Origin: a bacterium
Lineage (GTDB): Bacteria; UBA10199; 2-02-FULL-44-16; JAAZCA01
Assembly: GCA_021810905.1 (NCBI GenBank)
Contig: JAJZQH010000014.1
Coordinates: 12,369-76,368 of the forward strand
Length of the DNA: 64,000 nucleotides
Reading direction: 5' to 3'
Shown: positions 1 through 64,000 of the stretch, piece by piece
Numbering within the stretch: position 1 is the stretch's first letter
Layout of the letters: each line of letters starts with the position of its first letter
Notes under the pieces: generated by a model
Told to the model about the DNA's origin: nothing
What the model saw: only the letters and a program-made list of their open reading frames with translations
The model's database searches: none
Program-made: the position numbers and the translations under genes

Positions 1-248
1 GCCGTGATGATGATGATCTTGATGTTCGGGCGGCTCGCGCGAACTCGCCGCAGGACCTCCATGCCGTCCATGCCGGGCATCTTCAAGTCCAGCAGGATGA
101 GCTCGAACTGTTTTTCTCCGAGTTTCGCGAGCGCCTCTTCGCCGTCGGCCGCTGTTGCTATCTCAAACTCGAGCGGTTCCAGCGCCTGCGCGAGCGTCAA
201 TCGGACGTTCTTCTCGTCATCCACGATCAATATCGGTCTGGCTTTCAT
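1..248 (-). CDS. response regulator receiver (REC) domain protein, N-terminal part; gene continues past window start
   Basis: Minus-strand translation from ATG at 246-248 reads MKARPILIVDDEKNVRLTLAQALE...LKMPGMDGMEVLRRVR, a canonical REC domain. GGAGG ribosome-binding site sits a few nt upstream. Paired with the adjacent sensor kinase. Confidence 0.8.
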   Translation of the reverse strand, partial: MKARPILIVDDEKNVRLTLAQALEPLEFEIATAADGEEALAKLGEKQFELILLDLKMPGMDGMEVLRRVRASRPNIKIIIIT

Positions 249-2091
249 CTTCATCCTCCCTGTTTTGCCGCGCCTTCGGCAGAGTCAACGTGAACGTGCT
301 GCCCTTGCCGGGCATAGAGTCTACCCAGATCGTTCCCTTGTGAGCGCGGACGATCTCCCTGCAGATCGCGAGTCCCAGCCCGGTCCCGCCCACGCTCTTC
401 TCGCTCTTGAGCTGCACGAATTTCTCGAAGATGCGGCTCTGATACTCGGGCGGAATTCCTTCGCCATCGTCGGTGACCGACAGGTGCACCCACTGGCCTG
501 CAAGGCGGGCAGACACGGTGATGCTGCTGTCGGCGTAGCGAATCGCGTTGGTGATGAGGTTGGTCAGCACCCATGTGATCTTGTTGACGTCGGCGCGCAC
601 GTCGGGAATGCCGTCTGGCACGTTTGTCACAAGAGCGATCTTTTTTTCTTCTGCCCGGGCTTTGCAGATGTCGACCGCCTTGTCGGCAAGCATATTCGGC
701 GACACCTGATCGAAATCCATCTCCACTTTGCCCGATTCGATTCTGGACAGATCCAGCAGGTCGCCCACCAGGCTTCTGAGCCGCAGCACTTCCTCGTGCG
801 CGACTGCAAGGAGTTCTTTCTGCTTATCGTCCAATTTTTCGGCAGCGCCTTCCCGGAGAAGGTCGATGCTCATGCCCAGGCTGTGGAGCGGCGTCTTGAG
901 TTCGTGAGAAGCCGTCATCACGAACTCGCTCTTCATCCGGTCGAGTTCCTTGAGCCTCGTGACGTCGCGGAGCAACAGGACCACGCCCATCATTTCTCCG
1001 CCTTTGGAGACTACCGGAGTGATGCCGAACAGATAATGGCGGGCCGACTCGCCTTCGCCTATGGAGAGGATGCTGCTTCCCTCGTCGATCTTCGGCGGAC
1101 GGCCGGATTCGGCGGTCTGCTTGATCAGCTCGAAAAGCCGCTCGTCCTTGACGACTTCCAGGAAGTGTTTCCCCAGGGCTGCCTCGGAATCCACGCCCAG
1201 AATATGCCCGGCCTGGGGGTTGATGTTCGCGACGCGAAATCCGGCGTCGACGACCACCACGCCGTCATCTATGCTGCGCAGCACGGCGTCGCTCTTGTGC
1301 TTCTCGGCCACGATCTGCTCGACGTCGAGGCGGTGGTAGATGCCGAGCTTGCGGGCCATCGTGTTGAAACTTTCGGCCAGGCGGCCGAGTTCATCCGATC
1401 CGACGTCAGGCACCTGCACTTCGTAGTCGCCCTCTGCCAGCGCCCTTGTGCTCTCCATCATCCGGCGGATCGGCCGCACGAGGCGTTTGCTGAGCAACAG
1501 GCTGAAGAGCAGCCCGAGCCCAATGGCAGCTGCGCTCACGGCCGCGGTCGACCAGATGGCGGTACGGGCGACCGTCCGCGCGCGGCTGCTGGCGGCGAAC
1601 ATAGTGTCCTGATTGATCTCGCGGAGTCGCACCGCATTGTCGCGGACGTTTTTGAAGGAGGGAAATATCGTATCGTGGTAGAAATTGCCGGCCTGCTGCG
1701 AAGAAGAAACTCCCATTTCATGGAGTCTGGAGAAATTGAGCAGATAGGCCGAATAGTTCGTTTCGATGGAGTGGACGATTTTTTCTTCGCCGGGGATCGT
1801 GATATTGTCTTTGGCCCGGTTGAGCCACTGGAGGAAGAGGCTCTCGTTCTCGTGAAACTGGACGGCGCCTTTTTCGTCGTAGCCCAGCAACACAAGCAGA
1901 GTGGCGCTGTCCTGACGCTCTATCGCGTCGATCATGGATTCGGCGGCCAGGATGCTCTTGTAATTTTCACGCAGGATGGCGTCGCTGGCCTGGCCCAGGT
2001 GGACGAGGTTCAGCATTGCCCACGAAAGCACGATCAGCATCAGCGCCAGGGCGATTCCGTAGCCGATCAGGATTTTTTTGCGAAGCAACAT
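217..2091 (-). CDS. sensor histidine kinase: periplasmic sensor, HAMP, PAS-like, HisKA and HATPase_c domains
   Basis: 624-aa ORF. Two hydrophobic segments near the N-terminus flank a periplasmic region. H-box reads MTASHELKTPLHSL. C-terminal ATPase motifs read GGTGLGLAICREIVRAHKGTIWVDS. The 3-prime end overlaps the REC gene start by about 32 nt. Confidence 0.85.
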   Translation of the reverse strand: MLLRKKILIGYGIALALMLIVLSWAMLNLVHLGQASDAILRENYKSILAAESMIDAIERQDSATLLVLLGYDEKGAVQFHENESLFLQWLNRAKDNITIPGEEKIVHSIETNYSAYLLNFSRLHEMGVSSSQQAGNFYHDTIFPSFKNVRDNAVRLREINQDTMFAASSRARTVARTAIWSTAAVSAAAIGLGLLFSLLLSKRLVRPIRRMMESTRALAEGDYEVQVPDVGSDELGRLAESFNTMARKLGIYHRLDVEQIVAEKHKSDAVLRSIDDGVVVVDAGFRVANINPQAGHILGVDSEAALGKHFLEVVKDERLFELIKQTAESGRPPKIDEGSSILSIGEGESARHYLFGITPVVSKGGEMMGVVLLLRDVTRLKELDRMKSEFVMTASHELKTPLHSLGMSIDLLREGAAEKLDDKQKELLAVAHEEVLRLRSLVGDLLDLSRIESGKVEMDFDQVSPNMLADKAVDICKARAEEKKIALVTNVPDGIPDVRADVNKITWVLTNLITNAIRYADSSITVSARLAGQWVHLSVTDDGEGIPPEYQSRIFEKFVQLKSEKSVGGTGLGLAICREIVRAHKGTIWVDSMPGKGSTFTLTLPKARQNREDEDESQTDIDRG

Positions 2092-2121
2092 TGAGCATCC
2101 CGAAAGTTATCGAGCAGAATC

Positions 2122-3531
2122 TCACACCTTCAGCACCTTCATCATATTGGTTGCGCCAGCGGCGGTTGCGGTGCCGCATACGATCACGATGTGGTCGCCG
2201 GGCCTTGCAAGTTTTTCTTTCTTCATGGCCGCAACTCCCGCCTCGATCATCGTCTCGATGGAGCGCCATGGGCGTATCTTGAGCGGCGTGACGCCCCAGT
2301 AGAACGCGGTGCGCCTCGCGGCGTCGTCGCTGGCCGTGATCGCCACGATATCGACAGACGGCCGCTGCGAGCTCACCATGCGCGCGGAACTGCCGGTCAT
2401 CGTGAAGACGAGGATCGCCTTTGCCCGCGCCTCCTCGGCTGCAAAGCACGCGGCGCGCGCGGTGGCCATGGCGACCGTGTCGTCGTTTTCATCTGGAAGA
2501 TAGGCGCGCCGGGGGATGTAGATGCTCGACTCCGAGGCCTCAGCGATGCGCGCCATGGTCGCTACCACGTTCGTCGGGTCGCAGCCGACCGAAGTCTCCT
2601 CGGAGAGCATCACGGCATCTGTGCCCTCGAAGACCGCGTTCGATACGTCAGTGACTTCGGCGCGCGTGGGCCTCGATTCCTGCACCATGCTCTCCAGCAT
2701 CTGCGTGGCCACGATCACCGGTTTGCGCCAGGCCGCGCACGTGTCGATGATCCTGCGCTGCAGGATCGGCACCTGTTCGATCGGCGTCTCCACCCCGAGG
2801 TCACCGCGCGCCACCATCACGCCGTCCGCCACGGCCACAATCTCGCTCAAGCGCGCGACTGCGACGCCGCGTTCGATCTTCGCCACAATTGGGACGGTTC
2901 GCCCGGCGCTCTTCATTATTGAACGCACGCGGAGGATATCGGAAGGCGATTGCACAAAGGAGACGCCGATGGAATCCACGCCGTGTTCGAGTGCAAAGCG
3001 CAGGTCGCTCTCGTCTTTTTTTGTGATCGCGCTCGTGGAGAGCGCCACGTCCGGCAGATTGATCCCCTTGTGATCGTGCAGCGCGCCGCCGTCGGTCACC
3101 CTGGCCGTGATTTTCCCGCGCGATACGGACTTCACTTGCACGGAGATCTTGCCGTCGTCGATGAGGATGCGTTGCCCCGCTTTCACGTCGTCCGCGAGTT
3201 TCGGGTACGTGACGGGTATTTCATCCCTTTGTGCAGAACCATCCGGCGCGAACGTGACGAGATCGCCACGCTTTAAGTCCATAGGGGCGCCGCCGGGCAT
3301 CGCGCCCGTGCGGATCTTGGGGCCGCCCAGATCGGCGTGAATAGCTATCGGCCTGCCGGCCTTCTTCTCAGCCTCTCGGATATTGGCGATCGTCGCAGTA
3401 TGCTCGTCATATGAACCGTGCGAGAAATTGAGCCGCGCCGCGTCCATCCCAACGCGCATCATCTTTTCGAGCGTCTTGACGCCTGCTGAAGCCGGCCCGA
3501 TAGTCGCGAGGATTTTCGTATGTTTTTTCAT
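2122..3531 (-). CDS. pyk: pyruvate kinase
   Basis: MKKHTKILATIGPASAGVKTLEKMMRVGMDAARLNFSHGSYDEH... carries the pyruvate kinase barrel signature. Start set at MKKHTKIL rather than the upstream in-frame MIVD. Confidence 0.9.
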   Translation of the reverse strand: MKKHTKILATIGPASAGVKTLEKMMRVGMDAARLNFSHGSYDEHTATIANIREAEKKAGRPIAIHADLGGPKIRTGAMPGGAPMDLKRGDLVTFAPDGSAQRDEIPVTYPKLADDVKAGQRILIDDGKISVQVKSVSRGKITARVTDGGALHDHKGINLPDVALSTSAITKKDESDLRFALEHGVDSIGVSFVQSPSDILRVRSIMKSAGRTVPIVAKIERGVAVARLSEIVAVADGVMVARGDLGVETPIEQVPILQRRIIDTCAAWRKPVIVATQMLESMVQESRPTRAEVTDVSNAVFEGTDAVMLSEETSVGCDPTNVVATMARIAEASESSIYIPRRAYLPDENDDTVAMATARAACFAAEEARAKAILVFTMTGSSARMVSSQRPSVDIVAITASDDAARRTAFYWGVTPLKIRPWRSIETMIEAGVAAMKKEKLARPGDHIVIVCGTATAAGATNMMKVLKV

Positions 3532-3649
3532 GTGGGGAAAATATCGCATATCTACGATCATTGCATCGAAAAATTAGGAAGTCGCATAGGATAATTTGAT
3601 GCCATCAGTTCGCCGATCGTGTATATACGAGGCAACAAAGGGGGCCATT

Positions 3650-3874
3650 ATGATGAAAAACGTCGGCAATACGGATAAGTTGTTGCGCGTGATTCTCGGA
3701 CTTGCGATCTTCTATCTGGGCTACACATACAAGAGCTGGTGGGGTCTCGTGGGCTTCGCTCCGATCCTCACCGCTGTTTTCAGTTTCTGCCCAGCCTATG
3801 CGCTCTTCAAGATAAACACCTGCTGCAAGAAGGGCGAAGGCCAAGGAAAGGGCGGATGCTGCTGCGGAGGCTGA
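3650..3874 (+). CDS. DUF2892 (YgaP-like) small inner-membrane protein with Cys/Gly-rich C-terminal tail
   Basis: MMKNVGNTDKLLRVILGLAIFYLGYTY..WWGLVGFAPILTAVFSFCPAYALFKINTC matches the DUF2892 pattern. AAAGGGGG ribosome-binding site precedes ATG 3650. The tail reads CCKKGEGQGKGGCCCGG. Confidence 0.7.
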   Translation: MMKNVGNTDKLLRVILGLAIFYLGYTYKSWWGLVGFAPILTAVFSFCPAYALFKINTCCKKGEGQGKGGCCCGG

Positions 3875-3875
3875 T

Positions 3876-4772
3876 GTGGGTTTCAAGGCAGGGTACGTCG
3901 CGATAATCGGCAGGCCGAACGTGGGCAAGTCCACGCTGCTCAACGCCATCCTCGGCGAGCGGCTAGCCATAGTTACGCCCAAGCCGCAGACTACGCGTCA
4001 CCGCATCGTGGGGATTCTCAACGAGCCGGACGTGCAGGTCGTCTTTCTGGACACGCCCGGCTATCATCGTTCCGACAAACCGCTCAATCAGGCGATGAAC
4101 GAGATCGTAGATATGGTCATCCACGACGCGGACGTGGTCTGCCTCATGCTCGACGCATCGTCCAGCGACCTGCGCATCGAGCGCGGGCTCTTCGATCGCA
4201 TAGGCAGGGATCGCTGCATCCTCGTCGCCAACAAATCCGACCTCGTCGATCGCAAGAAGTTCGACGAGATCGCGCACCGCTTCCGCGACGATTGGAACGC
4301 GAACGAGATGGTCTTTCTCTCGGCGCTAAGGAACGAGGGCGTTCGCACGCTCATCGACGCGATCACCGCGCGCATGCCCGAGGGCGAGGCTTTTTTCCCT
4401 GACGACATCTACACGAGCCATCCCGTGCGCTTCATAGCGGCCGAACTCATCCGCGAGCAGCTCTTTTTGCAGATGCACCAGGAGATTCCTTATTCCACTG
4501 CGGTGGAGATAGAGGAATTCAAGGACGCCACCGAGAACGATCCGATAACGCGCATCAAAGCGTCGATCGTCGTTGAGAAGGAGTCGCAGAAGGCGATGGT
4601 GATAGGAAAGGGCGGCACGCGCATCCGCGAGATCGGCACCCGCGCGCGCAAGGCGATCGAGGAGCTGGTGGGCGGCAAGGTCTTCCTCGACCTCAACGTG
4701 AGGGTGGAGAAGGACTGGACCAAAGACCCCGACGCCATCCGCCGCCTGGGTTACTCATCACAGATGGAGTGA
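3876..4772 (+). CDS. era: GTPase Era
   Basis: G1 motif IIGRPNVGKSTLLN, G3 motif DTPG, G4 motif NKSD, and a C-terminal KH domain. Start codon abuts the previous stop. Confidence 0.92.
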   Translation: MGFKAGYVAIIGRPNVGKSTLLNAILGERLAIVTPKPQTTRHRIVGILNEPDVQVVFLDTPGYHRSDKPLNQAMNEIVDMVIHDADVVCLMLDASSSDLRIERGLFDRIGRDRCILVANKSDLVDRKKFDEIAHRFRDDWNANEMVFLSALRNEGVRTLIDAITARMPEGEAFFPDDIYTSHPVRFIAAELIREQLFLQMHQEIPYSTAVEIEEFKDATENDPITRIKASIVVEKESQKAMVIGKGGTRIREIGTRARKAIEELVGGKVFLDLNVRVEKDWTKDPDAIRRLGYSSQME

Positions 4773-4800
4773 CCCCGTATGATCGATGTCGCAGAGCGCC

Positions 4801-5883
4801 TCAAGGTTTTTCCCGCGGCTCCAAAATCGTAACGCCCGCGCGGATATTTTCCTGCGATTTGAGGTAGGGGAGCAGGGGTTCTTCGATCACCGCGTTTGCG
4901 CGCGATGAGGCGTGCCGAAGCATCGGCTCGCCGCGCGAGCCGTCCTTTTGTACTGGTACGAGCAGCAGGCCCATGTGCGCCACCATCACGCCGAACTTCT
5001 TTGCAGCCTCTTCTTTCCGGAGAAAGACCGCAATCGAGACCTCCGGCAACATGTCGATGAGCGAGGAGTTGAGTTCGTCGGCTTCGGGACAGTCCCCGAA
5101 GAAGGCGGACAGCGGGAGGAAATCGAGCACGACCTGCTGCGGGCCGCCAAGCCCCAGTTCCGCGAGTTCCATTCGCGCCGTGCTCTTTTCGCACTGAGAG
5201 AGATTTTCTTTATTGTCGATCCAACCGGCCCTGTCTATCGGCATGTCCATGGTGCCTGCCAGCTCGCCCCCGATTCCAACCGTGATATCGCGCAGAAAAC
5301 CGTTCCCCGAGTTTTCATCTATCCAGTCGGCCTCCACAAAGTGGTTGCGAAGCCCGTAGGTGCCGACTCCGCCGTGGTAGCGGATGCTCTGGAGCGTGCC
5401 CAGGAACGTGTCGAATGAGGTGGCATGCGACATGGCGAGCACCTCCTCCACGTACGTCATGCAGTCGAGCGCGTCGAAGCGGAACATGGGGTCCTGGTCC
5501 ACAAGCCCCGCGTTTCCTTCTCCCAGCGGATCGAGCTTATAAGGTGTGCCGAGGAAGCGGCGGCTGACGCATTCGAGCCTTTGCGCGAGCGGCATACTGC
5601 GCAACTGCGAGAGGATCGCCTGAAAAGTATTGTCCTCAGGGACAAAGGCGTTCTGGCCGGGCATCGGTGCGCACGGGTCGGGCGGCAGGGCCGCAAAGGA
5701 AGTCGCATTTTGAGGAGGCAGCGGTTGCTCGCATACTGGAAGGGGCTCAATCGGCACATATATAATAGATGAAGGATCGGCCACACAGACCGGCTCTTCC
5801 TCGGGTGTCATGCAAGCAGCGGGGGACGGCGAAGAGACGCAATAATTCCTGACTTCAGCGCTTAATTGTTCGCGGTGCGACAT
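4801..5883 (-). CDS. hypothetical protein with Pro/Cys-rich N-terminus
   Basis: 360-aa ORF with coding-like composition. Contains RFLGTPYKLDPLGEG, reminiscent of DUF1460 amidase-like proteins. Function not established. Confidence 0.55.
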   Translation of the reverse strand: MSHREQLSAEVRNYCVSSPSPAACMTPEEEPVCVADPSSIIYVPIEPLPVCEQPLPPQNATSFAALPPDPCAPMPGQNAFVPEDNTFQAILSQLRSMPLAQRLECVSRRFLGTPYKLDPLGEGNAGLVDQDPMFRFDALDCMTYVEEVLAMSHATSFDTFLGTLQSIRYHGGVGTYGLRNHFVEADWIDENSGNGFLRDITVGIGGELAGTMDMPIDRAGWIDNKENLSQCEKSTARMELAELGLGGPQQVVLDFLPLSAFFGDCPEADELNSSLIDMLPEVSIAVFLRKEEAAKKFGVMVAHMGLLLVPVQKDGSRGEPMLRHASSRANAVIEEPLLPYLKSQENIRAGVTILEPREKP

Positions 5884-6038
5884 GAAATGACCTCTATTAG
5901 TTATCGGCAGTCAGCGGAAAAAGTTGCAATGAAAATTTTTTATCATGAAAACCGTTGAATTATCAGGCAGATGATCCTGTCGCATTCGTGAGATCGTCGA
6001 TTGCAGAATCCATTGGCAGATGCTATCTGCGGTGCCCT

Positions 6039-7205
6039 ATGAAGAATACGCGAAATCGATTTGTCTTCAGCGCGGCATGGACCGTCGCTGGGATCATGGT
6101 TCTGGCCCTGTCTTTTACCGCCGCTTCCGCCTCTGCGCGTGACAAAGGTGGTTCCGGCGACGTGATAAATTATTCTTGGGCTTCCAGCAGGATCGAAGGC
6201 GAGCTCTGGGGGCTGGCACAGGGAAACCTGGATAACGACGGCTCCGCTGATACTGTGCTGCTCGAGCGCAAGCGCGTTCGCATCGGGAAAATCGGGGAGA
6301 AGGGCTTTGAGGAGCGATTCTCGTGCGGATGGAAAGAGGACGCGGCCGCGGCGCGCGCGTATCTGATCGATGTCGATGGTGATGGAAAAGACGAGATCGC
6401 AATATCCGCGGTAGAGGAGGGGATGCCCTCGTCGCTCGTGCTTGCGGTCGACGCGGACGCAAAGAAATGCAGCGAGCTCGTCTCGCGCGCGAGATGGTCG
6501 ATTCGCGCTGTGGCGCTGCCTGCTGAAGGCGCGGACACGGGGCCTGCCAGGCGCGTACTCGCCGGCCAGGCGTGGAGTTCGCAGAAATATTTCAGCGGCC
6601 CTATCGTGGAACTCGCGCTTAAGAAGGACAAGCTGGTCAGGCAGCGTGATATCGAGCTGCCGCACTTTACCGATCTTTATCAGTTCACGATCCTGCCGCC
6701 GGAGAACGGCGCTGAGCGGGTGCTCAGGCTCGCCGGCTATTCGGCAATGGAGCTTAGGGAGCACAAGGGCGGCGGCAAGTGGCGCAAGATCTGGCGCTCC
6801 GGCGACAAGCTCGGCGGGGCCGCGAATCTCCTTCCAGCCGTGCAGCGGCCCGCGCTCGATGAGGTGTCGAGCGACTACGCATATTTTGACCTGCCGCCGC
6901 TGACCCTCAAACAGGCCGATGGAGTGCACGCTCTGGCGGTCAAATACGACCTGCCGCTGCGCAACGTGATCGGAAGGACGCCGTACGCCAGGGGTGCAGA
7001 GACGGTGATGTTCAAACCAGATCCAGCGCTCACGTACATAGAAGAGAAGCGGACCCAGGACCTGCCAGGCCCGATCATGGATTACTTCATCGCAGCGCCG
7101 GCCGACTCCGCAGGCAAGGTCAGGCTTTATGTACTGGTACAGCAGGACGCAGGAGCCTTCATCAACTCCACCGAGGCATCGATACTCGCGTTCGATCTGA
7201 ACTAG
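6039..7205 (+). CDS. secreted hypothetical protein with FG-GAP/VCBS-like Asp-rich repeats
   Basis: Start set at MKNTRNRFVFSAAWTVAGIMVLALSFTAASASA, a signal peptide. Motifs DNDGSADTV and DVDGDGKDEIA. Stop TAG at 7203-7205. Confidence 0.65.
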   Translation: MKNTRNRFVFSAAWTVAGIMVLALSFTAASASARDKGGSGDVINYSWASSRIEGELWGLAQGNLDNDGSADTVLLERKRVRIGKIGEKGFEERFSCGWKEDAAAARAYLIDVDGDGKDEIAISAVEEGMPSSLVLAVDADAKKCSELVSRARWSIRAVALPAEGADTGPARRVLAGQAWSSQKYFSGPIVELALKKDKLVRQRDIELPHFTDLYQFTILPPENGAERVLRLAGYSAMELREHKGGGKWRKIWRSGDKLGGAANLLPAVQRPALDEVSSDYAYFDLPPLTLKQADGVHALAVKYDLPLRNVIGRTPYARGAETVMFKPDPALTYIEEKRTQDLPGPIMDYFIAAPADSAGKVRLYVLVQQDAGAFINSTEASILAFDLN

Positions 7206-7434
7206 GCACAACACATGAGGATCATGGTTTCGGGTCCTGTCGCCGGCCACCCCCATTTGTGACCTTCCGATAGGATTGTTGTACAATGCTGAAATGCCGC
7301 AGCGTGGGTTCCGCGCTGCGGCCGGCATCGCCGCATCTATCACAACTTTATGCGGGCATCGAAGGCGGCTGCTGGCGTCAAATGGGGGTCCCCCGTCCAG
7401 CGCCACCCAAAACCATGATCCTCATGTGTTGTGA
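7206..7434. repeat. 229-nt long-hairpin element with 24-25 nt terminal inverted repeats (MITE-like or structured RNA)
   Basis: GCACAACACATGAGGATCATGGTTT at 7206-7230 is the reverse complement of 7410-7434 (24 of 25 match). Interior is further self-complementary (CCACCCCCATTTG with CAAATGGGGG). Starts on the first base after the stop of the upstream gene. Confidence 0.6.
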
Positions 7435-7505
7435 CAGTTGCACTGATGAATTCCCTAGGTTGCCGAAACGTTATGAACGGAGTCAACCTTACGTTTGGCA
7501 CTTGA

Positions 7506-7774
7506 GCGGTGCAGCTATTCGGCCTGGAGTTTATTGGCGGGCATCGCGTAGAGAGCCGTCTTTGTCGGCGAGCGGTTGCCGGTCGTGCCAGAGTAGAAGC
7601 CCGGGTTGCACGACGCCGAGGCTGTTCGAGCCTGCGAAAGCGGTTTTTTTTAGAGGTAAAGACTTCTTTTGCTTTCGCAGGCGAGTTCCGAGGCGAGGCA
7701 ACCCGAGTCCGTTACAAAGACGTGCGAACGGAGCGCCGCCCGACGATAAACTCCAGGCCGAATAGCTGCACCGC
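7506..7774. repeat. 269-nt element closed by 24-nt perfect inverted repeats, with internal 12-bp hairpin
   Basis: GCGGTGCAGCTATTCGGCCTGGAG at 7506-7529 is the reverse complement of 7751-7774. Internal hairpin GCCTGCGAAAGC with a 29-nt U-rich loop and GCTTTCGCAGGC at 7630-7682. Lies in the convergent gap about 50 nt from the gltB stop. Confidence 0.6.
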
Positions 7775-7822
7775 CTTGGTGCCAATCTGCGTGTTGACTT
7801 CGTTCATAACGTCTCGCCGCGC

Positions 7823-10800
7823 TTACCGCGGAGTCACTAGGATGAAACGGGTGGAGGTTTCCTGCCAGGTGTCCAGCAGGCTGCGGGCTTGCGGGCTCTT
7901 TGTATCATTATAATAGTCAGTCAGGATCTCCCTGAGCGCATCTGTCTTGCCCGGTTCGTCCGCGAGAGATATTGCCGTCACGTCGGAATGCAGGCGCTCG
8001 CGCGCGCTGCCGTCCGGATCAAAGAGATATATCTCTCCGCCGGTCATGCCTGAGCCGACGCAGGGTCCGCATCTGCCGAGCACCACGCCAGTGCCGCCTG
8101 TCATGTATTCGAACGCGTATTTGCCGACCCCCTCGCAGATCAGCAGCGCGCCAGAGTTGCGCACTCCAAAGCGCTGGCCAGCCCTGCCGGCGATATAGAG
8201 ACGACCGCCTGTTGCACCGTATGCAGCGGAATTGCCGACGAGGTGTGGAGCGCAATCGCCTCCAACCCCGGCAGGCGGCGCAATCACGACGCTCGCATTG
8301 CCGCTCATCGCCTCTGCGACGCCGTCGTTTGCAAAGCCGTCGAGCCTTAGGGTCATGCCGTCCGTCGCGGCAAAGCCGAATCCATGTCCGGAATAGCCCT
8401 TGGCGTGGATCTCAATTCGTTCCGCGGTTTCTGCCACCCTCTCCCTTGATGGGAGAGGGAAGGGTGAGGGTGCATCCGATCTCAGCCTGGCTATTTCTCC
8501 TGCAAGCGTTGCGCCCACGGCGTGGTCGCCGTTGCAAAGCGATATGCGTATCGGCGCATTCCCGGCGCGTCCGTCGAACACGGCGCGGGCGGAAGAGAGG
8601 ATCTCGGCGTTCCTTGCGGATACGGCACGAAATTCCGTTTGAACACATCGTGCAGTGCGCGCCTCGCCATGGAAGTACATGAGCATATCCGTGAAATCGA
8701 GACGATCCCAGCGCGCCATACCTGATACGCGAGGTTTCAAGAGATCCACGCGGCCCACGAGTTCGCGCGGGTGTGTGAGGCCCAACGTAGCGAGTATGTT
8801 CCTTAAGTCGTCGCCCATGCATTCGAGATAGCGGATCACGCCGCTTTTTGCTTCATTATATCGATCCATCGCTGCTGCTTCATCGGGATGCACTCCCTTG
8901 AGATAGCCGCGCATGAAGCGTTTGTTCTGTTTTTCCTCGTCCTGCGTCGCGATGCCCACCGGGCAGTTGCCCTTGTTGCACCCACGGCAGAATATGCAGC
9001 ACTCGGCCACGAGGAGCGGCGTGCCTATGGAGACTTCATCGGCGCCGAGCGCGATGATCTTTGCCGCATCCATGCCGCACTTGATGCCGCCGTCCGCGCG
9101 CACGCGCACGCGCGAGCGGATTCCGTTTACGACAAGATATTGATGCAGCTCGGAGACGCCGCGTTCGATCGGCAGTCCCGCGTGCGAGATGCTGCCGGAG
9201 CTCGCGGCGCCGGTGCCGCCCTCAAAGCCGCTCACCACGATCACGTCGGCGCCTGCCTTTGCAACTCCAACGCCGATCGTCCCGAGATTTGTGACCGATG
9301 GAACCTTGACCGACACGATTGCTTCAGGATGCAGCTCGCGGAGATTGGTGATCAGCTGTGCAAGATCCTCGATGCTGTAGATGTCATGATGCGGGGGAGG
9401 GCTGATGAGATCCACGCCAGGCTTCGTCTTTCTGATGCGCGCGATTTCCTCGGTGACTTTTCTGCCGGGCAGGTGGCCGCCCTCGCCGGGCTTGGCGCCC
9501 TGGCCGATCTTTATCTCGATCTCGTCCGCGTGTACGAGATACGTGGCGTCCACGCCGAACCTGCCGGACGCGATCTGGCGGATCCTGCTGCGATCGGAGG
9601 CCCACTCGCCGTCCTGGTTTCGACGCTCGTCTTCTCCGCCCTCGCCGGAGCATGAGGCTGCATCGAAGTGGTTGAAGGCCGACGCTATGGCGCGATGTGC
9701 CGTCGAGTTGAGCGCACCGTGCGACATGGCTGCCCCGCGTATCGTACTCCTTACGATCTCTCTTGTGTCCGCGACTTTTTCGAGATGCGGCGGCATGTCG
9801 CTTTTTTTGAATTCGAGCATGTCGCGCAGATATACGGGAGGTGTATCTTCAAGCAGTTTCACGAACCGGTCGTAGTCGCCGTTTGAATTTCCGTTGCGCG
9901 CAACGAGCTGGAGCGCGTCTGTCACTTCCTTGCGATAGACCGTCATGTTTTTGTTTCGCGCTATGGCATTCGAACCGACGGCCGAGCGTGCGACTGTGTC
10001 CTCGTAGATGTCGTCCATGGTGATGCCGCCGAGCCGCGAGACCGTATCCGGGATGTAGTATTCGACGACATCCGAAGAGATGCCGATCGCCTCGAAGAGC
10101 GCCGAGCCGCGATAACCGGTGAGAGTCGTGATGCCCATCTTCGACATGATGCGCCTCAGCGTGTGCACAACCGACTTCACAACGTTGGCGTACGCTTCGT
10201 CAGGTGGGATATCGGAAAAAGTCGTGGCCAGGTGCAGCATGGCGTACGGGTTCACGGCCGTGGCGCCGTAGGAGAGCAGGATCGCACAATCGTGGCCTTC
10301 GTGCGTGCTGCCCGTCTCGGCAATGATGCTGGCAAAGCGCCGGAGGCCCCTAGCGGCGAGCGCCTGATGGATGGAGCTCACAACGAGCAGCATGGGAACC
10401 GGCGGCCTTTCGCCGCGCGTGGCGGCGTAATCCGTAACAACGAGTATCGACGCCTCCTTGGAGCGTATCACGCGCACGGCTTCGTCGGTGAGGTCGTGTA
10501 TCCTTCTCACGATTTCGCGCGGGCTGCCTTTGTCGACGAAAGTCGCGTCGATCTCGTGCGCCTTTAGTTCAGAGATATCTGATGAGAGGATCGCCTGCAT
10601 CTGATCGTTCGTCAGTATCGGGTGATCCAACTTATACTGCGGCCACGACATGTAATCGCTGCGCCTGCTGATGCGCGGCGAGCGGCCCAGGTACACCGTA
10701 GTATCTATGGCGCCGCCCTCGCGCAGCGGATCGATGGGCGGATTTGTGACGACAGCAACGATCTGGTGAAGGAAGCTGTAGAGCCTGGAATGGTTTTCGC

Positions 10801-12259
10801 TGAAGATCGCGAGCGGGCTGTCGTTGCCCATGCCGAGAATCGGCTCCTTGCCGCCCTTGATCATCTCGTGCAGTTGCTCGATGCGCTCCTTTGTCCAGCC
10901 GAACGCGTTGAGCGCGCGGATATCGAGCGGCTCGCTCTGCCTGCCTCTGCCGATGGGGAGCAGATCCACCGTGGCCAGGTTTTCGAAGTTGAGCCCGGTG
11001 CGATCTACGATCCATGCGGTCGCAGACTCAGGAGATATGAACTCGCCGTTCTCCACGTCGGCGATAAGCATTGCACCCGGCTCGAGCTGGCCATCGCACT
11101 CGATCTCCGAGGCTTCGAGCGGAACCGCACCGGCCTCGCTCGATACGATCACGCGATCGGATTTAGTCCTCACGTATCGTAGCGGCCGCAGTCCCATGCG
11201 GTCCATCGCCGCCGCGAGTATTTTTCCATCCGTGCCGAGGATCGCTATCGGTCCCTCCCACGCGCCCATGGTTCCGAGCGCGCGGCGATTCGCCTCGAAA
11301 AATCTGCGTTCGCGCTCGCCGAGCAGGTCTTCGTCCCAGGCGGGGGAGATCATCCTGCGCAGCGCCTCGTGGATGCCGGTGACGCCGTTGGCCACCATCA
11401 TCTCGGCCACGCGGTCGAGCTGCGCGGAATCGCTTCCGTGGTTCATGAGCGTGTTGCCGATGGCGAGCGCGCTGTCCGCGTCCTTGATGGCGCGGCAGTT
11501 TGCGGTGATCGTGTTGATCTCGCCGTTGTGCGCGATGTGCCGAAACGGCTGCACCAGATTCCAGTTGGAGAACGTGTTGGTAGAGAAGCGCCTGTGCGCC
11601 ACTATAACCCTCGTCTTGAACTCCGGATCGCGGAAGTCCTCATAGAATGACGCGAGTTGATCGGACTTAGCGAGCGCCTTGTAAACGGTTGTATGCGGAG
11701 CGAGCGAGACCACGTTGACTATGCCGGCGAGCTCGCGCTCTATGAGGACCTTCGCGTGGTGGAGCGCTTCAAAGAGCTGCGCCTCCCGCCTGTGGCCCTT
11801 GGCTGCGAGGAGCTGGAATATGATGGGTGCGTCTTCCCGCGCACGAGCGCCCAGTGCAGACGGATCAACCGGAGTCTTGCGCCAACCGAGCGGGGCGAGA
11901 CCCTCCCTGCGTATGATGAGGTCCATTTCGCGCGTGAGCTGCGGGATATTGCGCTCGCCGTGGAGGAAAAAGACCGTGCCCACGATGAGAGGTTCCTTTG
12001 CGCTCTGGAGGGAGCGTCCGTGCGCGATGAATCGCTCGAAGAAGGACCTCTCCGGCCGGAGGATCAGCCCCGCGCCGTCGCCCGTGTCTCCGAGCGAGCC
12101 GCCCCGGTGCTCCATGCGGATGAGCCCGTCCAGGGCCTGCCTGAGCAGTTCGTGGGAGGCCGGCGCAGCCAGATCGGCGATAGCGAGGATCGCGCATCCC
12201 CCGCGGCCGGGGTCGCCCTTGATTTCCTCGATGCGTTTTTTGTATTTTTTCGTATTCAT
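7823..12259 (-). CDS. gltB: glutamate synthase large subunit (single chain, about 1478 aa)
   Basis: N-terminal Ntn amidotransferase region (GDPGRGGCAILAIAD), central FMN/Fe-S domain, C-terminal GXGXG domain. Start set at MNTKKYKK (ATG 12257-12259) with an AAGGA ribosome-binding site. Confidence 0.9.
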   Translation of the reverse strand: MNTKKYKKRIEEIKGDPGRGGCAILAIADLAAPASHELLRQALDGLIRMEHRGGSLGDTGDGAGLILRPERSFFERFIAHGRSLQSAKEPLIVGTVFFLHGERNIPQLTREMDLIIRREGLAPLGWRKTPVDPSALGARAREDAPIIFQLLAAKGHRREAQLFEALHHAKVLIERELAGIVNVVSLAPHTTVYKALAKSDQLASFYEDFRDPEFKTRVIVAHRRFSTNTFSNWNLVQPFRHIAHNGEINTITANCRAIKDADSALAIGNTLMNHGSDSAQLDRVAEMMVANGVTGIHEALRRMISPAWDEDLLGERERRFFEANRRALGTMGAWEGPIAILGTDGKILAAAMDRMGLRPLRYVRTKSDRVIVSSEAGAVPLEASEIECDGQLEPGAMLIADVENGEFISPESATAWIVDRTGLNFENLATVDLLPIGRGRQSEPLDIRALNAFGWTKERIEQLHEMIKGGKEPILGMGNDSPLAIFSENHSRLYSFLHQIVAVVTNPPIDPLREGGAIDTTVYLGRSPRISRRSDYMSWPQYKLDHPILTNDQMQAILSSDISELKAHEIDATFVDKGSPREIVRRIHDLTDEAVRVIRSKEASILVVTDYAATRGERPPVPMLLVVSSIHQALAARGLRRFASIIAETGSTHEGHDCAILLSYGATAVNPYAMLHLATTFSDIPPDEAYANVVKSVVHTLRRIMSKMGITTLTGYRGSALFEAIGISSDVVEYYIPDTVSRLGGITMDDIYEDTVARSAVGSNAIARNKNMTVYRKEVTDALQLVARNGNSNGDYDRFVKLLEDTPPVYLRDMLEFKKSDMPPHLEKVADTREIVRSTIRGAAMSHGALNSTAHRAIASAFNHFDAASCSGEGGEDERRNQDGEWASDRSRIRQIASGRFGVDATYLVHADEIEIKIGQGAKPGEGGHLPGRKVTEEIARIRKTKPGVDLISPPPHHDIYSIEDLAQLITNLRELHPEAIVSVKVPSVTNLGTIGVGVAKAGADVIVVSGFEGGTGAASSGSISHAGLPIERGVSELHQYLVVNGIRSRVRVRADGGIKCGMDAAKIIALGADEVSIGTPLLVAECCIFCRGCNKGNCPVGIATQDEEKQNKRFMRGYLKGVHPDEAAAMDRYNEAKSGVIRYLECMGDDLRNILATLGLTHPRELVGRVDLLKPRVSGMARWDRLDFTDMLMYFHGEARTARCVQTEFRAVSARNAEILSSARAVFDGRAGNAPIRISLCNGDHAVGATLAGEIARLRSDAPSPFPLPSRERVAETAERIEIHAKGYSGHGFGFAATDGMTLRLDGFANDGVAEAMSGNASVVIAPPAGVGGDCAPHLVGNSAAYGATGGRLYIAGRAGQRFGVRNSGALLICEGVGKYAFEYMTGGTGVVLGRCGPCVGSGMTGGEIYLFDPDGSARERLHSDVTAISLADEPGKTDALREILTDYYNDTKSPQARSLLDTWQETSTRFILVTPR
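8435..8482 (-). repeat. palindromic repeat copy embedded in-frame in gltB, encoding SDAPSPFPLPSRERVAE
   Basis: Reverse complement reads GATCGGATGCACCCTCACCCTTCCCTCTCCCATCAAGGGAGAGGGTGGCAGAAACC. It is near-identical to the intergenic copy at 43171-43229. Contains the hairpin CCCTCTCCC..GGGAGAGGG. Confidence 0.7.
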
Positions 12260-12573
12260 GGTTCCTTGCGCAGTAGAAGCAGCTTTTCTCAGTGACGGGA
12301 GGATTGATGTCAAGACGAAATGCTTGCGAAGCAATCTTCTTTATGTCATATGCGCCAGACGTTTTGCCCAGTGACAACTTGATTGCGGGCTGTTCAAAAT
12401 GACCAGATGCAAGGCTCCCGATGGAGCCTGACTGAGATTCACTTGAAAGAGGGTTTCAGAAATAGTGCGAGACGAGGCAGGCTGAGGAGGCCGGCCGAGT
12501 CGTACTGTAAGTACGTCGCAGGCCGTGCCGACGAAGACAACGAAGTATCGCGCTATTTATGAAACCCGACATT

Positions 12574-12647
12574 GGCGGGATAGCTCAGATGGTGAGAGCG
12601 AGGGATTCATAACCCCTAGGTCGACGGTTCGATCCCGTCTCCCGCCA
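12574..12647 (+). tRNA. tRNA with CAU anticodon (elongator tRNA-Met or lysidine tRNA-Ile2)
   Basis: Cloverleaf read by hand. Acceptor stem GGCGGGA pairs with TCCCGCC. D-arm GCTC..GAGC. Anticodon loop TTCATAA. T-arm GACGG TTCGATC CCGTC. A G1-C72 pair argues against initiator tRNA. Confidence 0.8.
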
Positions 12648-12688
12648 CAAAATATTAAGGCGCCGTCAAGGCGCCTTAATATTTTGCG
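12648..12688 (+). terminator. rho-independent terminator
   Basis: Perfect 16-bp stem AAAATATTAAGGCGCC, loop GTCA, then GGCGCCTTAATATTTT followed by TTTTG. Immediately after the tRNA. Confidence 0.75.
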
Positions 12689-12732
12689 AGCCCGCCGTCG
12701 CTTCAGTGGCGTGCCACCCATCGGAGTTCAGC

Positions 12733-13155
12733 ATGCACAGCATCCAGACGAAAATCCAGAAGATCATCATCGCGCGCTGCGAGCCTGGCGACGACCTATA
12801 TGTTTCACTTGACCAGCTCGTGCAGGAGAACGATGTGCGCTCCGGGTTTTTTCAGGTGATCGGCGCTGTGAGCCGCGCCAGGCTCGGCGTGTTCGAGCAC
12901 GGGAAATACGAGTGGATGGAACACGAAGGCTCGCTTGAAATTTCCTCCTGTACTGGTAATATCTCTATAAAGGATGGCAGGTCGTTAGTGCACGGTCATG
13001 CGGTGCTGACGGATCATAAGGGTACCGTACTCGGCGGCCACGTGGTCGAGGGGTGCATCGTCGACCCCACGGCTGAGATCCACCTCCACGTCCTTGAAGG
13101 CAGCGTGGAGCGCAGGCTCGATAAGAAGACTGGGCTATGGTTGTTGGATATCTGA
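12733..13155 (+). CDS. PPC/DUF296 domain protein
   Basis: Length and motifs fit the PPC (DUF296) fold: GDDLYVSLDQLV and HGHAVLTDHKGTVLGGHVVEGCIVDP. The alternative GTG start at 12706 cannot be excluded. Confidence 0.6.
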   Translation: MHSIQTKIQKIIIARCEPGDDLYVSLDQLVQENDVRSGFFQVIGAVSRARLGVFEHGKYEWMEHEGSLEISSCTGNISIKDGRSLVHGHAVLTDHKGTVLGGHVVEGCIVDPTAEIHLHVLEGSVERRLDKKTGLWLLDI

Positions 13156-13179
13156 GAGCGCTGACAAGGGGGATGAGAG

Positions 13180-13779
13180 ATGAGTGCAAATACGACGGAT
13201 CGCGGAAATAAAGATCTTGCGTCGGCAGACACCGCGACGAGCAAAAAAATACGGCAATCCGAAAGCGACGAAGTCCAACAGCGTCTGAATGATCTTTATG
13301 ATGGCCTGGCCGACGGAGTCATTATTCTGGATAAGAATTTCTGCATTATGTGGGCTAATAAGAAGTTTTTGATTGACGCCGGATTATCGCAGCAAGAGAT
13401 AATAGGCAGACATTGTTACGAGGTAACGCACGGAAGAGCAGAACAATGCTCCTCCCCTCTACACGAATGTCCGGTACTCTCGCTTATGCAATCCAATAAA
13501 TTGACGGAAACGGTCCACACGCATTACGACAGTGAAGGACGTGCACATTTCGTGGAAGTGACCGTCAATCCCGTCAGGGATTCCAACGGCGATATCGTCC
13601 GGTTTGTGCATATGACGAGGGATGTGACAGAGGTGGTCAAAACCAGGGAGACCCTTAAGCGCATGGAGGATCTCAACAAATTCATGTTTGAGAGGGAGGA
13701 GATGATCATCGCAATAAAAAAAGAGGTGAACGAGCTGTTGCAAAAACTGGGCAAACCGAGAAAATACGATATTACGTAA
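13180..13779 (+). CDS. PAS domain protein (standalone sensor, 199 aa)
   Basis: PAS-like core LADGVIILDKNFCIMWANKKFLIDAGLSQQEIIGRHCYEV with a C-terminal coiled segment. Good AAGGGGG ribosome-binding site. Markedly lower GC than flanks. Confidence 0.7.
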   Translation: MSANTTDRGNKDLASADTATSKKIRQSESDEVQQRLNDLYDGLADGVIILDKNFCIMWANKKFLIDAGLSQQEIIGRHCYEVTHGRAEQCSSPLHECPVLSLMQSNKLTETVHTHYDSEGRAHFVEVTVNPVRDSNGDIVRFVHMTRDVTEVVKTRETLKRMEDLNKFMFEREEMIIAIKKEVNELLQKLGKPRKYDIT

Positions 13780-13952
13780 CGTGGGAATGTGGAGAGGCAC
13801 AGGGTGTGAACAGGACGAACGCGCACTTTTCCTCCGTTATTTCCGGAAAATCCGCAATTTGCGCTCGATATCTGAATTTCCAAAAAAAACACGCAACTAT
13901 TTCTTGAAATTGTCGACAATGCGAGTGGATAGTGACGTCTGCGTGGAGAACC

Positions 13953-15806
13953 ATGATATTCGATAGAAACAGTGATTATGATGAAGTGCAGAGCCTCTTC
14001 CGCATTGCGGAGTGGTACGGTTTCCTCTATCGCGTTGAGGCGCGCGGGCTTGCTGAACTCAAGAAAGCGGCCATGCGCGTAGAGCCGCTCGATAAATACG
14101 ATCGTAATTTGCTTGAAAATGCATACAGAGCGCTCGTCAATCATCCTGAAGCTGAAATGGCACGTGCGCGCTGGAAGATTAAACGCGGCGGCCAGGCTGA
14201 AGCAGGAAACGGATTAACTCTCTGGCCCGTTGAAAGCAGCAGGGATACAGTGCCCGCATCCGGAGAAGTCTCCTCCTCCGAAGCCACGACGCAACCGCCG
14301 CCGCCTCCCGCCCCAGAAGCTGATACGCTGCCGCCTCCCGCTGCTGACGAAGCTGTTGAGTTTCCGCCGGCGACTCCCGTTCCCGCCGAGACCAGAGATT
14401 TGACTTCGAGAAAAGAAATGGAGGCGCAGTTGAGAGTGCTGGGGCCCGCCTTCTCGAAGACGGCGCGCATGGCGATATCTTTGTCAAAGGATTCGATATA
14501 TATTGAGTTCATACATCTTCACTTCGACGGGTTGTTCGCAAGGCTCTCCGCCCTGATCAATGCGTTGACGGATGATAAGACATCATCGTCTGTATCATTG
14601 GCTGACAGATTCATCACGCGCGCCAGCCAGGACATGAATACCGCCGGATTGCTAACCGAGTGCGATACAGGGGTCCTGCACTTCTTTGCAGCAGGCCTTT
14701 TGGCCGATATATCCATGGCGCTGGCAGAGTTTGAGGGAGAGGATGGTGAGCGGCTTTCTGCATTATCGCAGCTCGTGATATCCGCAAAACAGTCGGATGA
14801 ATTGTTGTCGGCGGCGCGTGCGCAGATACTTGAAGCGCATCTCCGCGCGCAACTGATATTGAACCCGTATCCAGATCCTGCAACGTTCAATACGGCTGAG
14901 CAAAACAACAGCCGTCCAAGAGACGGTACTCCGACCGTCGTGGCGCCTGCTGAGGTCAGTGCAGCTCCGGTCAGAAACGTTAGAGCCGACAGCCGTCGAG
15001 TCGAGGCCTATGACGTCGATGAAACAAGGGAGCGCTGTCTGGAACTGGTCAACAAGTTAGGCGTCGGCAGCACTGGCGCGCATATAATGCAGCGACACAA
15101 TCAGCTTCAACGGATACTGGGCGGCGCGTTTGATGTCGAACCTCTTTCCACGGTCTTCAGGCAGATAGTCCGCGATCTCGATATGATTGCGCGCATAGAC
15201 GATGCTCAGAGATTGCGTCCAGAGATATACGAAAGCGGCGAGAGCGCCGAGAATGGAATGAAGGCGTTTGATGGACTGGTGCAGAATGTCTGCAAGGAGA
15301 TAAAAGTTGCAGCCTTGATGATAAAAAAAGAGAGCGAAAATACAGCTGAAGACTTCGAAACCCTGGCGAAAGAAATATCAGATGACCTACAGGAGCTGTG
15401 GAAGGGGCGTTCAATAGTTGCGACTTTACGAATAAGAGAGATGGAGGAAGAGGTCAGAAGTCATCTTCTTGCAGAGTTCCAGAACGAAGGCCGTACAAAG
15501 TTCGATGAACTGCGCGCAAAGCTCATGGACGGGCATATCCGCGCTGCCTGCATCATCACTCCGGTCGATGTGCCGTCGGCAGGCGGGTCGGGCACGCCGG
15601 GCGGAGGCAATGCGGGTCCGGCTACATCGGCAGACGGCGATCCGGAGATAAGAGTTACTTATTCATCTGTTGAGCAGGGTGAAGACTCTTCCGCGGTTTC
15701 CGATGGCGATACGTTTGGGACCTCTTCCCTCGAATACCTCGACGCCGCCGGCGTACCGGCGGCGCAATTGGCTTCCTCTCAAGTTATCCTGTCCCCGGTT
15801 CTTTAA
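13953..15806 (+). CDS. hypothetical protein with Pro-rich linker
   Basis: Long ORF with coding-like composition. Start ambiguous: GTG 13932 or ATG 13953. Internal PPPPPAPEADTLPPPAADE linker. No recognisable domain. Confidence 0.5.
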   Translation: MIFDRNSDYDEVQSLFRIAEWYGFLYRVEARGLAELKKAAMRVEPLDKYDRNLLENAYRALVNHPEAEMARARWKIKRGGQAEAGNGLTLWPVESSRDTVPASGEVSSSEATTQPPPPPAPEADTLPPPAADEAVEFPPATPVPAETRDLTSRKEMEAQLRVLGPAFSKTARMAISLSKDSIYIEFIHLHFDGLFARLSALINALTDDKTSSSVSLADRFITRASQDMNTAGLLTECDTGVLHFFAAGLLADISMALAEFEGEDGERLSALSQLVISAKQSDELLSAARAQILEAHLRAQLILNPYPDPATFNTAEQNNSRPRDGTPTVVAPAEVSAAPVRNVRADSRRVEAYDVDETRERCLELVNKLGVGSTGAHIMQRHNQLQRILGGAFDVEPLSTVFRQIVRDLDMIARIDDAQRLRPEIYESGESAENGMKAFDGLVQNVCKEIKVAALMIKKESENTAEDFETLAKEISDDLQELWKGRSIVATLRIREMEEEVRSHLLAEFQNEGRTKFDELRAKLMDGHIRAACIITPVDVPSAGGSGTPGGGNAGPATSADGDPEIRVTYSSVEQGEDSSAVSDGDTFGTSSLEYLDAAGVPAAQLASSQVILSPVL

Positions 15807-17335
15807 CTGCAGGGTCCGGCAGCGCAATTTAAATCCATGTCGGAGATGATCGCTCGATAGGACGCATGACTGTCCAGATCCACCGTATTGAAGACCCTGC
15901 CGCTGGCGCCGTCCGCGACGATGGAGACGCCGGCATTCCTGGTCAAAGGCGCGGCCTGCGAGACATAGCTTGCCTGCGAACTCAGCGTTGAATCGTATTT
16001 GACCGTATACGCCTCGTAAGAAGTAGCTTCCGCGACAGTCGATCTGGAGCCGGTTGCATAGATGTCGCTGCCTGATATCGCTACCGAATTGAATACGTTG
16101 ACGTAGCCTGCCTCAGGCGGATGCTTGTACGTTGCATTGCCCACCGCAGACTGACTGATGGCCAGCGTCGAAATATCGATTTTCGCGATCAGGAGGTCTT
16201 GTTCGGTTCCGGCGGCGTTGAAGCTCGTCCCGGCGACTACGATCTCGTTGTTCTTCACGTCGATCCCCTGCAGGATGATGCCATCCGCCGTGTCTGCATA
16301 CGATTGCACAACGAGGGAGTCGTTGTATTTCGCCACGGTGCTCTTCGTTTCATGAACGGCCAGCGAGTTATAACCCACGACATAAATGTCGTCGTTGCTG
16401 TCGAGGCTGCACGATCGAAAACCCAGGTTCCTGCCGAGCTCGCCCAGGCCCGAGGTATGGACCTCGCATCCGGCGGCGGAACATTTTGCCAGCGCACCCT
16501 CCGCGCCGCCGTCGGTCGATCTAAATCCGCAGACGATCGCGTTGCCGCTGCTGTCCGCCCGGATGTCGCGCATCACCAGTTTCGACGTGTCGATCTTGAT
16601 ATAGGCCTTCTCCGAGAGATCGGTCGCATCGTACTCGATGACGTAGTACTCATTTACGCCCAGGGGAAAAGCGGCTGCTATCAGCTCGTATAAAACGTTG
16701 TCCCTGAAGACGGCCTTCACGACTTCAAGGGAGACGTAGGCCGCGTCGTCCTTCGTGGCCTCCCTGATGAGATTCCCGCTGTCGTCGTAGATTGCAGTCC
16801 TGGCAATTTTCCTGCCATCTGCGCTGATCTTGAACCCGGCGACGATCGCCTGGTCGCTGCCGTAAGGAAGGACATTGTTGAATCCCGCCGTCGCGGCCGC
16901 GCTTTCGAAATTTCCAAGGTCAGGGGTCCAGAAACTGGACTCGTACTTGTTCTCCATGGTCTCGCCGTTCGAACCCTGGACGCCCGAGATTGACACAGTG
17001 TACATCGTGTTTGCAGCGAAGTTTGCCTGAGGTGTGAGGAGCACGGTGTCGGCGTCGCTCAGAGAGGCGGCCAATGCCACGCCGTTTCCGCTTGCGTCGG
17101 AGATCGTGATCGAGGAGATCGACGAAGGGTTGACGGGCTTATCGAAATCAATGGTTACCTGCGAATCGAGTGCGACGATTGAGCCGTCCGACGGTCCAAC
17201 GTTCATGACGTTAATGGCCCCGGGCGTCGGCGGTGGTACGGGCGGTGTTGGCGATTCACCTGGATTAATGCCTGCGACACAGCTCGTGAGCAGGCTGAGT
17301 GAAAATATTAATGCCAGCAGCCTCGCGAATTTCAT
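15803..17335 (-). CDS. lipoprotein with Ig-like (Big) and beta-propeller-like repeats
   Basis: Start set at MKFARLLALIFSLSLLTSC, a lipobox signal. GGAGAAGGAG ribosome-binding site. Pro-rich linker follows, then repetitive Ser/Thr/Asp-rich beta-repeat sequence. Confidence 0.7.
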   Translation of the reverse strand: MKFARLLALIFSLSLLTSCVAGINPGESPTPPVPPPTPGAINVMNVGPSDGSIVALDSQVTIDFDKPVNPSSISSITISDASGNGVALAASLSDADTVLLTPQANFAANTMYTVSISGVQGSNGETMENKYESSFWTPDLGNFESAAATAGFNNVLPYGSDQAIVAGFKISADGRKIARTAIYDDSGNLIREATKDDAAYVSLEVVKAVFRDNVLYELIAAAFPLGVNEYYVIEYDATDLSEKAYIKIDTSKLVMRDIRADSSGNAIVCGFRSTDGGAEGALAKCSAAGCEVHTSGLGELGRNLGFRSCSLDSNDDIYVVGYNSLAVHETKSTVAKYNDSLVVQSYADTADGIILQGIDVKNNEIVVAGTSFNAAGTEQDLLIAKIDISTLAISQSAVGNATYKHPPEAGYVNVFNSVAISGSDIYATGSRSTVAEATSYEAYTVKYDSTLSSQASYVSQAAPLTRNAGVSIVADGASGRVFNTVDLDSHASYRAIISDMDLNCAAGPCS

Positions 17336-17602
17336 CTCCTTCTCCTTTTCCAAATTGACCAGCACCACTATAAATAAGCATTTTTCGTGCCAGTTCTGCT
17401 TCTAAAAAAGAATCGGAATTTTAGACGGTTATAATTTCAGAAGAGGGCTGGTGGGGTAATTTCGTCTGCAATCGTCAAGAAATTGCCATCGAACATGATA
17501 AATTTGGGTTTCCAGACACGGGTATCGGCTATTTACTTGTATTTCTGAGAGAATATGCTAGGCAGCCGCACCAGGAAAAATTCCTGAATATCAAGGGGTT
17601 TC

Positions 17603-18904
17603 ATGAAGCCATTAGTTGCAATAGTAGGGCGGCCCAACGTGGGCAAATCCAGGCTCTTCAACAGGCTTGTGGGCCAGCGCCGCGCCATTGTTGCGGACGT
17701 GCCGGGCGTCACGCGCGACAGGCACTATGCACCTGCGGATTGGGCCGGTCGCGAGTACATAGTCATCGATACGGGCGGTCTGGACTTGGAACCGGCGGCG
17801 GACCTCGAGCACAAGATCAGCAAACAGAGCATGCGCGCCGTTGAAGAAGCGGATGCGGTCATATGCCTCTTCGACGGGCAGTGCGATCCGACTTCTTCCG
17901 ATAGAGAAGTAGTCGCGGCGCTCAGGGGCGTGAGCAAGCCGGTAATATTTGTGGTCAACAAGGTAGACGAGGCGACTCACGAGGCGCGGCTGCACGAATT
18001 CTACGAACTCGGTATCAAGGATCTCTTCGCTGTCTCTGCCGAGCACGGCCGCGGCGTGGACGATATGCTGGACGAACTGTGGCGCAGACTTCCCCAGGCG
18101 CCGGAACCGTCGGAGGAGGCCGAGAGGGGAACGATGGTGGCGGTGGTGGGCAGGCCCAACGTTGGCAAGTCAACGCTCATAAACCGGCTTGCCGGGGAAG
18201 AGCGCGTGGTCGTGCATGAGAAGGCCGGCACTACCAGAGACGCGATAGACGTGGAGATAGATTTCGAGGGCCATGCGTACACGTTCATAGATACGGCAGG
18301 AGTCAAGCGCGGCTGGGGCGTTGCCGACCGCCTTGAAAAATTTACCGCAATGCGCAGCCTCCGCACCATCGACCGCGCGGCAATAGTCCTTCAGCTGATC
18401 GACGGCTCGGAGGGGATGACAAAGCAGGATCTGCATCTGTCGGAGTTCGTGCGCGAGCAGGGCAAGGGGCTCATCATCCTGGTTAACAAGTGGGACCTCG
18501 TTGATGAGGAATGGGAGCTCCGCCGTCAGAAAATTCTGGACGCGCTGGGCGAAATGGCAGACGTGCCGCTGCTCGCGATCTCCGCGGCGAAAGGGCAGAA
18601 TTGCCTCAAGATCTTTTCTCTCATAGATCGCATGGAGGCGGGACTCGCGCAGAAGATTTCTACGTCGAAGCTCAATCGCATTATCGAACGCGCGCTGGCC
18701 GAACATCACCTGCCGGTCTACAAGGGAAGAGAAGTGCGCATCTACTACGCAACGCAGGTCAGCACCTATCCCCCGACCTTTGCGCTGTTTGCAAATTACC
18801 CGGCGGCCGTGCCATATCAGTACCGAAGGTATCTCATCCGGCGGATTCAGGAAGAACTGGGAGGAGGGGGCGTGCCGGTGAGGATAGTCTGCAGGAGGAA
18901 GTGA
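17603..18904 (+). CDS. der: ribosome-associated GTPase Der (EngA)
   Basis: Two tandem GTPase domains (VAIVGRPNVGKSRLFN and VAVVGRPNVGKSTLINRL) plus a C-terminal KH-like domain. Confidence 0.92.
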   Translation: MKPLVAIVGRPNVGKSRLFNRLVGQRRAIVADVPGVTRDRHYAPADWAGREYIVIDTGGLDLEPAADLEHKISKQSMRAVEEADAVICLFDGQCDPTSSDREVVAALRGVSKPVIFVVNKVDEATHEARLHEFYELGIKDLFAVSAEHGRGVDDMLDELWRRLPQAPEPSEEAERGTMVAVVGRPNVGKSTLINRLAGEERVVVHEKAGTTRDAIDVEIDFEGHAYTFIDTAGVKRGWGVADRLEKFTAMRSLRTIDRAAIVLQLIDGSEGMTKQDLHLSEFVREQGKGLIILVNKWDLVDEEWELRRQKILDALGEMADVPLLAISAAKGQNCLKIFSLIDRMEAGLAQKISTSKLNRIIERALAEHHLPVYKGREVRIYYATQVSTYPPTFALFANYPAAVPYQYRRYLIRRIQEELGGGGVPVRIVCRRK

Positions 18905-18910
18905 TACCGT

Positions 18911-19762
18911 ATGAAGTTCATAAAATTCATCGGCCGAGTCATCCGTTCCTTCTTTGTGGACGACTGTCTGAACTATGCTGCAAACATGTCGTTCTGCGCG
19001 CTGCTCGCCATCATTCCCATCGCCATGCTCATGGTCTCCATCGCAGGTTTTTTCCTCGGGTCGTCGCAGGATGCGCTGCAGAGGATCGTGCAGCTCGCAA
19101 CGGACGTGCTGCCGGTCGGCCGCGATACGTTCACGATGAATCTCCAGTCGGTGCTCGACCAGCGCACGTCGCTGGGAATCGTCGGCATTTTTTTTCTCAT
19201 CTTCATCGCCACGATACTGATGGCCTCGATAGAGCGCGCGCTAGATGCGATATTCCGTACGCCTTCGAGGCGTAATTTTTTCCATTCCAAGCTGATAGGC
19301 ATAGGGCTGATAGTCGGCGCCACCGTGCTTTTCTCGCTGCCAACAATGGCGCAGATTCTGGAAGGGCTGTTGCAGCGCTACGGCTTCGGTTTTCCTCTCT
19401 CATATTTGATGGGCGGCAAGGCGTATTTCTTCCTCGTCGGATTCATGACTTATATGATGACTATAGTGGTCATACCGAACCGCAGGGTGTACATCCGCTA
19501 TGCGGCGGTGGGAGGCATTTTCTTCTCCGTCGGCGTGGGCGTGGCGAAGTTCCTCTTCCGCTCGTATATGATTTTCGCGTTGCAGCGCTACAACGTGATC
19601 TACGGTTCTCTCACCGCGGCGGTGCTGCTCGTCGTATGGATCTATTATTTCTCAGCAATCTTTCTGCTCTCGGCGGAACTGGTCGCAGCCATGCAGGAAG
19701 GGCGCTTCTTCCACAAGAAGCGTCTGGAGGAGACGGAGGACTGGGACGGGATCACAGTTTGA
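18911..19762 (+). CDS. YihY/BrkB family membrane protein
   Basis: Six predicted transmembrane segments. N-terminal motif DDCLNYAANMSFCALLAIIPIAMLM is typical of YihY/BrkB. Confidence 0.8.
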   Translation: MKFIKFIGRVIRSFFVDDCLNYAANMSFCALLAIIPIAMLMVSIAGFFLGSSQDALQRIVQLATDVLPVGRDTFTMNLQSVLDQRTSLGIVGIFFLIFIATILMASIERALDAIFRTPSRRNFFHSKLIGIGLIVGATVLFSLPTMAQILEGLLQRYGFGFPLSYLMGGKAYFFLVGFMTYMMTIVVIPNRRVYIRYAAVGGIFFSVGVGVAKFLFRSYMIFALQRYNVIYGSLTAAVLLVVWIYYFSAIFLLSAELVAAMQEGRFFHKKRLEETEDWDGITV

Positions 19763-20522
19763 AAGTTGCCACGCTCCGATTGATTCCGATCTCAAGCTCA
19801 CGCCTTATCAGAGAATAAACGCCTTCGTCGATCACGAGTTCCTCGTGGCTGTAATCGCCGGCATCGACGTTTACGATGTTGCCAGCGCCCGGAGGGATTT
19901 CGATCTCAGCATATGGCCGAGGGCAGTATGTATCCACGGGTGAATAGATGGACGCAACGTAGGTCTCCGCTGGAATTTGCATCTGCTTCATGCGCGTTAT
20001 CAACGGAGAATCGGGGGCTATGTCCCGGAGTCCCTGCGACAGGCGGCGGAGTAAGAAGAGTCTTTTCTTCAATGCGAAAGGGCTGCCGCGATGCGGGCTC
20101 CCCAGCGTGACGATGGTGTGGACGAACGCCGCACCGCCCATGGCCGACACGAACCATCTTGCGATAACCCCTCCAAGCGAGTGACCTACGATCGCGATGC
20201 GACCTGACGGGCTCTTTGCAGCCAGGTTTTTCACCTGTAGAGCGAGCAGAGACGCGCTCGCTTCCACACCGTTTGTGTTGAAGGTTTTAGCGAGACCGCC
20301 GAGCCTCGCGCAGGAAGGGGCAAATCCGTCGACACCGAGTCTCCTTGCAAGCACGCTCATTGTGCCGGGCGTGCTGCCCCAGCTGTGAACGAGCATCACG
20401 GCTGGCAATGCGGATGCCGGCTGCTCCTTCCAGGGCATGAAATTGTGCCAATAGAAATTAAGCGTGTTTTCCGCCCATCGTACGAATGGCGCGGGCTTGC
20501 GATTTTCTGACATGCTTCTCAT
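19752..20522 (-). CDS. alpha/beta hydrolase (lipase/esterase-like)
   Basis: Nucleophile elbow GHSLGG, HSWG oxyanion-like region. Start uncertain: MRSMSEN or MSENRK. Confidence 0.65.
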   Translation of the reverse strand: MRSMSENRKPAPFVRWAENTLNFYWHNFMPWKEQPASALPAVMLVHSWGSTPGTMSVLARRLGVDGFAPSCARLGGLAKTFNTNGVEASASLLALQVKNLAAKSPSGRIAIVGHSLGGVIARWFVSAMGGAAFVHTIVTLGSPHRGSPFALKKRLFLLRRLSQGLRDIAPDSPLITRMKQMQIPAETYVASIYSPVDTYCPRPYAEIEIPPGAGNIVNVDAGDYSHEELVIDEGVYSLIRRELEIGINRSVATFKL

Positions 20523-20600
20523 GTTATTGAAAATTGACTGTAAAGTCAAAGAGTTGCAGGTTGACAAGGGATGGGCGCTCTGTTACACGCCCGACAACAT

Positions 20601-20681
20601 AAAACGTCGTTCGTCGTTAGTCGTTCGTGAATCGTAAAGACCTCAGTCACTTGGGCGGTTTTACGATCGACGAACGACGAA
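20601..20681. repeat. TAGT-arm hairpin element, copy A (5-prime leader of yfgM-like gene)
   Basis: AAAACGTCGTTCGTCGTTAGTCGTTCGTGAATCGTAAAGACCTCAGTCACTTGGGCGGTTTTACGATCGACGAACGACGA. Arms and core are self-complementary. Homologous copies at 36618-36728 and 39975-40050. Confidence 0.65.
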
Positions 20682-20758
20682 GGAGGTGTCCAATTCCTAC
20701 CTATAAACAGCTGCCGCGCGGGAAGCAAAAAGCGCACGACGATTTCAAAGACTGGAGC

Positions 20759-21382
20759 ATGCACGCTATACAGTGGATCGTAGCCCACTGGGTTGGCGTT
20801 ATAGAGCTCGTGGCCGTGGGCGCAGTTGCGGTCGCCGTCATCATGGGAGCCTCTGCATACGGAAGGTATCGCGCCGATGCCGCGGCTCTTAAGTTCTATG
20901 CGGCCGATAAACTTGAGAATAAATCCGACGCGCGCTTGGAAGCGCTCAAAAAAGTTGCAAAAGATTACTCGCGCACGTCGGCGGGTCGTCAGGCTACGAT
21001 GCAACTGGGAGACATGCTTGCCGAACGCGGCGATCGCGATGGCGCGATCGAACAATTCAGATTGCTTGCGGAAGGTTCGCGCAATCAGCCGCTCTTCCGC
21101 GTGGCCGCGCTGCATCGCATAGCCGATCTCCAGCTTGCCGCCGGCAATTCGGCCGAGGCGGCGGAGACTTTCCGCAAGGCGGCTGCGGATCCCAAAAATC
21201 TTACCGCCCTTACGAGCGAGCTGCTCGCTGCCTCATGCCTCGAACGAGCCGGCGATTACGCGGGCGCCGCTCTTCTCTACAAGAGGATCATTAAGGACGC
21301 AGGCGAGGGCGACCGAGCCGTGCGCGAACAGAGCGAGGAGCGACTCATATGGCTTTCGGCAAACGGCTTGATCGCCGGCTGA
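20759..21382 (+). CDS. YfgM-like TPR membrane protein
   Basis: N-terminal transmembrane segment WVGVIELVAVGAVAVAVIMGA followed by TPR-like helices, matching E. coli YfgM architecture. Genomic neighbourhood holds bamB-like and der. Upstream in-frame extension to 20627 overlaps the repeat and was not taken as coding. Confidence 0.6.
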   Translation: MHAIQWIVAHWVGVIELVAVGAVAVAVIMGASAYGRYRADAAALKFYAADKLENKSDARLEALKKVAKDYSRTSAGRQATMQLGDMLAERGDRDGAIEQFRLLAEGSRNQPLFRVAALHRIADLQLAAGNSAEAAETFRKAAADPKNLTALTSELLAASCLERAGDYAGAALLYKRIIKDAGEGDRAVREQSEERLIWLSANGLIAG

Positions 21383-22623
21383 GCTTGGTTTTTGTCGCGC
21401 CGCTTGTTTTCGCGCTTTCTTTCGCGGCGCTTTCGGACGATGCGTTCGCGGCAAAGCAGCGAGCCAGTCATCATTTCACGAGCCAGGAATCTCATCAGCG
21501 GCCGGAGAAGTATCGCAGCGGCTCGTTCAAATCTACGTCGGCGCGTAAATTCAAGGTTAAGACCAGGCGCATCGCCTCTCTCAAAAAATCCTCATTCTGG
21601 AATACGCGGCCTTACCAGTTCGCTACACCGCTCGTGGCTGGAGACCGTATCTTTGTCGGCGTCGATGCCGGTCGTTTCTACGCGTTCGATCTGGAGAAGG
21701 GCAAGCAGCTCTGGGAGTTTCAGACCGATGGGCCGGTCCACAGCAAAGCCGCGTACGCGGATGGCGCCGTCTATGTGCCGGACGTGGAAGGCAGAGTCTA
21801 CGCGCTGGACGCGGGAAGCGGCGAGAAGCGCTGGACCGCAACGCTCGACACCGACATCCTAGCAACTCCTTACGTGGAGGGAAATCGGCTCTATGTAGCG
21901 ACCATGTCCGGACGCTTATATGCACTGGACATCTCGACCGGAGTTGAACTCTGGCACACGGACACCGATGAGAAGGAATTCGGCTTCTCCGTAAGGCGTT
22001 CGTCCGCGCCCGTTGCGGCGGGCGGAGTGGTGCTCTACGGAACGTCCTCGGGCCTTCTACGAGCTGTGCGCGGGAGCGACGGCTCCCAGGTATGGAGCCG
22101 CCAGCTCTCCGAAAAGAAGGGACAGGTATATGACGTGGACAGCGAGCCGCTGCTCTATAACGGAAAGGTCTACGAGAGCACTGCCGAAGGCACGCTTTCA
22201 AGCATCGATCTTGCCAGTGGCCGCATAATCTGGACTGTCGACGCTGGAGGCGTGAACGATCCGATAGCGAAGGACGGGCGGATCTACTGCACGGGCGGAG
22301 GGAGCCTCTACGCGCTCGATCCTGACAGCGGCGATATCTACTGGCAGCAGGATCTGGAAGTGCCGGAGATCTCGTCGCCTGTATCGAACGACAACTATAT
22401 CGCGGTCACCTCCACTCGCGAAAAGATCTATCTGATAGACAGGGATTCCGGCGACATCGCGTATGAGCGCTACATAGGCAAAGGGAGCTACGGCGATCCG
22501 ATAGTCTCCGGGGACAAAGTCTATCTGCTTGGCAACACCGGCAAGCTCTTTTCCTTCCTCATAAAGGAAGCAGAGCCCAAGGAAGAGGCAAAGGTGAAGA
22601 AAGGGAAAAAGAAGGCGGAGTGA
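21349..22623 (+). CDS. BamB-like PQQ beta-propeller lipoprotein
   Basis: Signal peptide, then repeated PQQ-like blades (RFYAFDLEKGKQLWEF, RVYALDAGSGEKRWTA, RLYALDISTGVELWHT). GAGGAG ribosome-binding site. Confidence 0.75.
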   Translation: MAFGKRLDRRLSLVFVAPLVFALSFAALSDDAFAAKQRASHHFTSQESHQRPEKYRSGSFKSTSARKFKVKTRRIASLKKSSFWNTRPYQFATPLVAGDRIFVGVDAGRFYAFDLEKGKQLWEFQTDGPVHSKAAYADGAVYVPDVEGRVYALDAGSGEKRWTATLDTDILATPYVEGNRLYVATMSGRLYALDISTGVELWHTDTDEKEFGFSVRRSSAPVAAGGVVLYGTSSGLLRAVRGSDGSQVWSRQLSEKKGQVYDVDSEPLLYNGKVYESTAEGTLSSIDLASGRIIWTVDAGGVNDPIAKDGRIYCTGGGSLYALDPDSGDIYWQQDLEVPEISSPVSNDNYIAVTSTREKIYLIDRDSGDIAYERYIGKGSYGDPIVSGDKVYLLGNTGKLFSFLIKEAEPKEEAKVKKGKKKAE

Positions 22624-22698
22624 AATTGATTGCCACCCAAAGCCGCCTCTGATAATTTTTCATTCGATGGGCGTCTCTTCGGAACCTACGGGGGATTC

Positions 22699-24687
22699 AT
22701 GAGAGATATGCAGAAGCGCCTGTGGGCACTCGTTGCCGCGGCAGTGGTCTCCGCAATACCTGCTGCGGCGGGCGCGGACAGTCCGACGTTCAACGCTATA
22801 TTCTTTCATCCCGCCACCGGCCGGAATACTTACCTCATGCTCCAGGGAACCGAGACCCTGCATCAGATGCAGTTCGACGTGGGCGAATATTTTTCGTACG
22901 GATGGCATCCGCTCGACATACGCACGACCGCAGGATCTCGAGTGCAGGGCGTGATCAGCCAGTTGGTCGTAAGCGATTTCACCGCCGCGATCGGCGCAAC
23001 TGATTGGCTGCAGTTCGGACTCGACGTGCCGGTGGTCCTCATCAACAGCTTCCGCGAGCCTGACGCCGTGCAAGGTGCTCCGACCGCAAATCACTTCAAC
23101 CTGAGCGACATACGTTTTGAGGCAAAGGGCAGATTCCTTGATGCATGCAAGACGCGCATCGGGCTCGCGCTCGTGCCGTTCGTCACCTTCCCCACTGGCA
23201 GTGACGCGCATTACGTGGGCGACCCGGGCTTCACCGGAGGCGCCACGATCGCACTTGACGGCAAAGTTTCGAGAAAGATCGGACTCACGCTCAACGTGGG
23301 CTATCAGGGCGGTCGAAAGGTCAAGATCTCGAACGTCGAGTTCCAGCACAGGCTGCTCCTCGGCGGCGGTATCCAGGGCAACATATTCCGCGGGCTCGAC
23401 GTATTCGGTGAGATCAACGCGATAGCGGCGTTCAACAAACTCCTGCACGACCGCGATATGAATCCGACGGAATTCATGGCCGGCGCAAGATGGGACGTGG
23501 GGAAGACGGGCCTTACGGTTCAAGGCGGGGCCGGCACTTGCCTGGTCTGCGGCGTGAAGGGCGCACGTATCAGGGCCGTGGCCGGTCTCAAGTACAGGCT
23601 CAGCACTCCCAAGTATCGCCAGCTCGAAGATCAGCGTGCGGGCGTCTGCACGCTGCGGGGGTATTTCAGCAAGTCACGGCTCTATGAGCTCAAACAGAAT
23701 TGTCCGCAGAAACCTGAGGACTATGTCCAGGGAGTGCACGACGACGCGTGTCCCAAATATTATGAGCTGCAGGAGCTGGCGGGGTTAATCCTCAAGTGTC
23801 CCGTGAGGCCGGAGGATTTCAATCCGAGCATGCATGATCCCGCATGCCAGAAGGTATATGACATGCCGGATGAATTTTCGCCTGCGGATGTACGCAACAT
23901 CGTGTCAATGGCGGTGGCGGAGATGAGCCTCATCTGTCCCGCTGATCCCACGAATTTCAACGCGCAGATCCACGATGCGGCCTGCCCCAAATATTACGAT
24001 CTCAAGGAGACCGAGGCGCTTGCCAGCCGCTGTCCATCCAACGCGGACGACTATAAGGAAGGCGTGGACGATCCGTCTTGTCCCAAGTACTACACCCTGC
24101 GAGAGGCCTACGGCGATATCGACTGGAACGAGGTTAACAAACTTCGCAGCATCGATCTGGATCGTTACGGCTCCGCCATCCTCGGCGGCGAGATCCAGAC
24201 GTTGCGGCCCGTGTATTTTGACTTTGCGAAGTCGAACCTCCTGCCGACAATGCTTCCTGTGCTCGATCAGGTTATTCGCGTCATAAACGAAACTCCGTGG
24301 GTGAGCGTGGTGAGGATCGGCGGGCACGCGGACGCGCGAGGCACCGTGGATGCGAATGAGAAGATCTCCATGAAGCGCTCACAGACCGTGATCGATTACA
24401 TGAAATCGCATGGGGTGCGCAGCGACGTGCAGCTCATACCGGTAGCTTACGGTTCGTACAGGCCCGCAGCCTCCAACGAAACCGAAGAGGGACGCGCCCT
24501 CAACCGCCGCGTCATATTCACGGTCTCGAGCTACAAGATCCCGAAATATACGCCATCCGCGATAAAAAAGGCGTCAGCAGCGCCGGCGCCATCCGCGCCG
24601 ATGGGGGAGACTCCCTCGTTAGAAACGGGCGCCGAGCCAGTCAAAGAGGGAGAGCCGCAGCTTCCCCCGTCGCGATGGTCGGAGTAA
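22699..24687 (+). CDS. OmpA-family outer membrane protein with four or five tandem two-cysteine repeats
   Basis: Signal peptide MRDMQKRLWALVAAAVVSAIPAAAGA and an N-terminal beta-barrel-like region. Middle holds repeats CPxxPEDYxxGVHDDACPKYYxL. C-terminal OmpA domain reads VRIGGHADARGTVDANEKISMKRSQTV..LNRRV. Confidence 0.75.
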   Translation: MRDMQKRLWALVAAAVVSAIPAAAGADSPTFNAIFFHPATGRNTYLMLQGTETLHQMQFDVGEYFSYGWHPLDIRTTAGSRVQGVISQLVVSDFTAAIGATDWLQFGLDVPVVLINSFREPDAVQGAPTANHFNLSDIRFEAKGRFLDACKTRIGLALVPFVTFPTGSDAHYVGDPGFTGGATIALDGKVSRKIGLTLNVGYQGGRKVKISNVEFQHRLLLGGGIQGNIFRGLDVFGEINAIAAFNKLLHDRDMNPTEFMAGARWDVGKTGLTVQGGAGTCLVCGVKGARIRAVAGLKYRLSTPKYRQLEDQRAGVCTLRGYFSKSRLYELKQNCPQKPEDYVQGVHDDACPKYYELQELAGLILKCPVRPEDFNPSMHDPACQKVYDMPDEFSPADVRNIVSMAVAEMSLICPADPTNFNAQIHDAACPKYYDLKETEALASRCPSNADDYKEGVDDPSCPKYYTLREAYGDIDWNEVNKLRSIDLDRYGSAILGGEIQTLRPVYFDFAKSNLLPTMLPVLDQVIRVINETPWVSVVRIGGHADARGTVDANEKISMKRSQTVIDYMKSHGVRSDVQLIPVAYGSYRPAASNETEEGRALNRRVIFTVSSYKIPKYTPSAIKKASAAPAPSAPMGETPSLETGAEPVKEGEPQLPPSRWSE

Positions 24688-24704
24688 AATCTTGTGACAA
24701 TCAA

Positions 24705-24794
24705 CCCCTCCCCTTTGTAAGGGGAGGATGGGAGAGGTAGACCGTGGATACAACCACGATCTACCTCCCCTCGCCCCTCCTTACAAAGGAGGGG
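24705..24794. repeat. REP-like palindromic element: two inverted units of CCCCTCC-TTTGTAA-GGAGGGG..GGGAGGTAGAYC
   Basis: Unit at 24705-24743, palindromic spacer GTGGATACAACCAC, inverted unit at 24758-24794. The same unit recurs at 57518-57555. Confidence 0.7.
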
Positions 24795-24817
24795 AATAAA
24801 TCGTCACTTATCACTGC

Positions 24818-24845
24818 TTGACATCGTTCGGATATCATATATAGC
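24818..24845 (+). promoter_or_regulatory. candidate sigma70 promoter for guaB
   Basis: TTGACA at 24818-24823, a 16-nt spacer, then TATAGC at 24840-24845. The very short distance to ATG 24854 suggests either a leaderless transcript or a true start at ATG 24869. Confidence 0.35.
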
Positions 24846-24853
24846 GTCCCGCC

Positions 24854-26320
24854 ATGTTAGGCGAACGCATGCAGGAAGGGCTCACTTTTGACGATGTCCT
24901 GCTAATACCTGGGCACTCGAAACTCCTGCCAAAAGACGTAGATATCGCTACAAAGCTAACCTCCGAAATTACGCTCAACATCCCGCTCGTCTCCGCTGCA
25001 ATGGATACGGTCACCGAGGCCGCGACGGCAATCGCCCTGGCGCAAGAGGGCGGAATCGGCATCATCCACAAGAACTGGACCGCTGATCGGCAGGCTGCAG
25101 AGGTCATGCGTGTGAAGAAATACGAAAGCGGCGTGGTGACGGAGCCGATCACGGTATCACCATCGATGACGCTCTCGGAACTGCGGGAGTTATCGCGAGA
25201 GCATAATATCTCGGGTTTTCCGGTCACCGACGGCATGAGGCTCGTCGGCATCATCACGAATCGCGACATCACTTTTGAAGACGACCTATCGCGCAAGGTC
25301 ATCGAACTCATGACCCCGAGAGACAGGCTCGTCACCGCGGCACAGGGCATAACGCTCGATGAGGCGCGCACGATCTTCCGCGAGCGACGCATCGAGAAAC
25401 TCCCTCTCATCGACAAGGACGGGAATCTCGCCGGGCTCATGACGGTGCGCGATCTCAAGACCGCAACGCGATACCCGAACGCGGCAAAGGATTCGCGCGG
25501 CAGTCTCAGGGTGGGAGCTGCAGTGGGCGTGGGCGAGGCTGAATTCGCGCGCGCCGAGGCCTTGCTCGCGGCCGGCGTGGACGCCGTCGTTGTAGATACC
25601 GCGCACGGGCATTCCGCCGGCGTCATAGGCATGGTGAAAAAGTTGCGAGACGCATTCAAGGACGCCCAGATAATCGGCGGCAATATCGCAACAGCGGATG
25701 CGGCAAAGGCGCTCATCGATGCGGGGGCGTCCGGCGTGAAGGTCGGCGTCGGCCCCGGCTCTATCTGCACGACCCGCGTGGTAGGCGGCTGCGGCGTCCC
25801 GCAGATCACCGCAGTGGCGGACGTAGCGCACTACGCGCGTAAGCACGGCGTTCCTGTGATCGCTGACGGCGGGATAAAATTCAGCGGAGATATCGTAAAG
25901 GCGCTCGCTGCCGGCGCATCGAGCGTGATGATAGGCTCCATGTTCGGCGGTACGGACGAATCTCCGGGAGAGGTCGTCCTCTACCAGGGCCGCAGTTACA
26001 AAGTCTACCGCGGCATGGGCTCCATTGCCGCCATGCAGAAGGGGAGCAAGGATCGTTACTTCCAGGGCGACGTAACCGAGGCCGGCAAGCTCGTGCCCGA
26101 GGGCATCGAGGGCAGGGTGCCGTATCGAGGCAAGCTGCGCGACGTGCTCTATCAGATGATCGGCGGGCTGCGCTCGGGCATGGGATATACAGGCGTCGCC
26201 TCGATCGAGGAACTCTCCACAAAGACGAAGTTCATCCGAATCACCGCGGCCGGCCTGCGCGAGTCGCACGTGCACGACGTGATCATCACCAAGGAAGCAC
26301 CGAATTACTGGCAGGAATAA
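24854..26320 (+). CDS. guaB: IMP dehydrogenase
   Basis: [11 protein letters not shown], tandem CBS domains, catalytic loop [20 protein letters not shown]. The start may instead be 24869. Confidence 0.92.
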
Positions 26321-26340
26321 ACTTAGTGATAGTATGGTGG

Positions 26341-26470
26341 TACGTTAGTACGTTAGTACGTTAGTACTTTCGTACGTTCGTTAAGCGTGTGAGCTGTCAG
26401 GTTTAGAACACCATGTTCGATCACGATCCTTTAACTAACGTACCAACGTACTAACGTACCAACGTACGAA
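26341..26470. repeat. inverted-repeat element with TACGTTAG tandem arms (divergent member of the TAGT-arm family)
   Basis: Left arm is TACGTTAG repeated about 3.5 times. Right arm is the reverse-complement pattern CTAACGTACCAACGTACTAACGTACCAACGTACG. About 70-nt core. Lies directly upstream of guaA. Confidence 0.55.
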
Positions 26471-26479
26471 GTTGATACC

Positions 26480-28021
<1,542 letters not shown>

Positions 28022-28173
28022 ACGGCGGCGGGAAAAGCCAGCAAGGCAAGCAACGCCAGCGACGGAAATCCCGAGAGGGAGCGCCTGGATTCAGCCCATT
28101 CAGATAGATAGCAACTTCTTTGCGAAAACGACGATAAATAATAGGTATCCTGGACACGATCGAGGGAGGGCGC

Positions 28174-28560
28174 GTGAACGTTCTTCAGAGAGTTCTGCAT
28201 ACGGACGGAAAGCGCTTGGCCGATGCTGACGGTGAATGCAGGGATCTCAATGCGAACCCCTATATCGATACGCCCGTGAGTAGGCCGGCGACAACGCCCG
28301 AAAGCCTGCAGACTGACTCTTTTATCGCGGAAAGAGAATCTGCATCGAGAGATCTCTACGCCAACCCCTACACGTCTCCGGGCATACAGAAGAAATCGAT
28401 CAAGGGCGCGCATCCCTTCCTCTGTTCAAAGTTTGACGCAACGATCGACTGCGAACTCCGGAACCCATATGTCGAAGACGACGGAGCTGCCATACGCGCG
28501 GACGCGGAAGATCGTCCGGTTGTTGAAGTGGAAGAGCTGATCGTCAATCCCTATAGATGA
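28174..28560 (+). CDS. small hypothetical protein with four NPY repeats
   Basis: GTG start 5 nt after GAGGGAGGG. Repeats LNANPYIDTP, LYANPYTSPG, LRNPYVEDD, LIVNPYR. No known domain. Confidence 0.45.
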   Translation: MNVLQRVLHTDGKRLADADGECRDLNANPYIDTPVSRPATTPESLQTDSFIAERESASRDLYANPYTSPGIQKKSIKGAHPFLCSKFDATIDCELRNPYVEDDGAAIRADAEDRPVVEVEELIVNPYR

Positions 28561-28834
28561 TATTGCGTGTTGGCCGATTGCCTTCGCGCGACCGTTCATC
28601 GCGGTTTTCGCCCACGAGCTGTTTTCTTTCCTCGTATTCAACCTGATGCCATGTCGGTAATGGAAGCCGGTAAAGATCGCCAAAATATTGACAACCGCGC
28701 GTGTTTTTCCTGATTTGAGAAATCACAATGTTGCGCCGTGCATTACAACCCCATCAATAGAAAGAGTTTTTTCTGAAATACAGATAGCCCGTTCGCGGCA
28801 CGATATTTGCTGTATAATAGGTGAGGAGGTTCTT

Positions 28835-30001
28835 ATGAAAAACAGAACAATAATCGTCTTTGTCATTGGTGTGTTTATGCTTGCAGCCGGTTCCGCCCTT
28901 GCAGCGCCTGTCTCTCAGACTTCCGAAATACGCGTGCAACAGGTAATGCCGGTTCAGCCGGGCGCCGTCAAAACCGCTCCGGCAACACCGCAATACCAGA
29001 TCCAAAAGCAAGTAATGCCTGTAATGAAGTCAGCCATAAATATTGAGGGAGGCATCGCGATTCCGAAGCGTATCGTCTACACTGAATATAAAACATCTCC
29101 CTCCAATTATGGCGAAGTGGCGGATACGCGTTCATACACCCTTAATTTTGAAAGCGGGGTGCTTTCAAACATACAGGAAACTTATTTCGGTGGTTCGTAT
29201 GAATATGATTTTACATACTTAAATAATAAGGCGACCAAGATCGTTAAAAAGAGCATTCCCTCCAATAATGTGGAAGGCATTGTTGTATACAGCTATGACG
29301 GTCCTTCTGGAAAGCTCTCTACGGAAAAGGATTATGATGGTCCAATGTCGGATGTCGATCCAACCGTGAATCTAATCGGATGGTACGATTACGGTTATAA
29401 TCAAGGAATCAGATATGGTTCCAAGACGAGTAAAAGTTCTAGCGGGACATATCAAAAAAATGCAGATTGGAACGAAGTATCTACCTTCAATACGGACGGT
29501 TTGCCCAATTACCTCACTGTTAATGATCGTCCCAATACGATACCACTTTCCGACAGGGTTGCTATCGCGTACGGCAATGACGGTTCTGTAGAGAGTATCG
29601 ACGAAAATCAGGATGCTGTTCTGAGCGTGGCAGGCCAGACCCAGGATCACGCAACTCCGATTAACAGATTCTCTCAGATCACATATGAAAACGGTATGCC
29701 CAAGAAGATGTCAATTTTCGAGGACAATAAATTGGCGTACGTTGTTCAAGCTGAAGATGTGGATGCCGTGGGGCGAGTACTCAAAGAAGCAACGTATGTT
29801 TGCAAGGATAAACCGCAATGTTTAAAATGGCGTGAGACGACTTTCGAATACGAATATTTTGCGCTGAAACCTTTGTCGCCTCCGCTCTTCACGGTGATAT
29901 CTAATCTGGCAAAGTATGAAAGCCTTCTTTTCCTGGGTCAGCCGACCTTGCTCTTCGGTAGTGACGGTGTCGGCTTGTATCAGTGGATGAAAGGTTTTTG
30001 A
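28835..30001 (+). CDS. secreted hypothetical protein (AT-rich, probably acquired)
   Basis: GAGGAGG ribosome-binding site, signal peptide MKNRTIIVFVIGVFMLAAGSALAAPVSQ. Y/D/G-rich beta-repeat-like sequence. GC far below window average. Confidence 0.65.
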   Translation: MKNRTIIVFVIGVFMLAAGSALAAPVSQTSEIRVQQVMPVQPGAVKTAPATPQYQIQKQVMPVMKSAINIEGGIAIPKRIVYTEYKTSPSNYGEVADTRSYTLNFESGVLSNIQETYFGGSYEYDFTYLNNKATKIVKKSIPSNNVEGIVVYSYDGPSGKLSTEKDYDGPMSDVDPTVNLIGWYDYGYNQGIRYGSKTSKSSSGTYQKNADWNEVSTFNTDGLPNYLTVNDRPNTIPLSDRVAIAYGNDGSVESIDENQDAVLSVAGQTQDHATPINRFSQITYENGMPKKMSIFEDNKLAYVVQAEDVDAVGRVLKEATYVCKDKPQCLKWRETTFEYEYFALKPLSPPLFTVISNLAKYESLLFLGQPTLLFGSDGVGLYQWMKGF

Positions 30002-30002
30002 A

Positions 30003-30470
30003 CTATAGGTAATGGCGCCCGAATACCATCGCAGAAAACTGGAGCGGATCCAGGGACGCGGTGCTCATGCACGACGGGTTTCCTAAGAACCTTTCCGGAC
30101 CTGATTCCGGGGGATCCGGCTCCTCAGGCAGGAATGGACGATAGAGTTCGAGCAACTCCTGGAACTCCTCACACTTCGACGGGACCTGGCCTTTGGCTAT
30201 TACCGCCCGAATAGCTTCTTGCCACCAGGGCAGAGAATCGAAGCACTGGCAGGGGACATGATCTATTATTCGAGCGATTGCATCTACGTTTGAGGCGCAG
30301 GCAGTTCCGTTCGCATCGACGTAGATATCGCCAGGGGTCAGACCCAGCGTATTCGAGATACACGCAACCTCTTCGGAGCTGAGGACCAGGTTTTTGTCCG
30401 AGATTTCAAAAACGAATGCATTTTCAGCGGGTTGTGACGCAGAGATAAGTGCCGATACAAAGTCTGCCAT
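30003..30470 (-). CDS. hypothetical protein (155 aa)
   Basis: ORF with plausible coding composition, convergent with and 2 nt from the preceding gene. No recognisable domain. Confidence 0.4.
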   Translation of the reverse strand: MADFVSALISASQPAENAFVFEISDKNLVLSSEEVACISNTLGLTPGDIYVDANGTACASNVDAIARIIDHVPCQCFDSLPWWQEAIRAVIAKGQVPSKCEEFQELLELYRPFLPEEPDPPESGPERFLGNPSCMSTASLDPLQFSAMVFGRHYL

Positions 30471-30651
30471 AGGGCCGTCCTTAAGCCCCCTCCATACTTA
30501 TTATCGGCTGAAAATCGCCGAAGTTGCGTGAAAATCGTGTTACAGTGGAAATCCTGTTGCGGGAATTCAACAGACCGACGAGCGACAAGCGAGACGAGCG
30601 GTGCCTGGCACCGGAGTCCTCACTTTCTGCAATGCCCTGGGCAGACGAAGA

Positions 30652-32982
30652 TCACCGGAAAACCGTGCCCAAGTGCATGGAGATAGGCGACAGTGTGGCG
30701 GCGGAATCGATGTTGAGTGTTGCTCCTTCATCGATCGCATCCCCGTTCCATTCGACGATCGAGTCCATTTCAGCGAAATAGTCTGATGCATTCTCTCCCG
30801 CGGCCGAAACCTTCTGGCTCTTGGAGCCTTCGATCATCTCCTTCACTGCGAGCACCGCATCCGTACGCGCCTTCGCAGGCTCGCGTGAAGCAGATTCCCT
30901 CGCGCGAAGGAGTCTTGCGCGGATTTCTTCGGGCATCTCATGTTCGGGCGCCGTGGAGAGCGCCATGTCCACGATTTCCGCAGCGTGCAGGATGCTGCGC
31001 AGGCGCGGCGCCGGCTCCGTCATCATCCAGGCGCCCATGATCAGCACGCTCCTCACGTAATTGCCGCTGATCGATTTTGACGGATCGTTCAGCGCGACGA
31101 AGAGACGAAGATCCACGCCCTTGAGGGTGTGGAGGGTATGTCCTTGCGCGATGAGTTCACGGAGGTGCGGCTCGATCGTTTCCCTGCGTCGGAGAAAATA
31201 TTCGGCCGGACCTGCGATTTCCTTATGGAGTTTTGCGGCCCGTTTATCATCAAGAAGACCGCCAGCCCTGAGCGCACCGACGAGGGTACCCAGCGCATAA
31301 TGCCGCTCGGCCTCGGGGAAATGATATGCATCTGCGGGGATGTCGCCCCGTGCCTTGAGATTTTCAACTGCGATGCGGTCTCTTCGCGCGACCAGAAAAC
31401 GGGTGAGCTGCAGATCGTCGGCAAGGAGCGCAGGATGTATTCCCTTCAGGGTTGCCGAACGGTCGAAGATCGTGCGCGCGCTGGTCACGCGTGACTGGTC
31501 CTTGATCGCCTGATCGGCCTTGAGCGCGCCGCTGTACTGCAGTGCACACATCAGCGTGGAAACGGAATAGGCCGTTGGAATGCAGCGAGAGCTCTGGCGA
31601 CGTAATTTTTTCTGTTCCCTGGATACCCGTGGAGCCGCCTTTCTGAGTTCATCGTAGAGGAGGTCGAAGGTGGGGATATCTTTTGAGGCGATCGACTGCA
31701 GGATCCTGGAATGATGGTAGAGTTCGATGGCATCCGCGACGCGAAGCAGGCCCTGAAGTTTCGATTTTCCTTTTGCACCCGAGAGCATGCCATGTCCCGC
31801 AAGGCAGGCCAGGTACATCGTGGCGATGCTCAGGCGGGAGCGGGATTCAGCCCCAATGACCTGGGCACGAATGGATCTGAGTTTCGCGACCATTGTCGGC
31901 GCATCCATTAGATCCTCGGGCGCTATGGAACGCAGGGGAGCGGATCGTTCAAAGAGCTCCATTGCGCTCGCCCACCGTCCGAACATCTCGGCCCTGCCTT
32001 CGGGTATGACGCCGGCTGCGGCCAGCATTCTGAATATTGTGGAATAGCTATACTCCGCGCGAATGTCTCGAACCTCGCTCTTTTCATCTATGAGCTGTTT
32101 TCGGATTCGAGGCAATGCTGCAATGAATGCCTCAGGGCACGCCGTGAGCGAGGAATCCATCCGTTGCAAAGCCGGGGACCGTTCGTAAAAGTCGCGGTAT
32201 TGAGCCGTAGTCTCAAATTCCCGCGAGGCCCTCTCGGAGATTCGCCCTGCCGCAATCAGGGCGCGCGTCAGAGTCAGAAAGGAATAGGGAGCGGTTTGTA
32301 CGTGAACCCCATCAGATCGTCTTGTCTGTCTCTTCGTCTTGAGGATATGCGGCCGAAGTTCAGCCAGCTTTTTCATGAGCCGCTGCGGAGAGGAGAGATC
32401 CTGTTTGCTCACTGACCGGAGGATGCTGCTTCGCTCATAGATCTCTGCGGCGCTGGCCAGCCATACGGCCGTCTGCCAGTCCGTCCTCGGGGCCAGGCTG
32501 TTTGTCTCAACCAGGGCGGCGACGAGGGCCGAGAGTTTGCATCCGATGCGCCATGGGTCAGCTTCCGTGAATTCTGCGAGTTTCTTCTCGATCGCGCATC
32601 TTTGCCGGACGAGCGCCTTCACGAGCGAGATGGGGGTCTCTGAGGATTCATCCGCAATCTTTCTGAGCGTCGAGGAGCCGACTATCAATTCCTCGAACTT
32701 TTTATGGAGGGCTGGGCTGGACTTCCTTCGGGACTTGCCGCCCTTGGATGCAGCGCTGTCGCGCCCGTCTGTCAGCCTCTTGAGCGCGTCTCCAGAGAGG
32801 ACGTGCGACAGGGCGTCGATCACCTCATAGCGATCGTCGACCGAAGCTACACCTCTATGAGTGATCCGGAGGGAGTCCCGGATCAGGCGCGCGTCTTTTG
32901 CGGCGAGCGAATCCTCGTGAGACGTATCGATGAATCGAACGATTACCCTTGTAGTTGATGCATTCAGCAGTATCCGGGCCAC
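30652..32982 (-). CDS. large hypothetical protein with internal repeats of about 80-90 aa (776 aa)
   Basis: GTG start preceded by GGAGGAG. At least five repeats share (I/L)(Y/F)(E/D)RSxxL(R/Q)S(I/V)...DL...KL, for example AAEIYERSSILRSVSKQDL, AMELFERSAPLRSIAPEDL, AIELYHHSRILQSIASKDI. Confidence 0.55.
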   Translation of the reverse strand: MARILLNASTTRVIVRFIDTSHEDSLAAKDARLIRDSLRITHRGVASVDDRYEVIDALSHVLSGDALKRLTDGRDSAASKGGKSRRKSSPALHKKFEELIVGSSTLRKIADESSETPISLVKALVRQRCAIEKKLAEFTEADPWRIGCKLSALVAALVETNSLAPRTDWQTAVWLASAAEIYERSSILRSVSKQDLSSPQRLMKKLAELRPHILKTKRQTRRSDGVHVQTAPYSFLTLTRALIAAGRISERASREFETTAQYRDFYERSPALQRMDSSLTACPEAFIAALPRIRKQLIDEKSEVRDIRAEYSYSTIFRMLAAAGVIPEGRAEMFGRWASAMELFERSAPLRSIAPEDLMDAPTMVAKLRSIRAQVIGAESRSRLSIATMYLACLAGHGMLSGAKGKSKLQGLLRVADAIELYHHSRILQSIASKDIPTFDLLYDELRKAAPRVSREQKKLRRQSSRCIPTAYSVSTLMCALQYSGALKADQAIKDQSRVTSARTIFDRSATLKGIHPALLADDLQLTRFLVARRDRIAVENLKARGDIPADAYHFPEAERHYALGTLVGALRAGGLLDDKRAAKLHKEIAGPAEYFLRRRETIEPHLRELIAQGHTLHTLKGVDLRLFVALNDPSKSISGNYVRSVLIMGAWMMTEPAPRLRSILHAAEIVDMALSTAPEHEMPEEIRARLLRARESASREPAKARTDAVLAVKEMIEGSKSQKVSAAGENASDYFAEMDSIVEWNGDAIDEGATLNIDSAATLSPISMHLGTVFR

Positions 32983-33150
32983 ATCTCCTCCAACCGCCGC
33001 ATCTCGGCGATGACCCTGTTATCGGAACTTTCGCCCAGAAGTTGTGTCCTATTTCCGATCGATGATTGAGAGGAACAGGTTCCACGGGTCGCGGATATCC
33101 GCTTATCGCGATTGATTCTTTCCGCGGGCTATGCTTAATCTCGCAAACCC

Positions 33151-36100
33151 ATGCAGCACGCCAATTTCGTACATCTGCACGTGCATTCATACTACAGCCT
33201 GCTGGACGGCGCCGCGCCCATCGAGGTCCTGGCCGAGAGGGCCAAGGAGTTCCGGATGCCGGCCCTGGCGCTCACCGACCACGGCAACCTATTTGGCGCC
33301 ATCGAATTTTATCAGACGCTCTCCAAGGCAGGGGTCAAGCCGTGTATCGGTTGCGAGTGCTACCTGCTCACCAAGGGGAGCCGTCACACGCGCGACCTCA
33401 AGCAGGAGGGCACGCTCTCACACATCACTTTGCTCGCAAAAAACCGCGAAGGCTTTCGCAGCCTCTGCCGCCTGATTAGTTCAAGTTATTTGGAGGGTTT
33501 TTATTATAAGCCTCGAATAGACAAAGAAATATTGAGAGAAAATAATGCCGGGCTCATAGCCCTCTCGGGTTGCTTGAAGGGTGAGGTGCCATTTGCCTTA
33601 TCTGAAGGGAGATTTGAAGACGCAAAGGCTGCGGCTTTGGAACTCGCTTCTATTTTCACAAATAACCGCCTCTTTCTTGAGGTGCAAGACCACGGGTTGC
33701 CGGAACAAGCCAGGATAAAAGAGGGAATCAAGGAATTGGGCCAGGAGCTGGGCATAGGGCTCGCGGCCACTAACGACGTTCATTATATCCATCGCGAGGA
33801 CGCCCCGGTCCACGATGCACTCCTGTGCATCCAGACCGCCAAGACAATCGACGAGCCCAACCGCATGCGCCTTGGCTCGGACGAATTTTACCTCAAATCG
33901 CCCGAGGAGATGTCCCAACTCTTTGCCGACTGCCCTGAGGCGATCTCCAACACCGTGGCCATCGCCGAGCGGTTGAACCTGGATTTTGACTTCAAGACCT
34001 ATCATTTCCCCAAGTTCGTGCCGCCGGAAGGCAGGGACCTGGCCGCGTATCTGGACGAGCGCGCAAGGGAGGCGCTGGCCGGAAAGCTCGAGACGGTGCT
34101 CGCCCGCCACACTGAGGATAAGGATAAGACGAGGAAGGATTACGAAGAGCGCCTGGAGGTGGAGCTCAAGGTCATCATTTCTATGGGTTTTGCCGGTTAC
34201 TTCCTCATAGTGGCCGATTTCATAGCGCACGCGCGCTCGATCGACCTGCCGGTAGGGCCGGGCCGCGGCTCTGCAGCCGGCTCCCTTGTCGCGTATTGCC
34301 TGGGCATCACCAACATAGACCCGATCGAGCACGGCCTGCTCTTCGAGCGATTCTTGAACCCCGAGCGCATCAGCATGCCGGACGTGGACATAGACTTCTG
34401 CATGCGCCGCCGTGAAGAGGTGATCGAGTATGTGGCGAAGAAGTACGGCAACGTGAGCCAGATCATCACGTTCGGAAAGATGAAGGCGCGCGCGGTGGTG
34501 CGCGACGTGGGCAGAGTAATGGGGCTGCCTTACGGGGACGTGGACCGGATCGCCAAGTTGATACCGGCGACGCTGGGCATGACGCTCGACGAGGCCGTGA
34601 AGATTGAACCAAAGCTCAAGGAGACGGCGGCAAAGGACAAGCAGGTGGCGCGGCTCCTGGAGATCGCGCGAGCGCTCGAGGGTTATCCGCGCCATGCGTC
34701 CACGCATGCGGCGGGCGTTGTGATCTCCGACCAGCCGCTAACGGAGTTCGTACCGCTTTATCGCGGCCAGAACGACGAAGTCGTGACGCAGTTCGACATG
34801 AAGTGCGTGGAAAAGGTGGGGCTGATCAAGTTCGATTTCCTGGGGCTCAAGACCCTCACGGTGATAGACGACGCGCTCAAGCTGATACGTGCGCGTACCG
34901 GAGAGCGCATCGATATAGACTCGATCCCGCTCGACGATCCGCTCGTCTACGAGAACCTCTCAAAGGGCGACACCGCCGGCGTATTCCAGCTCGAAAGCTC
35001 CGGCATGACCGATCTGGTGATGAAGCTCAAGCCCAGCGCGTTCCCGGATATCGTTGCTCTAGTCGCGCTCTTCCGCCCCGGTCCTCTGGGCTCGGGCATG
35101 GTGGACGACTTCATCGACCGCAAGCACGGCCGCAAGGCTATCAAGTACGAACTGCCGCAACTAGAGGGGATTTTGCGCGAGACGTACGGCGTGATCGTCT
35201 ATCAGGAGCAGGTGATGCAGATAGCGAATCTGCTCGCGAACTACAGCCTGGGCGAAGCCGATCTCCTCCGCCGCGCCATGGGCAAGAAAAAACCCGAGGA
35301 GATGGCCAAGCAGCGCGAGCGGTTCGTAACCGGCGCCGTGGCGAATAAAATTTCCAAACAAAAGGCTGAATTCATCTTCGACCTGATGGCCAAGTTCGCC
35401 GAATACGGCTTCAACAAGTCGCACAGCGCTGCGTACGCGATGGTCTCCTATCAGACCGCGTGGCTGAAATTCCACTATCCCACGGAGTTCATGGCAGCGC
35501 TGCTCACGTCGGAAAAGGACGTCACGGACAAGATACTGCGCTACATGAACGACTGCCGCAGCCATGGGCTCAAGGTGCTGCCTCCGGACGTGGGCGAGAG
35601 CCAGCGCGATTTTTCGGTAGTGGAGCAGGGGACGATACGCTTCGGTCTGGCTGCGGTGAAGAACGTGGGAGAGGCCGCCATCGACAGCATCATCGCGGTG
35701 CGCAACGAGGGCGGGCCTTTCGCGTCGCTCTTTGATTTCTGCGAGCGGGTCGATTCCCGCAGGGTGAACCGTCGCGTGATAGAGAGCCTCATCAAGTGCG
35801 GCGCCTTCGACTCCACAAAGGCGGCGCGCGCGGCGCTTTTGACGGCGCTGGATCGGGCGATGGAGATGGCCGCCTCCAGGCAGCGCGACCGGCAGAGCGG
35901 ACAGTCCAGGCTATTCGATCTCATGTCGGGTGCGGGGCATGCGCTTCCGGAACCGGAGCTGCCGGACGTTTCCGAATGGGGCGAGCGGCAGCTGCTCGCT
36001 TACGAGAAGGAGTCCCTCGGGTTCTACATCACCGGCCATCCTCTTGCGCAATACGAGGAGCTGCTCACGCAATATGCGAACACGGATACGGCCGCGCTTC

Positions 36101-36618
36101 CTGAGATCTCAGATAATCAGGAGGTGCGGCTCGGCGGAGTCGTGGCGAAGCTCCGTGAGATCACGACAAAGCGCGGCGACCGGATGGGATTTGTTACGCT
36201 TGAGGATCTCAAGGGCACGGCGGAGGTCGTGGTCTTTTCCGAGCCCTTCGCGGAGTCCATGTCGCTCATCAAGGGCGATCGTCCGCTGTTCGTGGTGGGG
36301 ACGGCCGATGCGGACGGTGAAAGCGTCAAGATCATTGCAAAGTCGATCTGGCCGATCGAAGACGTTCCGCAGAGGCTCACCAAGAGCGTGCACTTCTTCC
36401 TGCATCAGCCGGAGGTTACGCCCAACCACCTGGCGCAGCTGAAGAACATACTATCGCGCTATCCCGGTGAGTGCCCGGCGTTCGTGCATCTCATCGTGCC
36501 TGAAAAAACTGAGACTGTGCTCTCGCTGCCGGAGGAGATGAAACTCTCGCCTTCTCCGCAGCTTGTTGCTACAGTCGATAAACTATTCGGGCACAGCGTT
36601 ACGAGGTTTGTATCTTGA
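33151..36618 (+). CDS. dnaE: DNA polymerase III alpha subunit
   Basis: PHP domain (VHLHVHSYYSLLDGA), polymerase core, OB fold. 1155 aa. Confidence 0.95.
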   Translation: MQHANFVHLHVHSYYSLLDGAAPIEVLAERAKEFRMPALALTDHGNLFGAIEFYQTLSKAGVKPCIGCECYLLTKGSRHTRDLKQEGTLSHITLLAKNREGFRSLCRLISSSYLEGFYYKPRIDKEILRENNAGLIALSGCLKGEVPFALSEGRFEDAKAAALELASIFTNNRLFLEVQDHGLPEQARIKEGIKELGQELGIGLAATNDVHYIHREDAPVHDALLCIQTAKTIDEPNRMRLGSDEFYLKSPEEMSQLFADCPEAISNTVAIAERLNLDFDFKTYHFPKFVPPEGRDLAAYLDERAREALAGKLETVLARHTEDKDKTRKDYEERLEVELKVIISMGFAGYFLIVADFIAHARSIDLPVGPGRGSAAGSLVAYCLGITNIDPIEHGLLFERFLNPERISMPDVDIDFCMRRREEVIEYVAKKYGNVSQIITFGKMKARAVVRDVGRVMGLPYGDVDRIAKLIPATLGMTLDEAVKIEPKLKETAAKDKQVARLLEIARALEGYPRHASTHAAGVVISDQPLTEFVPLYRGQNDEVVTQFDMKCVEKVGLIKFDFLGLKTLTVIDDALKLIRARTGERIDIDSIPLDDPLVYENLSKGDTAGVFQLESSGMTDLVMKLKPSAFPDIVALVALFRPGPLGSGMVDDFIDRKHGRKAIKYELPQLEGILRETYGVIVYQEQVMQIANLLANYSLGEADLLRRAMGKKKPEEMAKQRERFVTGAVANKISKQKAEFIFDLMAKFAEYGFNKSHSAAYAMVSYQTAWLKFHYPTEFMAALLTSEKDVTDKILRYMNDCRSHGLKVLPPDVGESQRDFSVVEQGTIRFGLAAVKNVGEAAIDSIIAVRNEGGPFASLFDFCERVDSRRVNRRVIESLIKCGAFDSTKAARAALLTALDRAMEMAASRQRDRQSGQSRLFDLMSGAGHALPEPELPDVSEWGERQLLAYEKESLGFYITGHPLAQYEELLTQYANTDTAALPEISDNQEVRLGGVVAKLREITTKRGDRMGFVTLEDLKGTAEVVVFSEPFAESMSLIKGDRPLFVVGTADADGESVKIIAKSIWPIEDVPQRLTKSVHFFLHQPEVTPNHLAQLKNILSRYPGECPAFVHLIVPEKTETVLSLPEEMKLSPSPQLVATVDKLFGHSVTRFVS

Positions 36619-36728
36619 AAACCGTCGTTCGTCGTTAGTCGTTCGTCGATCGTGACGGCCTCAAGAACATGGACGTTTTTACGATCAACGCACCACGAAT
36701 TACGAACGACTAACGACTAACGACGAAA
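36618..36728. repeat. TAGT-arm hairpin element, copy B (fills the gap from the dnaE stop to the ribosome-binding site of the next gene)
   Basis: AAAACCGTCGTTCGTCGTTAGTCGTTCGTCGATCGTGACGGCCTCAAGAAC..GTTTTTACGATCAACG..CGAACGACTAACGACTAACGACGAAAC. Arms are reverse complements. Aligns with copy A. Confidence 0.65.
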
Positions 36729-36740
36729 CAAGGAGGCAAC

Positions 36741-37430
36741 ATGCATTCGAAGAAAGCAGTGGCAATGGCAGTGGCAGTGGCGTTCACGTTCGCGGCAGGC
36801 GCGGCGTTTGGCGCCAGCAAGAGGCCGCCTCAGTCGGGCGATATTGCCGCGGCAAACGAGCCCTCCCAGGCTCCGGCGCAGATGAGCAACCTACGCGTGT
36901 CGATCTACCCCGTGAAGACCGACGGTTTCACGCTGAATAAGAGCGAGGTCACGGAAATCCACCGCATCGCCATGCAGGCATGCTTTGACGCAGGTCTGCG
37001 CTGTTCGGGCAGGGGCGAGACGGTGGGCAACGTCCAGAAGGAGCAGTCGTACGAAGGACGCGGGCGCATCGCGCAGGCGCAGTACGTGGCCGAATTTACG
37101 CTCGTCGGCAAGACGCAGGACAAGGTCAAGCTCGGCCTCCCGGGCGGATTCCACGTCGGCGGCGGATATGGAACCAACTTCGGCGGCGGGGTCGTTGGCG
37201 GCGGCGTGTACACAGACCTCTCCGGTCTTGGAATCAAGATGGACGGCATGGAGCTGGTGGGGCAGATCTCCGATACCTCCGACGGGGCCCTTGTTTACTC
37301 CGATACGCAGAGCAAGCTTGCGCTGAGGGGGAGCTTCATAGTGGGAGAGGCGGGCGGATCAAACGCCAAAAAGCTGCTCAAGACGTTCCGACAGATGTTT
37401 GACGACTTCAGGGCGAGGATCGGTCGCTGA
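36741..37430 (+). CDS. secreted hypothetical protein (229 aa, Gly-rich)
   Basis: AAGGAGG ribosome-binding site. Signal peptide MHSKKAVAMAVAVAFTFAAGAAFGAS. Gly-rich stretch GGGYGTNFGGGVVGGGVY. Confidence 0.6.
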   Translation: MHSKKAVAMAVAVAFTFAAGAAFGASKRPPQSGDIAAANEPSQAPAQMSNLRVSIYPVKTDGFTLNKSEVTEIHRIAMQACFDAGLRCSGRGETVGNVQKEQSYEGRGRIAQAQYVAEFTLVGKTQDKVKLGLPGGFHVGGGYGTNFGGGVVGGGVYTDLSGLGIKMDGMELVGQISDTSDGALVYSDTQSKLALRGSFIVGEAGGSNAKKLLKTFRQMFDDFRARIGR

Positions 37431-37489
37431 CTGGCTCCAAGTCAACGCAGTCCATTGCAGGGCGTTTCGGGCCTCAGCGCGCGCTCATC

Positions 37490-38701
37490 GTGGGAGTGCG
37501 CCATGGGCGGATGTCGCGGCGTGCGATGGAGCGATCGCTTTCCGAGCTCGAACGGCTGATCGATACCGCTGGCGGCGTTGTCGTTGGCAAGAGCTCGCAG
37601 GAGGTGCGGCGCATAGATCCCGCCACGTTCATCGGTCGAGGCAAGGCGGAGGAGTTTGCTGCAAAGGTAGTCGAACTCGCCGCTGAACTAGTTGTGCTCG
37701 ACTGCGAACTCTCCCCGGTCCAGAATAGAAATCTGGAGGATAAACTCGGCGTCCTCGTGCTCGACAGGACGGCGGTGATCCTCGACATCTTCGCGCAGCG
37801 CGCGCGCTCCAACGAGGGTAAACTCCAGGTGGAGCTGGCCCAGTTGGAGTATCTCGGGCCCAGGCTCGTGGGCCGCGGCAAGATGCTCTCTCAACAGACC
37901 GGCCGCATAGGCACTAGGGGGCCTGGCGAGACGGCGCTGGAGTACGATAGACGCCGCATGCGCGACAGAATTACAAGGCTGCGCCGCGGGCTCGAGCACG
38001 TGCGCGCGCACCGCGGTCTTCACCGCCGCAAGCGCGCCTCCATTCCCATTCCGCTCGTATCGCTCGTTGGCTACACCAACTCCGGCAAGTCCACGCTCAT
38101 GAACGCACTGACAGGCGCCGGCGTCTTTGTCGAAGACAAACTCTTCGCAACGCTCGACCCTACCGTGCGCAGGCTCAGGCTTCCATCAGGCAGGGAGGTG
38201 CTTCTCGCGGATACAGTGGGCTTTATCAGCAGGCTTCCCCACGAACTCGTGGAGTCGTTCAAGTCCACTTTTGAGGAAGTGGAAGCAGCGAGCGTGCTTC
38301 TGCACGTAATCGACGGCGGCGATGAAGAGGCGGCCATGCACGTGAAGATCGTGGAGGGCGTGCTCGCCGAGCTGGGCCTGGGCAAAAAACCCGTGCTCGA
38401 CGTCGTCAACAAATGCGACCTGCCGGCCGTGTTTTATCGCGGAGATCGCGATGCCGTTCGCGTCTCCGCGATCACTGGGCAGGGGATAGGCGAGATCACG
38501 GAGAGATTGGACAAGATGCTTACGGTCGAATTCAGAAGCGTTACCCTGAGCCTTCCTCAAGATCGCGGCGACGTGCTCTCCGAACTCTATCGCCTTGGAC
38601 ACGTCACTTTGGTCGAGTACTGCGAGGATCGTATAAGGGTCGAATGCGAGCTGCATGCGAAGCAGTTCGGCAAATACCGCCGATACGTCGAAGGGAGCTA
38701 G
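37490..38701 (+). CDS. hflX: GTPase HflX
   Basis: HflX N-terminal domain (DRTAVILDIFAQRARSNEGKLQVELAQLEY), G domain GYTNSGKSTLMNAL, DTVGF, NKCD. Start could be a few codons downstream. Confidence 0.9.
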   Translation: MGVRHGRMSRRAMERSLSELERLIDTAGGVVVGKSSQEVRRIDPATFIGRGKAEEFAAKVVELAAELVVLDCELSPVQNRNLEDKLGVLVLDRTAVILDIFAQRARSNEGKLQVELAQLEYLGPRLVGRGKMLSQQTGRIGTRGPGETALEYDRRRMRDRITRLRRGLEHVRAHRGLHRRKRASIPIPLVSLVGYTNSGKSTLMNALTGAGVFVEDKLFATLDPTVRRLRLPSGREVLLADTVGFISRLPHELVESFKSTFEEVEAASVLLHVIDGGDEEAAMHVKIVEGVLAELGLGKKPVLDVVNKCDLPAVFYRGDRDAVRVSAITGQGIGEITERLDKMLTVEFRSVTLSLPQDRGDVLSELYRLGHVTLVEYCEDRIRVECELHAKQFGKYRRYVEGS

Positions 38702-38785
38702 CGAACGGGCGGCAGCCAACTGTTTATTTTGACTGGAACTTTTTCTTTTGATTGTGTATTTCAACGATCCTGGAGGGATTTTTGA

Positions 38786-39394
38786 ATGGCGCGAAAGGCG
38801 CGTGCATTTTCGATCATCATATTGCTCGTCAGCACTGCGGCTTTTGCGCGTACGGCTGATGAACCGCGCCGTGAGCTGGTTACATTCTTTGCCTCCGAAC
38901 GGATACTTGGAAGCTGGATCAAGTCATATTTCAACTCGATACCGGGCGGCGAGGCGAATTTCAACGAATGCGAGGCCTCGATAGGCGAGGCCCTTGCTTC
39001 GCGCGGGTACGCCGCTGCGGCAGTTTCGTTTTCCGAAGATCAGAGGGCGTCGGCAAGGCGCTACGGAACGGTGTTCAAGCGCTATAACGACGTGAGCATG
39101 ATGCCCAACGAAACTCTGGTGCGCGCATCATCCGTAGTCGACAACAGCGCATCTGTCGTGCTCGCGTGCAGGGCGGTCGTGGAGAAACCAGGCTGGAGAT
39201 CCGGCGGAGCCGGCGATGCGTGCGCGTCCGCGCGGTGCAAGGCGGTCGATACCGCTTCCCGGAGGCGCATAGCAACGGCATCCGGAGTCCGGTGTTCTCA
39301 ACCCGGCGAGGGCGAAGGCGGCCGAATCCGTGCCATCAGGCAGGCTTGCATCGACATGGTGACGCAGATCCAGGGAAGGCTTGCTGAAAGATGA
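38786..39394 (+). CDS. secreted hypothetical protein (202 aa)
   Basis: Signal peptide MARKARAFSIIILLVSTAAFA. Several Cys residues. No known domain. Confidence 0.5.
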   Translation: MARKARAFSIIILLVSTAAFARTADEPRRELVTFFASERILGSWIKSYFNSIPGGEANFNECEASIGEALASRGYAAAAVSFSEDQRASARRYGTVFKRYNDVSMMPNETLVRASSVVDNSASVVLACRAVVEKPGWRSGGAGDACASARCKAVDTASRRRIATASGVRCSQPGEGEGGRIRAIRQACIDMVTQIQGRLAER

Positions 39395-39407
39395 GAGGTC
39401 TCTTGAT

Positions 39408-39986
39408 ATGGAATTGACCGCGGCAAATATCCTAACCCTCTCGCGTCTGGTGCTGGCGCCGGTCTTTGTAGTCTTATTCGTGATCGGTCAATACGGCTGG
39501 GCGCTGGCGGTATTTATTTTCGCAGGCTTCACCGATCTCATAGACGGTACTGTTGCGCGCATGCTGAGGCAGCGCTCGCAGGGCGGCGCGCTGCTCGATC
39601 CAATCGCCGACAAGCTGCTGGTTCAGAGCTGCTTCATATCGCTTGCCTGGATCGGCGCGCTGCCCTGGTGGTTCGCCGCTCTCGCCCTTGCCCGCGACGT
39701 CATGATTGTAGGCGGGATATTCTACCTTGAACACGTGCGAGCGCCGCTCCCGTACAGGCCTGCGGTGATTTCGAAGTTCGCGACACTCTTCCAGATTGGT
39801 ACCGCCGTGCTGGGACTTGTGACGATCTGGAAGCCGGAGCTCATGATCTCGGGAGTGAGGGCAGATGAATTGCTCGTCTGGACGATCTACGCGACCGCGG
39901 CCCTGATAGTCGCCAGCGGCGCAAGATACGTATCCATGGGATTGCAGATACTCAGGCAGCATCGCCTTGGAAGCCGTAAATCGTAA
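39408..39986 (+). CDS. pgsA: CDP-diacylglycerol--glycerol-3-phosphate 3-phosphatidyltransferase
   Basis: CDP-alcohol phosphatidyltransferase motif DLIDGTVAR...GALLDPIADK with NILTLSRLVLAP at the start. An alternative start 27 nt upstream would overlap the previous gene. Confidence 0.85.
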   Translation: MELTAANILTLSRLVLAPVFVVLFVIGQYGWALAVFIFAGFTDLIDGTVARMLRQRSQGGALLDPIADKLLVQSCFISLAWIGALPWWFAALALARDVMIVGGIFYLEHVRAPLPYRPAVISKFATLFQIGTAVLGLVTIWKPELMISGVRADELLVWTIYATAALIVASGARYVSMGLQILRQHRLGSRKS

Positions 39987-40050
39987 ATCGTTAAAGACCT
40001 CCAGTTCCTGGGCGGTGTTACGAACCACGATCCACGAAACACGAACCGCG
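39975..40050. repeat. TAGT-arm hairpin element, copy C (degenerate; 5-prime leader of the metallophosphoesterase gene)
   Basis: CGTAAATCGTAAATCGTTAAAGACCTCCAGTTCCTGGGCGGTGTTACGAACCACGATCCACGAAACACGAACC. Shares the core ATCGT(T)AAAGACCTC..CTGGGCGGT(G/T)TTACGA with copies A and B. Confidence 0.5.
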
Positions 40051-40062
40051 TAGGGATATTTC

Positions 40063-41151
40063 ATGTCCAAAGAAAAAATAACGCTGGTGGTGAGCGATTT
40101 TCATATTGGCGGCGGGCCTGAGTTGTCCGACGGCACTGCCAACTATCTCGAGGATTTTTTTCAGGATGCGAAGTTCGTGGAGTTCCTGAATTATTATTCA
40201 TCCGGAGAAAACGCCAGGCGGGAAGTCGAACTCGTGATCAACGGCGATTTCTTCAACCACCTGCAGCTCTTTCCAGACGAAGAGCGACCCCAATTCATCA
40301 CTGAGGCCGTAGCCCTTCGGCGCACTGGCTTGATATTCTCCGGTCACGCCGATGTCTTCGACGGGCTCGCGCAATTCGCCGCTGCGCCTCATCATTCCAT
40401 AGTATTCATGATCGGCAACCACGACGTGGGCCTGTTATGGCAATCGGTTCGCCAGATGGTAGTTAACAGGCTGGGTCCCTCCGTGCGCGTGCATGAAACG
40501 CCGGCTTACATATCGGACGGCGTCTGGATCGAACACGGGAATCAGCAGGTGGCCGAGAACCGCATGGACTTCGCGCGGCCAATCATTGAGAACGACAGGG
40601 GCGAGTCCGTCTTGAACCTGCCGTGGGGCGACATCTTCGTGATCCGCTTCCTCAACCGCGTGAAGCGCGGCAGGCGATATATCGACAAGGTTTTTCCGTT
40701 CAGGATCTATCTCAGGTGGGCGCTGATTCACGATACGTGTTTTGCCATCAGGACCGCGTTTGCGGGGCTTTTCTATTTTCTGCAGGTGTTGCTGGGTATC
40801 GGCGGCAACGGCGACCTCGGCAGACGCGAGTTCCTCAAAATCGCAAAGGAATTTTCCTTCCCGGTAAAGATGGATCGCAGCGCAAAGCGCATCCTTGCGC
40901 TTCATCCGAATGTGCGCATCGTCGTCTTCGGCCACGGACACCGCGCGGCGGCGAGGGTCTTCGCGGGGGGCAAACAGTATTTCAACACTGGAATCTGGAA
41001 TGAGATGATAAGCCTGGACATCGGCACCATGGGAAGGACGCTCAAACTCACGTTCACGGAGATACTGCACGGCAGGGACCGGATCCCGCACGGCAGGCTT
41101 CGCGAGTGGAAGGGCGCATATAGGGAAGTGGAGGAAATAGGTCTGACATAA
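40063..41151 (+). CDS. calcineurin-like metallophosphoesterase
   Basis: VSDFHIG, GDFFNH, GNHD, GHGH metal-ligand motifs in order. Confidence 0.75.
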   Translation: MSKEKITLVVSDFHIGGGPELSDGTANYLEDFFQDAKFVEFLNYYSSGENARREVELVINGDFFNHLQLFPDEERPQFITEAVALRRTGLIFSGHADVFDGLAQFAAAPHHSIVFMIGNHDVGLLWQSVRQMVVNRLGPSVRVHETPAYISDGVWIEHGNQQVAENRMDFARPIIENDRGESVLNLPWGDIFVIRFLNRVKRGRRYIDKVFPFRIYLRWALIHDTCFAIRTAFAGLFYFLQVLLGIGGNGDLGRREFLKIAKEFSFPVKMDRSAKRILALHPNVRIVVFGHGHRAAARVFAGGKQYFNTGIWNEMISLDIGTMGRTLKLTFTEILHGRDRIPHGRLREWKGAYREVEEIGLT

Positions 41152-41162
41152 AGATTCCGACG

Positions 41163-41861
41163 ATGAAACAAATCCCAATGACCAAATCCCAATATCAAAA
41201 TGCGGTGATGGAATGGCAGGATCTCGGGCGCATGCCTTATCGCGAGGCGTGGTCGTTGCAGGAGAAGTTGCGCGCTGAGCGGAGTGAAGCGGTTATAACA
41301 GACAGGATGCTCATCGTGGAACATCCTCCGGTCATCACCATGGGCCGCAAGGAATGCATCGCGGACGTCGTCTCGACTGAGTCCACACTCTCAGCCGAGG
41401 GAATAGAACTCATCAAGTCGAACAGGGGCGGCCGCGCGACGTACCACGGCCCGGGACAGCTCGTCTCTTATTTTATCTGCGAACTCTCTTCATTCGGAAT
41501 GGGTGTAGCGGATTTTGTGTTTGCGCTGGAGGAGATGTGTATCCGCACGCTCGCGGATTTCGATATCTGCGCAACGCGAGATCCGGTGAACCCGGGACTC
41601 TGGGTTGGAACAGACAAAATCGTGGCCATAGGTCTGAACGTATCTCATGGCGTCACTCAGCACGGACTCGCGCTTAACGTGGACTGCGACCTCGCTGCAT
41701 ACCGACATATCATCGCATGCGGGATACATGGCAGGGGGATTACCTCGATCGAGCGGCTCACGGGCCAAAGACCGCAGCAGAGCGCAGTAGGACAGCGGCT
41801 GATCGCTCATGCCGGAGAGATATTGTCGAGGGAGATGAAGAGTGTGACGCCACTAGCCTGA
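41163..41861 (+). CDS. lipB: octanoyltransferase LipB
   Basis: QDLGRMPYREAWSLQ, PVITMGRK, RGGRATYHGPGQLV and catalytic C in HIIACGIHG match LipB. Start could be MEWQDLG at 41211. Confidence 0.85.
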   Translation: MKQIPMTKSQYQNAVMEWQDLGRMPYREAWSLQEKLRAERSEAVITDRMLIVEHPPVITMGRKECIADVVSTESTLSAEGIELIKSNRGGRATYHGPGQLVSYFICELSSFGMGVADFVFALEEMCIRTLADFDICATRDPVNPGLWVGTDKIVAIGLNVSHGVTQHGLALNVDCDLAAYRHIIACGIHGRGITSIERLTGQRPQQSAVGQRLIAHAGEILSREMKSVTPLA

Positions 41862-42074
41862 CGTGAACGTGAGCTGATCCGCGGTAGGAGTCGGAGGATC
41901 CTGAACAGACTCGTCTTTGAATTCCATGTACTCGCCTTTTGCCTCGTCGTCGGGCAACTTCTTGAGAAAGGCCTCATATTCCGCGGTATCAAGCCTGCCG
42001 AGGCGGAGATTCCGCTCGAGCAGCCTTGTGTCGTACATCAGTCCTTCGCCTGGCTTTTGTGCCTTCGTAGTCAT
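41853..42074 (-). CDS. small hypothetical protein (73 aa) downstream of the DAC gene
   Basis: Charged, helical-looking sequence MTTKAQKPGEGLMYDTRLLERNLRLGRLDTAEYEAFLKK. Co-directional with and 22 nt after the DAC gene. Confidence 0.4.
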   Translation of the reverse strand: MTTKAQKPGEGLMYDTRLLERNLRLGRLDTAEYEAFLKKLPDDEAKGEYMEFKDESVQDPPTPTADQLTFTSG

Positions 42075-42096
42075 AGGTTCTCTGTCCTCTCGTGTG

Positions 42097-43023
42097 TCAT
42101 TTTTTTGCCGGGGCCTTCTCGATATGCATTATTATCCGGCCGTCCTTGAAGATACGTACGTCGCCGGAGGACTGCGATATAACAAAGGCCACAGCCCGGG
42201 TCAAGCTTGTGATGCCCGCCGCAGCAATATGCCGGCTCCCTAGACCGCGCGGAAGCTGCGATTCATCGATAGCAGCGCCCAGGTAGCGTCCGGCAGCGAG
42301 CACGGTCCCGTCGTCGGCTATCACGAAGGCGCCGTCCATAGCGGCAAACTCGCGGATGGTCTCCTTGAGCGAGGTGGTGAGTATGTTTCGTTCATCCTCG
42401 TCGTAGCCCTTGAAGGGGTTCATGATCATCTGCTTGGAGAGCTGCATCACGTGTTCATGATCGCCCACGACGAAGATAGTACCTATAGACTTGCCCTCGC
42501 GGCCTGTATCCGCCAGCTCCACGGCCAGGTTCAGCACTGCCTGGAAGAGTTCCGGCTGAACCGCTTCAGATATCTTCGCAAGCCCCTTGTGCGCCACGAT
42601 CTCGGATTCCTTTGACGTGTCTACGATCTGTATCAGATCGAGCGATCCCGATTCGGTGGGGCCGACGGCGAAGACGATCTTTGCTCCAGGCTCTACGATC
42701 TCCTGCGAGAGTGCGAGGGTGGTTCCGATCTTTATCAACGAGATGCGCGTGAGCGCTATGCGAGGAATCTGGATTACGGCAGTTGCGCTCATTGCAAGCG
42801 AGTTCTTCTCCTCTTCACTGCCGTCCACGTGTTTTTTCTTCGTGAGCAGTATTATCTTTATGCCCTTTGGAATGCGTTCCTCGCATACGAGATCGTCCAG
42901 GGGATCCACATGCACAACAACGGCATCTGCGTCCGTCTTGGAGGCGATCGTAAAGGCTGTCTTGAGGAATAGTGCGTTTTCGCTGTTCATCCGTATTTCA
43001 AAATACCGGAAGGGCTTCGCCAC
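42097..43023 (-). CDS. DAC (diadenylate cyclase, DisA_N) domain protein with uncharacterised N-terminal domain
   Basis: C-terminal half matches the DAC pattern: GTIFVVGDHE, DGAFVIADDGTVLAAGRYL, LGSRHIAAAGITSLTRAVAFVISQSSGDVRIFKDG (compare RHRAA and VVSEETG in DisA/CdaA). The N-terminal 150 aa has no predicted transmembrane segment and no DisA HhH domain. Confidence 0.65.
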   Translation of the reverse strand: MAKPFRYFEIRMNSENALFLKTAFTIASKTDADAVVVHVDPLDDLVCEERIPKGIKIILLTKKKHVDGSEEEKNSLAMSATAVIQIPRIALTRISLIKIGTTLALSQEIVEPGAKIVFAVGPTESGSLDLIQIVDTSKESEIVAHKGLAKISEAVQPELFQAVLNLAVELADTGREGKSIGTIFVVGDHEHVMQLSKQMIMNPFKGYDEDERNILTTSLKETIREFAAMDGAFVIADDGTVLAAGRYLGAAIDESQLPRGLGSRHIAAAGITSLTRAVAFVISQSSGDVRIFKDGRIIMHIEKAPAKK

Positions 43024-43137
43024 TTCAAGGGGAATGATTGACCTTGCGGTATTGGTGCTGTAAAAAAGCGATCCGTGTTGAACAGCCGCCGCAATAACGC
43101 AGAGAGTGGGCTATGCGAAAGACGATAATATTGAAAG

Positions 43138-43262
43138 CTCCCCGCGGCAAGCCGCGGGGAATCATCGGCAACATTTCCGATCACCCTCACCCTTCCCTCT
43201 CCCCTCAAGGGAGAGGGTGGCGGAAACCCCGCAGCAAGCTGCGGGGTTTCATCGGATTGGCA
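43138..43262. repeat. cluster of three REP-like hairpins
   Basis: Hairpin a: CCCCGCGG-CAAG-CCGCGGGG at 43140-43159. Hairpin b: 43171-43229, the near-identical copy of the gltB insert, with CCCTCTCCC-CTCAA-GGGAGAGGG. Hairpin c: AAACCCCGCAGC-AA-GCTGCGGGGTTT at 43224-43249. Hairpins a and c are followed by the related tails AATCATCGGCAA and TCATCGGATTGGCAA. Confidence 0.7.
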
Positions 43263-43271
43263 ATCATCTTT

Positions 43272-44939
43272 ATGCTGTCCTCCATCGGCGGGACGGCGCG
43301 GGCTGCGCTCAATCCGTCTTCGCCGTTCCAGGTCTTCTGGGACGACGCGCCGATGACGATTTCCGCTGGAACCCCATTCCATCTCAACGTCACGATCAGG
43401 GCGCCCGAGGGGTATTATCTGTATGCGGATGAGACTGACCTCGATTTTGTGAGCCTGGAAGGCCTGTTTGTAAAAGATATTCGATATCCGCGCCCCATTC
43501 AGTACACCGACCCTTATTTAGGCAAGACAGTTGGTATTTTCAAAGGCGATACGGTCATATCGATAGAAGGCATGGCGCCCGCGGGTCTCGAACCTGGCAG
43601 AAAGGAACTCACCGCTTTATTGCATTTCAGAGGGTGTTCTCCTTCGCTCTGTTACAGGCCGGAAGAGGATGAAATCGCCTTCATACTGGTCGTGGAGCCA
43701 GCGCCGCAGGTGGAGCGAGTCGAACCAAAGAATCCGGACGTGCATGCGCAGGAGGAGTCAACGCCAATGCCCAGGAGCCTGCCGGAGCAGCTGGGGCTCA
43801 AGCACCTGCTGCAGGTTCAGGATTTCTCGACTCTGCTGGGGCGCGGAACTCTCTTTGCGCTGCTCGTCGTCTTCCTTGCGGGAGTGCTGACTTCGCTCAC
43901 GCCGTGCGTCTGGCCCGTGATACCCGTGGTCCTCCTCTATGTAGGTGTGCACCCGCACAAGCGCTTTCTGGAAAACTTCCTCCTCTCGGCCGTGATGGTC
44001 CTGGGGATAGTGGTCACCTATGCCGCACTGGGCATCGGCGTTGCGGCCTTTGGAAAAAACCTGGGTTTCCTCTATCAGCAGCGGTGGTTTTTGGCGCTGG
44101 TCGTGCTCTTCTTCATTGCGATGAGCCTCTCGATGTTCGGGGCCTTTGACATCCGCATGCCGCGCCGCCTTCATGCGCGGCTCCATGCGCTCGGGGGCGA
44201 GGGATACTGGGGCGCCTTCCTGGCTGGCATGGGGCTGGGGCTCGTCGCCTCGCCTTGTTCGGGCCCGGTGCTCGCGGCGCTTTTGGGTTACGTGGCCCTG
44301 CAGGGTAGCTACCTCGTAGGTTTCGGCCTGCTCATAGTCTACGGCCTCGGGATGGGCCTGCTCATGATGCTGCTCGGCGCATGTTACGGAGAGCTTGCCG
44401 GCAAACTCAAAGGGGGCGCGTGGATGCTCTGGATAAGGCGCGCCCTTGGAATCGTATTGCTGTTCCCGGCGGCGTACTACATGGGCGTGCTCTTCAACTG
44501 GAACCCGCAGCACAAGGCCCCTGCGAACGCCGCGCGAATAGAGTGGGTGACCAGTGAAACCGACGCCCTGCGCGCTGCAGCCCAGACGGGTAAATCCGTC
44601 ATGATCGATTTTACGGCCGCGTGGTGTCCGCCGTGCGGAGCGCTCGAACGCAATTTCTTTTCGAGAAACGACGTCATCGGGTTGGGCTTCGAGCTCATCC
44701 CGCTCAGGGTGGACGCAACGTCCGAGACAAAGGACGTGCGGCAGCTCATCGCCAGATACCGCGTCGCAGGATGGCCGACCGTTCTCTTCGTGGGGCCGGA
44801 CGGAACCGTGTACGAGGACCTGAGGGTGAGCGATTACGACCCTCCGGCAATCGAGCGCAACATGCGCGAAGCGATAAAGAGGGCCCATGCTTCTGACATG
44901 CCCGGAATACGCTCCGAACGAGCGACGGAGAAGCGATGA
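43272..44939 (+). CDS. dsbD: thiol:disulfide interchange protein DsbD-like (CcdA-type membrane core plus C-terminal thioredoxin)
   Basis: Transmembrane Cys pair LTPCVWPVIPV and SPCSGPVLAALL. C-terminal thioredoxin FTAAWCPPCGALE. Start uncertain (ATG 43272 or upstream TTG); the long upstream in-frame extension covers the repeat cluster. Confidence 0.75.
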   Translation: MLSSIGGTARAALNPSSPFQVFWDDAPMTISAGTPFHLNVTIRAPEGYYLYADETDLDFVSLEGLFVKDIRYPRPIQYTDPYLGKTVGIFKGDTVISIEGMAPAGLEPGRKELTALLHFRGCSPSLCYRPEEDEIAFILVVEPAPQVERVEPKNPDVHAQEESTPMPRSLPEQLGLKHLLQVQDFSTLLGRGTLFALLVVFLAGVLTSLTPCVWPVIPVVLLYVGVHPHKRFLENFLLSAVMVLGIVVTYAALGIGVAAFGKNLGFLYQQRWFLALVVLFFIAMSLSMFGAFDIRMPRRLHARLHALGGEGYWGAFLAGMGLGLVASPCSGPVLAALLGYVALQGSYLVGFGLLIVYGLGMGLLMMLLGACYGELAGKLKGGAWMLWIRRALGIVLLFPAAYYMGVLFNWNPQHKAPANAARIEWVTSETDALRAAAQTGKSVMIDFTAAWCPPCGALERNFFSRNDVIGLGFELIPLRVDATSETKDVRQLIARYRVAGWPTVLFVGPDGTVYEDLRVSDYDPPAIERNMREAIKRAHASDMPGIRSERATEKR

Positions 44940-46858
44940 GAAAACGCCTAAGCAGGTACGAACGCAGGATCGCCGCGTCATTCTCCGCGTCGCTCCTGTC
45001 TTTGCCGGACGACAGTCCGGAGCTCGCTCCCCTGATGGATCGCATCGAAGACCTTCTGAAGCATTTTACAAAGGACATGCGCCTCGCGTGGAGCCTCTGT
45101 CTGTGGGCGCTGGAATTTCTAGCGATCTTCTACTACGCCTCATTCAAACCGATGTCGCGGATGTCTCCCGAGCTCCGCCTCCGTTATGTAAGCGCCTGGC
45201 ATAACACATGGTGGTCGGTGAAGCGCACGATCAAGCGCTTCCTCGAGGCCGTGGTCTTCATGAACTATTATTCTCTGCCGGAAGTGGAGCGCCGCGTTGG
45301 ATATACGCCGCGTTACTCGCCCGCTCGCGGCGGCCGGGATTTCCCGACGTCCAATCTCGTGAGGGATATTCCCGCGGGAGACGTAAACTTCGATGCGGAC
45401 GTCTGCGTCGTTGGCTCCGGCGCCGGCGGCGCGTTTATCGCCATGGAACTGGCGAAGGCCGGCAGGAAGGTCGTTATAATCGAGGAGGGCGGTTTCTTCG
45501 ACGTGAACGATTTCGGCTACGACGCGGTGACGATGACGAAGAAGCTCTACCGCGCCGGAGGGCTCACCAACACCTTTGGGTGGCCGCCTATACTCGTGCC
45601 TCTGGGACGCTGCGCCGGAGGCACAACCGTAATCAATTCCGGCACGTGTTTTCGGGCGTCGCCCAAGATTTTCGAGTGGTGGGCGGACCGTTTCGGACTT
45701 ACGGGCTGGTCTAACGACGTCATGCTGTCTTTCTACGAACGCGCGGAACGGATACTCGAGGTGGAGCCTGCTAGAAACGAAGTTCAGGGCCGTTCCGCAG
45801 AAATTTTTGCGCGCGGCGCCTCGAAGCTTGGCATTGAAGTGAAGCCTCTGTTGCGCAACGCCCCGGGCTGCTGCGGCAGCGGCGTTTGCTGCTGGGGCTG
45901 TCCAACCAACGCAAAGAAATCCATGCAGCTCAATGCCCTACCGCTGGCGCTACAGTCAGGGGCCGTGCTCTATACGAAGTGCCGGGCCGAACGAATTGTC
46001 TTTGAAGGCAGCAAGGTGTCTGAAGTTCATGCGCGTTTTATCGACCCGGTCGCGCGCAGGAGAGGCGGGAAGTTGACGGTGAAGGCGAAGGTGGTTGTGG
46101 CGGCGTGCGGATCGCTGCATACTCCGGTGTTGCTGGACCGATCCGGGATTCCGGATTCGTCGAGGCAGTGCGGCAGAAACCTCACGCTGCATCCCGCATC
46201 AAAGGTGACGGCGCTATTCGATGAAAATATCCGCGGCTGGTATGGCATTCCTCAGGGCTGTTACGCGGACGCGCTTGTCGAGGAAGGAATAAAGCTGGAG
46301 GGGATATTCCTGCCGCCTGCCTACACGGCTCCTACGATACTTCTCATGGGCGAAGAACATCGAGAGGCCATGATGCGCTACAATAACATGGCCACGTTCG
46401 GGCTCATGGTCTCGGACACGACCCGCGGCAGGGTCGTGCGCGGGATCAATGGACATTCGATCTCACTTTACACGATCAACCGCGAGGATCTGCCGAAGTA
46501 TCAACGCGGAATCACGCTGCTCACAGAGGCTTTTTTTGAGGCGGGCGCACAAAAGGTCTTCCCGGGCATCTGTACGCTGCCTGTCGTGACGAAAGAGCAG
46601 GGCGCCGCTGCAATCGCAAAACTCAGGCTCAGGAACAAGGATCTGGACCTTCAGGCCTTCCATCCCCTGGGCACATGCCGCATGGGCGCAGATCCGCGCG
46701 AGGCGGTGGTCGACCCAAACGGCCGAGTCTACGGGATCGATAATCTCTTCGTTGCGGACGGCTCCATATTCCCCACTGCGCTCGGCGTGAATCCGCAGAT
46801 GACGATCATGGCGGCGGCCCTCAAGATAGCAGAGGGAATCCATCGAGATGTCCTGTAG
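44936..46858 (+). CDS. GMC-family FAD oxidoreductase with about 150-aa N-terminal extension
   Basis: FAD-binding VCVVGSGAGGAFIAMELAKAGRKVVIIEEGG. C-terminal GMC_oxred_C-like region HPLGTCRMGADPREAVVDPNGRVYGIDNLFVADGSIFPT. Confidence 0.8.
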   Translation: MRKRLSRYERRIAASFSASLLSLPDDSPELAPLMDRIEDLLKHFTKDMRLAWSLCLWALEFLAIFYYASFKPMSRMSPELRLRYVSAWHNTWWSVKRTIKRFLEAVVFMNYYSLPEVERRVGYTPRYSPARGGRDFPTSNLVRDIPAGDVNFDADVCVVGSGAGGAFIAMELAKAGRKVVIIEEGGFFDVNDFGYDAVTMTKKLYRAGGLTNTFGWPPILVPLGRCAGGTTVINSGTCFRASPKIFEWWADRFGLTGWSNDVMLSFYERAERILEVEPARNEVQGRSAEIFARGASKLGIEVKPLLRNAPGCCGSGVCCWGCPTNAKKSMQLNALPLALQSGAVLYTKCRAERIVFEGSKVSEVHARFIDPVARRRGGKLTVKAKVVVAACGSLHTPVLLDRSGIPDSSRQCGRNLTLHPASKVTALFDENIRGWYGIPQGCYADALVEEGIKLEGIFLPPAYTAPTILLMGEEHREAMMRYNNMATFGLMVSDTTRGRVVRGINGHSISLYTINREDLPKYQRGITLLTEAFFEAGAQKVFPGICTLPVVTKEQGAAAIAKLRLRNKDLDLQAFHPLGTCRMGADPREAVVDPNGRVYGIDNLFVADGSIFPTALGVNPQMTIMAAALKIAEGIHRDVL

Positions 46859-46922
46859 CACGCCTGCAGAATCAATTTTCGTTACAGCGCTTGACGGGTA
46901 CGCGGAGAGCGTGTATCGGGTT

Positions 46923-46942
46923 ATATCGTCATATGACGATAT
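46923..46942. promoter_or_regulatory. 20-bp perfect palindrome, candidate ArsR operator
   Basis: ATATCGTCAT then ATGACGATAT, 30 nt upstream of the arsR ATG. A TTGACG hexamer lies at 46891-46896. Confidence 0.5.
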
Positions 46943-46971
46943 AACGATAAATGATTTTGGCGTGAGGACGT

Positions 46972-47349
46972 ATGGACGAACTCCAGCGTATGTTCAGGGC
47001 GCTTGCCGATTCGACAAGACTGCGGATAGTCAGGATGCTCGTGATTAAGCCTCTTTGCGTCTGCGAGGTTATGTCCGTGCTTCGCATGGCGCAATCCACT
47101 ACGTCGAAGCACCTGCGTATTCTTCATGATTCGGGGCTCGTCGAAGAGACGCCCGGCGGCACCTGGACAATCTATCGTCTCGTGAAACCGGAGCTCGGAT
47201 CGGCGGCGGAGTATCTTCTTGATCTCATCAAGAAGGCAGAGGTGACGGAGCAATCGAAACGGGACGAGGAACAGGCGAGAGGGGCGGACCGCGAACGAAT
47301 CTGCCGGTTGCGCGCAAAGAAGACAATCAAACGGCAACGGCGGAGGTGA
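46972..47349 (+). CDS. arsR: ArsR/SmtB family metalloregulator
   Basis: ALADSTRLRIVRMLV..PLCVCEVMSVL carries the CVC As(III)-binding motif in helix 3. HTH region TTSKHLRILHDSGLV. Confidence 0.9.
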   Translation: MDELQRMFRALADSTRLRIVRMLVIKPLCVCEVMSVLRMAQSTTSKHLRILHDSGLVEETPGGTWTIYRLVKPELGSAAEYLLDLIKKAEVTEQSKRDEEQARGADRERICRLRAKKTIKRQRRR

Positions 47350-47352
47350 GCT

Positions 47353-48423
47353 ATGGCCGAGAGCGGCGTCAAAAAACGTCTCAATGTATTCGAACGTTAC
47401 CTCACGCTTTGGGTGGCGGCTTGCATGGTGATTGGTGTGGCGATCGGCCGATATTTGCCGGTGGCTACCGATGCGCTGCGGAGATTCGAATTCGGGACGC
47501 AGAGTCACATCAACGTCGTTATCGCTGTCCTCATCTGGCTCATGATTTATCCCATGATGCTCAAGGTCGACTTCGGGTCGATCCTGAACGTCGGGCGTCA
47601 GCCGAGGGGGCTTGCCATCACGCTCTTCGTCAACTGGCTCGTCAAACCCTTCAGCATGGCCTTCTTCGGCTGGCTCTTCTTCCGACATGTCTTCACGCCG
47701 TGGATCGGCCCCGAGATGGCCGACCAGTATATAGCCGGCGTCATCATTCTCGCTGCGGCGCCTTGCACCGCCATGGTATTTGTCTGGAGCTATCTCACCG
47801 ACGGCGACCCGGCTTACACGCTCGTGCAGGTGACGATCAACGATCTTATCATGCTCGTCCTTTTCGCTCCGATCGTGAAGTTCCTCGTCACCGGCGCTTC
47901 GACGCTCGAGGTCCCGTTTGTCGTGCTTGTCTGGGCCGTGGTCTTGTTCATCGTAATTCCACTGACGGCGGGAACCGTCACGCGCGCAATCCTCCTCAAA
48001 GCGAAGAACGCAATTTGGTTCGAGGAGAAGTTCCTCCCGGTCCTCCATCCTGTTTCGATCCTGGCCTTGCTTCTTACGCTCGTCATCATCTTCGCCTTCC
48101 AGTCGGACAACATCACGCAGCGATTCTTTCACGTCATCCTGATCGCGGTCCCGATCCTCATCCAAGTCTACTTCAACTCAACCCTTGTCTATACGCTCAT
48201 GCAGAAGTTCCGTGTCCGATTCTCCATTGCGGCGCCGGGCGCGCTCATCGGGGCATCGAACTTCTTTGAGCTGGCGGTAGCCACAGCCATCGCGCTCTAT
48301 GGCCCGGGTTCTGGTGCTGCGCTGGCTACGGTGGTCGGCGTGCTCGTTGAAGTGCCGGTGATGCTCTCAGTCGTCGGGATCTGCAACCGTACGCGCGGCT
48401 GGTTCGCAAACGCCACACGCTAG
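47353..48423 (+). CDS. acr3: arsenite efflux transporter, ACR3 family
   Basis: MAESGVKKRLNVFERYLTLWV..IYPMMLKV. About ten predicted transmembrane segments. ACR3 family length and pattern. Confidence 0.88.
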   Translation: MAESGVKKRLNVFERYLTLWVAACMVIGVAIGRYLPVATDALRRFEFGTQSHINVVIAVLIWLMIYPMMLKVDFGSILNVGRQPRGLAITLFVNWLVKPFSMAFFGWLFFRHVFTPWIGPEMADQYIAGVIILAAAPCTAMVFVWSYLTDGDPAYTLVQVTINDLIMLVLFAPIVKFLVTGASTLEVPFVVLVWAVVLFIVIPLTAGTVTRAILLKAKNAIWFEEKFLPVLHPVSILALLLTLVIIFAFQSDNITQRFFHVILIAVPILIQVYFNSTLVYTLMQKFRVRFSIAAPGALIGASNFFELAVATAIALYGPGSGAALATVVGVLVEVPVMLSVVGICNRTRGWFANATR

Positions 48424-48437
48424 AAAAGGAGGAATTC

Positions 48438-49319
48438 ATGTTTCGAACGATCCTGATTGCGACCGATCTCTCCGCGGCATCGGAGGAGCTGTGCAAGTGC
48501 GTCGTGTCCCTCAAGAAGATCGGCCCGCGCGAGGTCTGGCTTGCACATGTCTGCAATGTTCGACAGGTAGGAGGGCTGGCGACCTCACTCAAGGAGGAGC
48601 ACCTCGGGGAGCTTGAACGTCAGGTGGGTATCCTCAAACGACATGGTCTCAACGCCAGGGGCGTGATCCGCCAGGGGATTCCTTTCATCGAGATCAATCG
48701 CGAGGCGACGCGGAGGAAGGCGCGCCTTATCGTCGTAGGAAGCCACGGCGAAGGACTTCTCAAGGAGATGCTGATCGGTTCTACTGCCTTCGAAATCATT
48801 CGACAGGGGACGCACCCGGTGCTCGTCTTCCGTCACGAAGTCATCGAACGCGAAGGAAATCGGCGCTGCCTGATGCGTTGCCACGATCCATTCAGGCACA
48901 TCCTCTTCGCTACGGACTTCTCGAAGAACGCGGCGCACGCCCAACTCTTTGTCGACCACATCTGCCGCGAGGCGAGGCCTCGCGTGACACTCGTTCACGT
49001 TCAGGAGAAATCACGGATCGAGCATCACCTAAAGGAACGCCTTGCAGAATTCAATCGCATCGATACCGCGCGTCTCGAGACGATCGCGAATGGCCTTCGG
49101 AAACGGGGGGCGCGGAAGGTCGACATCGCCATTCCCTACGGCCATGCCGTGAAAGAGCTCTTGAAGCTGGAACGGAAGGCGAAACCCACGCTGATTGTGC
49201 TTGGTTCGCAAGGTCGCAGCTGGACAAACGAGCTTTTCCTAGGGAGCGTCGCCCACAACGTCGTCCGGCACGCCAAAACGCCGGTTCTCGTTGTGCCATG
49301 GCGTCCCGCGTTTGCATAA
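48438..49319 (+). CDS. tandem universal stress protein (two UspA domains)
   Basis: Two repeats of the Usp pattern (ILIATDLS ... VVGSHGEG and ILFATDFS ... VLGSQGRS). Confidence 0.8.
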   Translation: MFRTILIATDLSAASEELCKCVVSLKKIGPREVWLAHVCNVRQVGGLATSLKEEHLGELERQVGILKRHGLNARGVIRQGIPFIEINREATRRKARLIVVGSHGEGLLKEMLIGSTAFEIIRQGTHPVLVFRHEVIEREGNRRCLMRCHDPFRHILFATDFSKNAAHAQLFVDHICREARPRVTLVHVQEKSRIEHHLKERLAEFNRIDTARLETIANGLRKRGARKVDIAIPYGHAVKELLKLERKAKPTLIVLGSQGRSWTNELFLGSVAHNVVRHAKTPVLVVPWRPAFA

Positions 49320-49356
49320 CCTTTTCCCGGAAAAAAAGCCTTTGGAGAGGCTGATC

Positions 49357-49695
49357 ATGAATATCGAAATATATGATCCGGCAATGTGTTGTTCGACGGG
49401 GCTCTGCGGGCCGGCGATCGATCCGGTGCTCGTCAGAATGAACGATGCCTTGCTGGCATTGAAAAAACAGGGAGTCGAAATCGAACGGTTCAATCTTGCC
49501 CAGCAGACACAAGCGTTCATGATGAACAAAACGGTCGCCGGCCTACTCCATAAGAACGGAAAAAAGATACTGCCTGTCATTTTTGTCAATGGAGAGGTGT
49601 TCATGACGGGTCGATATCCGTCCTATGAGGAGTTGTGCGAGGTGCTGGGCATTGAACCATTAAAGCAACAACCAATAACGCTGACAGCTCGCTGA
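49357..49695 (+). CDS. arsD: arsenical resistance metallochaperone and repressor ArsD
   Basis: MNIEIYDPAMCCSTGLCGP carries the Cys12-Cys13-Cys18 As(III) site. GGAGAGG ribosome-binding site. Confidence 0.88.
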   Translation: MNIEIYDPAMCCSTGLCGPAIDPVLVRMNDALLALKKQGVEIERFNLAQQTQAFMMNKTVAGLLHKNGKKILPVIFVNGEVFMTGRYPSYEELCEVLGIEPLKQQPITLTAR

Positions 49696-49712
49696 TAACA
49701 TGAGGAGGATGA

Positions 49713-50006
49713 ATGCTTACGGTGACTGATAATGCGGTAGAGCGATTCAAAAAAATGCTTCAGGAAAATAGCGGTGAAAATTGCGGGATAAGGATATTCG
49801 CAGCCGGCGGCGGTTGTTGTGGCCCCTCCATGGCGATGGATATGGCGGAAAAAGCCGAAAGTGGAGATGAAACCATTGATGTAAGTGGGCTTAAGATCTT
49901 CCTTGATATAGAGGCGGGCAAATTACTCGGCGGCGCGACAATAGATTACTCTGATCAGCAGGGTTTCATCATAACGGGAATGCCGCGCGCGTCATGCTGC
50001 GGTTGA
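49713..50006 (+). CDS. HesB/IscA-like protein with C-terminal CC motif
   Basis: MLTVTDNAVERFKKMLQEN..IRIFAAGGGCCGPS..IDYSDQQGFII matches the IscA/HesB fold pattern. C-terminal SCCG. Located between arsD and arsA. Confidence 0.6.
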   Translation: MLTVTDNAVERFKKMLQENSGENCGIRIFAAGGGCCGPSMAMDMAEKAESGDETIDVSGLKIFLDIEAGKLLGGATIDYSDQQGFIITGMPRASCCG

Positions 50007-50015
50007 AATTCGGAG

Positions 50016-51818
50016 ATGACGCAGATGACGAAATATCTTTTTTTCTCGGGCAAGGGAGGCGTCGGCAAGACCACGATGGCGTCCTCAACCGCCATTCATC
50101 ATGCGGAGGCAGGAAAACGGACCCTGATCGTGACGACCGACCCTGCCTCCAACCTGGCCGATGTCTTCGAGCAGGAGATAGGGCACGCAATAACGCCCAT
50201 CCGGGACGTGAAGGGTCTCTTTGCCATGGAGATCGACCCCGATGAAGCGACGAGGGAATACAAGGAACGGATCATCGGTCCGTTCAGGGAGGTTATGCCG
50301 GAAGACGTCATCGCGTCCCTCGAGGAAAACTTAAGCGGCCCGTGCACTACGGAGATGGCCTCCTTTGACCGCTTCATCGACTTCATGGAGGACGATGCCT
50401 ACGACGTCATCGTGTTTGATACCGCCCCAACGGGCCACACGATAAGGCTCCTTGAGCTGCCGGTTGACTGGTCCAGGCATATTGAGGAATCCGCAAAGGG
50501 GAGCGGGCAGACATGCCTCGGCCCGGTTCAGTCCATCCAGGAATCGAAGGCAAAATACGACAGGGCGACTGCCCTCCTCACCGCTCCCGACAAAACGAGC
50601 TTTGTCTTTGTCATGAGGCCTGAGGAGCTGTCGCTCTACGAAACCCTCAGGGCATCCCGCGAGCTCGAGACCATCGGTGTAAAATCGGGAGAACTCATCA
50701 TCAACGGCATTCTGCCGGAAGAGGTCTGCGAGATCGCCTTCTTCAGAAAAAAATACGAGGCGCAGCAGCGGGTCATCAAAGAGGCGGAGTCGGCAATACC
50801 AAAACCAACGCGCTTCATGCTCCTTCGGGACAATGAGGTCAAAGGCATAGAGGCGTTACGTGCTATGGCAGAGGAGCTCTACAATGGCACGAGATCTGCC
50901 CCCAGCGTCGAGGGCATGACGTTCCAGGCCGATATCGCCGTGGAGAAGCCGGACGTCGATCGCCTCCTCCTTCCTGCCGGCGAGACGAAGGCGATATTCT
51001 TCACTGGGAAGGGCGGCGTGGGCAAAACGACTGTGTCCTGTATCGCGGCTGTTCATATCGCGCAGAGGGGTTTTAAGACGCTCCTCGTTACGACGGACCC
51101 GGCGGCGCACATCGGGGAGGTGCTCGGCGTGAAGGTCCAGAGCACGCCGACTCTGGTTACGTATAATCTGTACGCCGTCATGGTCGACCAGGAAGAGGCT
51201 TTCAATATCTATAGGGACAGGGTCTTGAGCGAATCCAGAGGCAAATATTCCGAGGACATGATTGCCGCCATGGAGGAAGAGCTGAATTCGCCGTGTACTC
51301 AGGAGATGGCGGCCTTTGACACCTTCATCCAGTTCATCGAAAGCAAGGAGTACGACGCCATCGTCTTTGACACGGCGCCGACGGGTCACACCTTGAGATT
51401 GCTCTCCCTGCCGTTTGATTATGCAAAGCAGATGGAGATGATGGTATCGACGGAAGAGGCTTCGCACGCCGGCAATGTGACGGGCAACAGGTTTCGTGAT
51501 ATCATCGACGTACTGAAAAACAAGAACAAGGCATGTTTCGCTTTCGTCCTTTATCCCGAGTCCACGCCGATTCTCGAATCTTACAGGGCGATGCTGGACC
51601 TCAGGGATGCCGGAATCGAGACGCAGGTTGTTGTCTCCAATATGATGTTGCCGAAAGAGGTCTGTACCAACCATTTCTTTGAGAACAGAAGAAGGATGCA
51701 ACTGAAATATCTGTTGGAAATCGAGGAGAAATTCAATCTGCCGGTCCTGCAGCTACCGCTCTTCCAGGATGAAGTAAAGGGCCTCGGACCGCTGAAAATG
51801 GCGGCGGGAAATTTGTAA
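50016..51818 (+). CDS. arsA: arsenite-stimulated ATPase ArsA
   Basis: Two homologous halves, each with a P-loop GKGGVGKTT, DTAPTGHT signal-transduction motif and metalloid-site Cys (GPCTTEMA and SPCTQEMA). Confidence 0.92.
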   Translation: MTQMTKYLFFSGKGGVGKTTMASSTAIHHAEAGKRTLIVTTDPASNLADVFEQEIGHAITPIRDVKGLFAMEIDPDEATREYKERIIGPFREVMPEDVIASLEENLSGPCTTEMASFDRFIDFMEDDAYDVIVFDTAPTGHTIRLLELPVDWSRHIEESAKGSGQTCLGPVQSIQESKAKYDRATALLTAPDKTSFVFVMRPEELSLYETLRASRELETIGVKSGELIINGILPEEVCEIAFFRKKYEAQQRVIKEAESAIPKPTRFMLLRDNEVKGIEALRAMAEELYNGTRSAPSVEGMTFQADIAVEKPDVDRLLLPAGETKAIFFTGKGGVGKTTVSCIAAVHIAQRGFKTLLVTTDPAAHIGEVLGVKVQSTPTLVTYNLYAVMVDQEEAFNIYRDRVLSESRGKYSEDMIAAMEEELNSPCTQEMAAFDTFIQFIESKEYDAIVFDTAPTGHTLRLLSLPFDYAKQMEMMVSTEEASHAGNVTGNRFRDIIDVLKNKNKACFAFVLYPESTPILESYRAMLDLRDAGIETQVVVSNMMLPKEVCTNHFFENRRRMQLKYLLEIEEKFNLPVLQLPLFQDEVKGLGPLKMAAGNL

Positions 51819-51828
51819 ACGGGTAACT

Positions 51829-52377
51829 ATGCACATTCTCGAAACTGCTAATATGTCGCTGGAGATGGAGGAACGGGTGATTTTAAACGACCTCAGCTTG
51901 TCGGTCGAGGCCGGAACGATCCACTCCATTCTCGGGCCGAACGCCGCGGGGAAGTCAAGCCTGGCCTACGCTCTCATAGGTTGTTGCGACTATTTTCCGC
52001 AAAAAGGTTCCATTCAATTTCTTGGTGAAGATGTTACCGATGCCCCCGTGAGCAAGAGGGCGCGAATGGGCATGACGCTCGCATGGCAGGAGCCCGCCCG
52101 TTTCGAGGGGCTCACGGTAGAAGATTATATTGCCGTCGGTATGCGAGAGAAGAACGACGATGCCATTAACGAAGCACTTCGCCACGTTCTATTGAATCCG
52201 GATGACTATCGACACAGAGCGGTCGATAAAACCTTGAGTGGCGGGGAGAGAAAACGAATTGAGCTCGCCGCCATCTTCCGTACCAGAATGCCGGTGGGGT
52301 ACCCGCGGTTTTTAAACGCTCCGATATCGCCCATCTCATCGTCCATAGGAACAAGGTCATCGGCAGCACGACGGTGA
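51829..52377 (+). CDS. SufC-like ABC ATPase, apparently truncated or frameshifted after the LSGGE signature (possible pseudogene)
   Basis: Walker A GPNAAGKSS, Q-loop and signature LSGGERKR are present. No Walker B, D-loop or H-loop. An H-loop-like piece (DIAHLIVHRNKV) sits in the reading frame of the next gene upstream of its GTG. Confidence 0.55.
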   Translation: MHILETANMSLEMEERVILNDLSLSVEAGTIHSILGPNAAGKSSLAYALIGCCDYFPQKGSIQFLGEDVTDAPVSKRARMGMTLAWQEPARFEGLTVEDYIAVGMREKNDDAINEALRHVLLNPDDYRHRAVDKTLSGGERKRIELAAIFRTRMPVGYPRFLNAPISPISSSIGTRSSAARR

Positions 52378-53186
52378 AGGGATTGATACTCGAGCCGAAA
52401 GAATCCGCTGCGGGGGTTGATATACGACTGACAGTACAGCGAGGGGTAAAAATTGAAAATCTTGTGCATCTCTGTTTTGGCGTCCTTCCAAAGGAAGGCG
52501 TTCAGGAAATTAACATCAATGCGCTGATTGAGGATGACGCCGGAGTTAAGCTTCTTGCCCATTGCGTCTTTCCCAATGCCGTTAAGGTGGTCCATAAAAT
52601 GTTGGCCGATATTACGATCGGCAACAACGCTTATTATGAATATAATGAGGTGCATCATCACGGCGAAGGCGGCGGCATCGAAGTTGTTCCAAAGGCGAAA
52701 ATCAGGGTTGGTAATAACAGCAGTCTGACGACGACATTTTCCCTACTCAAGGGCAGGGTGGGTGTATTCAATCTGGACTACGAAACGGAGGTCTTGGACC
52801 ATTCTTCACTTGATATGACGGCAAAGATCTACGGTTACGGTGACGACCAGATACTAATCAGAGAGGCTGGGCGCGTTATCGGCGAATCCTCTCGAGGCCT
52901 CCTCAAAAGCCGCGTTGCCCTGAAAGAGAATGCTATGTGCGAGATTGTCAACGAACTTACCGCCTCCGCCAGCGGCGCCAGGGGCCACGTTGACTGCGTG
53001 GAGATCATCCAGGGCAGCGCTACGGCAAAGGCCGTTCCTATCGTCCATGTGACGAACGAATTCGCGCAAGTCACCCACGAGGCAGCCATAGGCAGGGTGG
53101 ACAAAAAACAGGTTGAAACCCTGATGGCGCGGGGACTTGATGAAGAAAAGGCCATTGACGTCGTGGTTGGCGGATTTCTCAAGTAA
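52374..53186 (+). CDS. SufB/SufD-family beta-helix protein
   Basis: C-terminal SufBD signature GHVDCVEIIQG...HEAAIGRVDKKQVETLMARGLDEEKA..VVGGF. GTG start overlaps the SufC-like end. Confidence 0.7.
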   Translation: MKGLILEPKESAAGVDIRLTVQRGVKIENLVHLCFGVLPKEGVQEININALIEDDAGVKLLAHCVFPNAVKVVHKMLADITIGNNAYYEYNEVHHHGEGGGIEVVPKAKIRVGNNSSLTTTFSLLKGRVGVFNLDYETEVLDHSSLDMTAKIYGYGDDQILIREAGRVIGESSRGLLKSRVALKENAMCEIVNELTASASGARGHVDCVEIIQGSATAKAVPIVHVTNEFAQVTHEAAIGRVDKKQVETLMARGLDEEKAIDVVVGGFLK

Positions 53187-53206
53187 TTTCAAAACAGGGG
53201 GATAAT

Positions 53207-53575
53207 ATGAAAATAGCAATTCTCATGTGCGCATGCAGCGGGGTGTGTCCCAGTATGGCGAAGATCAATTTCTTCGATCTCATGGAAAGGTTGAGGCTCG
53301 AAGTGCCGCACGATTTCATGGTTTTGCACCCGCGCCTGTGCGAGGAAAACGGCGAGGCCCTTATGCGGGACCTGCTCAAGCCTGATACGGTCTACGTCAC
53401 GCCAGCCTGTAACGAAAAACATCAGATGAAGCTCCTTGCGGCCGGCTTTTCGAAGGCCGGCGTGCCCATGGATGATAAGCACTGGATTCCGGTGACGCTC
53501 GCGCAGAAGGACACCGACCAGGCGTTTGCGGATATCAAGGCCGCCGTTGAAAAGGCGAAGGGGATCGCGTCATGA
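53207..53575 (+). CDS. Cys-rich protein, tentatively MvhD/FlpD-like
   Basis: KIAILMCACSGVC ... FMVLHPRLCEENGEALMRDLLKPDTVYVTPAC follows the spacing of the FlpD pattern KIavFlCnwC ... VriirvpCsG...GADgVlv.gC. Weak, motif-level call only. Confidence 0.4.
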   Translation: MKIAILMCACSGVCPSMAKINFFDLMERLRLEVPHDFMVLHPRLCEENGEALMRDLLKPDTVYVTPACNEKHQMKLLAAGFSKAGVPMDDKHWIPVTLAQKDTDQAFADIKAAVEKAKGIAS

Positions 53576-53850
53576 AGAAGACCTACCTAGGCGTCCCGCG
53601 CGAAGAGATTCCGTGGTATCCCCATATCAACGCCGATCTGTGCACGTTGTGCGGTGCGTGCAAGGAGTTCTGCCCGAACGATGTGTTCGAGGCTGGCGTC
53701 GAGTGCATGCTCGTCAAGAATCCGATGAACTGCGTCGTCGCTTGCGACAAGTGCGCGGCTGAGTGCCCGATTGCGGCGATCTCATTCCCCGACAAGGCCC
53801 AGCTGCTCAAGTGGGTCGAGGAAGCCAAGAGCAAGAAAGGAACGACATGA
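53572..53850 (+). CDS. 2x[4Fe-4S] ferredoxin
   Basis: Two cluster motifs: CTLCGACKEFCP and CVVACDKCAAECP. Confidence 0.8.
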   Translation: MKKTYLGVPREEIPWYPHINADLCTLCGACKEFCPNDVFEAGVECMLVKNPMNCVVACDKCAAECPIAAISFPDKAQLLKWVEEAKSKKGTT

Positions 53851-54335
53851 AAGCGCGCAAAGCCATCAGAAACGCTTTGCGCATCGTCCTTTTGCTCATC
53901 GTCGCGGGGAGCGTCGGATATCTCTTCGCGAAGGATTACGTGTGGAACGGCGGCGAAATGCCTGCCCCTGTAGCCGCTCCTTCGGCCACGCCCGACCACG
54001 TCGTCGCTTACTATTTCCACAGCAATTTCCGCTGCGTGTCCTGCCGAGAGATCGAGGAATATTCCCGCGCGGCGATCGAGGAGGGCTTCCAGCTGGAGTT
54101 GAAAGACGGCCGCCTCTCGTTCGAGGTCGTCAATGTTGAGGAGCCGCAGAATCGCCATTTCATCCGTGACTACTCCCTTGTCACGAAGTCGTTGGTGCTA
54201 GTGCTCAAGGACGGCGACCGACAGGTGCGCTTCAAGAACCTCGATTTCGTCTGGCAGCTCCTTGGTTCTCCCGACCAATTCAAAATATATGTCCAGAATG
54301 AGGTCCGCGGATTTCTCGGTGAGGTGCGACGATGA
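53847..54335 (+). CDS. membrane-anchored thioredoxin-like CxxC protein (possible ArsF-like nitro-arsenical reductase subunit)
   Basis: Start set at MKARKAIRNALRIVLLLIVAGSVGYLF, an N-terminal transmembrane anchor. Thioredoxin-like YYFHSNFRCVSCREIE. Confidence 0.55.
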   Translation: MKARKAIRNALRIVLLLIVAGSVGYLFAKDYVWNGGEMPAPVAAPSATPDHVVAYYFHSNFRCVSCREIEEYSRAAIEEGFQLELKDGRLSFEVVNVEEPQNRHFIRDYSLVTKSLVLVLKDGDRQVRFKNLDFVWQLLGSPDQFKIYVQNEVRGFLGEVRR

Positions 54336-55015
54336 CGTTCCTCGGACTCCTCTCGGCCCTGTGGCTGGGACTCTTGACCTCCGTTTCTCCGTGTCCTCTT
54401 GCGACGAATGTCGCCGCTGTTTCCTTCGTCTCGCGACGTTTTTCAAATCATACAGCCGTGCTTTCGGCGGGGGTGCTCTACACGCTGGGGCGCGTTTTTA
54501 CCTACACGTTGCTCGGCGCATTCCTCGTCACAGGTCTCATCAATGCATCCCGCATCTCCTTCTTCCTGCAATTCTCTATTGGGAAATTCCTTGGCCCTGC
54601 GATGATCCTCGTAGGCATGGTTGTCTTGGATCTCATTAGAATTCCCCTCCCGAAGGGGAGGTGGCTCTCTCGCATGGAGGAACGCGCCGGACGATGGGGA
54701 CAACCCGGTTCGGTTGTCCTGGGCATCCTCTTCGCGATTATGTTTTGTCCCGTCTCGGCTGCGCTTTTCTTCGGTGGGTTGATTCCGCTTGCGGTAGAAC
54801 AGAAGTCGTCATTTCTCCTGCCAACGCTGTACGGGATCGGGACCGGTCTTCCGGTGGCACTCTTTGCCGTTTTCTTTGCAGTCGGTTTGAAGCGGGTGGG
54901 CAGGATCGTCCATCGCATGGCGAGCGTGGAAATATGGGCGCGTCGCGCGACAGGCGTCATCTTCATTCTTATCGGGCTGTACGAAACATATCTCGCTTTG
55001 CGAGGCGCTGCATGA
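54332..55015 (+). CDS. ccdA: CcdA/DsbD-family transmembrane thiol-disulfide electron transporter
   Basis: Conserved transmembrane Cys in LTSVSPCPLATN and a second in FCPVSAALFFGG. Six predicted transmembrane segments. Confidence 0.7.
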   Translation: MTFLGLLSALWLGLLTSVSPCPLATNVAAVSFVSRRFSNHTAVLSAGVLYTLGRVFTYTLLGAFLVTGLINASRISFFLQFSIGKFLGPAMILVGMVVLDLIRIPLPKGRWLSRMEERAGRWGQPGSVVLGILFAIMFCPVSAALFFGGLIPLAVEQKSSFLLPTLYGIGTGLPVALFAVFFAVGLKRVGRIVHRMASVEIWARRATGVIFILIGLYETYLALRGAA

Positions 55016-55032
55016 TCTGAAAGGAGCTGTTC

Positions 55033-55326
55033 ATGGAAATCAAAGTTCTCGGACCCGGATGCTCCAATTGTCAAACGCTGATCGAGCGCGTCGGAAAGGC
55101 CGTTCAAAAGGCGGGCGTCGAGGCGACGATCACCAAGGTGACGGATTACGACGAGATGCTCTCTTACGGCATCATGAGCACGCCTGGGCTCGTCATCGAT
55201 GGGAAGCTCATAATGAGCGGCAGGGTGCCGTCCGTTGACGAAATTACAAAATTGATCGCAGACACAAATGTGGCGGTGGCATCGGTGAGCGCTGGAGGCA
55301 AATGCAGCTGCGGCAGTTGCTGCTGA
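55033..55326 (+). CDS. small thioredoxin-family protein (redox-active disulfide protein 2 type) with Cys-rich tail
   Basis: MEIKVLGPGCSNCQTL matches the TM0983/MTH895-like CxxC thioredoxin pattern. C-terminal GGKCSCGSCC. Confidence 0.7.
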   Translation: MEIKVLGPGCSNCQTLIERVGKAVQKAGVEATITKVTDYDEMLSYGIMSTPGLVIDGKLIMSGRVPSVDEITKLIADTNVAVASVSAGGKCSCGSCC

Positions 55327-55337
55327 GAGGAGGAAAT

Positions 55338-55565
55338 ATGTCAGGAAGTTTACCGGATAATACTCGCGAACTGGTTGCAATGGCGGCTTCGGTTGCCTGC
55401 GGCTGTGAGCCCTGCCTCAAATACCATTACGACGCTGCTAAAAAAGCCGGTTGCAGCGTGAAAGAAATGACCGATGCGGTCGGTATCGCCATGATGGTCA
55501 AACAGGCACCGCTCAAAGCCATGGAAGAGCTCACACAACGATTAGGTATACGGAAGGGGGCATGA
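55338..55565 (+). CDS. AhpD-like (carboxymuconolactone decarboxylase family) protein
   Basis: VACGCEPCLKYH matches the AhpD-core CxxC motif. Strong GGAGGAAAT ribosome-binding site before ATG 55338. Confidence 0.65.
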   Translation: MSGSLPDNTRELVAMAASVACGCEPCLKYHYDAAKKAGCSVKEMTDAVGIAMMVKQAPLKAMEELTQRLGIRKGA

Positions 55566-55630
55566 GCCCCGGGTCATTTTGACGTCTTCTTGGCTGCTGA
55601 TGGACGCTCGTTCGTTCGGAAAGGTCTTTC

Positions 55631-56089
55631 ATGACGCGACTCAAGATATTGTTTCTCTGCACCGGCAACTCCTGCCGCAGCCAGATGGCGGAGGGATGGG
55701 CGAAGCATCTCCTTGGGGATGATGTCGAGGTATACTCCGCTGGCGTCGAGGCGCACGGACTCAATCCACGCGCGGTCAAGGTCATGGCCGAGGCGGGCGT
55801 GAACATATCCGGACAGAAATCGAAAACAATCGAGGAACTGGGCGATTCCACGTTCGATGTGGTCATAACGGTCTGCGACCGGGCGCGCGAGTCTTGCCCG
55901 ATCTTTCCCGGGAATGCTGAGAAGATCCATCGTTCTTTCGACGATCCGCCGAGCTTGGCCGAGGAAGCGAAAACCGAAGAGGAAGCCCTGGAGCACTACC
56001 GCCGCGTGCGCGATGAAATCCGCGCGTTCGTTGAAACATTGCTGGACATCTTGAACAACACGGGGAAAAAATCGGAAGAGCAGGCGTGA
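55631..56089 (+). CDS. arsC: arsenate reductase, LMW-PTP (thioredoxin-coupled) type
   Basis: P-loop [16 protein letters not shown], with downstream Cys in CDRARESCP. Confidence 0.88.
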
Positions 56090-56131
56090 ACAGACATCTC
56101 ACGCTGTAAATTTCGGGAAGATCCAGGAACG

Positions 56132-56560
56132 ATGAAAGATCAATACATCAAGAGCATTCTCTTTCTGTGTACGGGCAACGCCTGTCGCTCGCAGATGGCT
56201 GAAGGGTTTGCGCGTGAAATGCTGCCTCCGGGATGGCGGGTGTACAGCGCGGGAATTAAGGCGTCGGGCCTGAATCAGCGGGCGGCGGCGGTGATGAGCG
56301 AGGTCGGATTCGACATCTCAAGCCAGCGTTCAAAGACGCTGGACGAAATTCCCGTGGACGATATCGATTACGTGATCACGCTGTGCGGCCATGCGAGGGA
56401 CATGTGCCCAGTATTTCTACGTGCGGTGTTCACAGAGCACTGGCCGATAGACGACCCGATTCGATCCGAAGGAACGCCCATGGAGCAGCGGGTCTTTCGC
56501 AGTACGAGGGATGATATCCGGCGCCGCGTGCAGGACCTTGCGAGGCGTCTGAAGGGGTAG
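56132..56560 (+). CDS. arsC: second LMW-PTP-type arsenate reductase paralogue
   Basis: [16 protein letters not shown] and CGHARDMCP. Confidence 0.85.
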   Translation: MKDQYIKSILFLCTGNACRSQMAEGFAREMLPPGWRVYSAGIKASGLNQRAAAVMSEVGFDISSQRSKTLDEIPVDDIDYVITLCGHARDMCPVFLRAVFTEHWPIDDPIRSEGTPMEQRVFRSTRDDIRRRVQDLARRLKG

Positions 56561-56563
56561 TGA

Positions 56564-57511
56564 ATGTTCGATCTTATCGCCAGCAGGATCGTATACCGCC
56601 TGCTCTCATTCGAGCAAGGGACGTATGCAGGCGACGCCGTGCATTTTTTCGTCATGGACGTGATGAAGATCTTCGTGCTGCTCGCGGTCGTCATCACGCT
56701 CGTCAGCTATCTCCGCTCGTATTTTCCGGCGACGCGCTCGCGCATGTTGCTGGCCGGACGCAAGCGTTTCGGCTATCCCCTGGCCGGCGGCCTTGGAGTC
56801 CTGACTCCGTTCTGCTCGTGTTCGGCGGTGCCGATGTTCATAGGCTTCATCGAGGCCGGCATCCCGCTCGGCGTAACGATGACCTTTCTGATAGCGAGTC
56901 CCACCGTAAACGAGATAGCGATAGCGCTGCTCTTCGGGCTCTTCGGCTGGAAGGTGACGACTATCTATATAGCGAGCGGGCTCGCGATTGCGATCGTCGG
57001 CGGCATCATAATCGATGCGCTGAAGATGGAGAGGCACGTTGAGGACTACGTGTGGAATCTGCGCTTCGACAACGTGTCCGATGCGGTGATCCCTTCGCAG
57101 CGGGAGAGAATAGTACAGGCCGTCGCGCACATGCGTTCGATCATCTCGAAAATCTGGATATTCGTCTTCGTCGGCATCGGTATCGGCGCTACGATCCACG
57201 GTTTTGTCCCTGCATCGTGGATCGTGGAGCACTTGGGCGCCAGGCAGTGGTGGTCGGTGCCAGCGGCGGTGCTGATAGGCGTGCCGCTCTACGGCAACGC
57301 TGGCAGCACTCTCCCCGCGATTGGAGAGCTCATCGCCAAGGGCGTGCCGCTGGGCACGGCGCTGGCGCTCATGATGTCGATCACCGCGATCTCGCTGCCG
57401 GAACTCATCCTGTTGCGACGAGTGCTCAAACCCCGGCTGCTTGCGGTATTCGTAGGAATCGTTGCCGCGGCGATCGTCTGCGTGGGCTATCTCTTCAACG
57501 CGATCCTGTAA
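56564..57511 (+). CDS. arsP: ArsP-type permease (DUF318) with TPFCSCS motif
   Basis: Eight predicted transmembrane segments. Conserved VLTPFCSCSAVPMF, the motif reported for organoarsenical efflux permease ArsP (recalled from the literature, not searched). Confidence 0.75.
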   Translation: MFDLIASRIVYRLLSFEQGTYAGDAVHFFVMDVMKIFVLLAVVITLVSYLRSYFPATRSRMLLAGRKRFGYPLAGGLGVLTPFCSCSAVPMFIGFIEAGIPLGVTMTFLIASPTVNEIAIALLFGLFGWKVTTIYIASGLAIAIVGGIIIDALKMERHVEDYVWNLRFDNVSDAVIPSQRERIVQAVAHMRSIISKIWIFVFVGIGIGATIHGFVPASWIVEHLGARQWWSVPAAVLIGVPLYGNAGSTLPAIGELIAKGVPLGTALALMMSITAISLPELILLRRVLKPRLLAVFVGIVAAAIVCVGYLFNAIL

Positions 57512-57517
57512 ATATTA

Positions 57518-57555
57518 CCCCTCCTTTGTAAGGAGGGGTAGGGGAGGTAGATCCT
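57518..57555. repeat. REP-like unit CCCCTCC-TTTGTAA-GGAGGGG-TAGGGGAGGTAGATCC (same family as 24705-24794)
   Basis: Begins 7 nt after the arsP stop. Hairpin stem of 7 bp with a TTTGTAA loop. Near-identical to the inverted unit at 24758-24794. Confidence 0.7.
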
Positions 57556-57588
57556 TTCACTTCAAGTGGGGCAAGTTGACACGTCCAC

Positions 57589-58152
57589 GTGGATAAGGCT
57601 AAAACGCGCGGCATGGAAAACCTGATCAGGGAAATGCTCTCAAAGCTCGGCGAAGATCCTTCGCGCGAGGGGCTCCGCAAGACGCCAGCTCGCGTGAAGG
57701 AATCGCTCGGATTCCTGACCGAAGGTTATCGCCAGGACCCTCGCGCGCTCATCGAAAATTCTGTATATTCGGACAAGCACGAGGAGATGGTGCTCGTGCG
57801 GGATATTCCCATCTACAGCCTCTGCGAGCATCACCTGCTGCCGTTCTTCGGCACTGCGCACGTGGGTTACATTCCCAACGAAAAGATCGTGGGGATCTCC
57901 AAGATCGCGCGCATGGTCGATCTCTTCGCGCGCAGGCTCCAGGTGCAGGAGCGGCTCACCAATCAGATTGCTGAGACGCTCATGGAAGTACTCAAACCCA
58001 AGGGAGTGGCGGTAGTGATCGACGCGGAGCACCTCTGCATGCAGATGAGGGGAGTGCAGAAGCGCGGCACCTCGGTCGTCACATCCTCAATGCTCGGCGC
58101 GTTCCGCCGTAAGCCCGAGACGCGCGCGGAGTTCATGAATCTGATCAAGTAA
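57589..58152 (+). CDS. folE: GTP cyclohydrolase I
   Basis: CEHHLLPF and [16 protein letters not shown] are signature motifs. Start could be MENLIRE at 57613. Confidence 0.9.
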
Positions 58153-58191
58153 ATCCCAAATTTCAACAACCCAGTTCTAAACAATTTTCAA

Positions 58192-58234
58192 CCTCCAAAA
58201 AATCAAACAATATCCTGGTGTTTGATTTTTGGAG
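58192..58234. terminator. bidirectional rho-independent terminator between convergent folE and the HEAT-repeat gene
   Basis: CTCCAAAAAATCAAACA then loop then TGTTTGATTTTTGGAG. A-rich and T-rich on both sides, in an AT-rich 115-nt gap. Confidence 0.6.
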
Positions 58235-58267
58235 CTTTGAAATTTTGGTGCTTGAAATTTGATATCT

Positions 58268-59650
58268 TCAACGCCTTTTGATGAGTCCCCTTCGGGTAGC
58301 TCTGTCGAGCGCTTTGAGGCCGGTTTCAGCGTGCTGACTCATCCAGGGAAAGGTTGCCGTGACCGAGCGGATGGCCGAGGCGGCTGCTTCGCGAGCCTCT
58401 GCATTTTGGGGATTGTTCAGGGCGTTGATGAGCGGAGGAACCAAGGTTTCAGAGGCTGCGGAACATGTGGACAAAAACCTTTGCGATGACCAGGTATGGA
58501 TATGCTCAAGGGCCAGCGCTGATTCTTTGCGCACGTCCGGACTTGGATCCTTGAGTCCTGCGGTGAGTGAGGAGAAGACGGCTTTTGCACCACAGATTGG
58601 AGAAGTATTACCGAACCATCTGAGTTCGCCGAGGGCCCAGGCTGCGGCGGCGCGAACCGGCGCGCTTTGGTTATTTTGATTCTGGGTGAGGGCTGCCATC
58701 AGGGCCGGCCCGGCCGCATCGGCCTTCATCCGGCCGAGGGCCCACGCTGCTGCTGCACGAACGTTTGCCGTTTCGTGATCATCGTTCAGGACGTCGATCA
58801 GGGCAGGAATGGCCGCCGGAGCGTCAATCATGCCGAGGGAGCGAGCCGACGCCTCGCGAACTTTCGCGTCTGGATCGTTCTTCAAGGCTGCAATCAGGGT
58901 GACAGCGCGGGCAGGTTCGATCGAAGCGCCATCAGGGACACGCCCCATGCCCTGAGCCGCATTTTCGCGAACGGTTGCATCCTGATCATTCTTCAGGGCC
59001 GCCATCAGGGCTGTAATCCGGGCAGGCTCGGCCTGGCTGTCATTAAAGGTCTGGGCGAGGATCCGAACGGTCACCCTTCGAACGTTCACATCTGGATCCT
59101 GCAGTTTTGGGACGAGGGCGGGCACGGCGTCGGTTCCCAGCGGGCCGGTCAGCATGAGAGCCGCTTCTTGGCGAATGCCGCGGTTGGGATGCTTCAGCGC
59201 CGCCTCGACGAGGGCGGGGACAGCAACCGGACCCATCCTCATGATGACGCCGAGGGCTTTCGCAGCGTCCCTATCTTTCACGCTCCCTGAACGGCTCATA
59301 CACGTGAGGAGAGGGAGGACCGCCGCAGGACCGATGGCGACAAGGTCGAGGATTGCGCGCTCGACGCTGGCATCATCGGAACTCTTCAAGTCCTGAATGT
59401 ACCGTGTAATCTGGCGCTGCTGGACTTGTGGCCCTGTCCCGACCTGTGCCACCACGTTGCCGCTCCAGAAAGAAGGAACGAACTTGGCGCCAGGGAAGAA
59501 CTTGGCGTTGATCGATCCGGCCGTATGGAATTCACCGCTCGCCATGTTGTCGTCGGAAGCGCCTTTGAGCGCCGGCGCCGAAGGCGGCGGTGATGGAGGC
59601 ACGCCTCCAACCAGCGCATTCCTGACCGCTTCAAGATTCTGTGTCTTCAT
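58268..59650 (-). CDS. HEAT/PBS-lyase repeat protein
   Basis: Multiple repeats ending in VR..A..AL (VRENAAQGMGRV, VREASARSLGMI, VRAAAAWALGRM, VRRVTVRILAQ). N-terminal Pro-rich region. Confidence 0.65.
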   Translation of the reverse strand: MKTQNLEAVRNALVGGVPPSPPPSAPALKGASDDNMASGEFHTAGSINAKFFPGAKFVPSFWSGNVVAQVGTGPQVQQRQITRYIQDLKSSDDASVERAILDLVAIGPAAVLPLLTCMSRSGSVKDRDAAKALGVIMRMGPVAVPALVEAALKHPNRGIRQEAALMLTGPLGTDAVPALVPKLQDPDVNVRRVTVRILAQTFNDSQAEPARITALMAALKNDQDATVRENAAQGMGRVPDGASIEPARAVTLIAALKNDPDAKVREASARSLGMIDAPAAIPALIDVLNDDHETANVRAAAAWALGRMKADAAGPALMAALTQNQNNQSAPVRAAAAWALGELRWFGNTSPICGAKAVFSSLTAGLKDPSPDVRKESALALEHIHTWSSQRFLSTCSAASETLVPPLINALNNPQNAEAREAAASAIRSVTATFPWMSQHAETGLKALDRATRRGLIKRR

Positions 59651-60019
59651 CTTTTCCTCCCTGCTTTTCTCAAGCTATCTGAGAACTCAAGATGGAGCAA
59701 GTGTTGCACGTGTACTTCATGGAATAACGGCACTACGATCTTTCGCTTTGGCTGATGATTTCTCGCCCCTTGTTTTCGTCGATCGTGGCGAAATGTTGCT
59801 ATCAAATTGAGCTCTCCAGAAATAAGGTGATCAGAAAGCTCCGAACAGTTGGACATCCTGTGTCGGGAGGAACGGATTTTGTTGTTGAGATCGCTCTGAT
59901 ATTTCGAAATGTGAGGACTCTCGGAGATCCTCATCTTTTCCGAGCAACTTTTTCTGCGCCTGAGCGATAAGAGAGAGGATCCTCTTGCTTCCGGAATCGG
60001 AACGAGGGGAGGGTCGACC

Positions 60020-61642
60020 ATGGATATGATGAATACGACATCAAGCGGGTTTTGGATGTACTCCCTGGCTGTGGCTGCGGGTACGGAGGCAGAGTTGCCC
60101 GATTTTCCGCAAGAATCCGGCCAACCGGAATTCGCGGTGGCGGCAGATGACGGCGCGTCCTCGTCGTCGCTTGAAGCCCTGCCGCGCGATGTCACGGCAG
60201 GAAGGCCCTTCGGGCGCTCGGCCGCGCGCTTCGCCGCGGATGCATCAGCGCTTGAGGAGCTGGCGGGCCCGATCCTGACGCGTGAAGGAAAGGACAGCGC
60301 CGAATGCAACCGCCAGTTGACGGCATCTGGAAGTTCCCCCCTCGGGAACGTCGGGCGAAGGGATGGATCGGACGAACACGGCCTGCAATGTGCATCAAAG
60401 GGAGATCGCTCCAATGTCGTTCGCGAGGCGATCCAGGTTCTGCGCACGGATTTGCGCGCGACTGAGGCGGCTGGGAAGGAAGAGGAAGTGGCCTATCTGC
60501 GCTCGCGCGATGCGATCGCTGCTTTACTCAGGGTTCTGCGGGTTGGAGAGCGCGAATATGACGATGCTGCAGCGGAGAGGGCTTTTGTCCTGCGGGAACT
60601 GCTTCCGATCGCCCATCGCGTCTACGAAGAAATTGCGGCTCTCAAGAATCCAGCGAGGTTTTTTTTGCGCGGCTGGTTTGGGATCCAGGAGCTTCTCCCA
60701 CGGTATCAGGTCTCTGAGCTCTTTCCCCTTCTCACGGAATTCCCTCCGCCATTCCAGCGAGACGTGCTGAGCATGGTCCTGCGTGGGCCTGTTACATCCC
60801 ATGCGCCCAGAGAACTGGAGGCGTTTCTCGGGCGGCCTGAGGTCTTTGAGCATCTGCTTTTTCAGATACCTGCGTTCATGACCGAAGACAGACCAATTGT
60901 TTCATGTATTGATGGTGAAACGCTTCCTTCGGTCCTTCTCAAGAGGATCGTGAAGACGGATTTTGCCCTCAGGTTCCCTGCATTGTGGAAGGCGTTGGGG
61001 GCCGCATCGCTCGCTTCGTCCAGGATGGCGCTTGCCGTGATCGAGGCCTATTTGATGAGCGACCATAACAACGCACAGCCCTTTGTGAGGGGGATGGCGT
61101 CAGCGATCAGAAGCGGCGCGATCTCTTTGCCGGCTGCCCTGGCGACGCTGGACCGCATTCGCAAAGGGATGTCGGTTGAAGCCATCGCACCGCTCTCCTT
61201 TGACGGCGATCCGCTCGTCTCATCGCTGGCTGCCAGAGCTCTCGTGGTATGCGGCAACACGAAGAAGCTCGCGGATGTCGTGAAGGGGTGGATTCGGCGC
61301 GGTGCGTGGGAGAGGGCCTTTGAGACGATCAATGCGGCAACGGTATTTTCTCAGGGCGAAGAAGGAACGGTGTCGAGGCTGAAACCCCGGGAGATCGTGC
61401 TCTTCGTCTCCGTCGTCGAGCGGATGCTCGCGTCGGACAAACCTCGCCTGCGTTCGAGCGCCCTGACGCTCCTTCTGAGGATCGCGCCGGAGAGAGCGGA
61501 AGAAGCGCTTGTGGCAGCAGCCCGCGATTCGGATGCCGCCGTACGAAGGCGTGCGGAGGCATTGTCTGCCGCTCTTCCGCCATCACGGGATCAAGCCGCG
61601 GAAGATGAAGAGCGCGACGATGGCGATCCACTTCCCGAATAA
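60020..61642 (+). CDS. hypothetical protein with C-terminal HEAT-like repeats (540 aa)
   Basis: GGGGAGGG ribosome-binding site before ATG 60020. Ends in HEAT-like SSALTLLLRIAPERAEEALVAAARDSDAAVRRRAEAL. Divergent from the HEAT gene. Confidence 0.5.
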   Translation: MDMMNTTSSGFWMYSLAVAAGTEAELPDFPQESGQPEFAVAADDGASSSSLEALPRDVTAGRPFGRSAARFAADASALEELAGPILTREGKDSAECNRQLTASGSSPLGNVGRRDGSDEHGLQCASKGDRSNVVREAIQVLRTDLRATEAAGKEEEVAYLRSRDAIAALLRVLRVGEREYDDAAAERAFVLRELLPIAHRVYEEIAALKNPARFFLRGWFGIQELLPRYQVSELFPLLTEFPPPFQRDVLSMVLRGPVTSHAPRELEAFLGRPEVFEHLLFQIPAFMTEDRPIVSCIDGETLPSVLLKRIVKTDFALRFPALWKALGAASLASSRMALAVIEAYLMSDHNNAQPFVRGMASAIRSGAISLPAALATLDRIRKGMSVEAIAPLSFDGDPLVSSLAARALVVCGNTKKLADVVKGWIRRGAWERAFETINAATVFSQGEEGTVSRLKPREIVLFVSVVERMLASDKPRLRSSALTLLLRIAPERAEEALVAAARDSDAAVRRRAEALSAALPPSRDQAAEDEERDDGDPLPE

Positions 61643-61986
61643 TGTTGTCATCTCATCCCAAAACTCCCGTAACAGCGGATTCAAATCGCTCTGAAGACAA
61701 GACCGGGATTGAGTTTGACGCGGTCGCCGTGCCCCACGAGTTCCCGCCCATTGCGATTGGCCTGAAGAGAGAGGTCGTGCGCCGAGTCGTCCTCACAGTC
61801 CCCTCAGACGGAGCGAAATGGAGAAAACGCACGATAAATGCAGCCAGCATCGCTGCCTGCTCCTGCTCCGTCGCACGGAAACCCCACTGTCCTGCTCCGT
61901 CTGCACTCTTCGTCTGCAATTCACTCTTGAAGCCCGGAGGCTGCGATGATACTGCGGTGTCGGTCTTCAACCTCCAGGAGTTTCCC

Positions 61987-62367
61987 ATGGCGGTCTTCAC
62001 CTACATCTGGGAGTTCATCGTTCGACCGGAACACATGGCGGCGTTTGTGGCTGCTTATGGGCCCGGGGGAGATTGGGTGAGGTTCTTCAGTCGCGATCCC
62101 CTCTACCTCGGGACCGAGCTGCTGCGCGACCGCGAGCGTCCGGAGCGCTTCATCACCAGGGACAGCTGGGCGACGCGCGATGCGCGTTTCTCGTTTCGCG
62201 AGCGTTTCCGCGCCGAATACGACGCGATCGACGCGAGGTGCGAGGCCTTCACGCACGAAGAACGCCGCCTCGGGGATTTCGAGGTCGTCGCCGGCCATCT
62301 CTCCTCTTCGGATCAGGCAGAGGGCTACCGGTTTCCGATCGGCCGTATGGGAAGTTCGTCGAGATGA
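61987..62367 (+). CDS. antibiotic biosynthesis monooxygenase (ABM)-like small protein
   Basis: MAVFTYIWEFIVRPEHMAAFVAAYGPGGDWVRFF fits the ABM/ferredoxin-like fold pattern. The upstream in-frame extension was judged non-coding. Confidence 0.55.
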   Translation: MAVFTYIWEFIVRPEHMAAFVAAYGPGGDWVRFFSRDPLYLGTELLRDRERPERFITRDSWATRDARFSFRERFRAEYDAIDARCEAFTHEERRLGDFEVVAGHLSSSDQAEGYRFPIGRMGSSSR

Positions 62368-62439
62368 TCTTGATTCGCAACGCGGCGCTCGATGACCTTC
62401 TCGTGCCCCGGCATGATGCTGTCGCAGGCGATCAAGTGA

Positions 62440-63855
62440 TCAGATTGCCCTGAACACGATTCCCGGCGTCAGTTTGACGCGATCGCCATGCGCGACGAGT
62501 TCCAGCTCATTGCGATTTCCCTGCAGATAGCGATCATGTGCAGGGTCGTCGTCGAAAATGACCGTTACGTCACCCCTCAGCGCCCTGACATCGCTTTTAT
62601 CCGTGCCTCTTGGACGGGTGATCAGCGCGTGAGCACGGGAGAGCTGGCTCCTGGGATCATGCAGGGGGACGTAGTAAAGTTTCCCGGCTGGATGATTCCT
62701 GAAAAAGTACTCGATCGCCTCGTTAATCCTTTGTCGTGTGGCGTTGTCCCAATTTTCTCCACCGCCTCTGCCGATGATGTAACCGACCTCTTCATCTGGC
62801 AAAGTGAATGCATACATGCTTCGCGCCGCATCCCATGCAAAGGGAGTGGGGAGCATGATGTTCGGATTATCCCATCGGCCCGTGGTCGGATCAAAGGCGT
62901 AGGCGAGCTGCACCGGAGACCAGGTGAGCTGCTGGAATGGGATCTCTCCTTTTTCATAAGGGGTTCGCTGGACCATCGCTCCAGCCATATTGCCTACCGT
63001 TGCAGCGCCGGGTACGGCTGACGCGCCATTCTGCTGGGGCGCCGGTGCGACACCTCCGACTGTCTGATACACGGACCGGCGTGCGCCTGTCGCGGGCGCT
63101 GCAGCGCCGTTGGGGACAACGGTGAATCCTGTCCTGGAGGCGCCAACGAAAGTCTCATGGCTGAATCCTCCCATATGCGTGACCGTCCTTGAAGCATTTG
63201 AAAAATCATCCACGCCGCGACGGATATCTTCGTTGGTTCGCGGCAAGACCTTGATCCATTGTTCGGGTATGCCCATGCTGCTGAAGACGCTGAAAAAATC
63301 GGTGTGTCCGTCTTCCACGCCAAGGCCGGCGAAAATATGTCGTCCGGTGGCAAGCATCGATTCCACCCGGCTCCGAATCGCGTTGACATCGCCGCCATCG
63401 GTATCAGCGCCGTCCGTCATGAGCCATGTCATCGTATAAACCGAGCGCCCCCGCTCAAATCCTCTTACGGCTGCTTCGATCTCGTCGAGGGCCACCGGAA
63501 TCTGTCGATACAGGGGGGTCGAAAGGCTGGGACGATAATTTTCCCGATTCATCCGCGGCGCGGATTTCGGCGGCTGGTACTTATCAGACAATCCGCCACC
63601 ATTTAAGAATCGCGTCCTGATCAGCACTTCCTGTTCGGCACCCTGATACCTGGTCAGCAGGTCATTATGCGCATCCCTGATGGCGCCGTCATTACGATAA
63701 CTCGCGATAGAGCTGGAGTCGTCAACGATGCCGGTGACCAATATCAATGGAGGTTGTTCGACAATCTCTATTTCTGATTCTGCTTCTGCTTCAGCTGCGG
63801 CAGGAAGCAACAATGCTAATTCCGGTATGGAGCCTGCTCCTGGAATGTTTGCCAT
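62440..63855 (-). CDS. vWA domain protein with uncharacterised C-terminal domain (471 aa)
   Basis: N-terminal vWA: LILVTGIVDDSSSIASY (MIDAS-like DxSxS) ... TWLMTDGADTD. C-terminal 250 aa unknown. The operon continues outside the window. Confidence 0.6.
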   Translation of the reverse strand: MANIPGAGSIPELALLLPAAAEAEAESEIEIVEQPPLILVTGIVDDSSSIASYRNDGAIRDAHNDLLTRYQGAEQEVLIRTRFLNGGGLSDKYQPPKSAPRMNRENYRPSLSTPLYRQIPVALDEIEAAVRGFERGRSVYTMTWLMTDGADTDGGDVNAIRSRVESMLATGRHIFAGLGVEDGHTDFFSVFSSMGIPEQWIKVLPRTNEDIRRGVDDFSNASRTVTHMGGFSHETFVGASRTGFTVVPNGAAAPATGARRSVYQTVGGVAPAPQQNGASAVPGAATVGNMAGAMVQRTPYEKGEIPFQQLTWSPVQLAYAFDPTTGRWDNPNIMLPTPFAWDAARSMYAFTLPDEEVGYIIGRGGGENWDNATRQRINEAIEYFFRNHPAGKLYYVPLHDPRSQLSRAHALITRPRGTDKSDVRALRGDVTVIFDDDPAHDRYLQGNRNELELVAHGDRVKLTPGIVFRAI

Positions 63856-64000
63856 GGCGATTTCCTTTGCTGTTCATGCGTTTCATCGTCTTTATCGGCG
63901 GTTTACATGGATAGTTGCGTAATAAATGCAGGAGTCAAAAAAAAGGTCGGCCAGGATCGGAAAAGGCGTTTCTCCTGATTCCTACACCATGTAATATTGG

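Follow-up and report, generated by a model that had tools for sequence, protein, structure and literature searches.

What are the cysteine-containing repeats that lie between the barrel and the OmpA domain of an outer-membrane protein encoded in the 64,000-nucleotide stretch of bacterial DNA analysed here (the window), and what do they contribute to that protein? Direct translation of the gene (22699-24687; this and all other features below are on the + strand) yields a 662-aa protein. The open reading frame spans 22630-24687, and we placed the start codon at position 22699, an ATG preceded by GGGGGA at a distance of 5 nt. This choice agrees with the database protein P0001 (662 aa), which shows 100% identity, and with the N-termini of all homologues in the alignment. 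The protein comprises, in order, a signal peptide, a 12-strand TraB/FapF-like barrel, a Cys-repeat linker (aa 317-476), an OmpA domain and a Pro/Ala tail.

The start codon and a type-I signal peptide (MRDMQKRLWALVAAAVVSAIPAAAG, aa 1-25; 22699..22773) were assigned by direct reading and homologue alignment. They are followed by an N-terminal segment and an outer-membrane beta-barrel of the TraB / FapF / COG4313 type (22774..23601), which was delimited with NF033763, AF2 and Foldseek. The whole-protein AF2 model, built from 36 homologues, has a mean pLDDT of 86.6 and places 12 beta-strands at aa 59-300 with pLDDT >90. Two cysteine features belong to this region: on the periplasmic side, Cys150 (nt 23146) lies in a turn of the barrel, and on the extracellular side, Cys281 and Cys284 (nt 23539-23550) form a CxxC. 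Membership in the OmpA family, as originally predicted, is borne out by the match to PF00691 at aa 505-602 (52.2 bits against a cut-off of 27.2, E 8.3e-14). This OmpA-like peptidoglycan-binding domain (24214..24507; PF00691, alignment and Foldseek) is predicted by AF2 to adopt the standard OmpA fold and resembles Pal, OprF and AbOmpA in Foldseek (TM 0.76-0.88). It carries Asp545 and Arg560, both invariant in the 36 homologues, which by comparison with AbOmpA and Pal are taken to be the peptidoglycan DAP-binding residues. The repeats do sit where they had been placed, after the 12-strand barrel and before the OmpA domain. A barrel with 12 strands starts and finishes on the periplasmic side, and peptidoglycan is the ligand of the OmpA domain, so the linker must lie in the periplasm.

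The barrel has several known relatives. The NCBIfam TraB model NF033763 matches aa 19-296 with E 1.5e-42; however, the score of 145.3 bits is far below the cut-off of 700, and the partner gene traA is absent from the neighborhood, where the neighbors are a yfgM-like gene, bamB and guaB. We therefore rejected the identification as TraB. Myxococcus xanthus TraB has a homologous barrel and likewise joins it to an OmpA domain through a linker that contains Cys (PMC12045341), but this linker consists of thrombospondin type 3 (TSP3) repeats, whereas that of the window protein consists of the new repeat. Unlike traB, the window gene is a housekeeping gene in conserved synteny, with bamB upstream. In structural comparison, the barrel is nearest to FapF (5o67, E 2e-10) and the COG4313 channel 4rl8; these proteins (PF13557) give the best barrel matches, with E 2e-10 to 2e-7 and target-normalised TM of 0.60-0.70. 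Nevertheless, FapF and COG4313 channels have neither an OmpA domain nor a Cys-repeat linker, their identity to the window protein is 13-16%, and the window protein gives no match to PF13557.

Four repeats are present as predicted, matching CP-x15-C[PQ]K[YV]Y at aa 335, 367, 413 and 445, with unit starts at nt 23701, 23797, 23935 and 24031. Each unit follows one plan, a C-x15-C loop and then a 15-residue helix. Unit 1 (23701..23796) has the loop CPQKPEDYVQGVHDDAC and the helix PKYYELQELAGLILK; unit 2 (23797..23934) has the loop CPVRPEDFNPSMHDPAC and a helix beginning QKVYD, followed by a conserved 14-aa helical extension; unit 3 (23935..24030) has the loop CPADPTNFNAQIHDAAC and the helix PKYYDLKETEALASR. 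Motif, alignment and AF2 delimit these three units, and motif and alignment delimit unit 4 (24031..24126), which has the loop CPSNADDYKEGVDDPSC and the helix PKYYTLREAYGDIDW. The motif first proposed fits the four units, except that unit 4 has D in place of H and S in place of A; the form that covers all four is C-P-x2-P-x-[DE]-[FYW]-x3-[VIL]-[HD]-D-x2-C-P-K-[YVF]-[YF]-x-L. The proposed period of 28 aa was wrong, as the actual spacing is 32/46/32 aa, and the 46-aa step between units 2 and 3 is due to the conserved 14-aa helical insert. The degenerate leading copy exists at aa 317-334 (23647..23700), but it is only a half unit consisting of one cysteine, Cys317, and the helix SRLYELKQN, as judged from the alignment and from Cys co-occurrence. 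The spacer between Cys pairs has the pattern PKYYELxExxxLxxR and is predicted to be helical, and its hydrophobic residues follow an i, i+3, i+4, i+7 pattern.

We then derived per-position conservation from 239 distinct units of the family, which gave the consensus C-P-x-[DN]-P-x-[DE]-[FYW]-x-x-G-[VIL]-[HD]-D-x-[AS]-C-P-K-[YVF]-[YF]-x-L, after which the sequence becomes amphipathic. Cys1, Pro2, Cys17 and Lys19 are each 100% conserved, Asp14 is conserved at 95%, and conservation extends to the aromatics at positions 8, 20 and 21. Position 13 is nearly exclusively His, Asp or Asn (70% His and 18% Asp overall), with His in 61% of slot 1 and 25% of slot 4. Two Cys per unit together with a conserved His/Asp-Asp pair is thus a correct description of the family. 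In 88 relatives, little or no variation is seen at the eight repeat cysteines, at Lys19 and at most other motif positions. Moreover, each slot retains its own signature among orthologues, such as KV[FY] in slot 2 and V-D-D in slot 4. Because the Cys, the Lys and most of the motif vary little or not at all in 88 relatives and the signatures are slot-specific, the repeats are not a chance pattern. Units of the window protein are identical to one another at only 9-16 of 32 positions, and Tandem Repeats Finder detected no tandem repeat in the DNA, which led us to reject a recent DNA repeat. Therefore, the duplication is old and predates the family.

The four units occupy fixed positions in about 70 full-length orthologues (34-74% identity). 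These belong to MAGs of uncultured bacteria that carry the label Deltaproteobacteria, Myxococcales, Bdellovibrio sp. or Pseudomonadota, and their clusters are annotated only as "OmpA family protein". The core orthologues retain the 32/46/32 spacing. The gene neighborhood is also retained down to 33% identity, in the order der, a brkB-like gene, a hydrolase gene in some cases, a yfgM-like TPR gene, bamB, the gene itself, guaB and guaA. Synteny conserved across 33-74% identity argues for a core envelope gene with a structural rather than an accessory role. A profile built from the linker alignment was searched against 1.84 billion representative proteins at E<=1e-3 and matched 59 proteins. All true matches are barrel+OmpA proteins, no other architecture carrying the module was seen among the 59, and next in rank come canonical TSP3 arrays, which belong to OmpA proteins from other bacteria. 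A group of giant HYR-like Cys-periodic proteins (P0100, P0112, P0115, P0121, P0132 and P0136), in which the profile matched numerous segments, was discarded, since their repeats are of an unrelated beta type. Such spurious HYR-type matches illustrate that periodic Cys can inflate profile scores.

The number of units in relatives ranges from 2 to 7. A divergent branch (P0097, P0103, P0105-P0107, P0109, P0110 and P0113) has 3-7 units with longer helical spacers, and two-unit forms are fused directly to a TSP3 unit (P0116, P0118, P0133 and P0141). Linker-less versions also occur, namely P0067 and a 425-aa paralogue (L016) that comes from the same MAG as a repeat-bearing copy (L011).

Is the repeat a known domain? 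Database searches recovered no annotated domain for it in Pfam, NCBIfam or PDB: the linker alone has zero matches to Pfam and NCBIfam even at E<=10, and both the linker sequence and the linker profile have zero matches among PDB sequences. AlphaFold models the linker as all-helical, with a pLDDT of 89.3 and a pTM of 0.79 for the linker alone and a pLDDT of 84-94 within the full-length AF2 model; the predicted helices begin exactly at each second Cys. Foldseek found no fold match for this model in the PDB (best E 2.4, TM <=0.25) and nothing better than E 0.5 in the PDB and BFVD together. Two further systems bear comparison. In Pseudomonas OprF, the linker between barrel and OmpA domain holds four Cys that form two disulfides; this linker is short, non-repetitive and not known to carry the new motif, so that what the two proteins share is Cys in the linker of an OmpA-family protein. 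Helicobacter cysteine-rich / Sel1-like repeats are disulfide-stapled alpha-helical repeats in an oxidising compartment; these are 36-aa helix-turn-helix units with a different Cys spacing, and they have neither a sequence nor a Foldseek match to the linker. The repeats thus define a domain family that lacks annotation and has a narrow taxonomic range, within a type of protein already known; the novelty of the locus is modest and does not amount to a new kind of system.

TSP3 repeats are the nearest relatives that we found. In Capnocytophaga gingivalis OmpA and M. xanthus TraB, they occupy the same place between barrel and OmpA domain, and their units, too, measure about 32 aa and contain two Cys that each precede a Pro. 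The two kinds of repeat also occur next to one another within single proteins of the family studied here. Bacterial OmpA TSP3 repeats have been reported to contain an intra-repeat disulfide (Dai et al. 2017, as cited in PMC12045341). The original prediction had stated that the new repeats are not TSP3. This is right insofar as they have no DxDxDGxxDxxD motif and no match to PF02412, even at E<=10, but the C-x15-C-x15 frame and the CPxxPEDF start are shared with A-type TSP3 loops. In the TSP3 arrays of distant TraB-like homologues, the A-type loop reads CPxxPEDFDGFxDxDGCP, compared with CPxDPxDFxxGVHDxACP here. A predicted alpha-helix replaces the calcium motif of TSP3 in the new units, which, unlike TSP3, have conserved His-Asp and Lys-Tyr-Tyr. 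The structure of C. gingivalis OmpA (5WTL), whose loops are shorter (C-x11-C as opposed to C-x15-C), is absent from the Foldseek matches of the linker.

Alignment of the new loop with the A-type loop by hhalign gave a probability of 93.8% (P 1.7e-7), against 14.7% for a control with the B-type loop, whose CP...CP anchors are identical. When the 14 interior columns were shuffled 200 times, the score was 12.9 +/- 3.5 against the observed 25.0, which 0 of 200 shuffles reached. The reciprocal test was weak: an HMM of the TSP3 unit scored above 5000 shuffled decoys for 3 of 28 family linkers, and the linker of the window protein was not one of the three. Homologues also connect the two kinds of repeat. 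PF02412 is borne by the distant homologues P0072-P0087, and many orthologues have one canonical TSP3 unit (LDTDxDGINDYLDRCPxxPEDxNGFADxDGCPDGG) right after unit 4, which is itself the most TSP3-like unit, with V-D-D instead of V-H-D. The window protein, like its closest relatives, has lost this TSP3 unit by deletion and retains IDLDRYG as a remnant (24151..24171; homologue alignment columns 540-575). From these sequence comparisons, the new units probably diverged from A-type TSP3 repeats, a descent that we grade as probable because the reciprocal HMM result is marginal.

Co-occurrence of cysteines in the 88 relatives bears on how they pair. Repeat Cys are lost only as whole units, never singly. 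Of the pair Cys150 and Cys317, 56 relatives have both cysteines, about 30 have neither and 2 have only one; Cys281 never occurs without Cys284, nor Cys284 without Cys281. More importantly, relatives without Cys317, unit 4 or the TSP3 unit retain all remaining repeat Cys, which fits only pairing within units. Pairing between units, from Cys17 to the next Cys1, was rejected because the 15-29 intervening residues are predicted to be helical, and it also leaves unpaired Cys in those same relatives. Judged from sequence, no scheme other than an intra-unit Cys1-Cys17 disulfide appears to pair all repeat Cys in every member. The choice between disulfide-stabilised modules and metal sites, both of which had been proposed, is therefore narrowed by the co-occurrence pattern toward probable disulfides. 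The window also encodes a full DsbD (43113-44939), and the host therefore runs periplasmic thiol-disulfide chemistry; in hosts with Dsb systems, periplasmic Cys pairs are normally oxidised.

Taken together, we infer disulfides, a compact fold and a strut function for the linker, and we propose that the repeats descend from TSP3 and serve as a rigid periplasmic spacer, stapled by disulfides, in a housekeeping tether between outer membrane and peptidoglycan, a reading to which we assign a probability of roughly 50%. Each 32-aa unit would form a 15-residue loop whose base is closed by a disulfide between its two Cys and to which two Pro, one aromatic residue and the His/Asp-Asp pair may lend stiffness, and an amphipathic helix would start at the second Cys (C-P-K-Y-Y-x-L). 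The four units and the leading helix would pack as one rigid helical domain, which a further putative disulfide, Cys150-Cys317, may pin to the barrel. The linker would then act as a strut of fixed geometry that sets the distance and orientation of the OmpA domain below the membrane, a job that calcium-loaded TSP3 repeats perform in relatives. As to its origin, the Cys loop of A-type TSP3 would have persisted, with a helix taking the place of the calcium loop (DxDxDG) that lies between one Cys loop and the next. We favor a rigid strut because the linker is confidently predicted as a single domain, the spacing is 32/46/32, the helices show the hydrophobic pattern and the linker is lengthened or lost in a modular manner. 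However, the invariant Lys19 and the near-invariant His/Asp13-Asp14 exceed what a pure spacer needs, and they hint at a binding or metal site.

Three other readings build on these residues or on the cysteines. Cys1, His/Asp13, Asp14 and Cys17 might coordinate Zn2+ or another divalent ion, in which case the ancestral Ca2+ site of TSP3 would have become a Cys/His site and folding or rigidity of the tether would depend on metal. The spacing C-x11-[HD]-D-x2-C offers four potential ligands, the restriction of position 13 to His, Asp or Asn and the 95% Asp at position 14 would suit such a site, and the likely ancestor is a cation-binding repeat. Foldseek adds faint matches to TAZ2, a helical Zn-loop domain, but at probability <=0.06 and TM <=0.23 these are so weak that we dropped TAZ2 as a fold identity; moreover, only two Cys per unit are invariant. 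Coordination is further disfavored by the variability of the His, which falls to 61% in slot 1 and to 25% in slot 4 and can give way to Asn, by the loss of most acidic ligands of TSP3 and by the oxidised state expected of periplasmic Cys in a Dsb host, which DsbD in the window indicates. We consider a metal site unlikely. Somewhat less probable still is a second, multivalent contact beside the OmpA domain, for example with glycan strands of peptidoglycan or with a periplasmic or lipoprotein partner. The invariance of Lys19 in 239 units and the conservation of the aromatics at 8, 20 and 21 and of His/Asp13-Asp14 could reflect ligand binding, as could a fourfold repeat next to a peptidoglycan-binding domain and the constant position of the gene beside bamB. 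Against this, the i, i+3, i+4, i+7 placement of the conserved aromatics is typical of a buried helix face, searches of Pfam, NCBIfam, the PDB and Foldseek revealed no likeness to known peptidoglycan- or carbohydrate-binding repeats, and adjacency to bamB is part of the wider der...guaBA housekeeping synteny and thus not specific evidence.

The least probable of the three, and in our judgement a very doubtful one, is a redox-switchable tether, in which reduction of the loop disulfides would unfold or lengthen the linker and loosen the coupling of outer membrane to wall. Up to five periplasmic disulfides are possible in the linker, DsbD is present, and LppB provides a precedent as a redox-active tether between outer membrane and peptidoglycan (bioRxiv 10.1101/2025.11.13.688167). 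However, there is no sign of regulated reduction, and invariant Cys pairs are equally expected for structural disulfides. Taken more broadly, the proposal that the Cys and His-Asp loops form an undescribed periplasmic metal- or redox-responsive module made from a converted TSP3 repeat seems to us improbable; if true, the length or stiffness of the tether would follow metal availability or redox state in an uncultured lineage.

Tethers between outer membrane and peptidoglycan set the stiffness of the envelope and the width of the periplasm, and knowledge of them comes mostly from Lpp, Pal and E. coli OmpA, the last of which has a flexible linker. The strut proposed here would represent a lineage-wide alternative, a core gene product encoded beside bamB with a folded and probably disulfide-stapled linker that has no annotated or solved counterpart. 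The family also contains an evolutionary series, comprising the true TSP3 unit, the TSP3-like unit 4, His-containing units, expanded helical versions and linker-less paralogues, which suggests how a calcium-dependent repeat may become calcium-independent. The repeat opens no major question; its practical value is modest and lies in a new Pfam-type domain family and in a target for structural work, a helical repeat that would be compact and rich in disulfides.

At its C-terminus, the window protein ends in a low-complexity Pro/Ala tail with the conserved terminal motif PPSRWSE and the stop codon (24535..24687), delimited by alignment and by a pLDDT <50 in the AF2 model, which predicts the tail to be disordered. 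A terminal [RK]W motif is found in 56 of 97 relatives.

Two cysteines outside the repeat units of the linker are gained or lost jointly among the 88 relatives compared: Cys150, in a periplasmic turn of the barrel (window 23140-23151), and Cys317, at the start of the linker (23647-23649). This co-occurrence suggests that the two residues may form a disulfide, which would fix the linker to the barrel. The tip of the barrel's last extracellular hairpin carries a further conserved pair, the CxxC motif GTCLVCGVKGAR (23539-23550), and the most divergent relatives lack both of its cysteines, indicating joint loss. The window also encodes a full-length DsbD homologue on the forward strand (43113-44939), with DsbD_N, DsbD_TM and thioredoxin-like domains, indicating a capacity of the host for periplasmic disulfide isomerisation.

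Barrel-OmpA proteins with and without the linker occur together in a single MAG, binchicken_co125_1081. One paralogue contains the Cys-repeat linker (locus L011, 2572-4407), and in the other, of 425 aa (locus L016, 2830-4107), the barrel is joined almost directly to the OmpA domain. The homologue P0067 is likewise linker-less and similar to the L016 paralogue.

C-terminal to the OmpA domain, the protein ends in a disordered Pro/Ala tail with the terminus PPSRWSE (window 24535-24684). A P-x-[RK]-W-x(0-2) motif is located at the protein terminus in 56 of 97 relatives, where it ends a tail of 39-128 aa. The motif resembles a conserved docking peptide at the C-terminus, which might bind, for instance, a PDZ domain or a partner in the inner membrane.

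Immediately upstream of the OmpA-like gene lie a yfgM-like TPR_21 gene and bamB (20627-22623), which overlap by 34 nt. With der upstream and guaBA downstream of these three genes, the neighbourhood resembles the enterobacterial der-bamB-yfgM / guaBA arrangement. Immediately 3' of the OmpA-like stop codon is an imperfect inverted repeat (24694-24807) whose arms are 54 nt long, present in one copy within the window and predicted to fold into three hairpins within an outer closing stem (MFE -65.9 kcal/mol, z -9.25). An Rfam search of this element returned nothing above threshold and only generic hairpin (miRNA) matches below it; possible identities for the inverted repeat are a terminator, a REP-like element and a small RNA.

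Elsewhere in the window, Pfam gave no match to eight large ORFs of 414-776 aa, at a threshold of E<=1e-5 for six of them (4-2094, 5943-7406, 30652-32982, 46921-48165, 60020-61642 and 62440-63855) and of E<=1e-3 for the other two (13932-15806 and 28688-30001). An ArsA-type anion-transporting ATPase (50016-51818) and an ArsP-type permease (56564-57511) are also encoded, and together point to a putative arsenic-resistance cluster near the window's 3' part.

Follow-up and report, generated by a model that had tools for sequence, protein, structure and literature searches.

A family of dispersed repeats with the design of an intrastrand DNA triplex, and its linkage to DUF559 nuclease genes

Short repeats of the type CCCCTCC-TTTGTAA-GGAGGGG occur at two places in a 64,000-nucleotide (64-kb) stretch of bacterial DNA, hereafter called the window, once as an inverted pair behind an OmpA-like gene and once as a single copy behind an arsP-like gene. 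Their position directly downstream of stop codons raised the question whether they are REP-type terminators or mRNA stabilisers, as proposed in a preliminary description based on the sequence alone, or elements of another kind. Inspection of both loci showed that the repeats are real and consist of three units of approximately 36 nt, and the observation made in that description was therefore confirmed. The features of the two loci were:

24685-24706 (+): left flank AAAATCTTGTGACAATCAAC(C), which begins at the stop codon of the OmpA-like gene.
24707-24742 (+): unit A, stem type T3, CCTCCCC-TTTGTAA-GGGGAGG-ATG-GGAGAGG-TAGAC; pyrimidine (Y) arm CCTCCCC(TT) at 24707-24715, loop TGT at 24716-24718, purine (R) arm (AA)GGGGAGG at 24719-24727, linker ATG at 24728-24730, mirror (reverse-Hoogsteen) tail GGAGAGG(TA) at 24731-24739, GAC at 24740-24742.
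24743-24757 (no strand assigned): 15-nt centre of the pair, CGTGGATACAACCAC, with the mini-palindrome GTGG/CCAC.
24758-24794 (-): unit B, stem type T5, inverted, CCCCTCC-TTTGTAA-GGAGGGG-CGA-GGGGAGG-TAGATC; on the + strand it reads GATCTA-CCTCCCC-TCG-CCCCTCC-TTACAAA-GGAGGGG.
57518-57553 (+): unit C, stem type T5, solo, CCCCTCC-TTTGTAA-GGAGGGG-TA-GGGGAGG-TAGATC; Y arm CCCCTCC(TT) at 57518-57526, loop TGT at 57527-57529, R arm (AA)GGAGGGG at 57530-57538, linker TA at 57539-57540, tail GGGGAGG(TA) at 57541-57549, GATC at 57550-57553; no inverted partner lies downstream.

Unit A starts 19 nt after the stop codon of the OmpA-like gene (ORF 22630-24687), and the A/B pair separates this gene from guaB (24854-26320). 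Unit C starts 6 nt after the stop codon of the arsP-like permease gene (ORF 56564-57511) and lies between this gene and folE (57589-58152). A search with the 21-mer, allowing up to three mismatches, found only these sites, whereas 0.00 matches were expected from 100 shuffled sequences. Consistent with this result, an nhmmer profile built from 119 units found exactly these three in the window, with E-values from 2e-14 to 1e-11. Three details of the preliminary description required correction. The stem of unit A, CCTCCCC/GGGGAGG, represents a different stem type from that of units B and C and is not a degraded CCCCTCC. The stems are 9 bp long with a TGT triloop, rather than 7 bp with a TTTGTAA loop. 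Furthermore, the tail is not a free 3' extension but a mirror copy of the purine arm. As single strands, the pair was predicted to fold into three hairpins, two outer 9-bp stems with TGT triloops and a central stem formed by the two tails (z = -8).

Absence of further copies, or their restriction to the window by a local duplication, had been named in advance as an outcome that would count against a dispersed family. A scan of a genome collection with CCYCYCCTTTGTAAGGRGRGG returned at least 118 stretches, most of them from Nitrospirales or Nitrospira MAGs and others labelled Pseudomonadota, Acidobacteriota, Planctomycetota, Bacteroidota and more. A metagenome scan for the subtype of the window (tail ending in TAGATC) returned at least 120 stretches. 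The metagenome contigs contained about 2.2 further units per 10 kb and up to 8 units in 14 kb. Of viral contigs, only 8 gave a hit, which indicated that phage carriage is not a main route of spread.

Presence of the pair in relatives, likewise proposed beforehand as a check, was examined at the orthologous OmpA-guaB junction. The nearest homologues of the OmpA-like protein of the window, which belongs to a metagenome assembly (ENA ERZ27237050), were 63-65% identical and came from MAGs labelled Pseudomonadota. Three of these relatives retained the BamB-like, OmpA, guaB, guaA synteny but lacked the pair. The guaB promoter-like stretch CTTGACA-N17-TATATAG..CCGCC-ATG (24822-24853 in the window) was conserved in the relatives (loci L121, L122 and L123; retrieved loci are designated here by L numbers), whereas the rest of the spacer was not. 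In L122 (7990-8200), a different inverted repeat (GCGAGAAACG...CAAGGCGAGAAACG and its complement) surrounds a terminator-like hairpin, so that the same spacer hosts different repeats in different lineages. These results indicated that the pair is a lineage-specific insertion and not a conserved regulatory part of the junction.

Comparison of more than 400 copies showed that each unit reads CCYCYCCTT-TGT-AAGGRGRGG-N3-GGDGRGGTA-GA, with a linker whose most frequent length was 3 nt. The 3' tail has A or T exactly where the 5' arm has T, and this relation held in five stem types:

5' arm CCCCTCC: tail GGGGAGG in 202 of 206.
5' arm CCTCCCC: tail GGTGGGG or GGAGGGG in 183 of 187.
5' arm CTCCCCC: tail GAGGGGG in 15 of 16.
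5' arm CCCTCCC: tail GGGAGGG in 8 of 8.
5' arm CCTCTCC: tail GGTGAGG in 5 of 6.

Mirror tails outnumbered direct-repeat tails 970 to 12, and TAGA followed the tail in 95-99% of 414 units. Extra hairpins in the linker or in the loop were tolerated while the three 7-mers were kept. In a variant family, found in L022, L032, L045, L063, L065, L096, L107, L117 (Acidobacteriota), L079 (Phycisphaerae) and L269 (viral contig), a second hairpin is inserted in the linker between the purine arm and the third strand (AACCACCCC-hairpin-CCA-CCCCTCC-loop-GGAGGGG). Pairing of the tail with the partner unit or with the unit's own 5' arm was rejected as an explanation, since in-register pairing always leaves two non-Watson-Crick positions and since partner stem types are mixed (T3+T5, T2+T5, T2+T4, T4+T5). 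Mimicry of Shine-Dalgarno and anti-Shine-Dalgarno sequences (CCTCCTTT / TAAGGAGG) explained neither the other stem types nor the mirror tail.

A mirror relation has no meaning for duplex-binding proteins or for Watson-Crick folding, but is the rule for an antiparallel purine-motif triple helix. The order Y arm, loop, R arm, loop, G-rich third strand on one strand, found in all three units of the window and in more than 400 relatives, is the design of a class II purine-motif intrastrand DNA triplex. With the flanking TT, AA and TA included, the three strands are 9 nt long with 3-nt loops and would form nine triads of the types G·G:C, A·A:T and T·A:T. All nine triads are canonical in units B and C, and eight of nine in unit A, whose tail obeys the mirror rule at six of seven positions (eight of nine when TA is counted); the sister copies in L189, L232 and L233 have the perfect tail GGAGGGG. 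An almost invariant GA(T/G)C follows the third strand.

This structural kind is already known from the BoxC repeats of E. coli, renamed PIT elements and then TMECO (Hoyne and Maher, 2000; Holder et al., 2015, PMC4666352). TMECO, with the order CCCTCNCCC-N3-6-GGGNGAGGG-N3-GGGNGAGGG, is reported to fold as a triplex in vitro, to be intergenic without strand bias, to form inverted pairs that always combine type A with type B, and to have shown no promoter or terminator activity in earlier work (PMC4666352). The units studied here share its strand order, strand length and similar loop lengths, G·G:C triads with a few A/T·A:T, an intergenic location without strand bias, and occurrence as solo units and as inverted pairs of two types. 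They differ in sequence (CCYCYCCTT/TGT rather than CCCTCNCCC), and thereby do not fit the TMECO consensus, in the added GA(T/G)C, and in their hosts, which are Nitrospirota and other uncultured lineages rather than Proteobacteria and cyanobacteria. The window also contains a second repeat family, CCCTCTCCC-TTGAT-GGGAGAGGG-AA-GGGTGAGGG, at 8437-8470 (+) and 43183-43218 (-), which matches the TMECO pattern except for a 2-nt second loop. The claim in the preliminary description that the two families are distinct thus held for sequence only, as both share one architecture of Y arm, loop, R arm, loop and mirror tail.

To investigate which genes accompany the repeats, the loci retrieved with the DNA pattern were searched for coding sequences. 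In L089 (Nitrospinae) and L010 (Nitrospirales), an ORF of about 120 codons lies exactly between a 5' unit and an inverted 3' unit; the tail of the 5' unit ends 10-13 nt before the ATG, and the 3' unit starts 2-3 nt after the stop codon. The encoded protein belongs to DUF559 (Pfam PF04480, E about 1e-33), a YcjD/Vsr-like group. Among all loci seeded only by DNA pattern, 9 DUF559 genes were found in the genome loci and 7 in the metagenome loci. All 16 have a unit at or within about 100 nt of their 3' end, and most also have one on the 5' side. The hosts carry at least six phylum-level labels. One of the eight viral-contig hits showed the same arrangement, and the variant family also lies next to DUF559 genes in L063, L079 and L269. 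No DUF559 gene was present in the 64-kb window, and the rest of the source genome was not scanned. A few kb from the intact cassette in L010 (5268-5960), three tandem partial DUF559-like fragments show about 40% identity to residues 22-72. In L217 (1650-2090 and 2950-3390), two frameshifted DUF559 cassettes in inverted orientation are both truncated at the same point within the 3' unit (CCCCTCCTTACAAAG|), which suggests an inverted duplication with its breakpoint in the hairpin loop.

The same link was observed from the protein side. Of the 120 closest homologues, 90 showed C-terminal read-through into a downstream unit, and 82 of these carried STSPxPSLxRRG, the translation of TCTACCTCCCC-nnn-CCCCTCC-TTACNAA-GGAGGGG. 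Two such proteins occupy one conserved locus in many Nitrospirota assemblies (HAD, then DUF559, then convergent RecQ), which is bracketed by units. In the few lineages examined, the gene thus appears resident and vertically inherited. In L125-L140, a tandem heptamer array (CAGCTGT)n, with a copy number that varies between assemblies, lies immediately upstream of the 5' unit of this locus, about 60-120 nt upstream of the DUF559 gene.

The link extended to BoxC proper. E. coli ycjD ends in ...RRSPSP and a stop codon (CCCTCTCCC-TGA) and has a TMECO about 170 nt downstream. In E. coli MG1655 (NC_000913.3; L262, 5185-5420, minus strand), the gene is followed by a degenerate duplicate of its last ~70 nt and then by a type A TMECO, which looks like a decayed 3' unit plus a pair. 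At least 60 of 120 YcjD homologues end in PSPRPSP followed by the stop codon (CCCTCACCC-nnn-CCCTCTCCC-stop), that is, in the C-strand of TMECO, and in Enterobacter the stop codon lies in loop 1 of an inverted type B TMECO that is followed by a forward type A. Holder et al. state that they never found transposase-like genes near these repeats (PMC4666352), and a search of the literature on DUF559, ycjD, TMECO and intrastrand triplexes, restricted to open-access papers, found none linking such repeats to DUF559. The link is apparently unreported.

Counts within E. coli pointed in the same direction. The ycjD gene is single-copy and present in 3378 of 5426 complete E. coli genomes, and is reported to be present in phylogroups A, B1 and C and replaced by eefRABCD elsewhere (PMC12817139). 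The supplement of Holder et al. lists TMECO numbers for individual strains. Grouped by our own assignment of these strains to phylogroups, the numbers were 19-30 for A/B1/C, 1-2 for B2 and 6-15 for D/E/F. This correlation rests on a few phylogroups and is confounded by phylogeny. A spread sample of current genomes agreed in outline but was not clean, since some genomes without the ycjD-adjacent copy still carried 10-20 TM places; the per-genome result is suggestive.

The structure of the window pair was compared with that of 134 convergent pairs, in which the centre between the two TAGA ends fell into the following main classes, the remaining pairs having other lengths:

2 nt: 45 pairs, giving the palindrome GGTAGATCTACC.
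8 nt: 26 pairs, often ATC(A/G)TGAT, which looks like a start codon fused to a stop codon.
20 nt (counted between TAG and CTA): 7 pairs, including that of the window.
355-526 nt: 7 pairs, the gene-bearing class.

The centre class of the window recurred in L038, L189, L232 and L233, in different contexts. L189 and L232 also share its left extension AAAATNTTGTGACAAYCAAC, although their right flanks differ. The composite therefore seems to be copied as a whole, and the extension may belong to the copied unit or be a preferred target. L155, with a DUF559 gene, and L210, without one, are versions of one chromosomal site between the same units. An all-against-all BLAST search of flanks for empty sites and target sites gave only diverged orthologues, and at 70-90% identity the comparisons were too noisy. 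No clean empty site, excision or insertion footprint, or target duplication was recovered.

The explanation that best fits these observations, to which a probability of about 0.6 is assigned, is that the three units belong to a dispersed DNA repeat family of the same structural kind as BoxC/PIT/TMECO but with a sequence of its own. In this view, units occur solo, as unit C; as inverted pairs with inward-facing tails and two different stem types, as A/B; and as full cassettes in which a DUF559 (YcjD/Vsr-like PD-(D/E)xK) nuclease gene lies exactly between the two inward-facing TAGA ends. The A/B pair has the outline of such a cassette, with a 15-nt centre where the gene would be, and in that sense is comparable to a REPIN or MITE; it sits in the dead zone between a stop codon and the next promoter. 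The analysis itself demonstrated the architecture and its covariation, the dispersal, the mixing of stem types within pairs and the physical linkage to DUF559 genes across phyla. By contrast, folding of the unit as a triplex in single-stranded DNA, which was not measured for this family, is inferred by analogy with TMECO, and it is likewise an inference that the nuclease recognises the folded unit or the TAGATCTA junction, nicks there and so copies or maintains the repeats, as RAYT does for REPINs. No biochemical activity is known for YcjD-like proteins. The conserved syntenic positions of DUF559 genes fit a domesticated enzyme, but equally fit a host gene that merely attracts or retains repeats.

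Among the alternatives, the one that survives best, although unlikely, is that DUF559 is a homing-type endonuclease gene whose homing site is the inverted pair with palindromic junction GGTAGATCTACC, gene-less pairs being unoccupied or decayed sites rather than transposed copies. In line with this view, 45 of 134 pairs have the perfect junction TAGATCTA, with the gene or variable centre always inserted exactly there, L155 and L210 represent one site with and without the gene, and the 8-nt centres look like the result of exact loss of the ORF. The DUF559 protein is homologous to PDB 3HRL (E 3e-17), related to Vsr, and similar in sequence to the catalytic domain of homing endonuclease I-Bth0305I (3R3P, E 1.4e-3) and to the PADLOC HEase model. 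However, compared with I-Bth0305I and Vsr, there is no intron or intein context, and the protein of about 120 aa has no DNA-binding extension. The gene appears single-copy and syntenic in the few lineages examined and is not obviously invasive, unlike an actively homing gene. Moreover, homing does not explain how hundreds of gene-less pairs and solo units arose at unrelated sites.

Somewhat less likely is that DUF559 is a host repair or structure-processing nuclease that co-occurs with triplex repeats because it resolves them, while the repeats spread by another route or through instability driven by replication or recombination. The syntenic, single-copy gene, the homology to the Vsr repair nuclease and the reported status of TM loci as hot spots of rearrangement are consistent with this possibility. 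It does not explain why the gene itself is precisely bracketed by, and overlaps, its lineage's own units in at least six phyla.

A role at the RNA level, as an intrinsic terminator or 3' mRNA stabiliser for the OmpA-like gene and arsP, is doubtful. Both loci lie just after stop codons, and the predicted folds are very stable, so that a 3' hairpin could incidentally slow exonucleases. However, on the sense strand the hairpins are followed by a G-rich tail and not by a U-tract, and the only terminator-like hits were weak and on the antisense strand. Orientation bias relative to gene ends, which the preliminary description had set out as a point to examine, was mixed; this ORF-based test was crude, being affected by spurious ORFs in GC-rich DNA, and was used only qualitatively. 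The pair was not conserved at orthologous junctions although the guaB promoter was, and no Rfam family reached its threshold, searches at gathering and E-value thresholds yielding only generic miRNA-like hairpin matches far below the gathering threshold. Mirror-tail covariation has no meaning for an RNA hairpin, and purine-motif triplexes are reported not to form in RNA (PMC4666352).

The label closest to that of the preliminary description, a canonical REP/BIME (REPIN) element mobilised by a RAYT (Y1 HUH transposase), is very unlikely. The units resemble REPs in being short (20-40 nt), imperfectly palindromic, extragenic, multi-copy repeats found solo and as inverted pairs of two types, as with E. 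coli Y/Z REPs, and in a GTAG-like tetranucleotide. They also resemble the REPIN-RAYT system in a seemingly single-copy, vertically inherited nuclease-type gene flanked by the repeats, and in a repeat abundance that tracks presence of the gene, as far as the E. coli counts allow. However, (G)TAGA lies 3' of the hairpin, after linker and tail and 10 nt from its foot, rather than at the 5' foot; plain REPs have no equivalent of the mirror tail; and the bracketed gene encodes a PD-(D/E)xK (Vsr-like) protein rather than an HUH Y1 enzyme, without biochemical evidence. A regular-expression pre-screen followed by Pfam found no Y1 transposase next to any unit in about 1.6 Mb of seeded loci. The three PF01797 proteins detected were an ordinary IS200 (L050, 3520-4050; E 7e-33) with its own flanking hairpins (CCCCGTGGTCTTGCCACGGGG), 300 nt from a unit but unrelated to the family, and two genes located kilobases away (L030, L071). 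As whole genomes were not scanned, this leaves it undecided whether a Y1 gene flanked by units exists elsewhere. Taken together, the interpretation in the preliminary description was only partly supported: a dispersed extragenic family of solo units and head-to-head pairs was substantiated, but its reading as a REP-type terminator or mRNA stabiliser was not. Derivation as a MITE from a DDE-type insertion sequence, suggested by inverted terminal units in elements of 70-150 nt, recurring variable centres and gene-bearing relatives, can be set aside, as no target-site duplication was found (the flanks only extend the palindrome as TTY...RAA) and the only gene found between such ends was DUF559, not a DDE transposase.

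BoxC/PIT/TMECO repeats have been known since the 1990s. They fold as DNA triplexes in vitro and mark unstable loci, but no origin, mobility mechanism or partner protein has been reported. The present analysis shows that the same architecture exists as a large, previously undescribed family in Nitrospirota and other uncultured phyla, and that, in every lineage examined, the local version of the repeat brackets or overlaps a small DUF559 nuclease gene, including E. coli ycjD. For genome annotation, this explains the recurrent spurious C-terminal tails on DUF559 proteins (STSPxPSLxRRG, PSPRPSP). A broader and more tentative possibility is that YcjD-like DUF559 nucleases are the cognate enzymes of BoxC-type triplex repeats throughout bacteria. 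This would be a second partnership of the REPIN-RAYT type, in which a domesticated Vsr-like PD-(D/E)xK nuclease recognises an intrastrand DNA triplex, or the palindromic TAGATCTA junction between two of them, and copies or maintains the repeats; the pair and the solo unit of the window would then be non-autonomous members of that system. The linkage makes the question testable, predicts a structure-specific activity for a widespread protein of unknown function, and would give a natural protein ligand for intramolecular triplex DNA.

Follow-up and report, generated by a model that had tools for sequence, protein, structure and literature searches.

DacZ-type cyclases were first studied in archaea. 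The class, also named CdaZ or DacY and exemplified by Haloferax volcanii DacZ (HVO_1660) and Methanocaldococcus jannaschii CdaZ, comprises soluble proteins of ~270-300 aa with two domains: an N-terminal one folded like the C-terminal domain of pyruvate kinase (PK_C-like; PF21755) and a C-terminal diadenylate cyclase (DAC; PF02457) domain with an invariant DGA motif. The former is described in Pfam as "probable sensor domain DacZ_P"; to our knowledge, neither a ligand for the PK_C-like domain of any DacZ-class member nor a protein partner of DacZ-type cyclases has been described. Haloferax DacZ was shown to synthesise c-di-AMP in vitro in the presence of Mn2+, and haloarchaeal dacZ is found in an operon with mscS2 (PMC6741144). 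DacZ and CdaZ were considered one family with a PK_C-like N-terminus, present "also in some bacteria" (Braun 2019; PMC6741144), and the DAC architectures, including that of DacZ/CdaZ, were catalogued by Galperin 2023, as that work is cited in PMC12901056 and PMC10249747. Among the other cyclases, CdaA (DacA) is the membrane-anchored enzyme of Firmicutes and many other bacteria.

In the window, the whole stretch of 64,000 nucleotides that was analysed, we identified a gene pair (Table 1) that we interpret, with good confidence, as coding for a predicted soluble, cytoplasmic cyclase of the DacZ/CdaZ class (DacZ_P-DAC), with a putative PK_C-like metabolite sensor, and a probably co-transcribed companion.

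Table 1. Features of the cyclase locus (positions of the window; residues in 297-aa numbering).
Feature	Position	Strand	Remarks
Conserved small acidic protein	41853..42074	-	73 aa, ATG start, pI 4.6; candidate cyclase partner
Spacer between cyclase stop and small-ORF start	42075..42096	-	22 nt; GAGAGGA purine run, possible ribosome-binding site
DacZ-class diadenylate cyclase gene	42097..42990	-	297 aa from Met12; ORF, homologs and source gene call
DAC (DisA_N) catalytic domain	42136..42507	-	Residues ~162-285; Pfam PF02457
R253-H254-I255 at the canonical RHR position	42226..42234	-	Codons cgg cat att
DGA motif, D219-G220-A221	42328..42336	-	Codons gac ggc gcc, read from the sequence
DacZ_P (pyruvate-kinase-C-like) putative sensor domain	42601..42990	-	Residues 1 to ~130; PF21755 and fold
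Divergent intergenic region, cyclase/dsbD	42991..43112	.	Presumed promoter region; ORF layout

Both open reading frames of the initial annotation are present on the minus strand (42097..43023 and 41853..42074), the first one in a longer form of 308 aa that begins at an upstream GTG at 43023. This form is probably too long: the real start is most likely Met12 (nt 42990), since nearly all of 120 close homologs begin with MNSEN and are ~297 aa long, and the gene call of the source, with 297 aa, agrees. The cyclase gene is divergent from dsbD (43113..44939, + strand) and the promoters are presumably located between the two, as we infer from the gene layout, because a consensus promoter scan around the cyclase/small-ORF pair gave no sigma-70-like site. 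Its neighbours (dsbD, lipB, a CDP-alcohol phosphatidyltransferase gene, hflX and dnaE) are housekeeping genes with synteny conserved across many species; the chromosomal position of the cyclase gene is stable and its GC content normal. Identity among the 120 homologs is 61-87%, and both halves of the protein are under strong purifying selection; its AF2 model reached a pLDDT of 84.9 and a pTM of 0.80.

The assignment of the C-terminal half to the DAC fold, as proposed in the initial annotation, is well founded. PF02457 matched with an E-value of 8.9e-21 (74.1 bits versus a cutoff of 27) over profile positions 5-118 of 119, sequence matches were obtained to CdaA, DacA and DacM in the PDB, and Foldseek related the model of the cyclase to CdaA, DacA, CdaM and DisA with a probability of 1.00. 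No further Pfam domains were detected beyond DacZ_P and DAC. The cyclase does not belong to the other known types. The models for CdaA (TIGR00159, 30.5 bits versus a cutoff of 188.8), DisA (NF010009, 19.9 bits versus 201), CdaS (NF038328, 25.1 bits versus 225) and CdaM (NF038327, 36.9 bits versus 225) matched the DAC core only, far below their cutoffs, in agreement with the earlier statement that the N-terminus has neither an HhH domain nor CdaS-like helices. CdaS is marked by two N-terminal helices and CdaM by a single transmembrane helix, whereas the N-terminus here is an alpha/beta domain. The DAC domain is C-terminal and nothing follows it, while DisA has a linker and a C-terminal HhH DNA-binding domain. 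Likewise, no transmembrane segment was detected (the maximal Kyte-Doolittle mean over 19 residues is 1.39), in line with the initial annotation, which noted no membrane anchor. The window cyclase has the same catalytic fold as CdaA (TM to target 0.56-0.67), with the DGA, the R-H pair and the conserved serine in common, but differs from it in the missing three-helix membrane anchor, in having RHI and SQSSG instead of RHR and SEETG, and in the lack of cdaR or glmM nearby.

The best match among NCBIfam models was that of haloarchaeal DacZ (NF041371; 140.6 bits), with an alignment of ~220 residues (81-302) that extends far past the DAC core. The score is far from the equivalog cutoff of 430 bits, and ten distant relatives scored similarly, between 113 and 149 bits. 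The window protein is thus a distant homolog of haloarchaeal DacZ, bacterial and from uncultured delta-proteobacteria-like MAGs. It also differs in its genetic partner: no mscS gene is present downstream, where the 73-aa acidic ORF is found instead, followed by a convergent lipB. Some acidic candidates considered for a comparison with archaeal DacZ were discarded, as they are not haloarchaeal equivalogs and their cluster names point to Planctomycetota.

The N-terminal part is a 130-residue alpha/beta domain (domain-only AF2 model, pLDDT 83.5), with conserved positions that include P76, T81, R82, K87, G110, D118, D124 and E128-S129-E130. The PF21755 match is weak in the window protein itself (E-value 1.5e-4; 21.8 bits versus a gathering score of 27.4); a majority of the 120 close homologs (61-80% identity) carry a precomputed PF21755 match, and seven of ten distant ones exceed the gathering score. 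Pyruvate kinases constituted all 50 of the top 50 PDB matches in a Foldseek search with the domain-only model (probability 1.00, TMq 0.53-0.67), with a sequence identity of 12-22%; the likeness is to the PK_C allosteric domain (PF02887), and the kinase catalytic barrel is missing from the cyclase. This relation was revealed by fold comparison only, as the profile of the N-domain gave no matches against PDB sequences; one distant relative (P0156) matched PK_C by sequence (E-value 2.3e-4). The N-terminus therefore matches a described class of DAC proteins, and the novelty attributed to it in the initial annotation falls. The same applies to the suggestion of a distinct architecture, since that of DacZ/CdaZ, bacterial members included, has already been described (PMC6741144). 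The idea of a sensor-linked cyclase holds in part: the N-domain is not of the CdaA, DisA or CdaS type and resembles a sensor, but the architecture is not new.

The small ORF downstream codes for an acidic protein, charged as was first noted. Its core of ~45 residues (fD.R..r.lr.G.....eY..yLKsLPDe) is accompanied by an acidic tail and by LTFTS(G) at the C-terminus. The short spacer with its GAGAGGA run implies that cyclase and small ORF are probably co-transcribed, and no terminator-like site was found by consensus scan in 41600..43300. The corresponding family comprises 118 clusters, all of them unannotated, and the gene is under purifying selection (dN/dS 0.17-0.33). Searches of the small ORF and 33 homologs against Pfam, NCBIfam and PADLOC returned scattered single-member chance matches, and a SHOCT-like assignment was rejected as one such weak match (E-value 0.11). 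The linkage to the cyclase gene, also part of the initial annotation, is recurrent: a profile of the small protein found matches in 57-58 of 85 loci, ~53 of them at most 100 nt downstream of the cyclase.

Is this linkage functional? It may be that the small ORF is unrelated to the cyclase and simply stayed next to it by descent, in a lineage whose gene order is conserved, a serious alternative to which we give somewhat less than even weight. In many loci the whole block dsbD-dac-small-lipB-pssA-like-hflX-dnaE is syntenic; a Rosetta-stone search among 280 cyclase homologs found no fusion of cyclase and small protein; in three loci (L064, L065 and L081) the small gene is upstream of the cyclase, at a distance of ~2.7 kb; and no analogous small gene was identified in the cyclase loci of Syntrophales, Nitrospinota and Tectomicrobia. 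Nevertheless, more than 20 loci that lack an adjacent LipB, and in which DsbD is missing or displaced, retain the two genes side by side, co-oriented and 0-90 nt apart (among them L022, L031, L033-L036, L042-L044, L052, L055 and L072). Peripheral members of the small-protein family point in both directions: two (L086 and L087) keep the adjacency among different neighbours, whereas one of the three checked is not beside a cyclase. Near the peripheral homolog of L088, an unannotated 288-aa gene was the single candidate neighbour for a cyclase and, when tested, proved not to be one. On the evidence of gene linkage, we regard the product of the small ORF as a candidate cyclase partner that most plausibly regulates the enzyme or acts as an adaptor. 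Such a role is suggested by analogy with CdaR and GlmM (for CdaA) and RadA (for DisA), products of cyclase-linked genes that modulate activity; the analogy is functional speculation, as the small protein is unrelated in sequence to all three and carries no known domain. It is possible, if on the unlikely side, that the protein stands for a family, so far undescribed, whose members are dedicated partners of the DacZ-type cyclases across a large delta-proteobacteria-like radiation of uncultured organisms.

Concerning the active site, the DGA motif falls on that of CdaA in the alignment; all 107 close homologs compared keep it unchanged, and 133 of 136 distant representatives have its aspartate. 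MDGAFVI, LGSRHIAAAGITS and VISQSSGDVRIF, quoted in the initial annotation, were all found in the cyclase, while RxAAG, quoted as well, is not a recognised DAC motif. The alignment to DGA and RHR that the assignment had called for was obtained for DGA, R and H, but not for the third residue of RHR: the canonical motif is replaced by RHI. Also, SEETG of CdaA corresponds to SQSSG. These substitutions, seen in the alignment with CdaA, could suggest that the DAC domain is degenerate, being a pseudo-enzyme or a receptor that binds c-di-AMP or ATP; in fact, Mycobacterium tuberculosis DisA with RHR mutated to AAA no longer binds ATP and is inactive (PMC3328451). In that mutant, however, all three residues were changed together and not the third arginine alone. 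Moreover, the third position varies class-wide, RHA being observed in 55 of 150 representatives and RHR in only 11 of 150, and is occupied by I, L, M or Q in the close homologs, all of which keep R and H. RHx and S-[E/Q]-S are common to the bacterial DacZ_P-DAC relatives sampled and constitute the consensus of the whole DacZ_P-DAC class, which includes enzymes reported to be active (PMC6741144). The DGA motif, R253, H254 and S272 are invariant or nearly so in the 107 close and ~136 distant homologs, under strong purifying selection, and we regard a degenerate domain as very unlikely.

It is extremely unlikely that the cyclase is the signal generator of a DAC-based, CBASS-like anti-phage module with the small ORF as a component, since, although some DacZ genes co-occur with CBASS according to a preprint (10.1101/2025.06.19.660554) and a PADLOC candidate model, "diadenylate cyclase", matches the cyclase (E-value 2.7e-14), that match spans the generic DAC core only (51.6 bits), the small ORF has no PADLOC match, no effector, SAVED or TIR genes are found among the neighbours, and the gene lies, as described above, in a conserved housekeeping context, at a stable chromosomal position and with normal GC content.

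Taking the locus as coding for a DacZ/CdaZ-class cyclase with a companion, we suggest the following mechanism. [quoted passage not shown] The PK_C-like N-domain would most likely bind a small phosphorylated metabolite or a nucleotide and tune the activity or the oligomerisation of the cyclase. The 73-aa acidic protein, linked by gene position, may act as a lineage-specific companion that regulates the cyclase or serves as its adaptor. If so, an inhibitor, activator or adaptor of 73 aa might dock on the PK_C-like or on the DAC domain, and would constitute a new kind of control of c-di-AMP synthesis at the protein level, alongside CdaR, GlmM and RadA.

The cyclase itself is of little novelty, as its architecture is known from Pfam as well as from the literature, and public MAGs contain close homologs already annotated as "diadenylate cyclase". 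Only the uncharacterised small gene that travels with it is mildly new, and the tight pairing with this unannotated acidic protein provides a concrete lead on the regulation of soluble DacZ-type cyclases. No c-di-AMP phosphodiesterase, receptor or riboswitch was found within the window. At least 520 species genomes contain relatives of the cyclase; the majority are MAGs of uncultured delta-proteobacteria-like bacteria, Nitrospinota, Syntrophales and Tectomicrobia, and it is therefore probable that these organisms use c-di-AMP signalling. In the Syntrophales loci, the cyclase gene is followed by clpB.

The two co-directional ORFs and the motifs quoted in the initial annotation are present in the sequence, but the pair is encoded on the minus strand and the start of the cyclase had to be corrected. 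Of the 120 closest homologs, nearly all begin with MNSEN and are about 297 aa long, and the gene call of the source metagenome is also 297 aa; since these agree, the true start is most likely Met12 (nt 42990) of the GTG-initiated form. Twenty-two nucleotides separate the cyclase stop codon from the start of the small ORF, which is preceded by a GAGAGGA purine run, while the 3′ end of the small ORF overlaps that of the convergent lipB gene. No terminator-like hairpin was detected around this overlap. The cyclase has no membrane anchor, as had been noticed initially (maximum 19-residue hydropathy of 1.39, no transmembrane segment).

Coordinates of the features discussed (window positions)
Feature	Position	Strand	Size
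Pyruvate kinase with PK_C domain	2122-3561	-	
Low-GC stretch	about 27800-30000		
TTG-start ORF	28688..30001		437 aa
lipB	41163..41861	+	
Overlap of small ORF and lipB	41853-41861		9 nt
Small ORF	41853..42074	-	73 aa
Cyclase ORF, GTG-start form	42097..43023	-	308 aa
DsbD-type thiol:disulfide interchange gene	43113-44939	+	
Arsenic-resistance cluster	46972-58500		
ArsR	46972..47349		
ACR3/SBF	47353..48423		
ArsA	about 50016..51818		

The assignment of the C-terminal half as a DAC domain was confirmed: the whole Pfam DAC profile (PF02457) aligns with residues 173–296 of the 308-aa form (E 8.9e-21), phmmer against PDB sequences retrieved CdaA, DacA and DacM chains, and a confident AlphaFold2 model built from 107 homologs (pLDDT 84.9, pTM 0.80) has CdaA, DacA, CdaM and DisA as top PDB fold matches (probability 1.00). 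Of the proposed motifs, DGA was recovered in full and RHR in part. In the numbering of the 297-aa form, all 107 close homologs share DGA (D219-G220-A221), as do >95% of about 136 distant representatives, and the RHR position reads R253-H254-I255, with R and H invariant and an isoleucine instead of the third arginine. All close homologs have I, L, M or Q at that third position, which is variable in the wider family (of 150 representatives, 55 have RHA and only 11 have RHR), and the S-E-E-T-G site of CdaA has the family consensus S-[E/Q]-S-[T/S]-G, being SQSSG in the window protein. The RHI and SQSSG deviations are traits of the class, not lesions of this gene. The one mutagenesis study of RHR that was found replaced all three residues together (PMC3328451) and so says nothing on the third arginine alone. 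In the alignment to the NCBIfam DacZ model (270 positions), the offset at the C-terminal end is 36, so that, assuming no net indels, the DGA aspartate falls near position 194 of the model, matching D194 of the Haloferax DacZ D194GA motif. The window protein is, very probably, a diadenylate cyclase.

The N-terminal half, initially described as a novel domain in a possibly distinct architecture, turned out to belong to an already described class. Pfam DacZ_P ('probable sensor domain DacZ_P') matches residues 17–137 below threshold (21.8 vs 27.4 bits, E 1.5e-4), with the sister models DacZ_T and DacZ_A weaker still; the DacZ_P threshold is passed by seven of ten distant relatives (about 35–50% identity), and the distant relative P0156 also matches PK_C itself. 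The PF21755 and PF02457 pair is precomputed for most of the 120 close homologs (61–87% full-length identity). When residues 1–140 were modelled alone (pLDDT 83.5), all 50 top PDB matches were pyruvate kinases (probability 1.00, query-normalised TM 0.53–0.67). This arrangement is the architecture described by Braun et al. 2019 (PMC6741144), and the N-terminus thus matches a known DAC class, its DacZ_P/pyruvate kinase-like domain having already been described; Galperin 2023, as cited in PMC12901056 and PMC10249747, sorted DAC architectures into 22 families. The best NCBIfam match, 'diadenylate cyclase DacZ', extends over residues 81–302, far past the DAC core, whereas alignments to the CdaA, CdaM, CdaS and DisA models are limited to about 70 DAC-core residues. 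Judging from these profiles, the cyclase is a DacZ class member and not an ortholog of haloarchaeal DacZ, since it scores 140.6 bits against an equivalog cutoff of 430 bits; ten further bacterial relatives have comparable scores. A canonical pyruvate kinase is also encoded in this genome, and its PK_C domain could be an in-genome comparator for DacZ_P.

When 1.84 billion representatives were searched exhaustively, 1468 clusters matched at E ≤ 1e-3 and, at the stricter E ≤ 1e-30, 377 did; many of the matches span the full length. Relatives occur in at least 520 GTDB species genomes, the closest being 87% identical; the best 80 of these are all uncultured MAGs, labelled Deltaproteobacteria, UBA10199, Myxococcota/Myxococcales, Bdellovibrio-like, Nitrospinota, Syntrophales, Tectomicrobia or Entotheonellaceae. 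Planctomycetota are the nearest named outgroups, and several homologs (NCBI, JGI) already bear the name 'diadenylate cyclase'. Some relatives have PTS_EIIA_2 fused at the N- or C-terminus, and others are acyltransferase-EIIA-DacZ_P-DAC or DHH-DHHA1-DacZ_P-DAC proteins, in which DHH-DHHA1 is possibly a phosphodiesterase. These fusions hint at links to PTS/phosphorylation state and at an enzyme both making and breaking c-di-AMP. Extra modules are seen in the distant homologs P0182 (680 aa), P0144 and P0165 (about 450 aa), P0138 (480 aa) and P0156 (714 aa).

[quoted passage not shown] The PK_C-like domain would sense a small phosphorylated ligand and control activity, and c-di-AMP would then affect osmolyte/ion homeostasis, as in other organisms. 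The small protein might, speculatively, modulate the cyclase.

The small ORF is a conserved gene under purifying selection. Orthologs from five loci are 34–44% identical and conserve D15, R17, L37, L40-P41-D42 and a C-terminal TF[TS], and dN/dS is 0.17–0.33 against seven orthologs, with dS near saturation. A database-wide profile search gave 118 clusters, all standalone (56–98 aa), the named members all being 'hypothetical'; no consistent Pfam, NCBIfam or PADLOC match was found in this family. Of the 85 loci fetched, 57 contain a match to its profile and 58 a match to a broader one, and in about 53 the gene follows the cyclase in the same orientation after roughly 0–90 nt. The small acidic protein is thus a companion of the cyclase that is restricted to one clade and evolves rapidly. 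That it is merely an inherited neighbour is a serious possibility, a little short of even. The small gene is absent at Syntrophales, Nitrospinota and Tectomicrobia cyclase loci, and no fusion with the cyclase occurs among 280 cyclase homologs. The pair is kept despite changed synteny in >20 loci without adjacent LipB and with DsbD absent or displaced (e.g. L022, L031, L033-L036, L042-L044, L052, L055, L072). Of three peripheral members of the family with different neighbours, two keep it as well (L086, L087). Exceptions place the small gene about 2.7 kb upstream (L064, L065, L081) or 3.4 kb downstream (L038) of the cyclase; at L088, the one candidate neighbour of the small-ORF homolog that was tested is not a cyclase. 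A role as regulator or adaptor is a reasonable guess from this linkage alone, and a dedicated functional partnership with the cyclase seems doubtful; of all the elements here, only the conserved small ORF might reward experimental work. At loci of the more distant Syntrophales and related MAGs (L060, L066-L068, L070, L075, L076, L082), clpB stands immediately 3′ of the cyclase instead, often overlapping it.

Elsewhere the window has housekeeping genes (pyruvate kinase, glutamate synthase, the GTPases Era and Der, IMPDH, GuaA, OmpA-family protein, DnaE, HflX, CDP-alcohol phosphatidyltransferase, LipB, DsbD and GMC oxidoreductase). Neither a c-di-AMP phosphodiesterase nor a dedicated c-di-AMP receptor was found in the window, where an Rfam scan detected only a tRNA; there is no defence-island context around the cyclase, its PADLOC match being to the generic DAC core. 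The DsbD-type gene is divergent from the cyclase at most clade loci (L001-L049, L086, L087), also at the periphery with other neighbours and sometimes with one gene between (e.g. glutamate dehydrogenase), and the two may form a conserved divergent promoter pair.

For an ars operon, the large arsenic-resistance cluster has an unusually rich gene content: ArsR and ACR3/SBF are followed by Usp, ArsD, ArsA, SufBD-like, ABC ATPase, ferredoxin, DsbD-like, thioredoxin, CMD, two LMWPc and ArsP genes, including Fe-S assembly-like (SUFBD_core, ABC_tran, Fe-S_biosyn), ferredoxin and thiol-redox functions. In the low-GC stretch, GC falls to 0.479, the flanks being at about 0.58. By coordinate mapping onto the window, two contigs of ERZ27237050, the ENA metagenome assembly from which the window derives, overlap there by about 1 kb, k141_112864 ending near 28811 and k141_181305 starting near 27821. 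This stretch, which contains the TTG-start ORF, could represent a repeat or a mobile element, or mark a join in the assembly.

Follow-up and report, generated by a model that had tools for sequence, protein, structure and literature searches.

Elements of the IS200/IS605 type move by single-strand 'peel and paste' transposition, carried out by a Y1 HUH transposase, TnpA (PMC5027513, PMC10055086), and each inserts on the 3' side of a defined tetra- or pentanucleotide, with no duplication arising (PMC5027513); TAM/TEM sites and the transposase-less derivatives known as PATEs are treated in PMC10055086. REPs are GC-rich imperfect palindromes of 20-40 bp that carry a GTAG/CGTC tag and occur in many, mostly extragenic, copies; they are linked to Y1 (RAYT) transposases, and the occasional intragenic copy encodes 20-30 residues (PMC3733652). 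Di Nocera et al. (2013) cautioned that a repeat which seems to lie in an N-terminal coding region is often extragenic, owing to misannotation (PMC3733652). Palindromic repeats within genes have been described as Rickettsia palindromic elements (RPEs, in work of 2000 and 2002 reviewed in PMC10969869) and as intragenic MITEs in Coxiella (PMC5896051).

The window (the whole stretch of DNA analysed here, 64,000 nt long) contains a cluster of three hairpins that shares features with each of these systems. Our essential contention, to which we give a probability of roughly 70%, is that the three hairpins are one composite mobile repeat, a non-autonomous element of 126 nt and of the IS200/IS605 PATE type, which lies in frame within the part of a DsbD-like gene that encodes the signal peptide, and is tolerated there. 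The argument refers to the following features.

7823-12334, minus strand: glutamate synthase large-subunit gene (gltB), 1503 codons
8426-8472, minus strand: twin of module b in gltB, in a frame reading ..APSPFPLPSRERVAET../..ARLRSDAPSPFPLPSRERVAETAER..
43039-43067, plus strand: promoter-like block TTGACC-N17-TAAAAA, recognised by conservation with relatives only
43106-43432, plus strand: ORF of 108 aa in another frame, an artefact; out of frame over conserved DsbD_N coding sequence, with no family match
43113-44939, plus strand: gene for a DsbD-like thiol:disulfide reductase, 608 aa, with Pfam DsbD_N, DsbD_TM and thioredoxin domains; judged from homologue N-termini and synteny with two relatives (L002, L003), codons 1-64 encode the signal peptide, with codons 8-49 derived from the element
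43130-43133, plus strand: ATTG beside the left end of the element, putatively a target or transposon-adjacent tetranucleotide
43134-43259, plus strand: composite element, comprising hairpin a (LE-type end), a spacer with module b, hairpin c (RE-type end) and a 13-nt tail ending in ATTG
43140-43159, plus strand: hairpin a, CCCCGCGG-CAAG-CCGCGGGG, as a whole CCCCGCGGCAAGCCGCGGGG, flanked by AAAGCT (5') and AATCATCGG (3')
43182-43220, plus strand: module b, 39 nt, CACCCTCACCCTTCCCTCTCCCCTCAAGGGAGAGGGTGG (= CACCCTCACCCTTCCCTCTCCCNTCAAGGGAGAGGGTGG), with its core hairpin at 43195-43217, inserted within the a-c spacer
43195-43217, plus strand: hairpin b, CCCTCTCCC-CTCAA-GGGAGAGGG
43223-43250, plus strand: hairpin c, 13-bp stem, GAAACCCCGCAGC-AA-GCTGCGGGGTTTC
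43227-43246, plus strand: core of hairpin c, CCCCGCAGCAAGCTGCGGGG, whose stem is lengthened to 13 bp by GAAA/TTTC
Predicted empty site (the DsbD-like gene without the element): ATAATATTGGCAATC

The initial annotation of this region had claimed three perfect hairpins, and all of them are present where it placed them. Folded separately as RNA they have energies of -19.9 (a), -26.1 (b) and -23.2 (c) kcal/mol, and counting T43139/A43160 and the innermost C-G pair gives hairpin a a 10-bp stem with a loop of AA. For the 161-nt region the folding energy is -74.1 kcal/mol, compared with -49.9 +/- 3.7 in 200 shuffled sequences, none of which was as stable (z = -6.5). Hairpins a and c, which have GC-rich stems of 8-13 bp and measure about 36-39 nt with their flanks, are direct repeats of each other, 86% identical over 29 nt at a spacing of 87 nt, with the CAAG loop in equal orientation and a compensatory change in the stem (G to A on one side, C to T on the other). 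For the a/c motif as for that of b, chance would give 0.00-0.05 matches in the window. The earlier view of a and c as two copies of one type of unit, placed around a different unit b, is borne out by this comparison. The tail TCATCGG, which the two hairpins were said to share, is common to both in the dsbD copy but belongs only in part to the element: the copy beside secA, described below, has TCACCGG at a and TCATCTC at c. No Rfam family matched the cluster at the gathering cut-off or at E <= 10, the only hits being tRNA and noise, and a scan for intrinsic terminators from 42800 to 43500 returned nothing, hairpin c being followed only by TTT and no U-run. Searched as literal text in 8 million papers, the hairpin sequences gave no match.

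That the cluster lies within a gene follows from comparison with homologues, sought by using the DsbD-like protein as a query among 5.8 billion proteins. The exact protein is present on NCBI and ENA contigs and the identical allele in three assemblies; hundreds of homologues cover only 87-91% of the query. The 65 DsbD-like homologues compared are about 545-567 aa long and pass from M-(R/K)-(R/K) immediately into the hydrophobic core, as in MRKTILRTISCLALILVAF.., MRKISSLALLLLTLIVASASRAASNPSSPFQ.. and MKKLLILAIGLLALFLTSFSRAAINPASPFQ.. (which begin MRKTIL, MRKISS and MKKLLIL); the leader in the window has 64 aa. Starting at ATG 43113, the window protein reads MRKTIIL-[KAPRGKPRGIIGNISDHPHPSLSPQGRGWRKPRSKLRGFIGL]-AIIFMLSSIGGTARA/ALNPSSPFQ (the slash marks the cleavage site), and so has the same start, hydrophobic core and cleavage region as its homologues with 42 residues more. 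If 126 nt (43134-43259, or equivalently 43131-43256) are removed in silico, the sequence becomes MRKTIILAIIFMLSSIGGTARA/ALNPSSPF; its signal peptide then has 22 aa, as do those of the two closest homologues (P0002 and P0013). The two syntenic relatives, whose proteins are 77% (L002) and 70% (L003) identical, have no hairpin cluster; in L002 the gene order is CDP-OH transferase, phosphoesterase, LplA/B, a small ORF, a divergent diadenylate cyclase and dsbD. In BLAST alignments the window exceeds both by about 125-126 nt between conserved blocks, allowing for a leader difference of 37 nt. These comparisons demonstrate an insertion relative to the orthologous genes.

Upstream of the gene, ATTGACC..GTGCTGTAAA is kept in both relatives, where it lies 9 nt 5' of the ATG, and the form common to all three sequences is ATTGACC-N17-TAAA(A/T)T. 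Its conservation suggests that 43039-43067 is a promoter-like element, which a promoter consensus scan did not call. The homology of the MRKTIIL start, the position of the core and cleavage site after the cluster and the exact excess of 126 nt together argue, at the level of sequence, that the ORF beginning at 43113 is a real gene with an in-frame insertion. The initial annotation had put the cluster upstream of the dsbD-like gene and regarded both long ORFs across it as artefacts. The first of these statements has to be revised, the cluster occupying codons 8-49 of a frame whose start matches those of homologues; the second is right for the ORF at 43106, which is out of frame and matches no family, and wrong for that at 43113. 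A translation start upstream of 43138 is thus indicated, by homology. The DsbD-like frame is intact over its 608 codons, with all three domains and catalytic-type motifs, and its stop codon and the start codon of the gene that follows overlap (ATGA). A second DsbD_TM/thioredoxin cluster lies nearby, with a CcdA-like DsbD_TM gene about 10 kb downstream. Read from TTG 43257 the window protein would begin MAIIFMLSSIGGTARA, and from ATG 43272 it would have 11 residues before the cleavage site.

The inserted sequence recurs elsewhere, and the suggestion that the hairpins are dispersed repeat units rather than unique sequence was correct. Contig sequence beyond the window was taken from NCBI assembly GCA_027327785.1, and a second full copy lies in this genome between mscL and secA, about 1 kb outside the left edge of the window (L127, 13033-13158); it is likewise 126 nt long, is 94% identical to 43134-43259, has the same 87-nt spacing of hairpins and has unrelated flanks. 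A third copy, known as a protein, appears as a spurious ORF of 96 aa in an NCBI contig 287 kb long (P0241, beginning MNVPRGKPRGITGNISDHPHPSLSPQGRGWRKPRSKLRGIIS), which an exhaustive HMMER search with the 44-residue peptide of the element recovered at 88% identity over 43 aa. A JGI contig (L123) has the block of b, CGGAAA and c at 97% identity over 71 nt and 100% over a 65-nt core, adjoins an IS3-family element and shows a 60-aa ORF from the frame of the element. A diverged arrangement of hairpin, b-like unit and hairpin is found in an intergenic position in L094, between neighbours that we take to be a tRNA gene and an epmA-like gene. Finally, in a separately made assembly of this species one contig (L128) stops within hairpin a of the secA copy, as contigs usually do at multi-copy repeats. 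The approximately 85 kb read from this genome thus hold two composites and a single b on its own, and a contig break coincides with the repeat. These copies demonstrate that the element is a multiple one; tandem duplication was considered as the origin of a and c and rejected, as a, b and c are found together at other sites whose flanks are unrelated.

The limits of similarity between the two full copies define the ends as A(T/A)TG / AA(A/T)GCT-hairpin ... CATC(GG/TC)ATTG /, with no longer duplication. ATTG at the left junction occurs again at 43256-43259 as the final 4 nt of the element, and because of this the boundaries can slide to 43130-43255. Left flank and right end are ATTG and ATTG in the dsbD copy, AATG and ATTG in the secA copy, and AATG and ATTG in L094; read on the opposite strand the junctions are CAAT ... 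CAAT/CATT, an equally good fit. The tail after c is AATCAT in L123 and L127 and TTTCAT in the window. It resembles TCATCG of L002 and might have been native dsbD sequence, a possibility rejected on the evidence of the other copies, which show the tail to belong to the element. No ORF belongs to the composite itself; its length is 3n and two of its three sense frames are free of stops, so that an insertion in the sense orientation would usually preserve a reading frame.

Module b is demonstrably a nested component. Without it the spacer between a and c is 28 nt long, which is the usual length in b-less two-hairpin elements elsewhere, and holds a palindrome, TTTCCGAT/CGGAAA, that b interrupts at the slash. 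It sits at the same place in all three full copies, from which it follows that b entered the element before the composite spread. The 39-mer (with either base at one variable position) is also present in gltB at 8434-8472, in L123 and in L124, and in gltB and L124 it occurs alone.

The affinities of hairpins a and c emerge from a scan of 185,579 species genomes with the pattern CCCCGCNGCAAGCNGCGGGG, which gave at least 119 loci, with 125 copies among the matches listed. The hosts among these matches are mainly Desulfobacterota-like 'Deltaproteobacteria', Syntrophobacterales, Nitrospirota and Methanotrichaceae MAGs, and in the same matches the hairpin is often at a contig end. At the one free stem position the copies listed have A-T 46 times, G-C 18, C-G 13 and T-A 8, with a recurrent C/A variant in 30 and other combinations in 10; 85 of 125 are therefore Watson-Crick at this position, and the occurrence of all four such pairs indicates that pairing is maintained. 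The family has the flank consensus A(A/T)TGAA-NNN-hairpin-(T/A)AT, to which hairpin a conforms, and many copies among the matches listed consist of two direct hairpins 45-90 nt apart. Long open frames are avoided by 118 of the 125 listed copies, the remaining seven lying mostly in spurious-looking frames. A tblastn search of the 119 listed loci, using an IS200 TnpA sequence as the query, identified six with a Y1 transposase gene and a hairpin within about 100 nt of it (L068, L077, L120, L031, L086 and L090). The gene in L086 is a fragment at the edge of the locus, seen in the tblastn match only; all five of the five run against Pfam matched PF01797 (Y1_Tnp), with E-values from 6e-23 to 1e-42. 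In two loci, both from organisms other than that of the window, a tnpA gene with a direct hairpin on each side makes up a complete unit of about 575 nt.

L068 (Aminicenantales): hairpins at 3904-3923 and 4465-4484, tnpA at 3929-4378, PF01797 E = 6e-40
L077 (Methanotrichaceae): hairpins at 6596-6615 and 7149-7168, tnpA at 6657-7124, PF01797 E = 2e-34

The linkage of this hairpin family to Y1 transposases is evident from these loci. The window and its flanks of about 20 kb (some 85 kb of the genome in all) contain no Y1_Tnp gene. On this comparison the cluster looks like a transposase-less derivative of an IS200/IS605 element, similar to a PATE, and since hairpins of the a/c type flank Y1 genes in other genomes we consider this its best reading; mobilisation in the present genome would then have depended on a Y1 transposase.

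The element resembles IS200/IS605 elements and PATEs in several respects. The element has subterminal GC-rich direct hairpins at both ends and no transposase gene, lacks long terminal inverted repeats and any clear target duplication, and, in the three copies compared, has a conserved tetranucleotide at its left flank and a similar one at its end; the arrangement A(A/T)TG / element ... ATTG / without longer duplication fits the insertion rule of IS200/IS605. It is small, non-coding and multi-copy, and autonomous relatives with the same hairpins exist in other organisms (L068, L077). Unlike PATEs it holds the nested repeat b, and this copy is intragenic and in frame; unlike IS200/IS605 elements it has no cognate transposase in the approximately 85 kb of this genome.

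The likeness to REPs is only partial. Hairpins a and c are short GC-rich palindromes of a mostly extragenic, Y1-linked family that forms mosaic clusters with other units, but they have no GTAG/CGTC tag on either strand (a: AAAGCT / AATCATC; c: CGGAAA / TTTCATC), and the hosts among the matches listed are not the classical gamma- and alpha-proteobacteria. A BIME consists of two REPs in opposite orientation with defined linker motifs. Hairpins a and c are instead direct, neither head-to-head nor tail-to-tail as in BIMEs or REPINs, and their linker is the 28-nt spacer with b. The description of the cluster as a REP-like mosaic is hence largely right as regards the Y1-linked family, and goes too far in the comparison with BIMEs, the repeats being direct and untagged. 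A classical MITE has terminal inverted repeats and a target-site duplication of fixed length; here the inverted look of the ends comes solely from the palindromic nature of each hairpin, and ATTG stands on both sides of the dsbD copy but AATG and ATTG at the secA copy. With RPEs, to which we liken the element by features and not by sequence, it shares its character as an in-frame, stop-free palindromic repeat of 3n length in unrelated housekeeping genes (dsbD-like and gltB) that are kept intact, and its landing in a permissive surface or terminal region, the 42 additional dsbD codons being absent from 65 homologues. It differs in that the host is not an obligate intracellular bacterium, there are two intragenic cases with 118 of 125 listed family copies extragenic, and one insertion is in a signal peptide, not in a mature protein. 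What is new here is an unnamed hairpin family, its nested composite and an unusually clean insertion into a signal peptide; the phenomenon itself is known.

In proposing a history for the locus, we suggest that the 39-nt polypyrimidine/polypurine hairpin module b first joined the spacer of the element, and that several sites in the genome subsequently received copies of the entire composite. One copy would have integrated beside ATTG at codons 6-7 of the DsbD-like gene, in the sense orientation, and, the composite being 3n long without a stop in that frame, the reading frame would have continued through it. The predicted precursor consists of the ancestral MRKTIIL, 42 further basic Pro/Gly-rich residues (KAPRGKPRG..RKPRSKLRGFIGL), the intact core and an ARA/A cleavage site. 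Its n-region would have 45 residues, with 12 K/R, one D/E (a charge of +11) and 12 P/G, ending in RKPRSKLRG right before the core; an n-region of this length is unusual, and its predicted composition appears compatible with Sec targeting. Three stable hairpins would be placed in the mRNA 27-137 nt after the AUG. Most likely the insertion is a tolerated, near-neutral lengthening of the n-region, with the gene probably translated from ATG 43113 through the element and the protein presumably still exported.

An obvious objection is that the element could occupy an untranslated 5' leader, the true start being TTG 43257 or ATG 43272 and the ORF at 43113 an artefact. A sequence that is 3n long and free of stops in two sense frames easily gives rise to an open frame, and intergenic copies do produce spurious ORFs in the same frame (P0241 and the 60-aa ORF of L123); intragenic REPs at N-termini are precisely what PMC3733652 warns about. 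For the same reason, namely that two of three sense frames are open, the in-frame status of the insertion supports translation only weakly. Nevertheless, we think a leader position unlikely, because ATG 43113 and RKTIIL match the homologues and the promoter-like block upstream is kept in L002 and L003, while the downstream starts are poor ones: TTG 43257 gives a protein without a positive n-region and with a shortened core, and the 14 nt before it lie within the 3' arm of hairpin c and show no visible Shine-Dalgarno motif, whereas ATG 43272 leaves just the 11 residues already mentioned. The positive charges for the signal peptide come from RKPRSKLRG, which the element encodes. The weakness of these starts, the intact core and the ATGA overlap together favour translation from ATG 43113. 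Even so, the insertion might block export of the protein and the gene be a recent functional pseudogene, as yet undecayed and perhaps backed by the CcdA-like DsbD_TM gene. Targeting or translation could suffer from an n-region of 45 residues and +11 charge and from three hairpins of -20 to -26 kcal/mol early in the mRNA, and the second DsbD_TM/thioredoxin cluster is close by; but 608 codons remain intact with every domain and the catalytic-type motifs, there is translational coupling to the next gene, the core and cleavage site are untouched and the allele is present in three assemblies, so that we regard loss of function as improbable.

Two further accounts would deny that the sequence is selfish DNA or that it is there at all. 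The hairpins could be a cis-regulatory RNA selected for its effect on dsbD, whether as an attenuator or terminator, an mRNA stabiliser or a translational pause, and their very stable structure (z = -6.5) would suit such a role, as would the position of the other full copy just 3' of a divergent promoter and 5' of secA, an envelope/secretion gene; REP-type hairpins do affect mRNA stability (PMC3733652). This is hard to reconcile with the lack of a terminator-like U-tract and of an Rfam match, with orthologous dsbD genes that have no element, and with units in contexts as unrelated as the GltB loop, the side of an IS3 element, sites following DUF559 genes and the flanks of transposase genes, and we consider it very unlikely. 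Scarcely credible, in our opinion, is an error by which a metagenome assembler wrongly threaded the repeat into the 5' end of dsbD. The element is indeed repeated and shorter than the k-mer size (the contig name includes k141), and another assembly breaks there; yet the flanks are adjacent in syntenic relatives, so its placement needs reads that contain the junctions, and these are clean and in frame, with an identical protein on ENA and NCBI contigs.

If the composite is, as we prefer, a mobile element tolerated within the gene, the long ORF should be annotated as a real gene with an odd, element-derived N-terminus, which should neither be trimmed nor called a new domain. For repeat biology, it brings to notice an unnamed hairpin family that is widespread in bacterial and archaeal MAGs and breaks assemblies, that is tied to IS200-type Y1 transposases and that shows both nesting and spread as composites. 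In-frame repeat insertions have so far been documented mostly in Rickettsia and a few pathogens. The present locus offers a natural experiment on the tolerance of insertions by the n-region of a Sec signal peptide and by a surface loop of GltB.

The second of these insertions is the twin of hairpin b in gltB, correctly recognised in the initial annotation, which lies on the minus strand at 8437-8459 with one mismatch. Homology between the two sites extends over 47-50 nt (43182-43231 against 8423-8472), and the limits of b in gltB are approximate to a few bases; a b of exactly 42 nt with a 3-nt duplication in gltB was considered, and the homology with the composite runs for 47-50 nt. The gltB twin is read in a different frame from the dsbD copy. 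GltB has about 14 extra residues relative to 28 of the 29 aligned homologues and to GltB structures in the PDB (the alignment of the loop being good to about 2 residues), situated in a variable loop before the GXGXG beta-helix, and the protein still scores above the NCBIfam equivalog cutoff. Units like b also occur after DUF559 nuclease genes (PF04480, E about 1e-39) in L124 and P0243; the window contains no DUF559 gene, and the association is a lead rather than an explanation. More tentatively, the composite and module b may belong to families built for survival within genes, with lengths of 3n and most frames free of stops, and translated there, with the 64-residue signal peptide tolerated or even useful: a possible counterpart of RPEs in free-living anaerobes, moved by single-strand transposition of the IS200 type, in which b would be separately mobile and perhaps linked to DUF559. 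The same loop of GltB carries an independent and larger insertion in another homologue (P0127), containing PSPLAGEGGERG.

A second full copy of the a-b-c composite, the 126-nt element in the signal-peptide codons of the dsbD-like gene in which hairpins a and c enclose module b, is present in the same genome:

L127 (GCA_027327785.1, contig DAHVYM010000003.1), 13033-13158, opposite strand: second full a-b-c composite

This copy lies approximately 0.9-1.1 kb past the left edge of the window, where it is flanked by mscL and secA, with the secA start 71 nt downstream. Both composites, the one at secA and the one at dsbD, are found just 3' of a divergent promoter region, and both are oriented toward an envelope or secretion gene. 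At dsbD, a conserved promoter-like block ahead of the gene is shared with two loci of relatives that carry dsbD without the composite:

Window 43039-43112: block and dsbD leader
L002, 3980-4019: the same in a relative
L003, 2389-2428: the same in a relative

In these relatives 9 nt separate the end of the block, there TTGACC-N17-TAAATT, from the ATG of dsbD, a gap which implies that their dsbD mRNA would be leaderless or nearly so. The leader in the window is about 37 nt longer than theirs and includes a weak GAGAG Shine-Dalgarno-like motif.

Module b, the 39-nt polypyrimidine/polypurine hairpin unit, also occurs apart from the composite:

Window 8426-8472, minus strand: module b twin within gltB (7823-12334), inserted in frame and lengthening a loop of GltB by about 14 residues
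L124 (another contig with module b), 558-596 and about 50 nt downstream: inverted pair of b-like hairpins

In P0127, a distant GltB homologue, this loop holds an independent and larger insertion that includes the b-like peptide PSPLAGEGGERG, and this suggests that the loop is a permissive or preferred insertion site. Two sequences unrelated to each other, L124 and that of protein P0243, have b-like polypyrimidine/polypurine hairpins at the 3' end of a gene for a DUF559 protein (a Vsr-like nuclease) or just past it, and the b-type repeat may be linked to such genes.

Hairpins of the a/c type also bound minimal IS200-type elements in other organisms:

L068, 3904-4484: element of about 575 nt, Aminicenantales MAG (bacterium)
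L077, 6596-7168: element of about 575 nt, Methanotrichaceae archaeon MAG (methanogenic)

Both ends of each element carry the same 20-nt hairpin pattern and, judged by this pattern shared between a bacterium and an archaeon, the family crosses domains. It also exists in Rickettsia, given that the MAG of the Rickettsia endosymbiont of Bryobia graminum has an a/c-family hairpin on two contigs (L074 and L081) with identical flanks, AAAAGTAAT-hairpin-TATTTTAGAAG.

The window also holds other inverted repeats and palindromes:

7464-7542 versus 7738-7816: 79-nt inverted repeat, 82% identity, enclosing about 200 nt directly 3' of the gltB stop
12648-12686: 39-nt palindrome directly after tRNA-Met
46920-46945: perfect 26-nt AT-rich palindrome with TATATCGTCATATGACGATATA core, separating the GMC oxidoreductase ORF from its convergent neighbour

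A separate dispersed intergenic repeat family consists of hairpins of the CCCCTCC(T)TTGTAAGGAGGGG type:

Window 24703-24798: 92-nt double palindrome
Window 57513-57553: half copy
L002, 2917-2996, and L123 (another contig with module b), 11515-11614 and 12140-12174: relatives

Three further intergenic elements comprise inverted arms of tandem 6-7-mers with a core of about 50 nt between them, and could represent a MITE or an iteron-like array:

Window 26345-26470: GTACGTTA repeats
Window 36619-36725 and 20601-20684: CGTCGTT/AGTCGTT repeats
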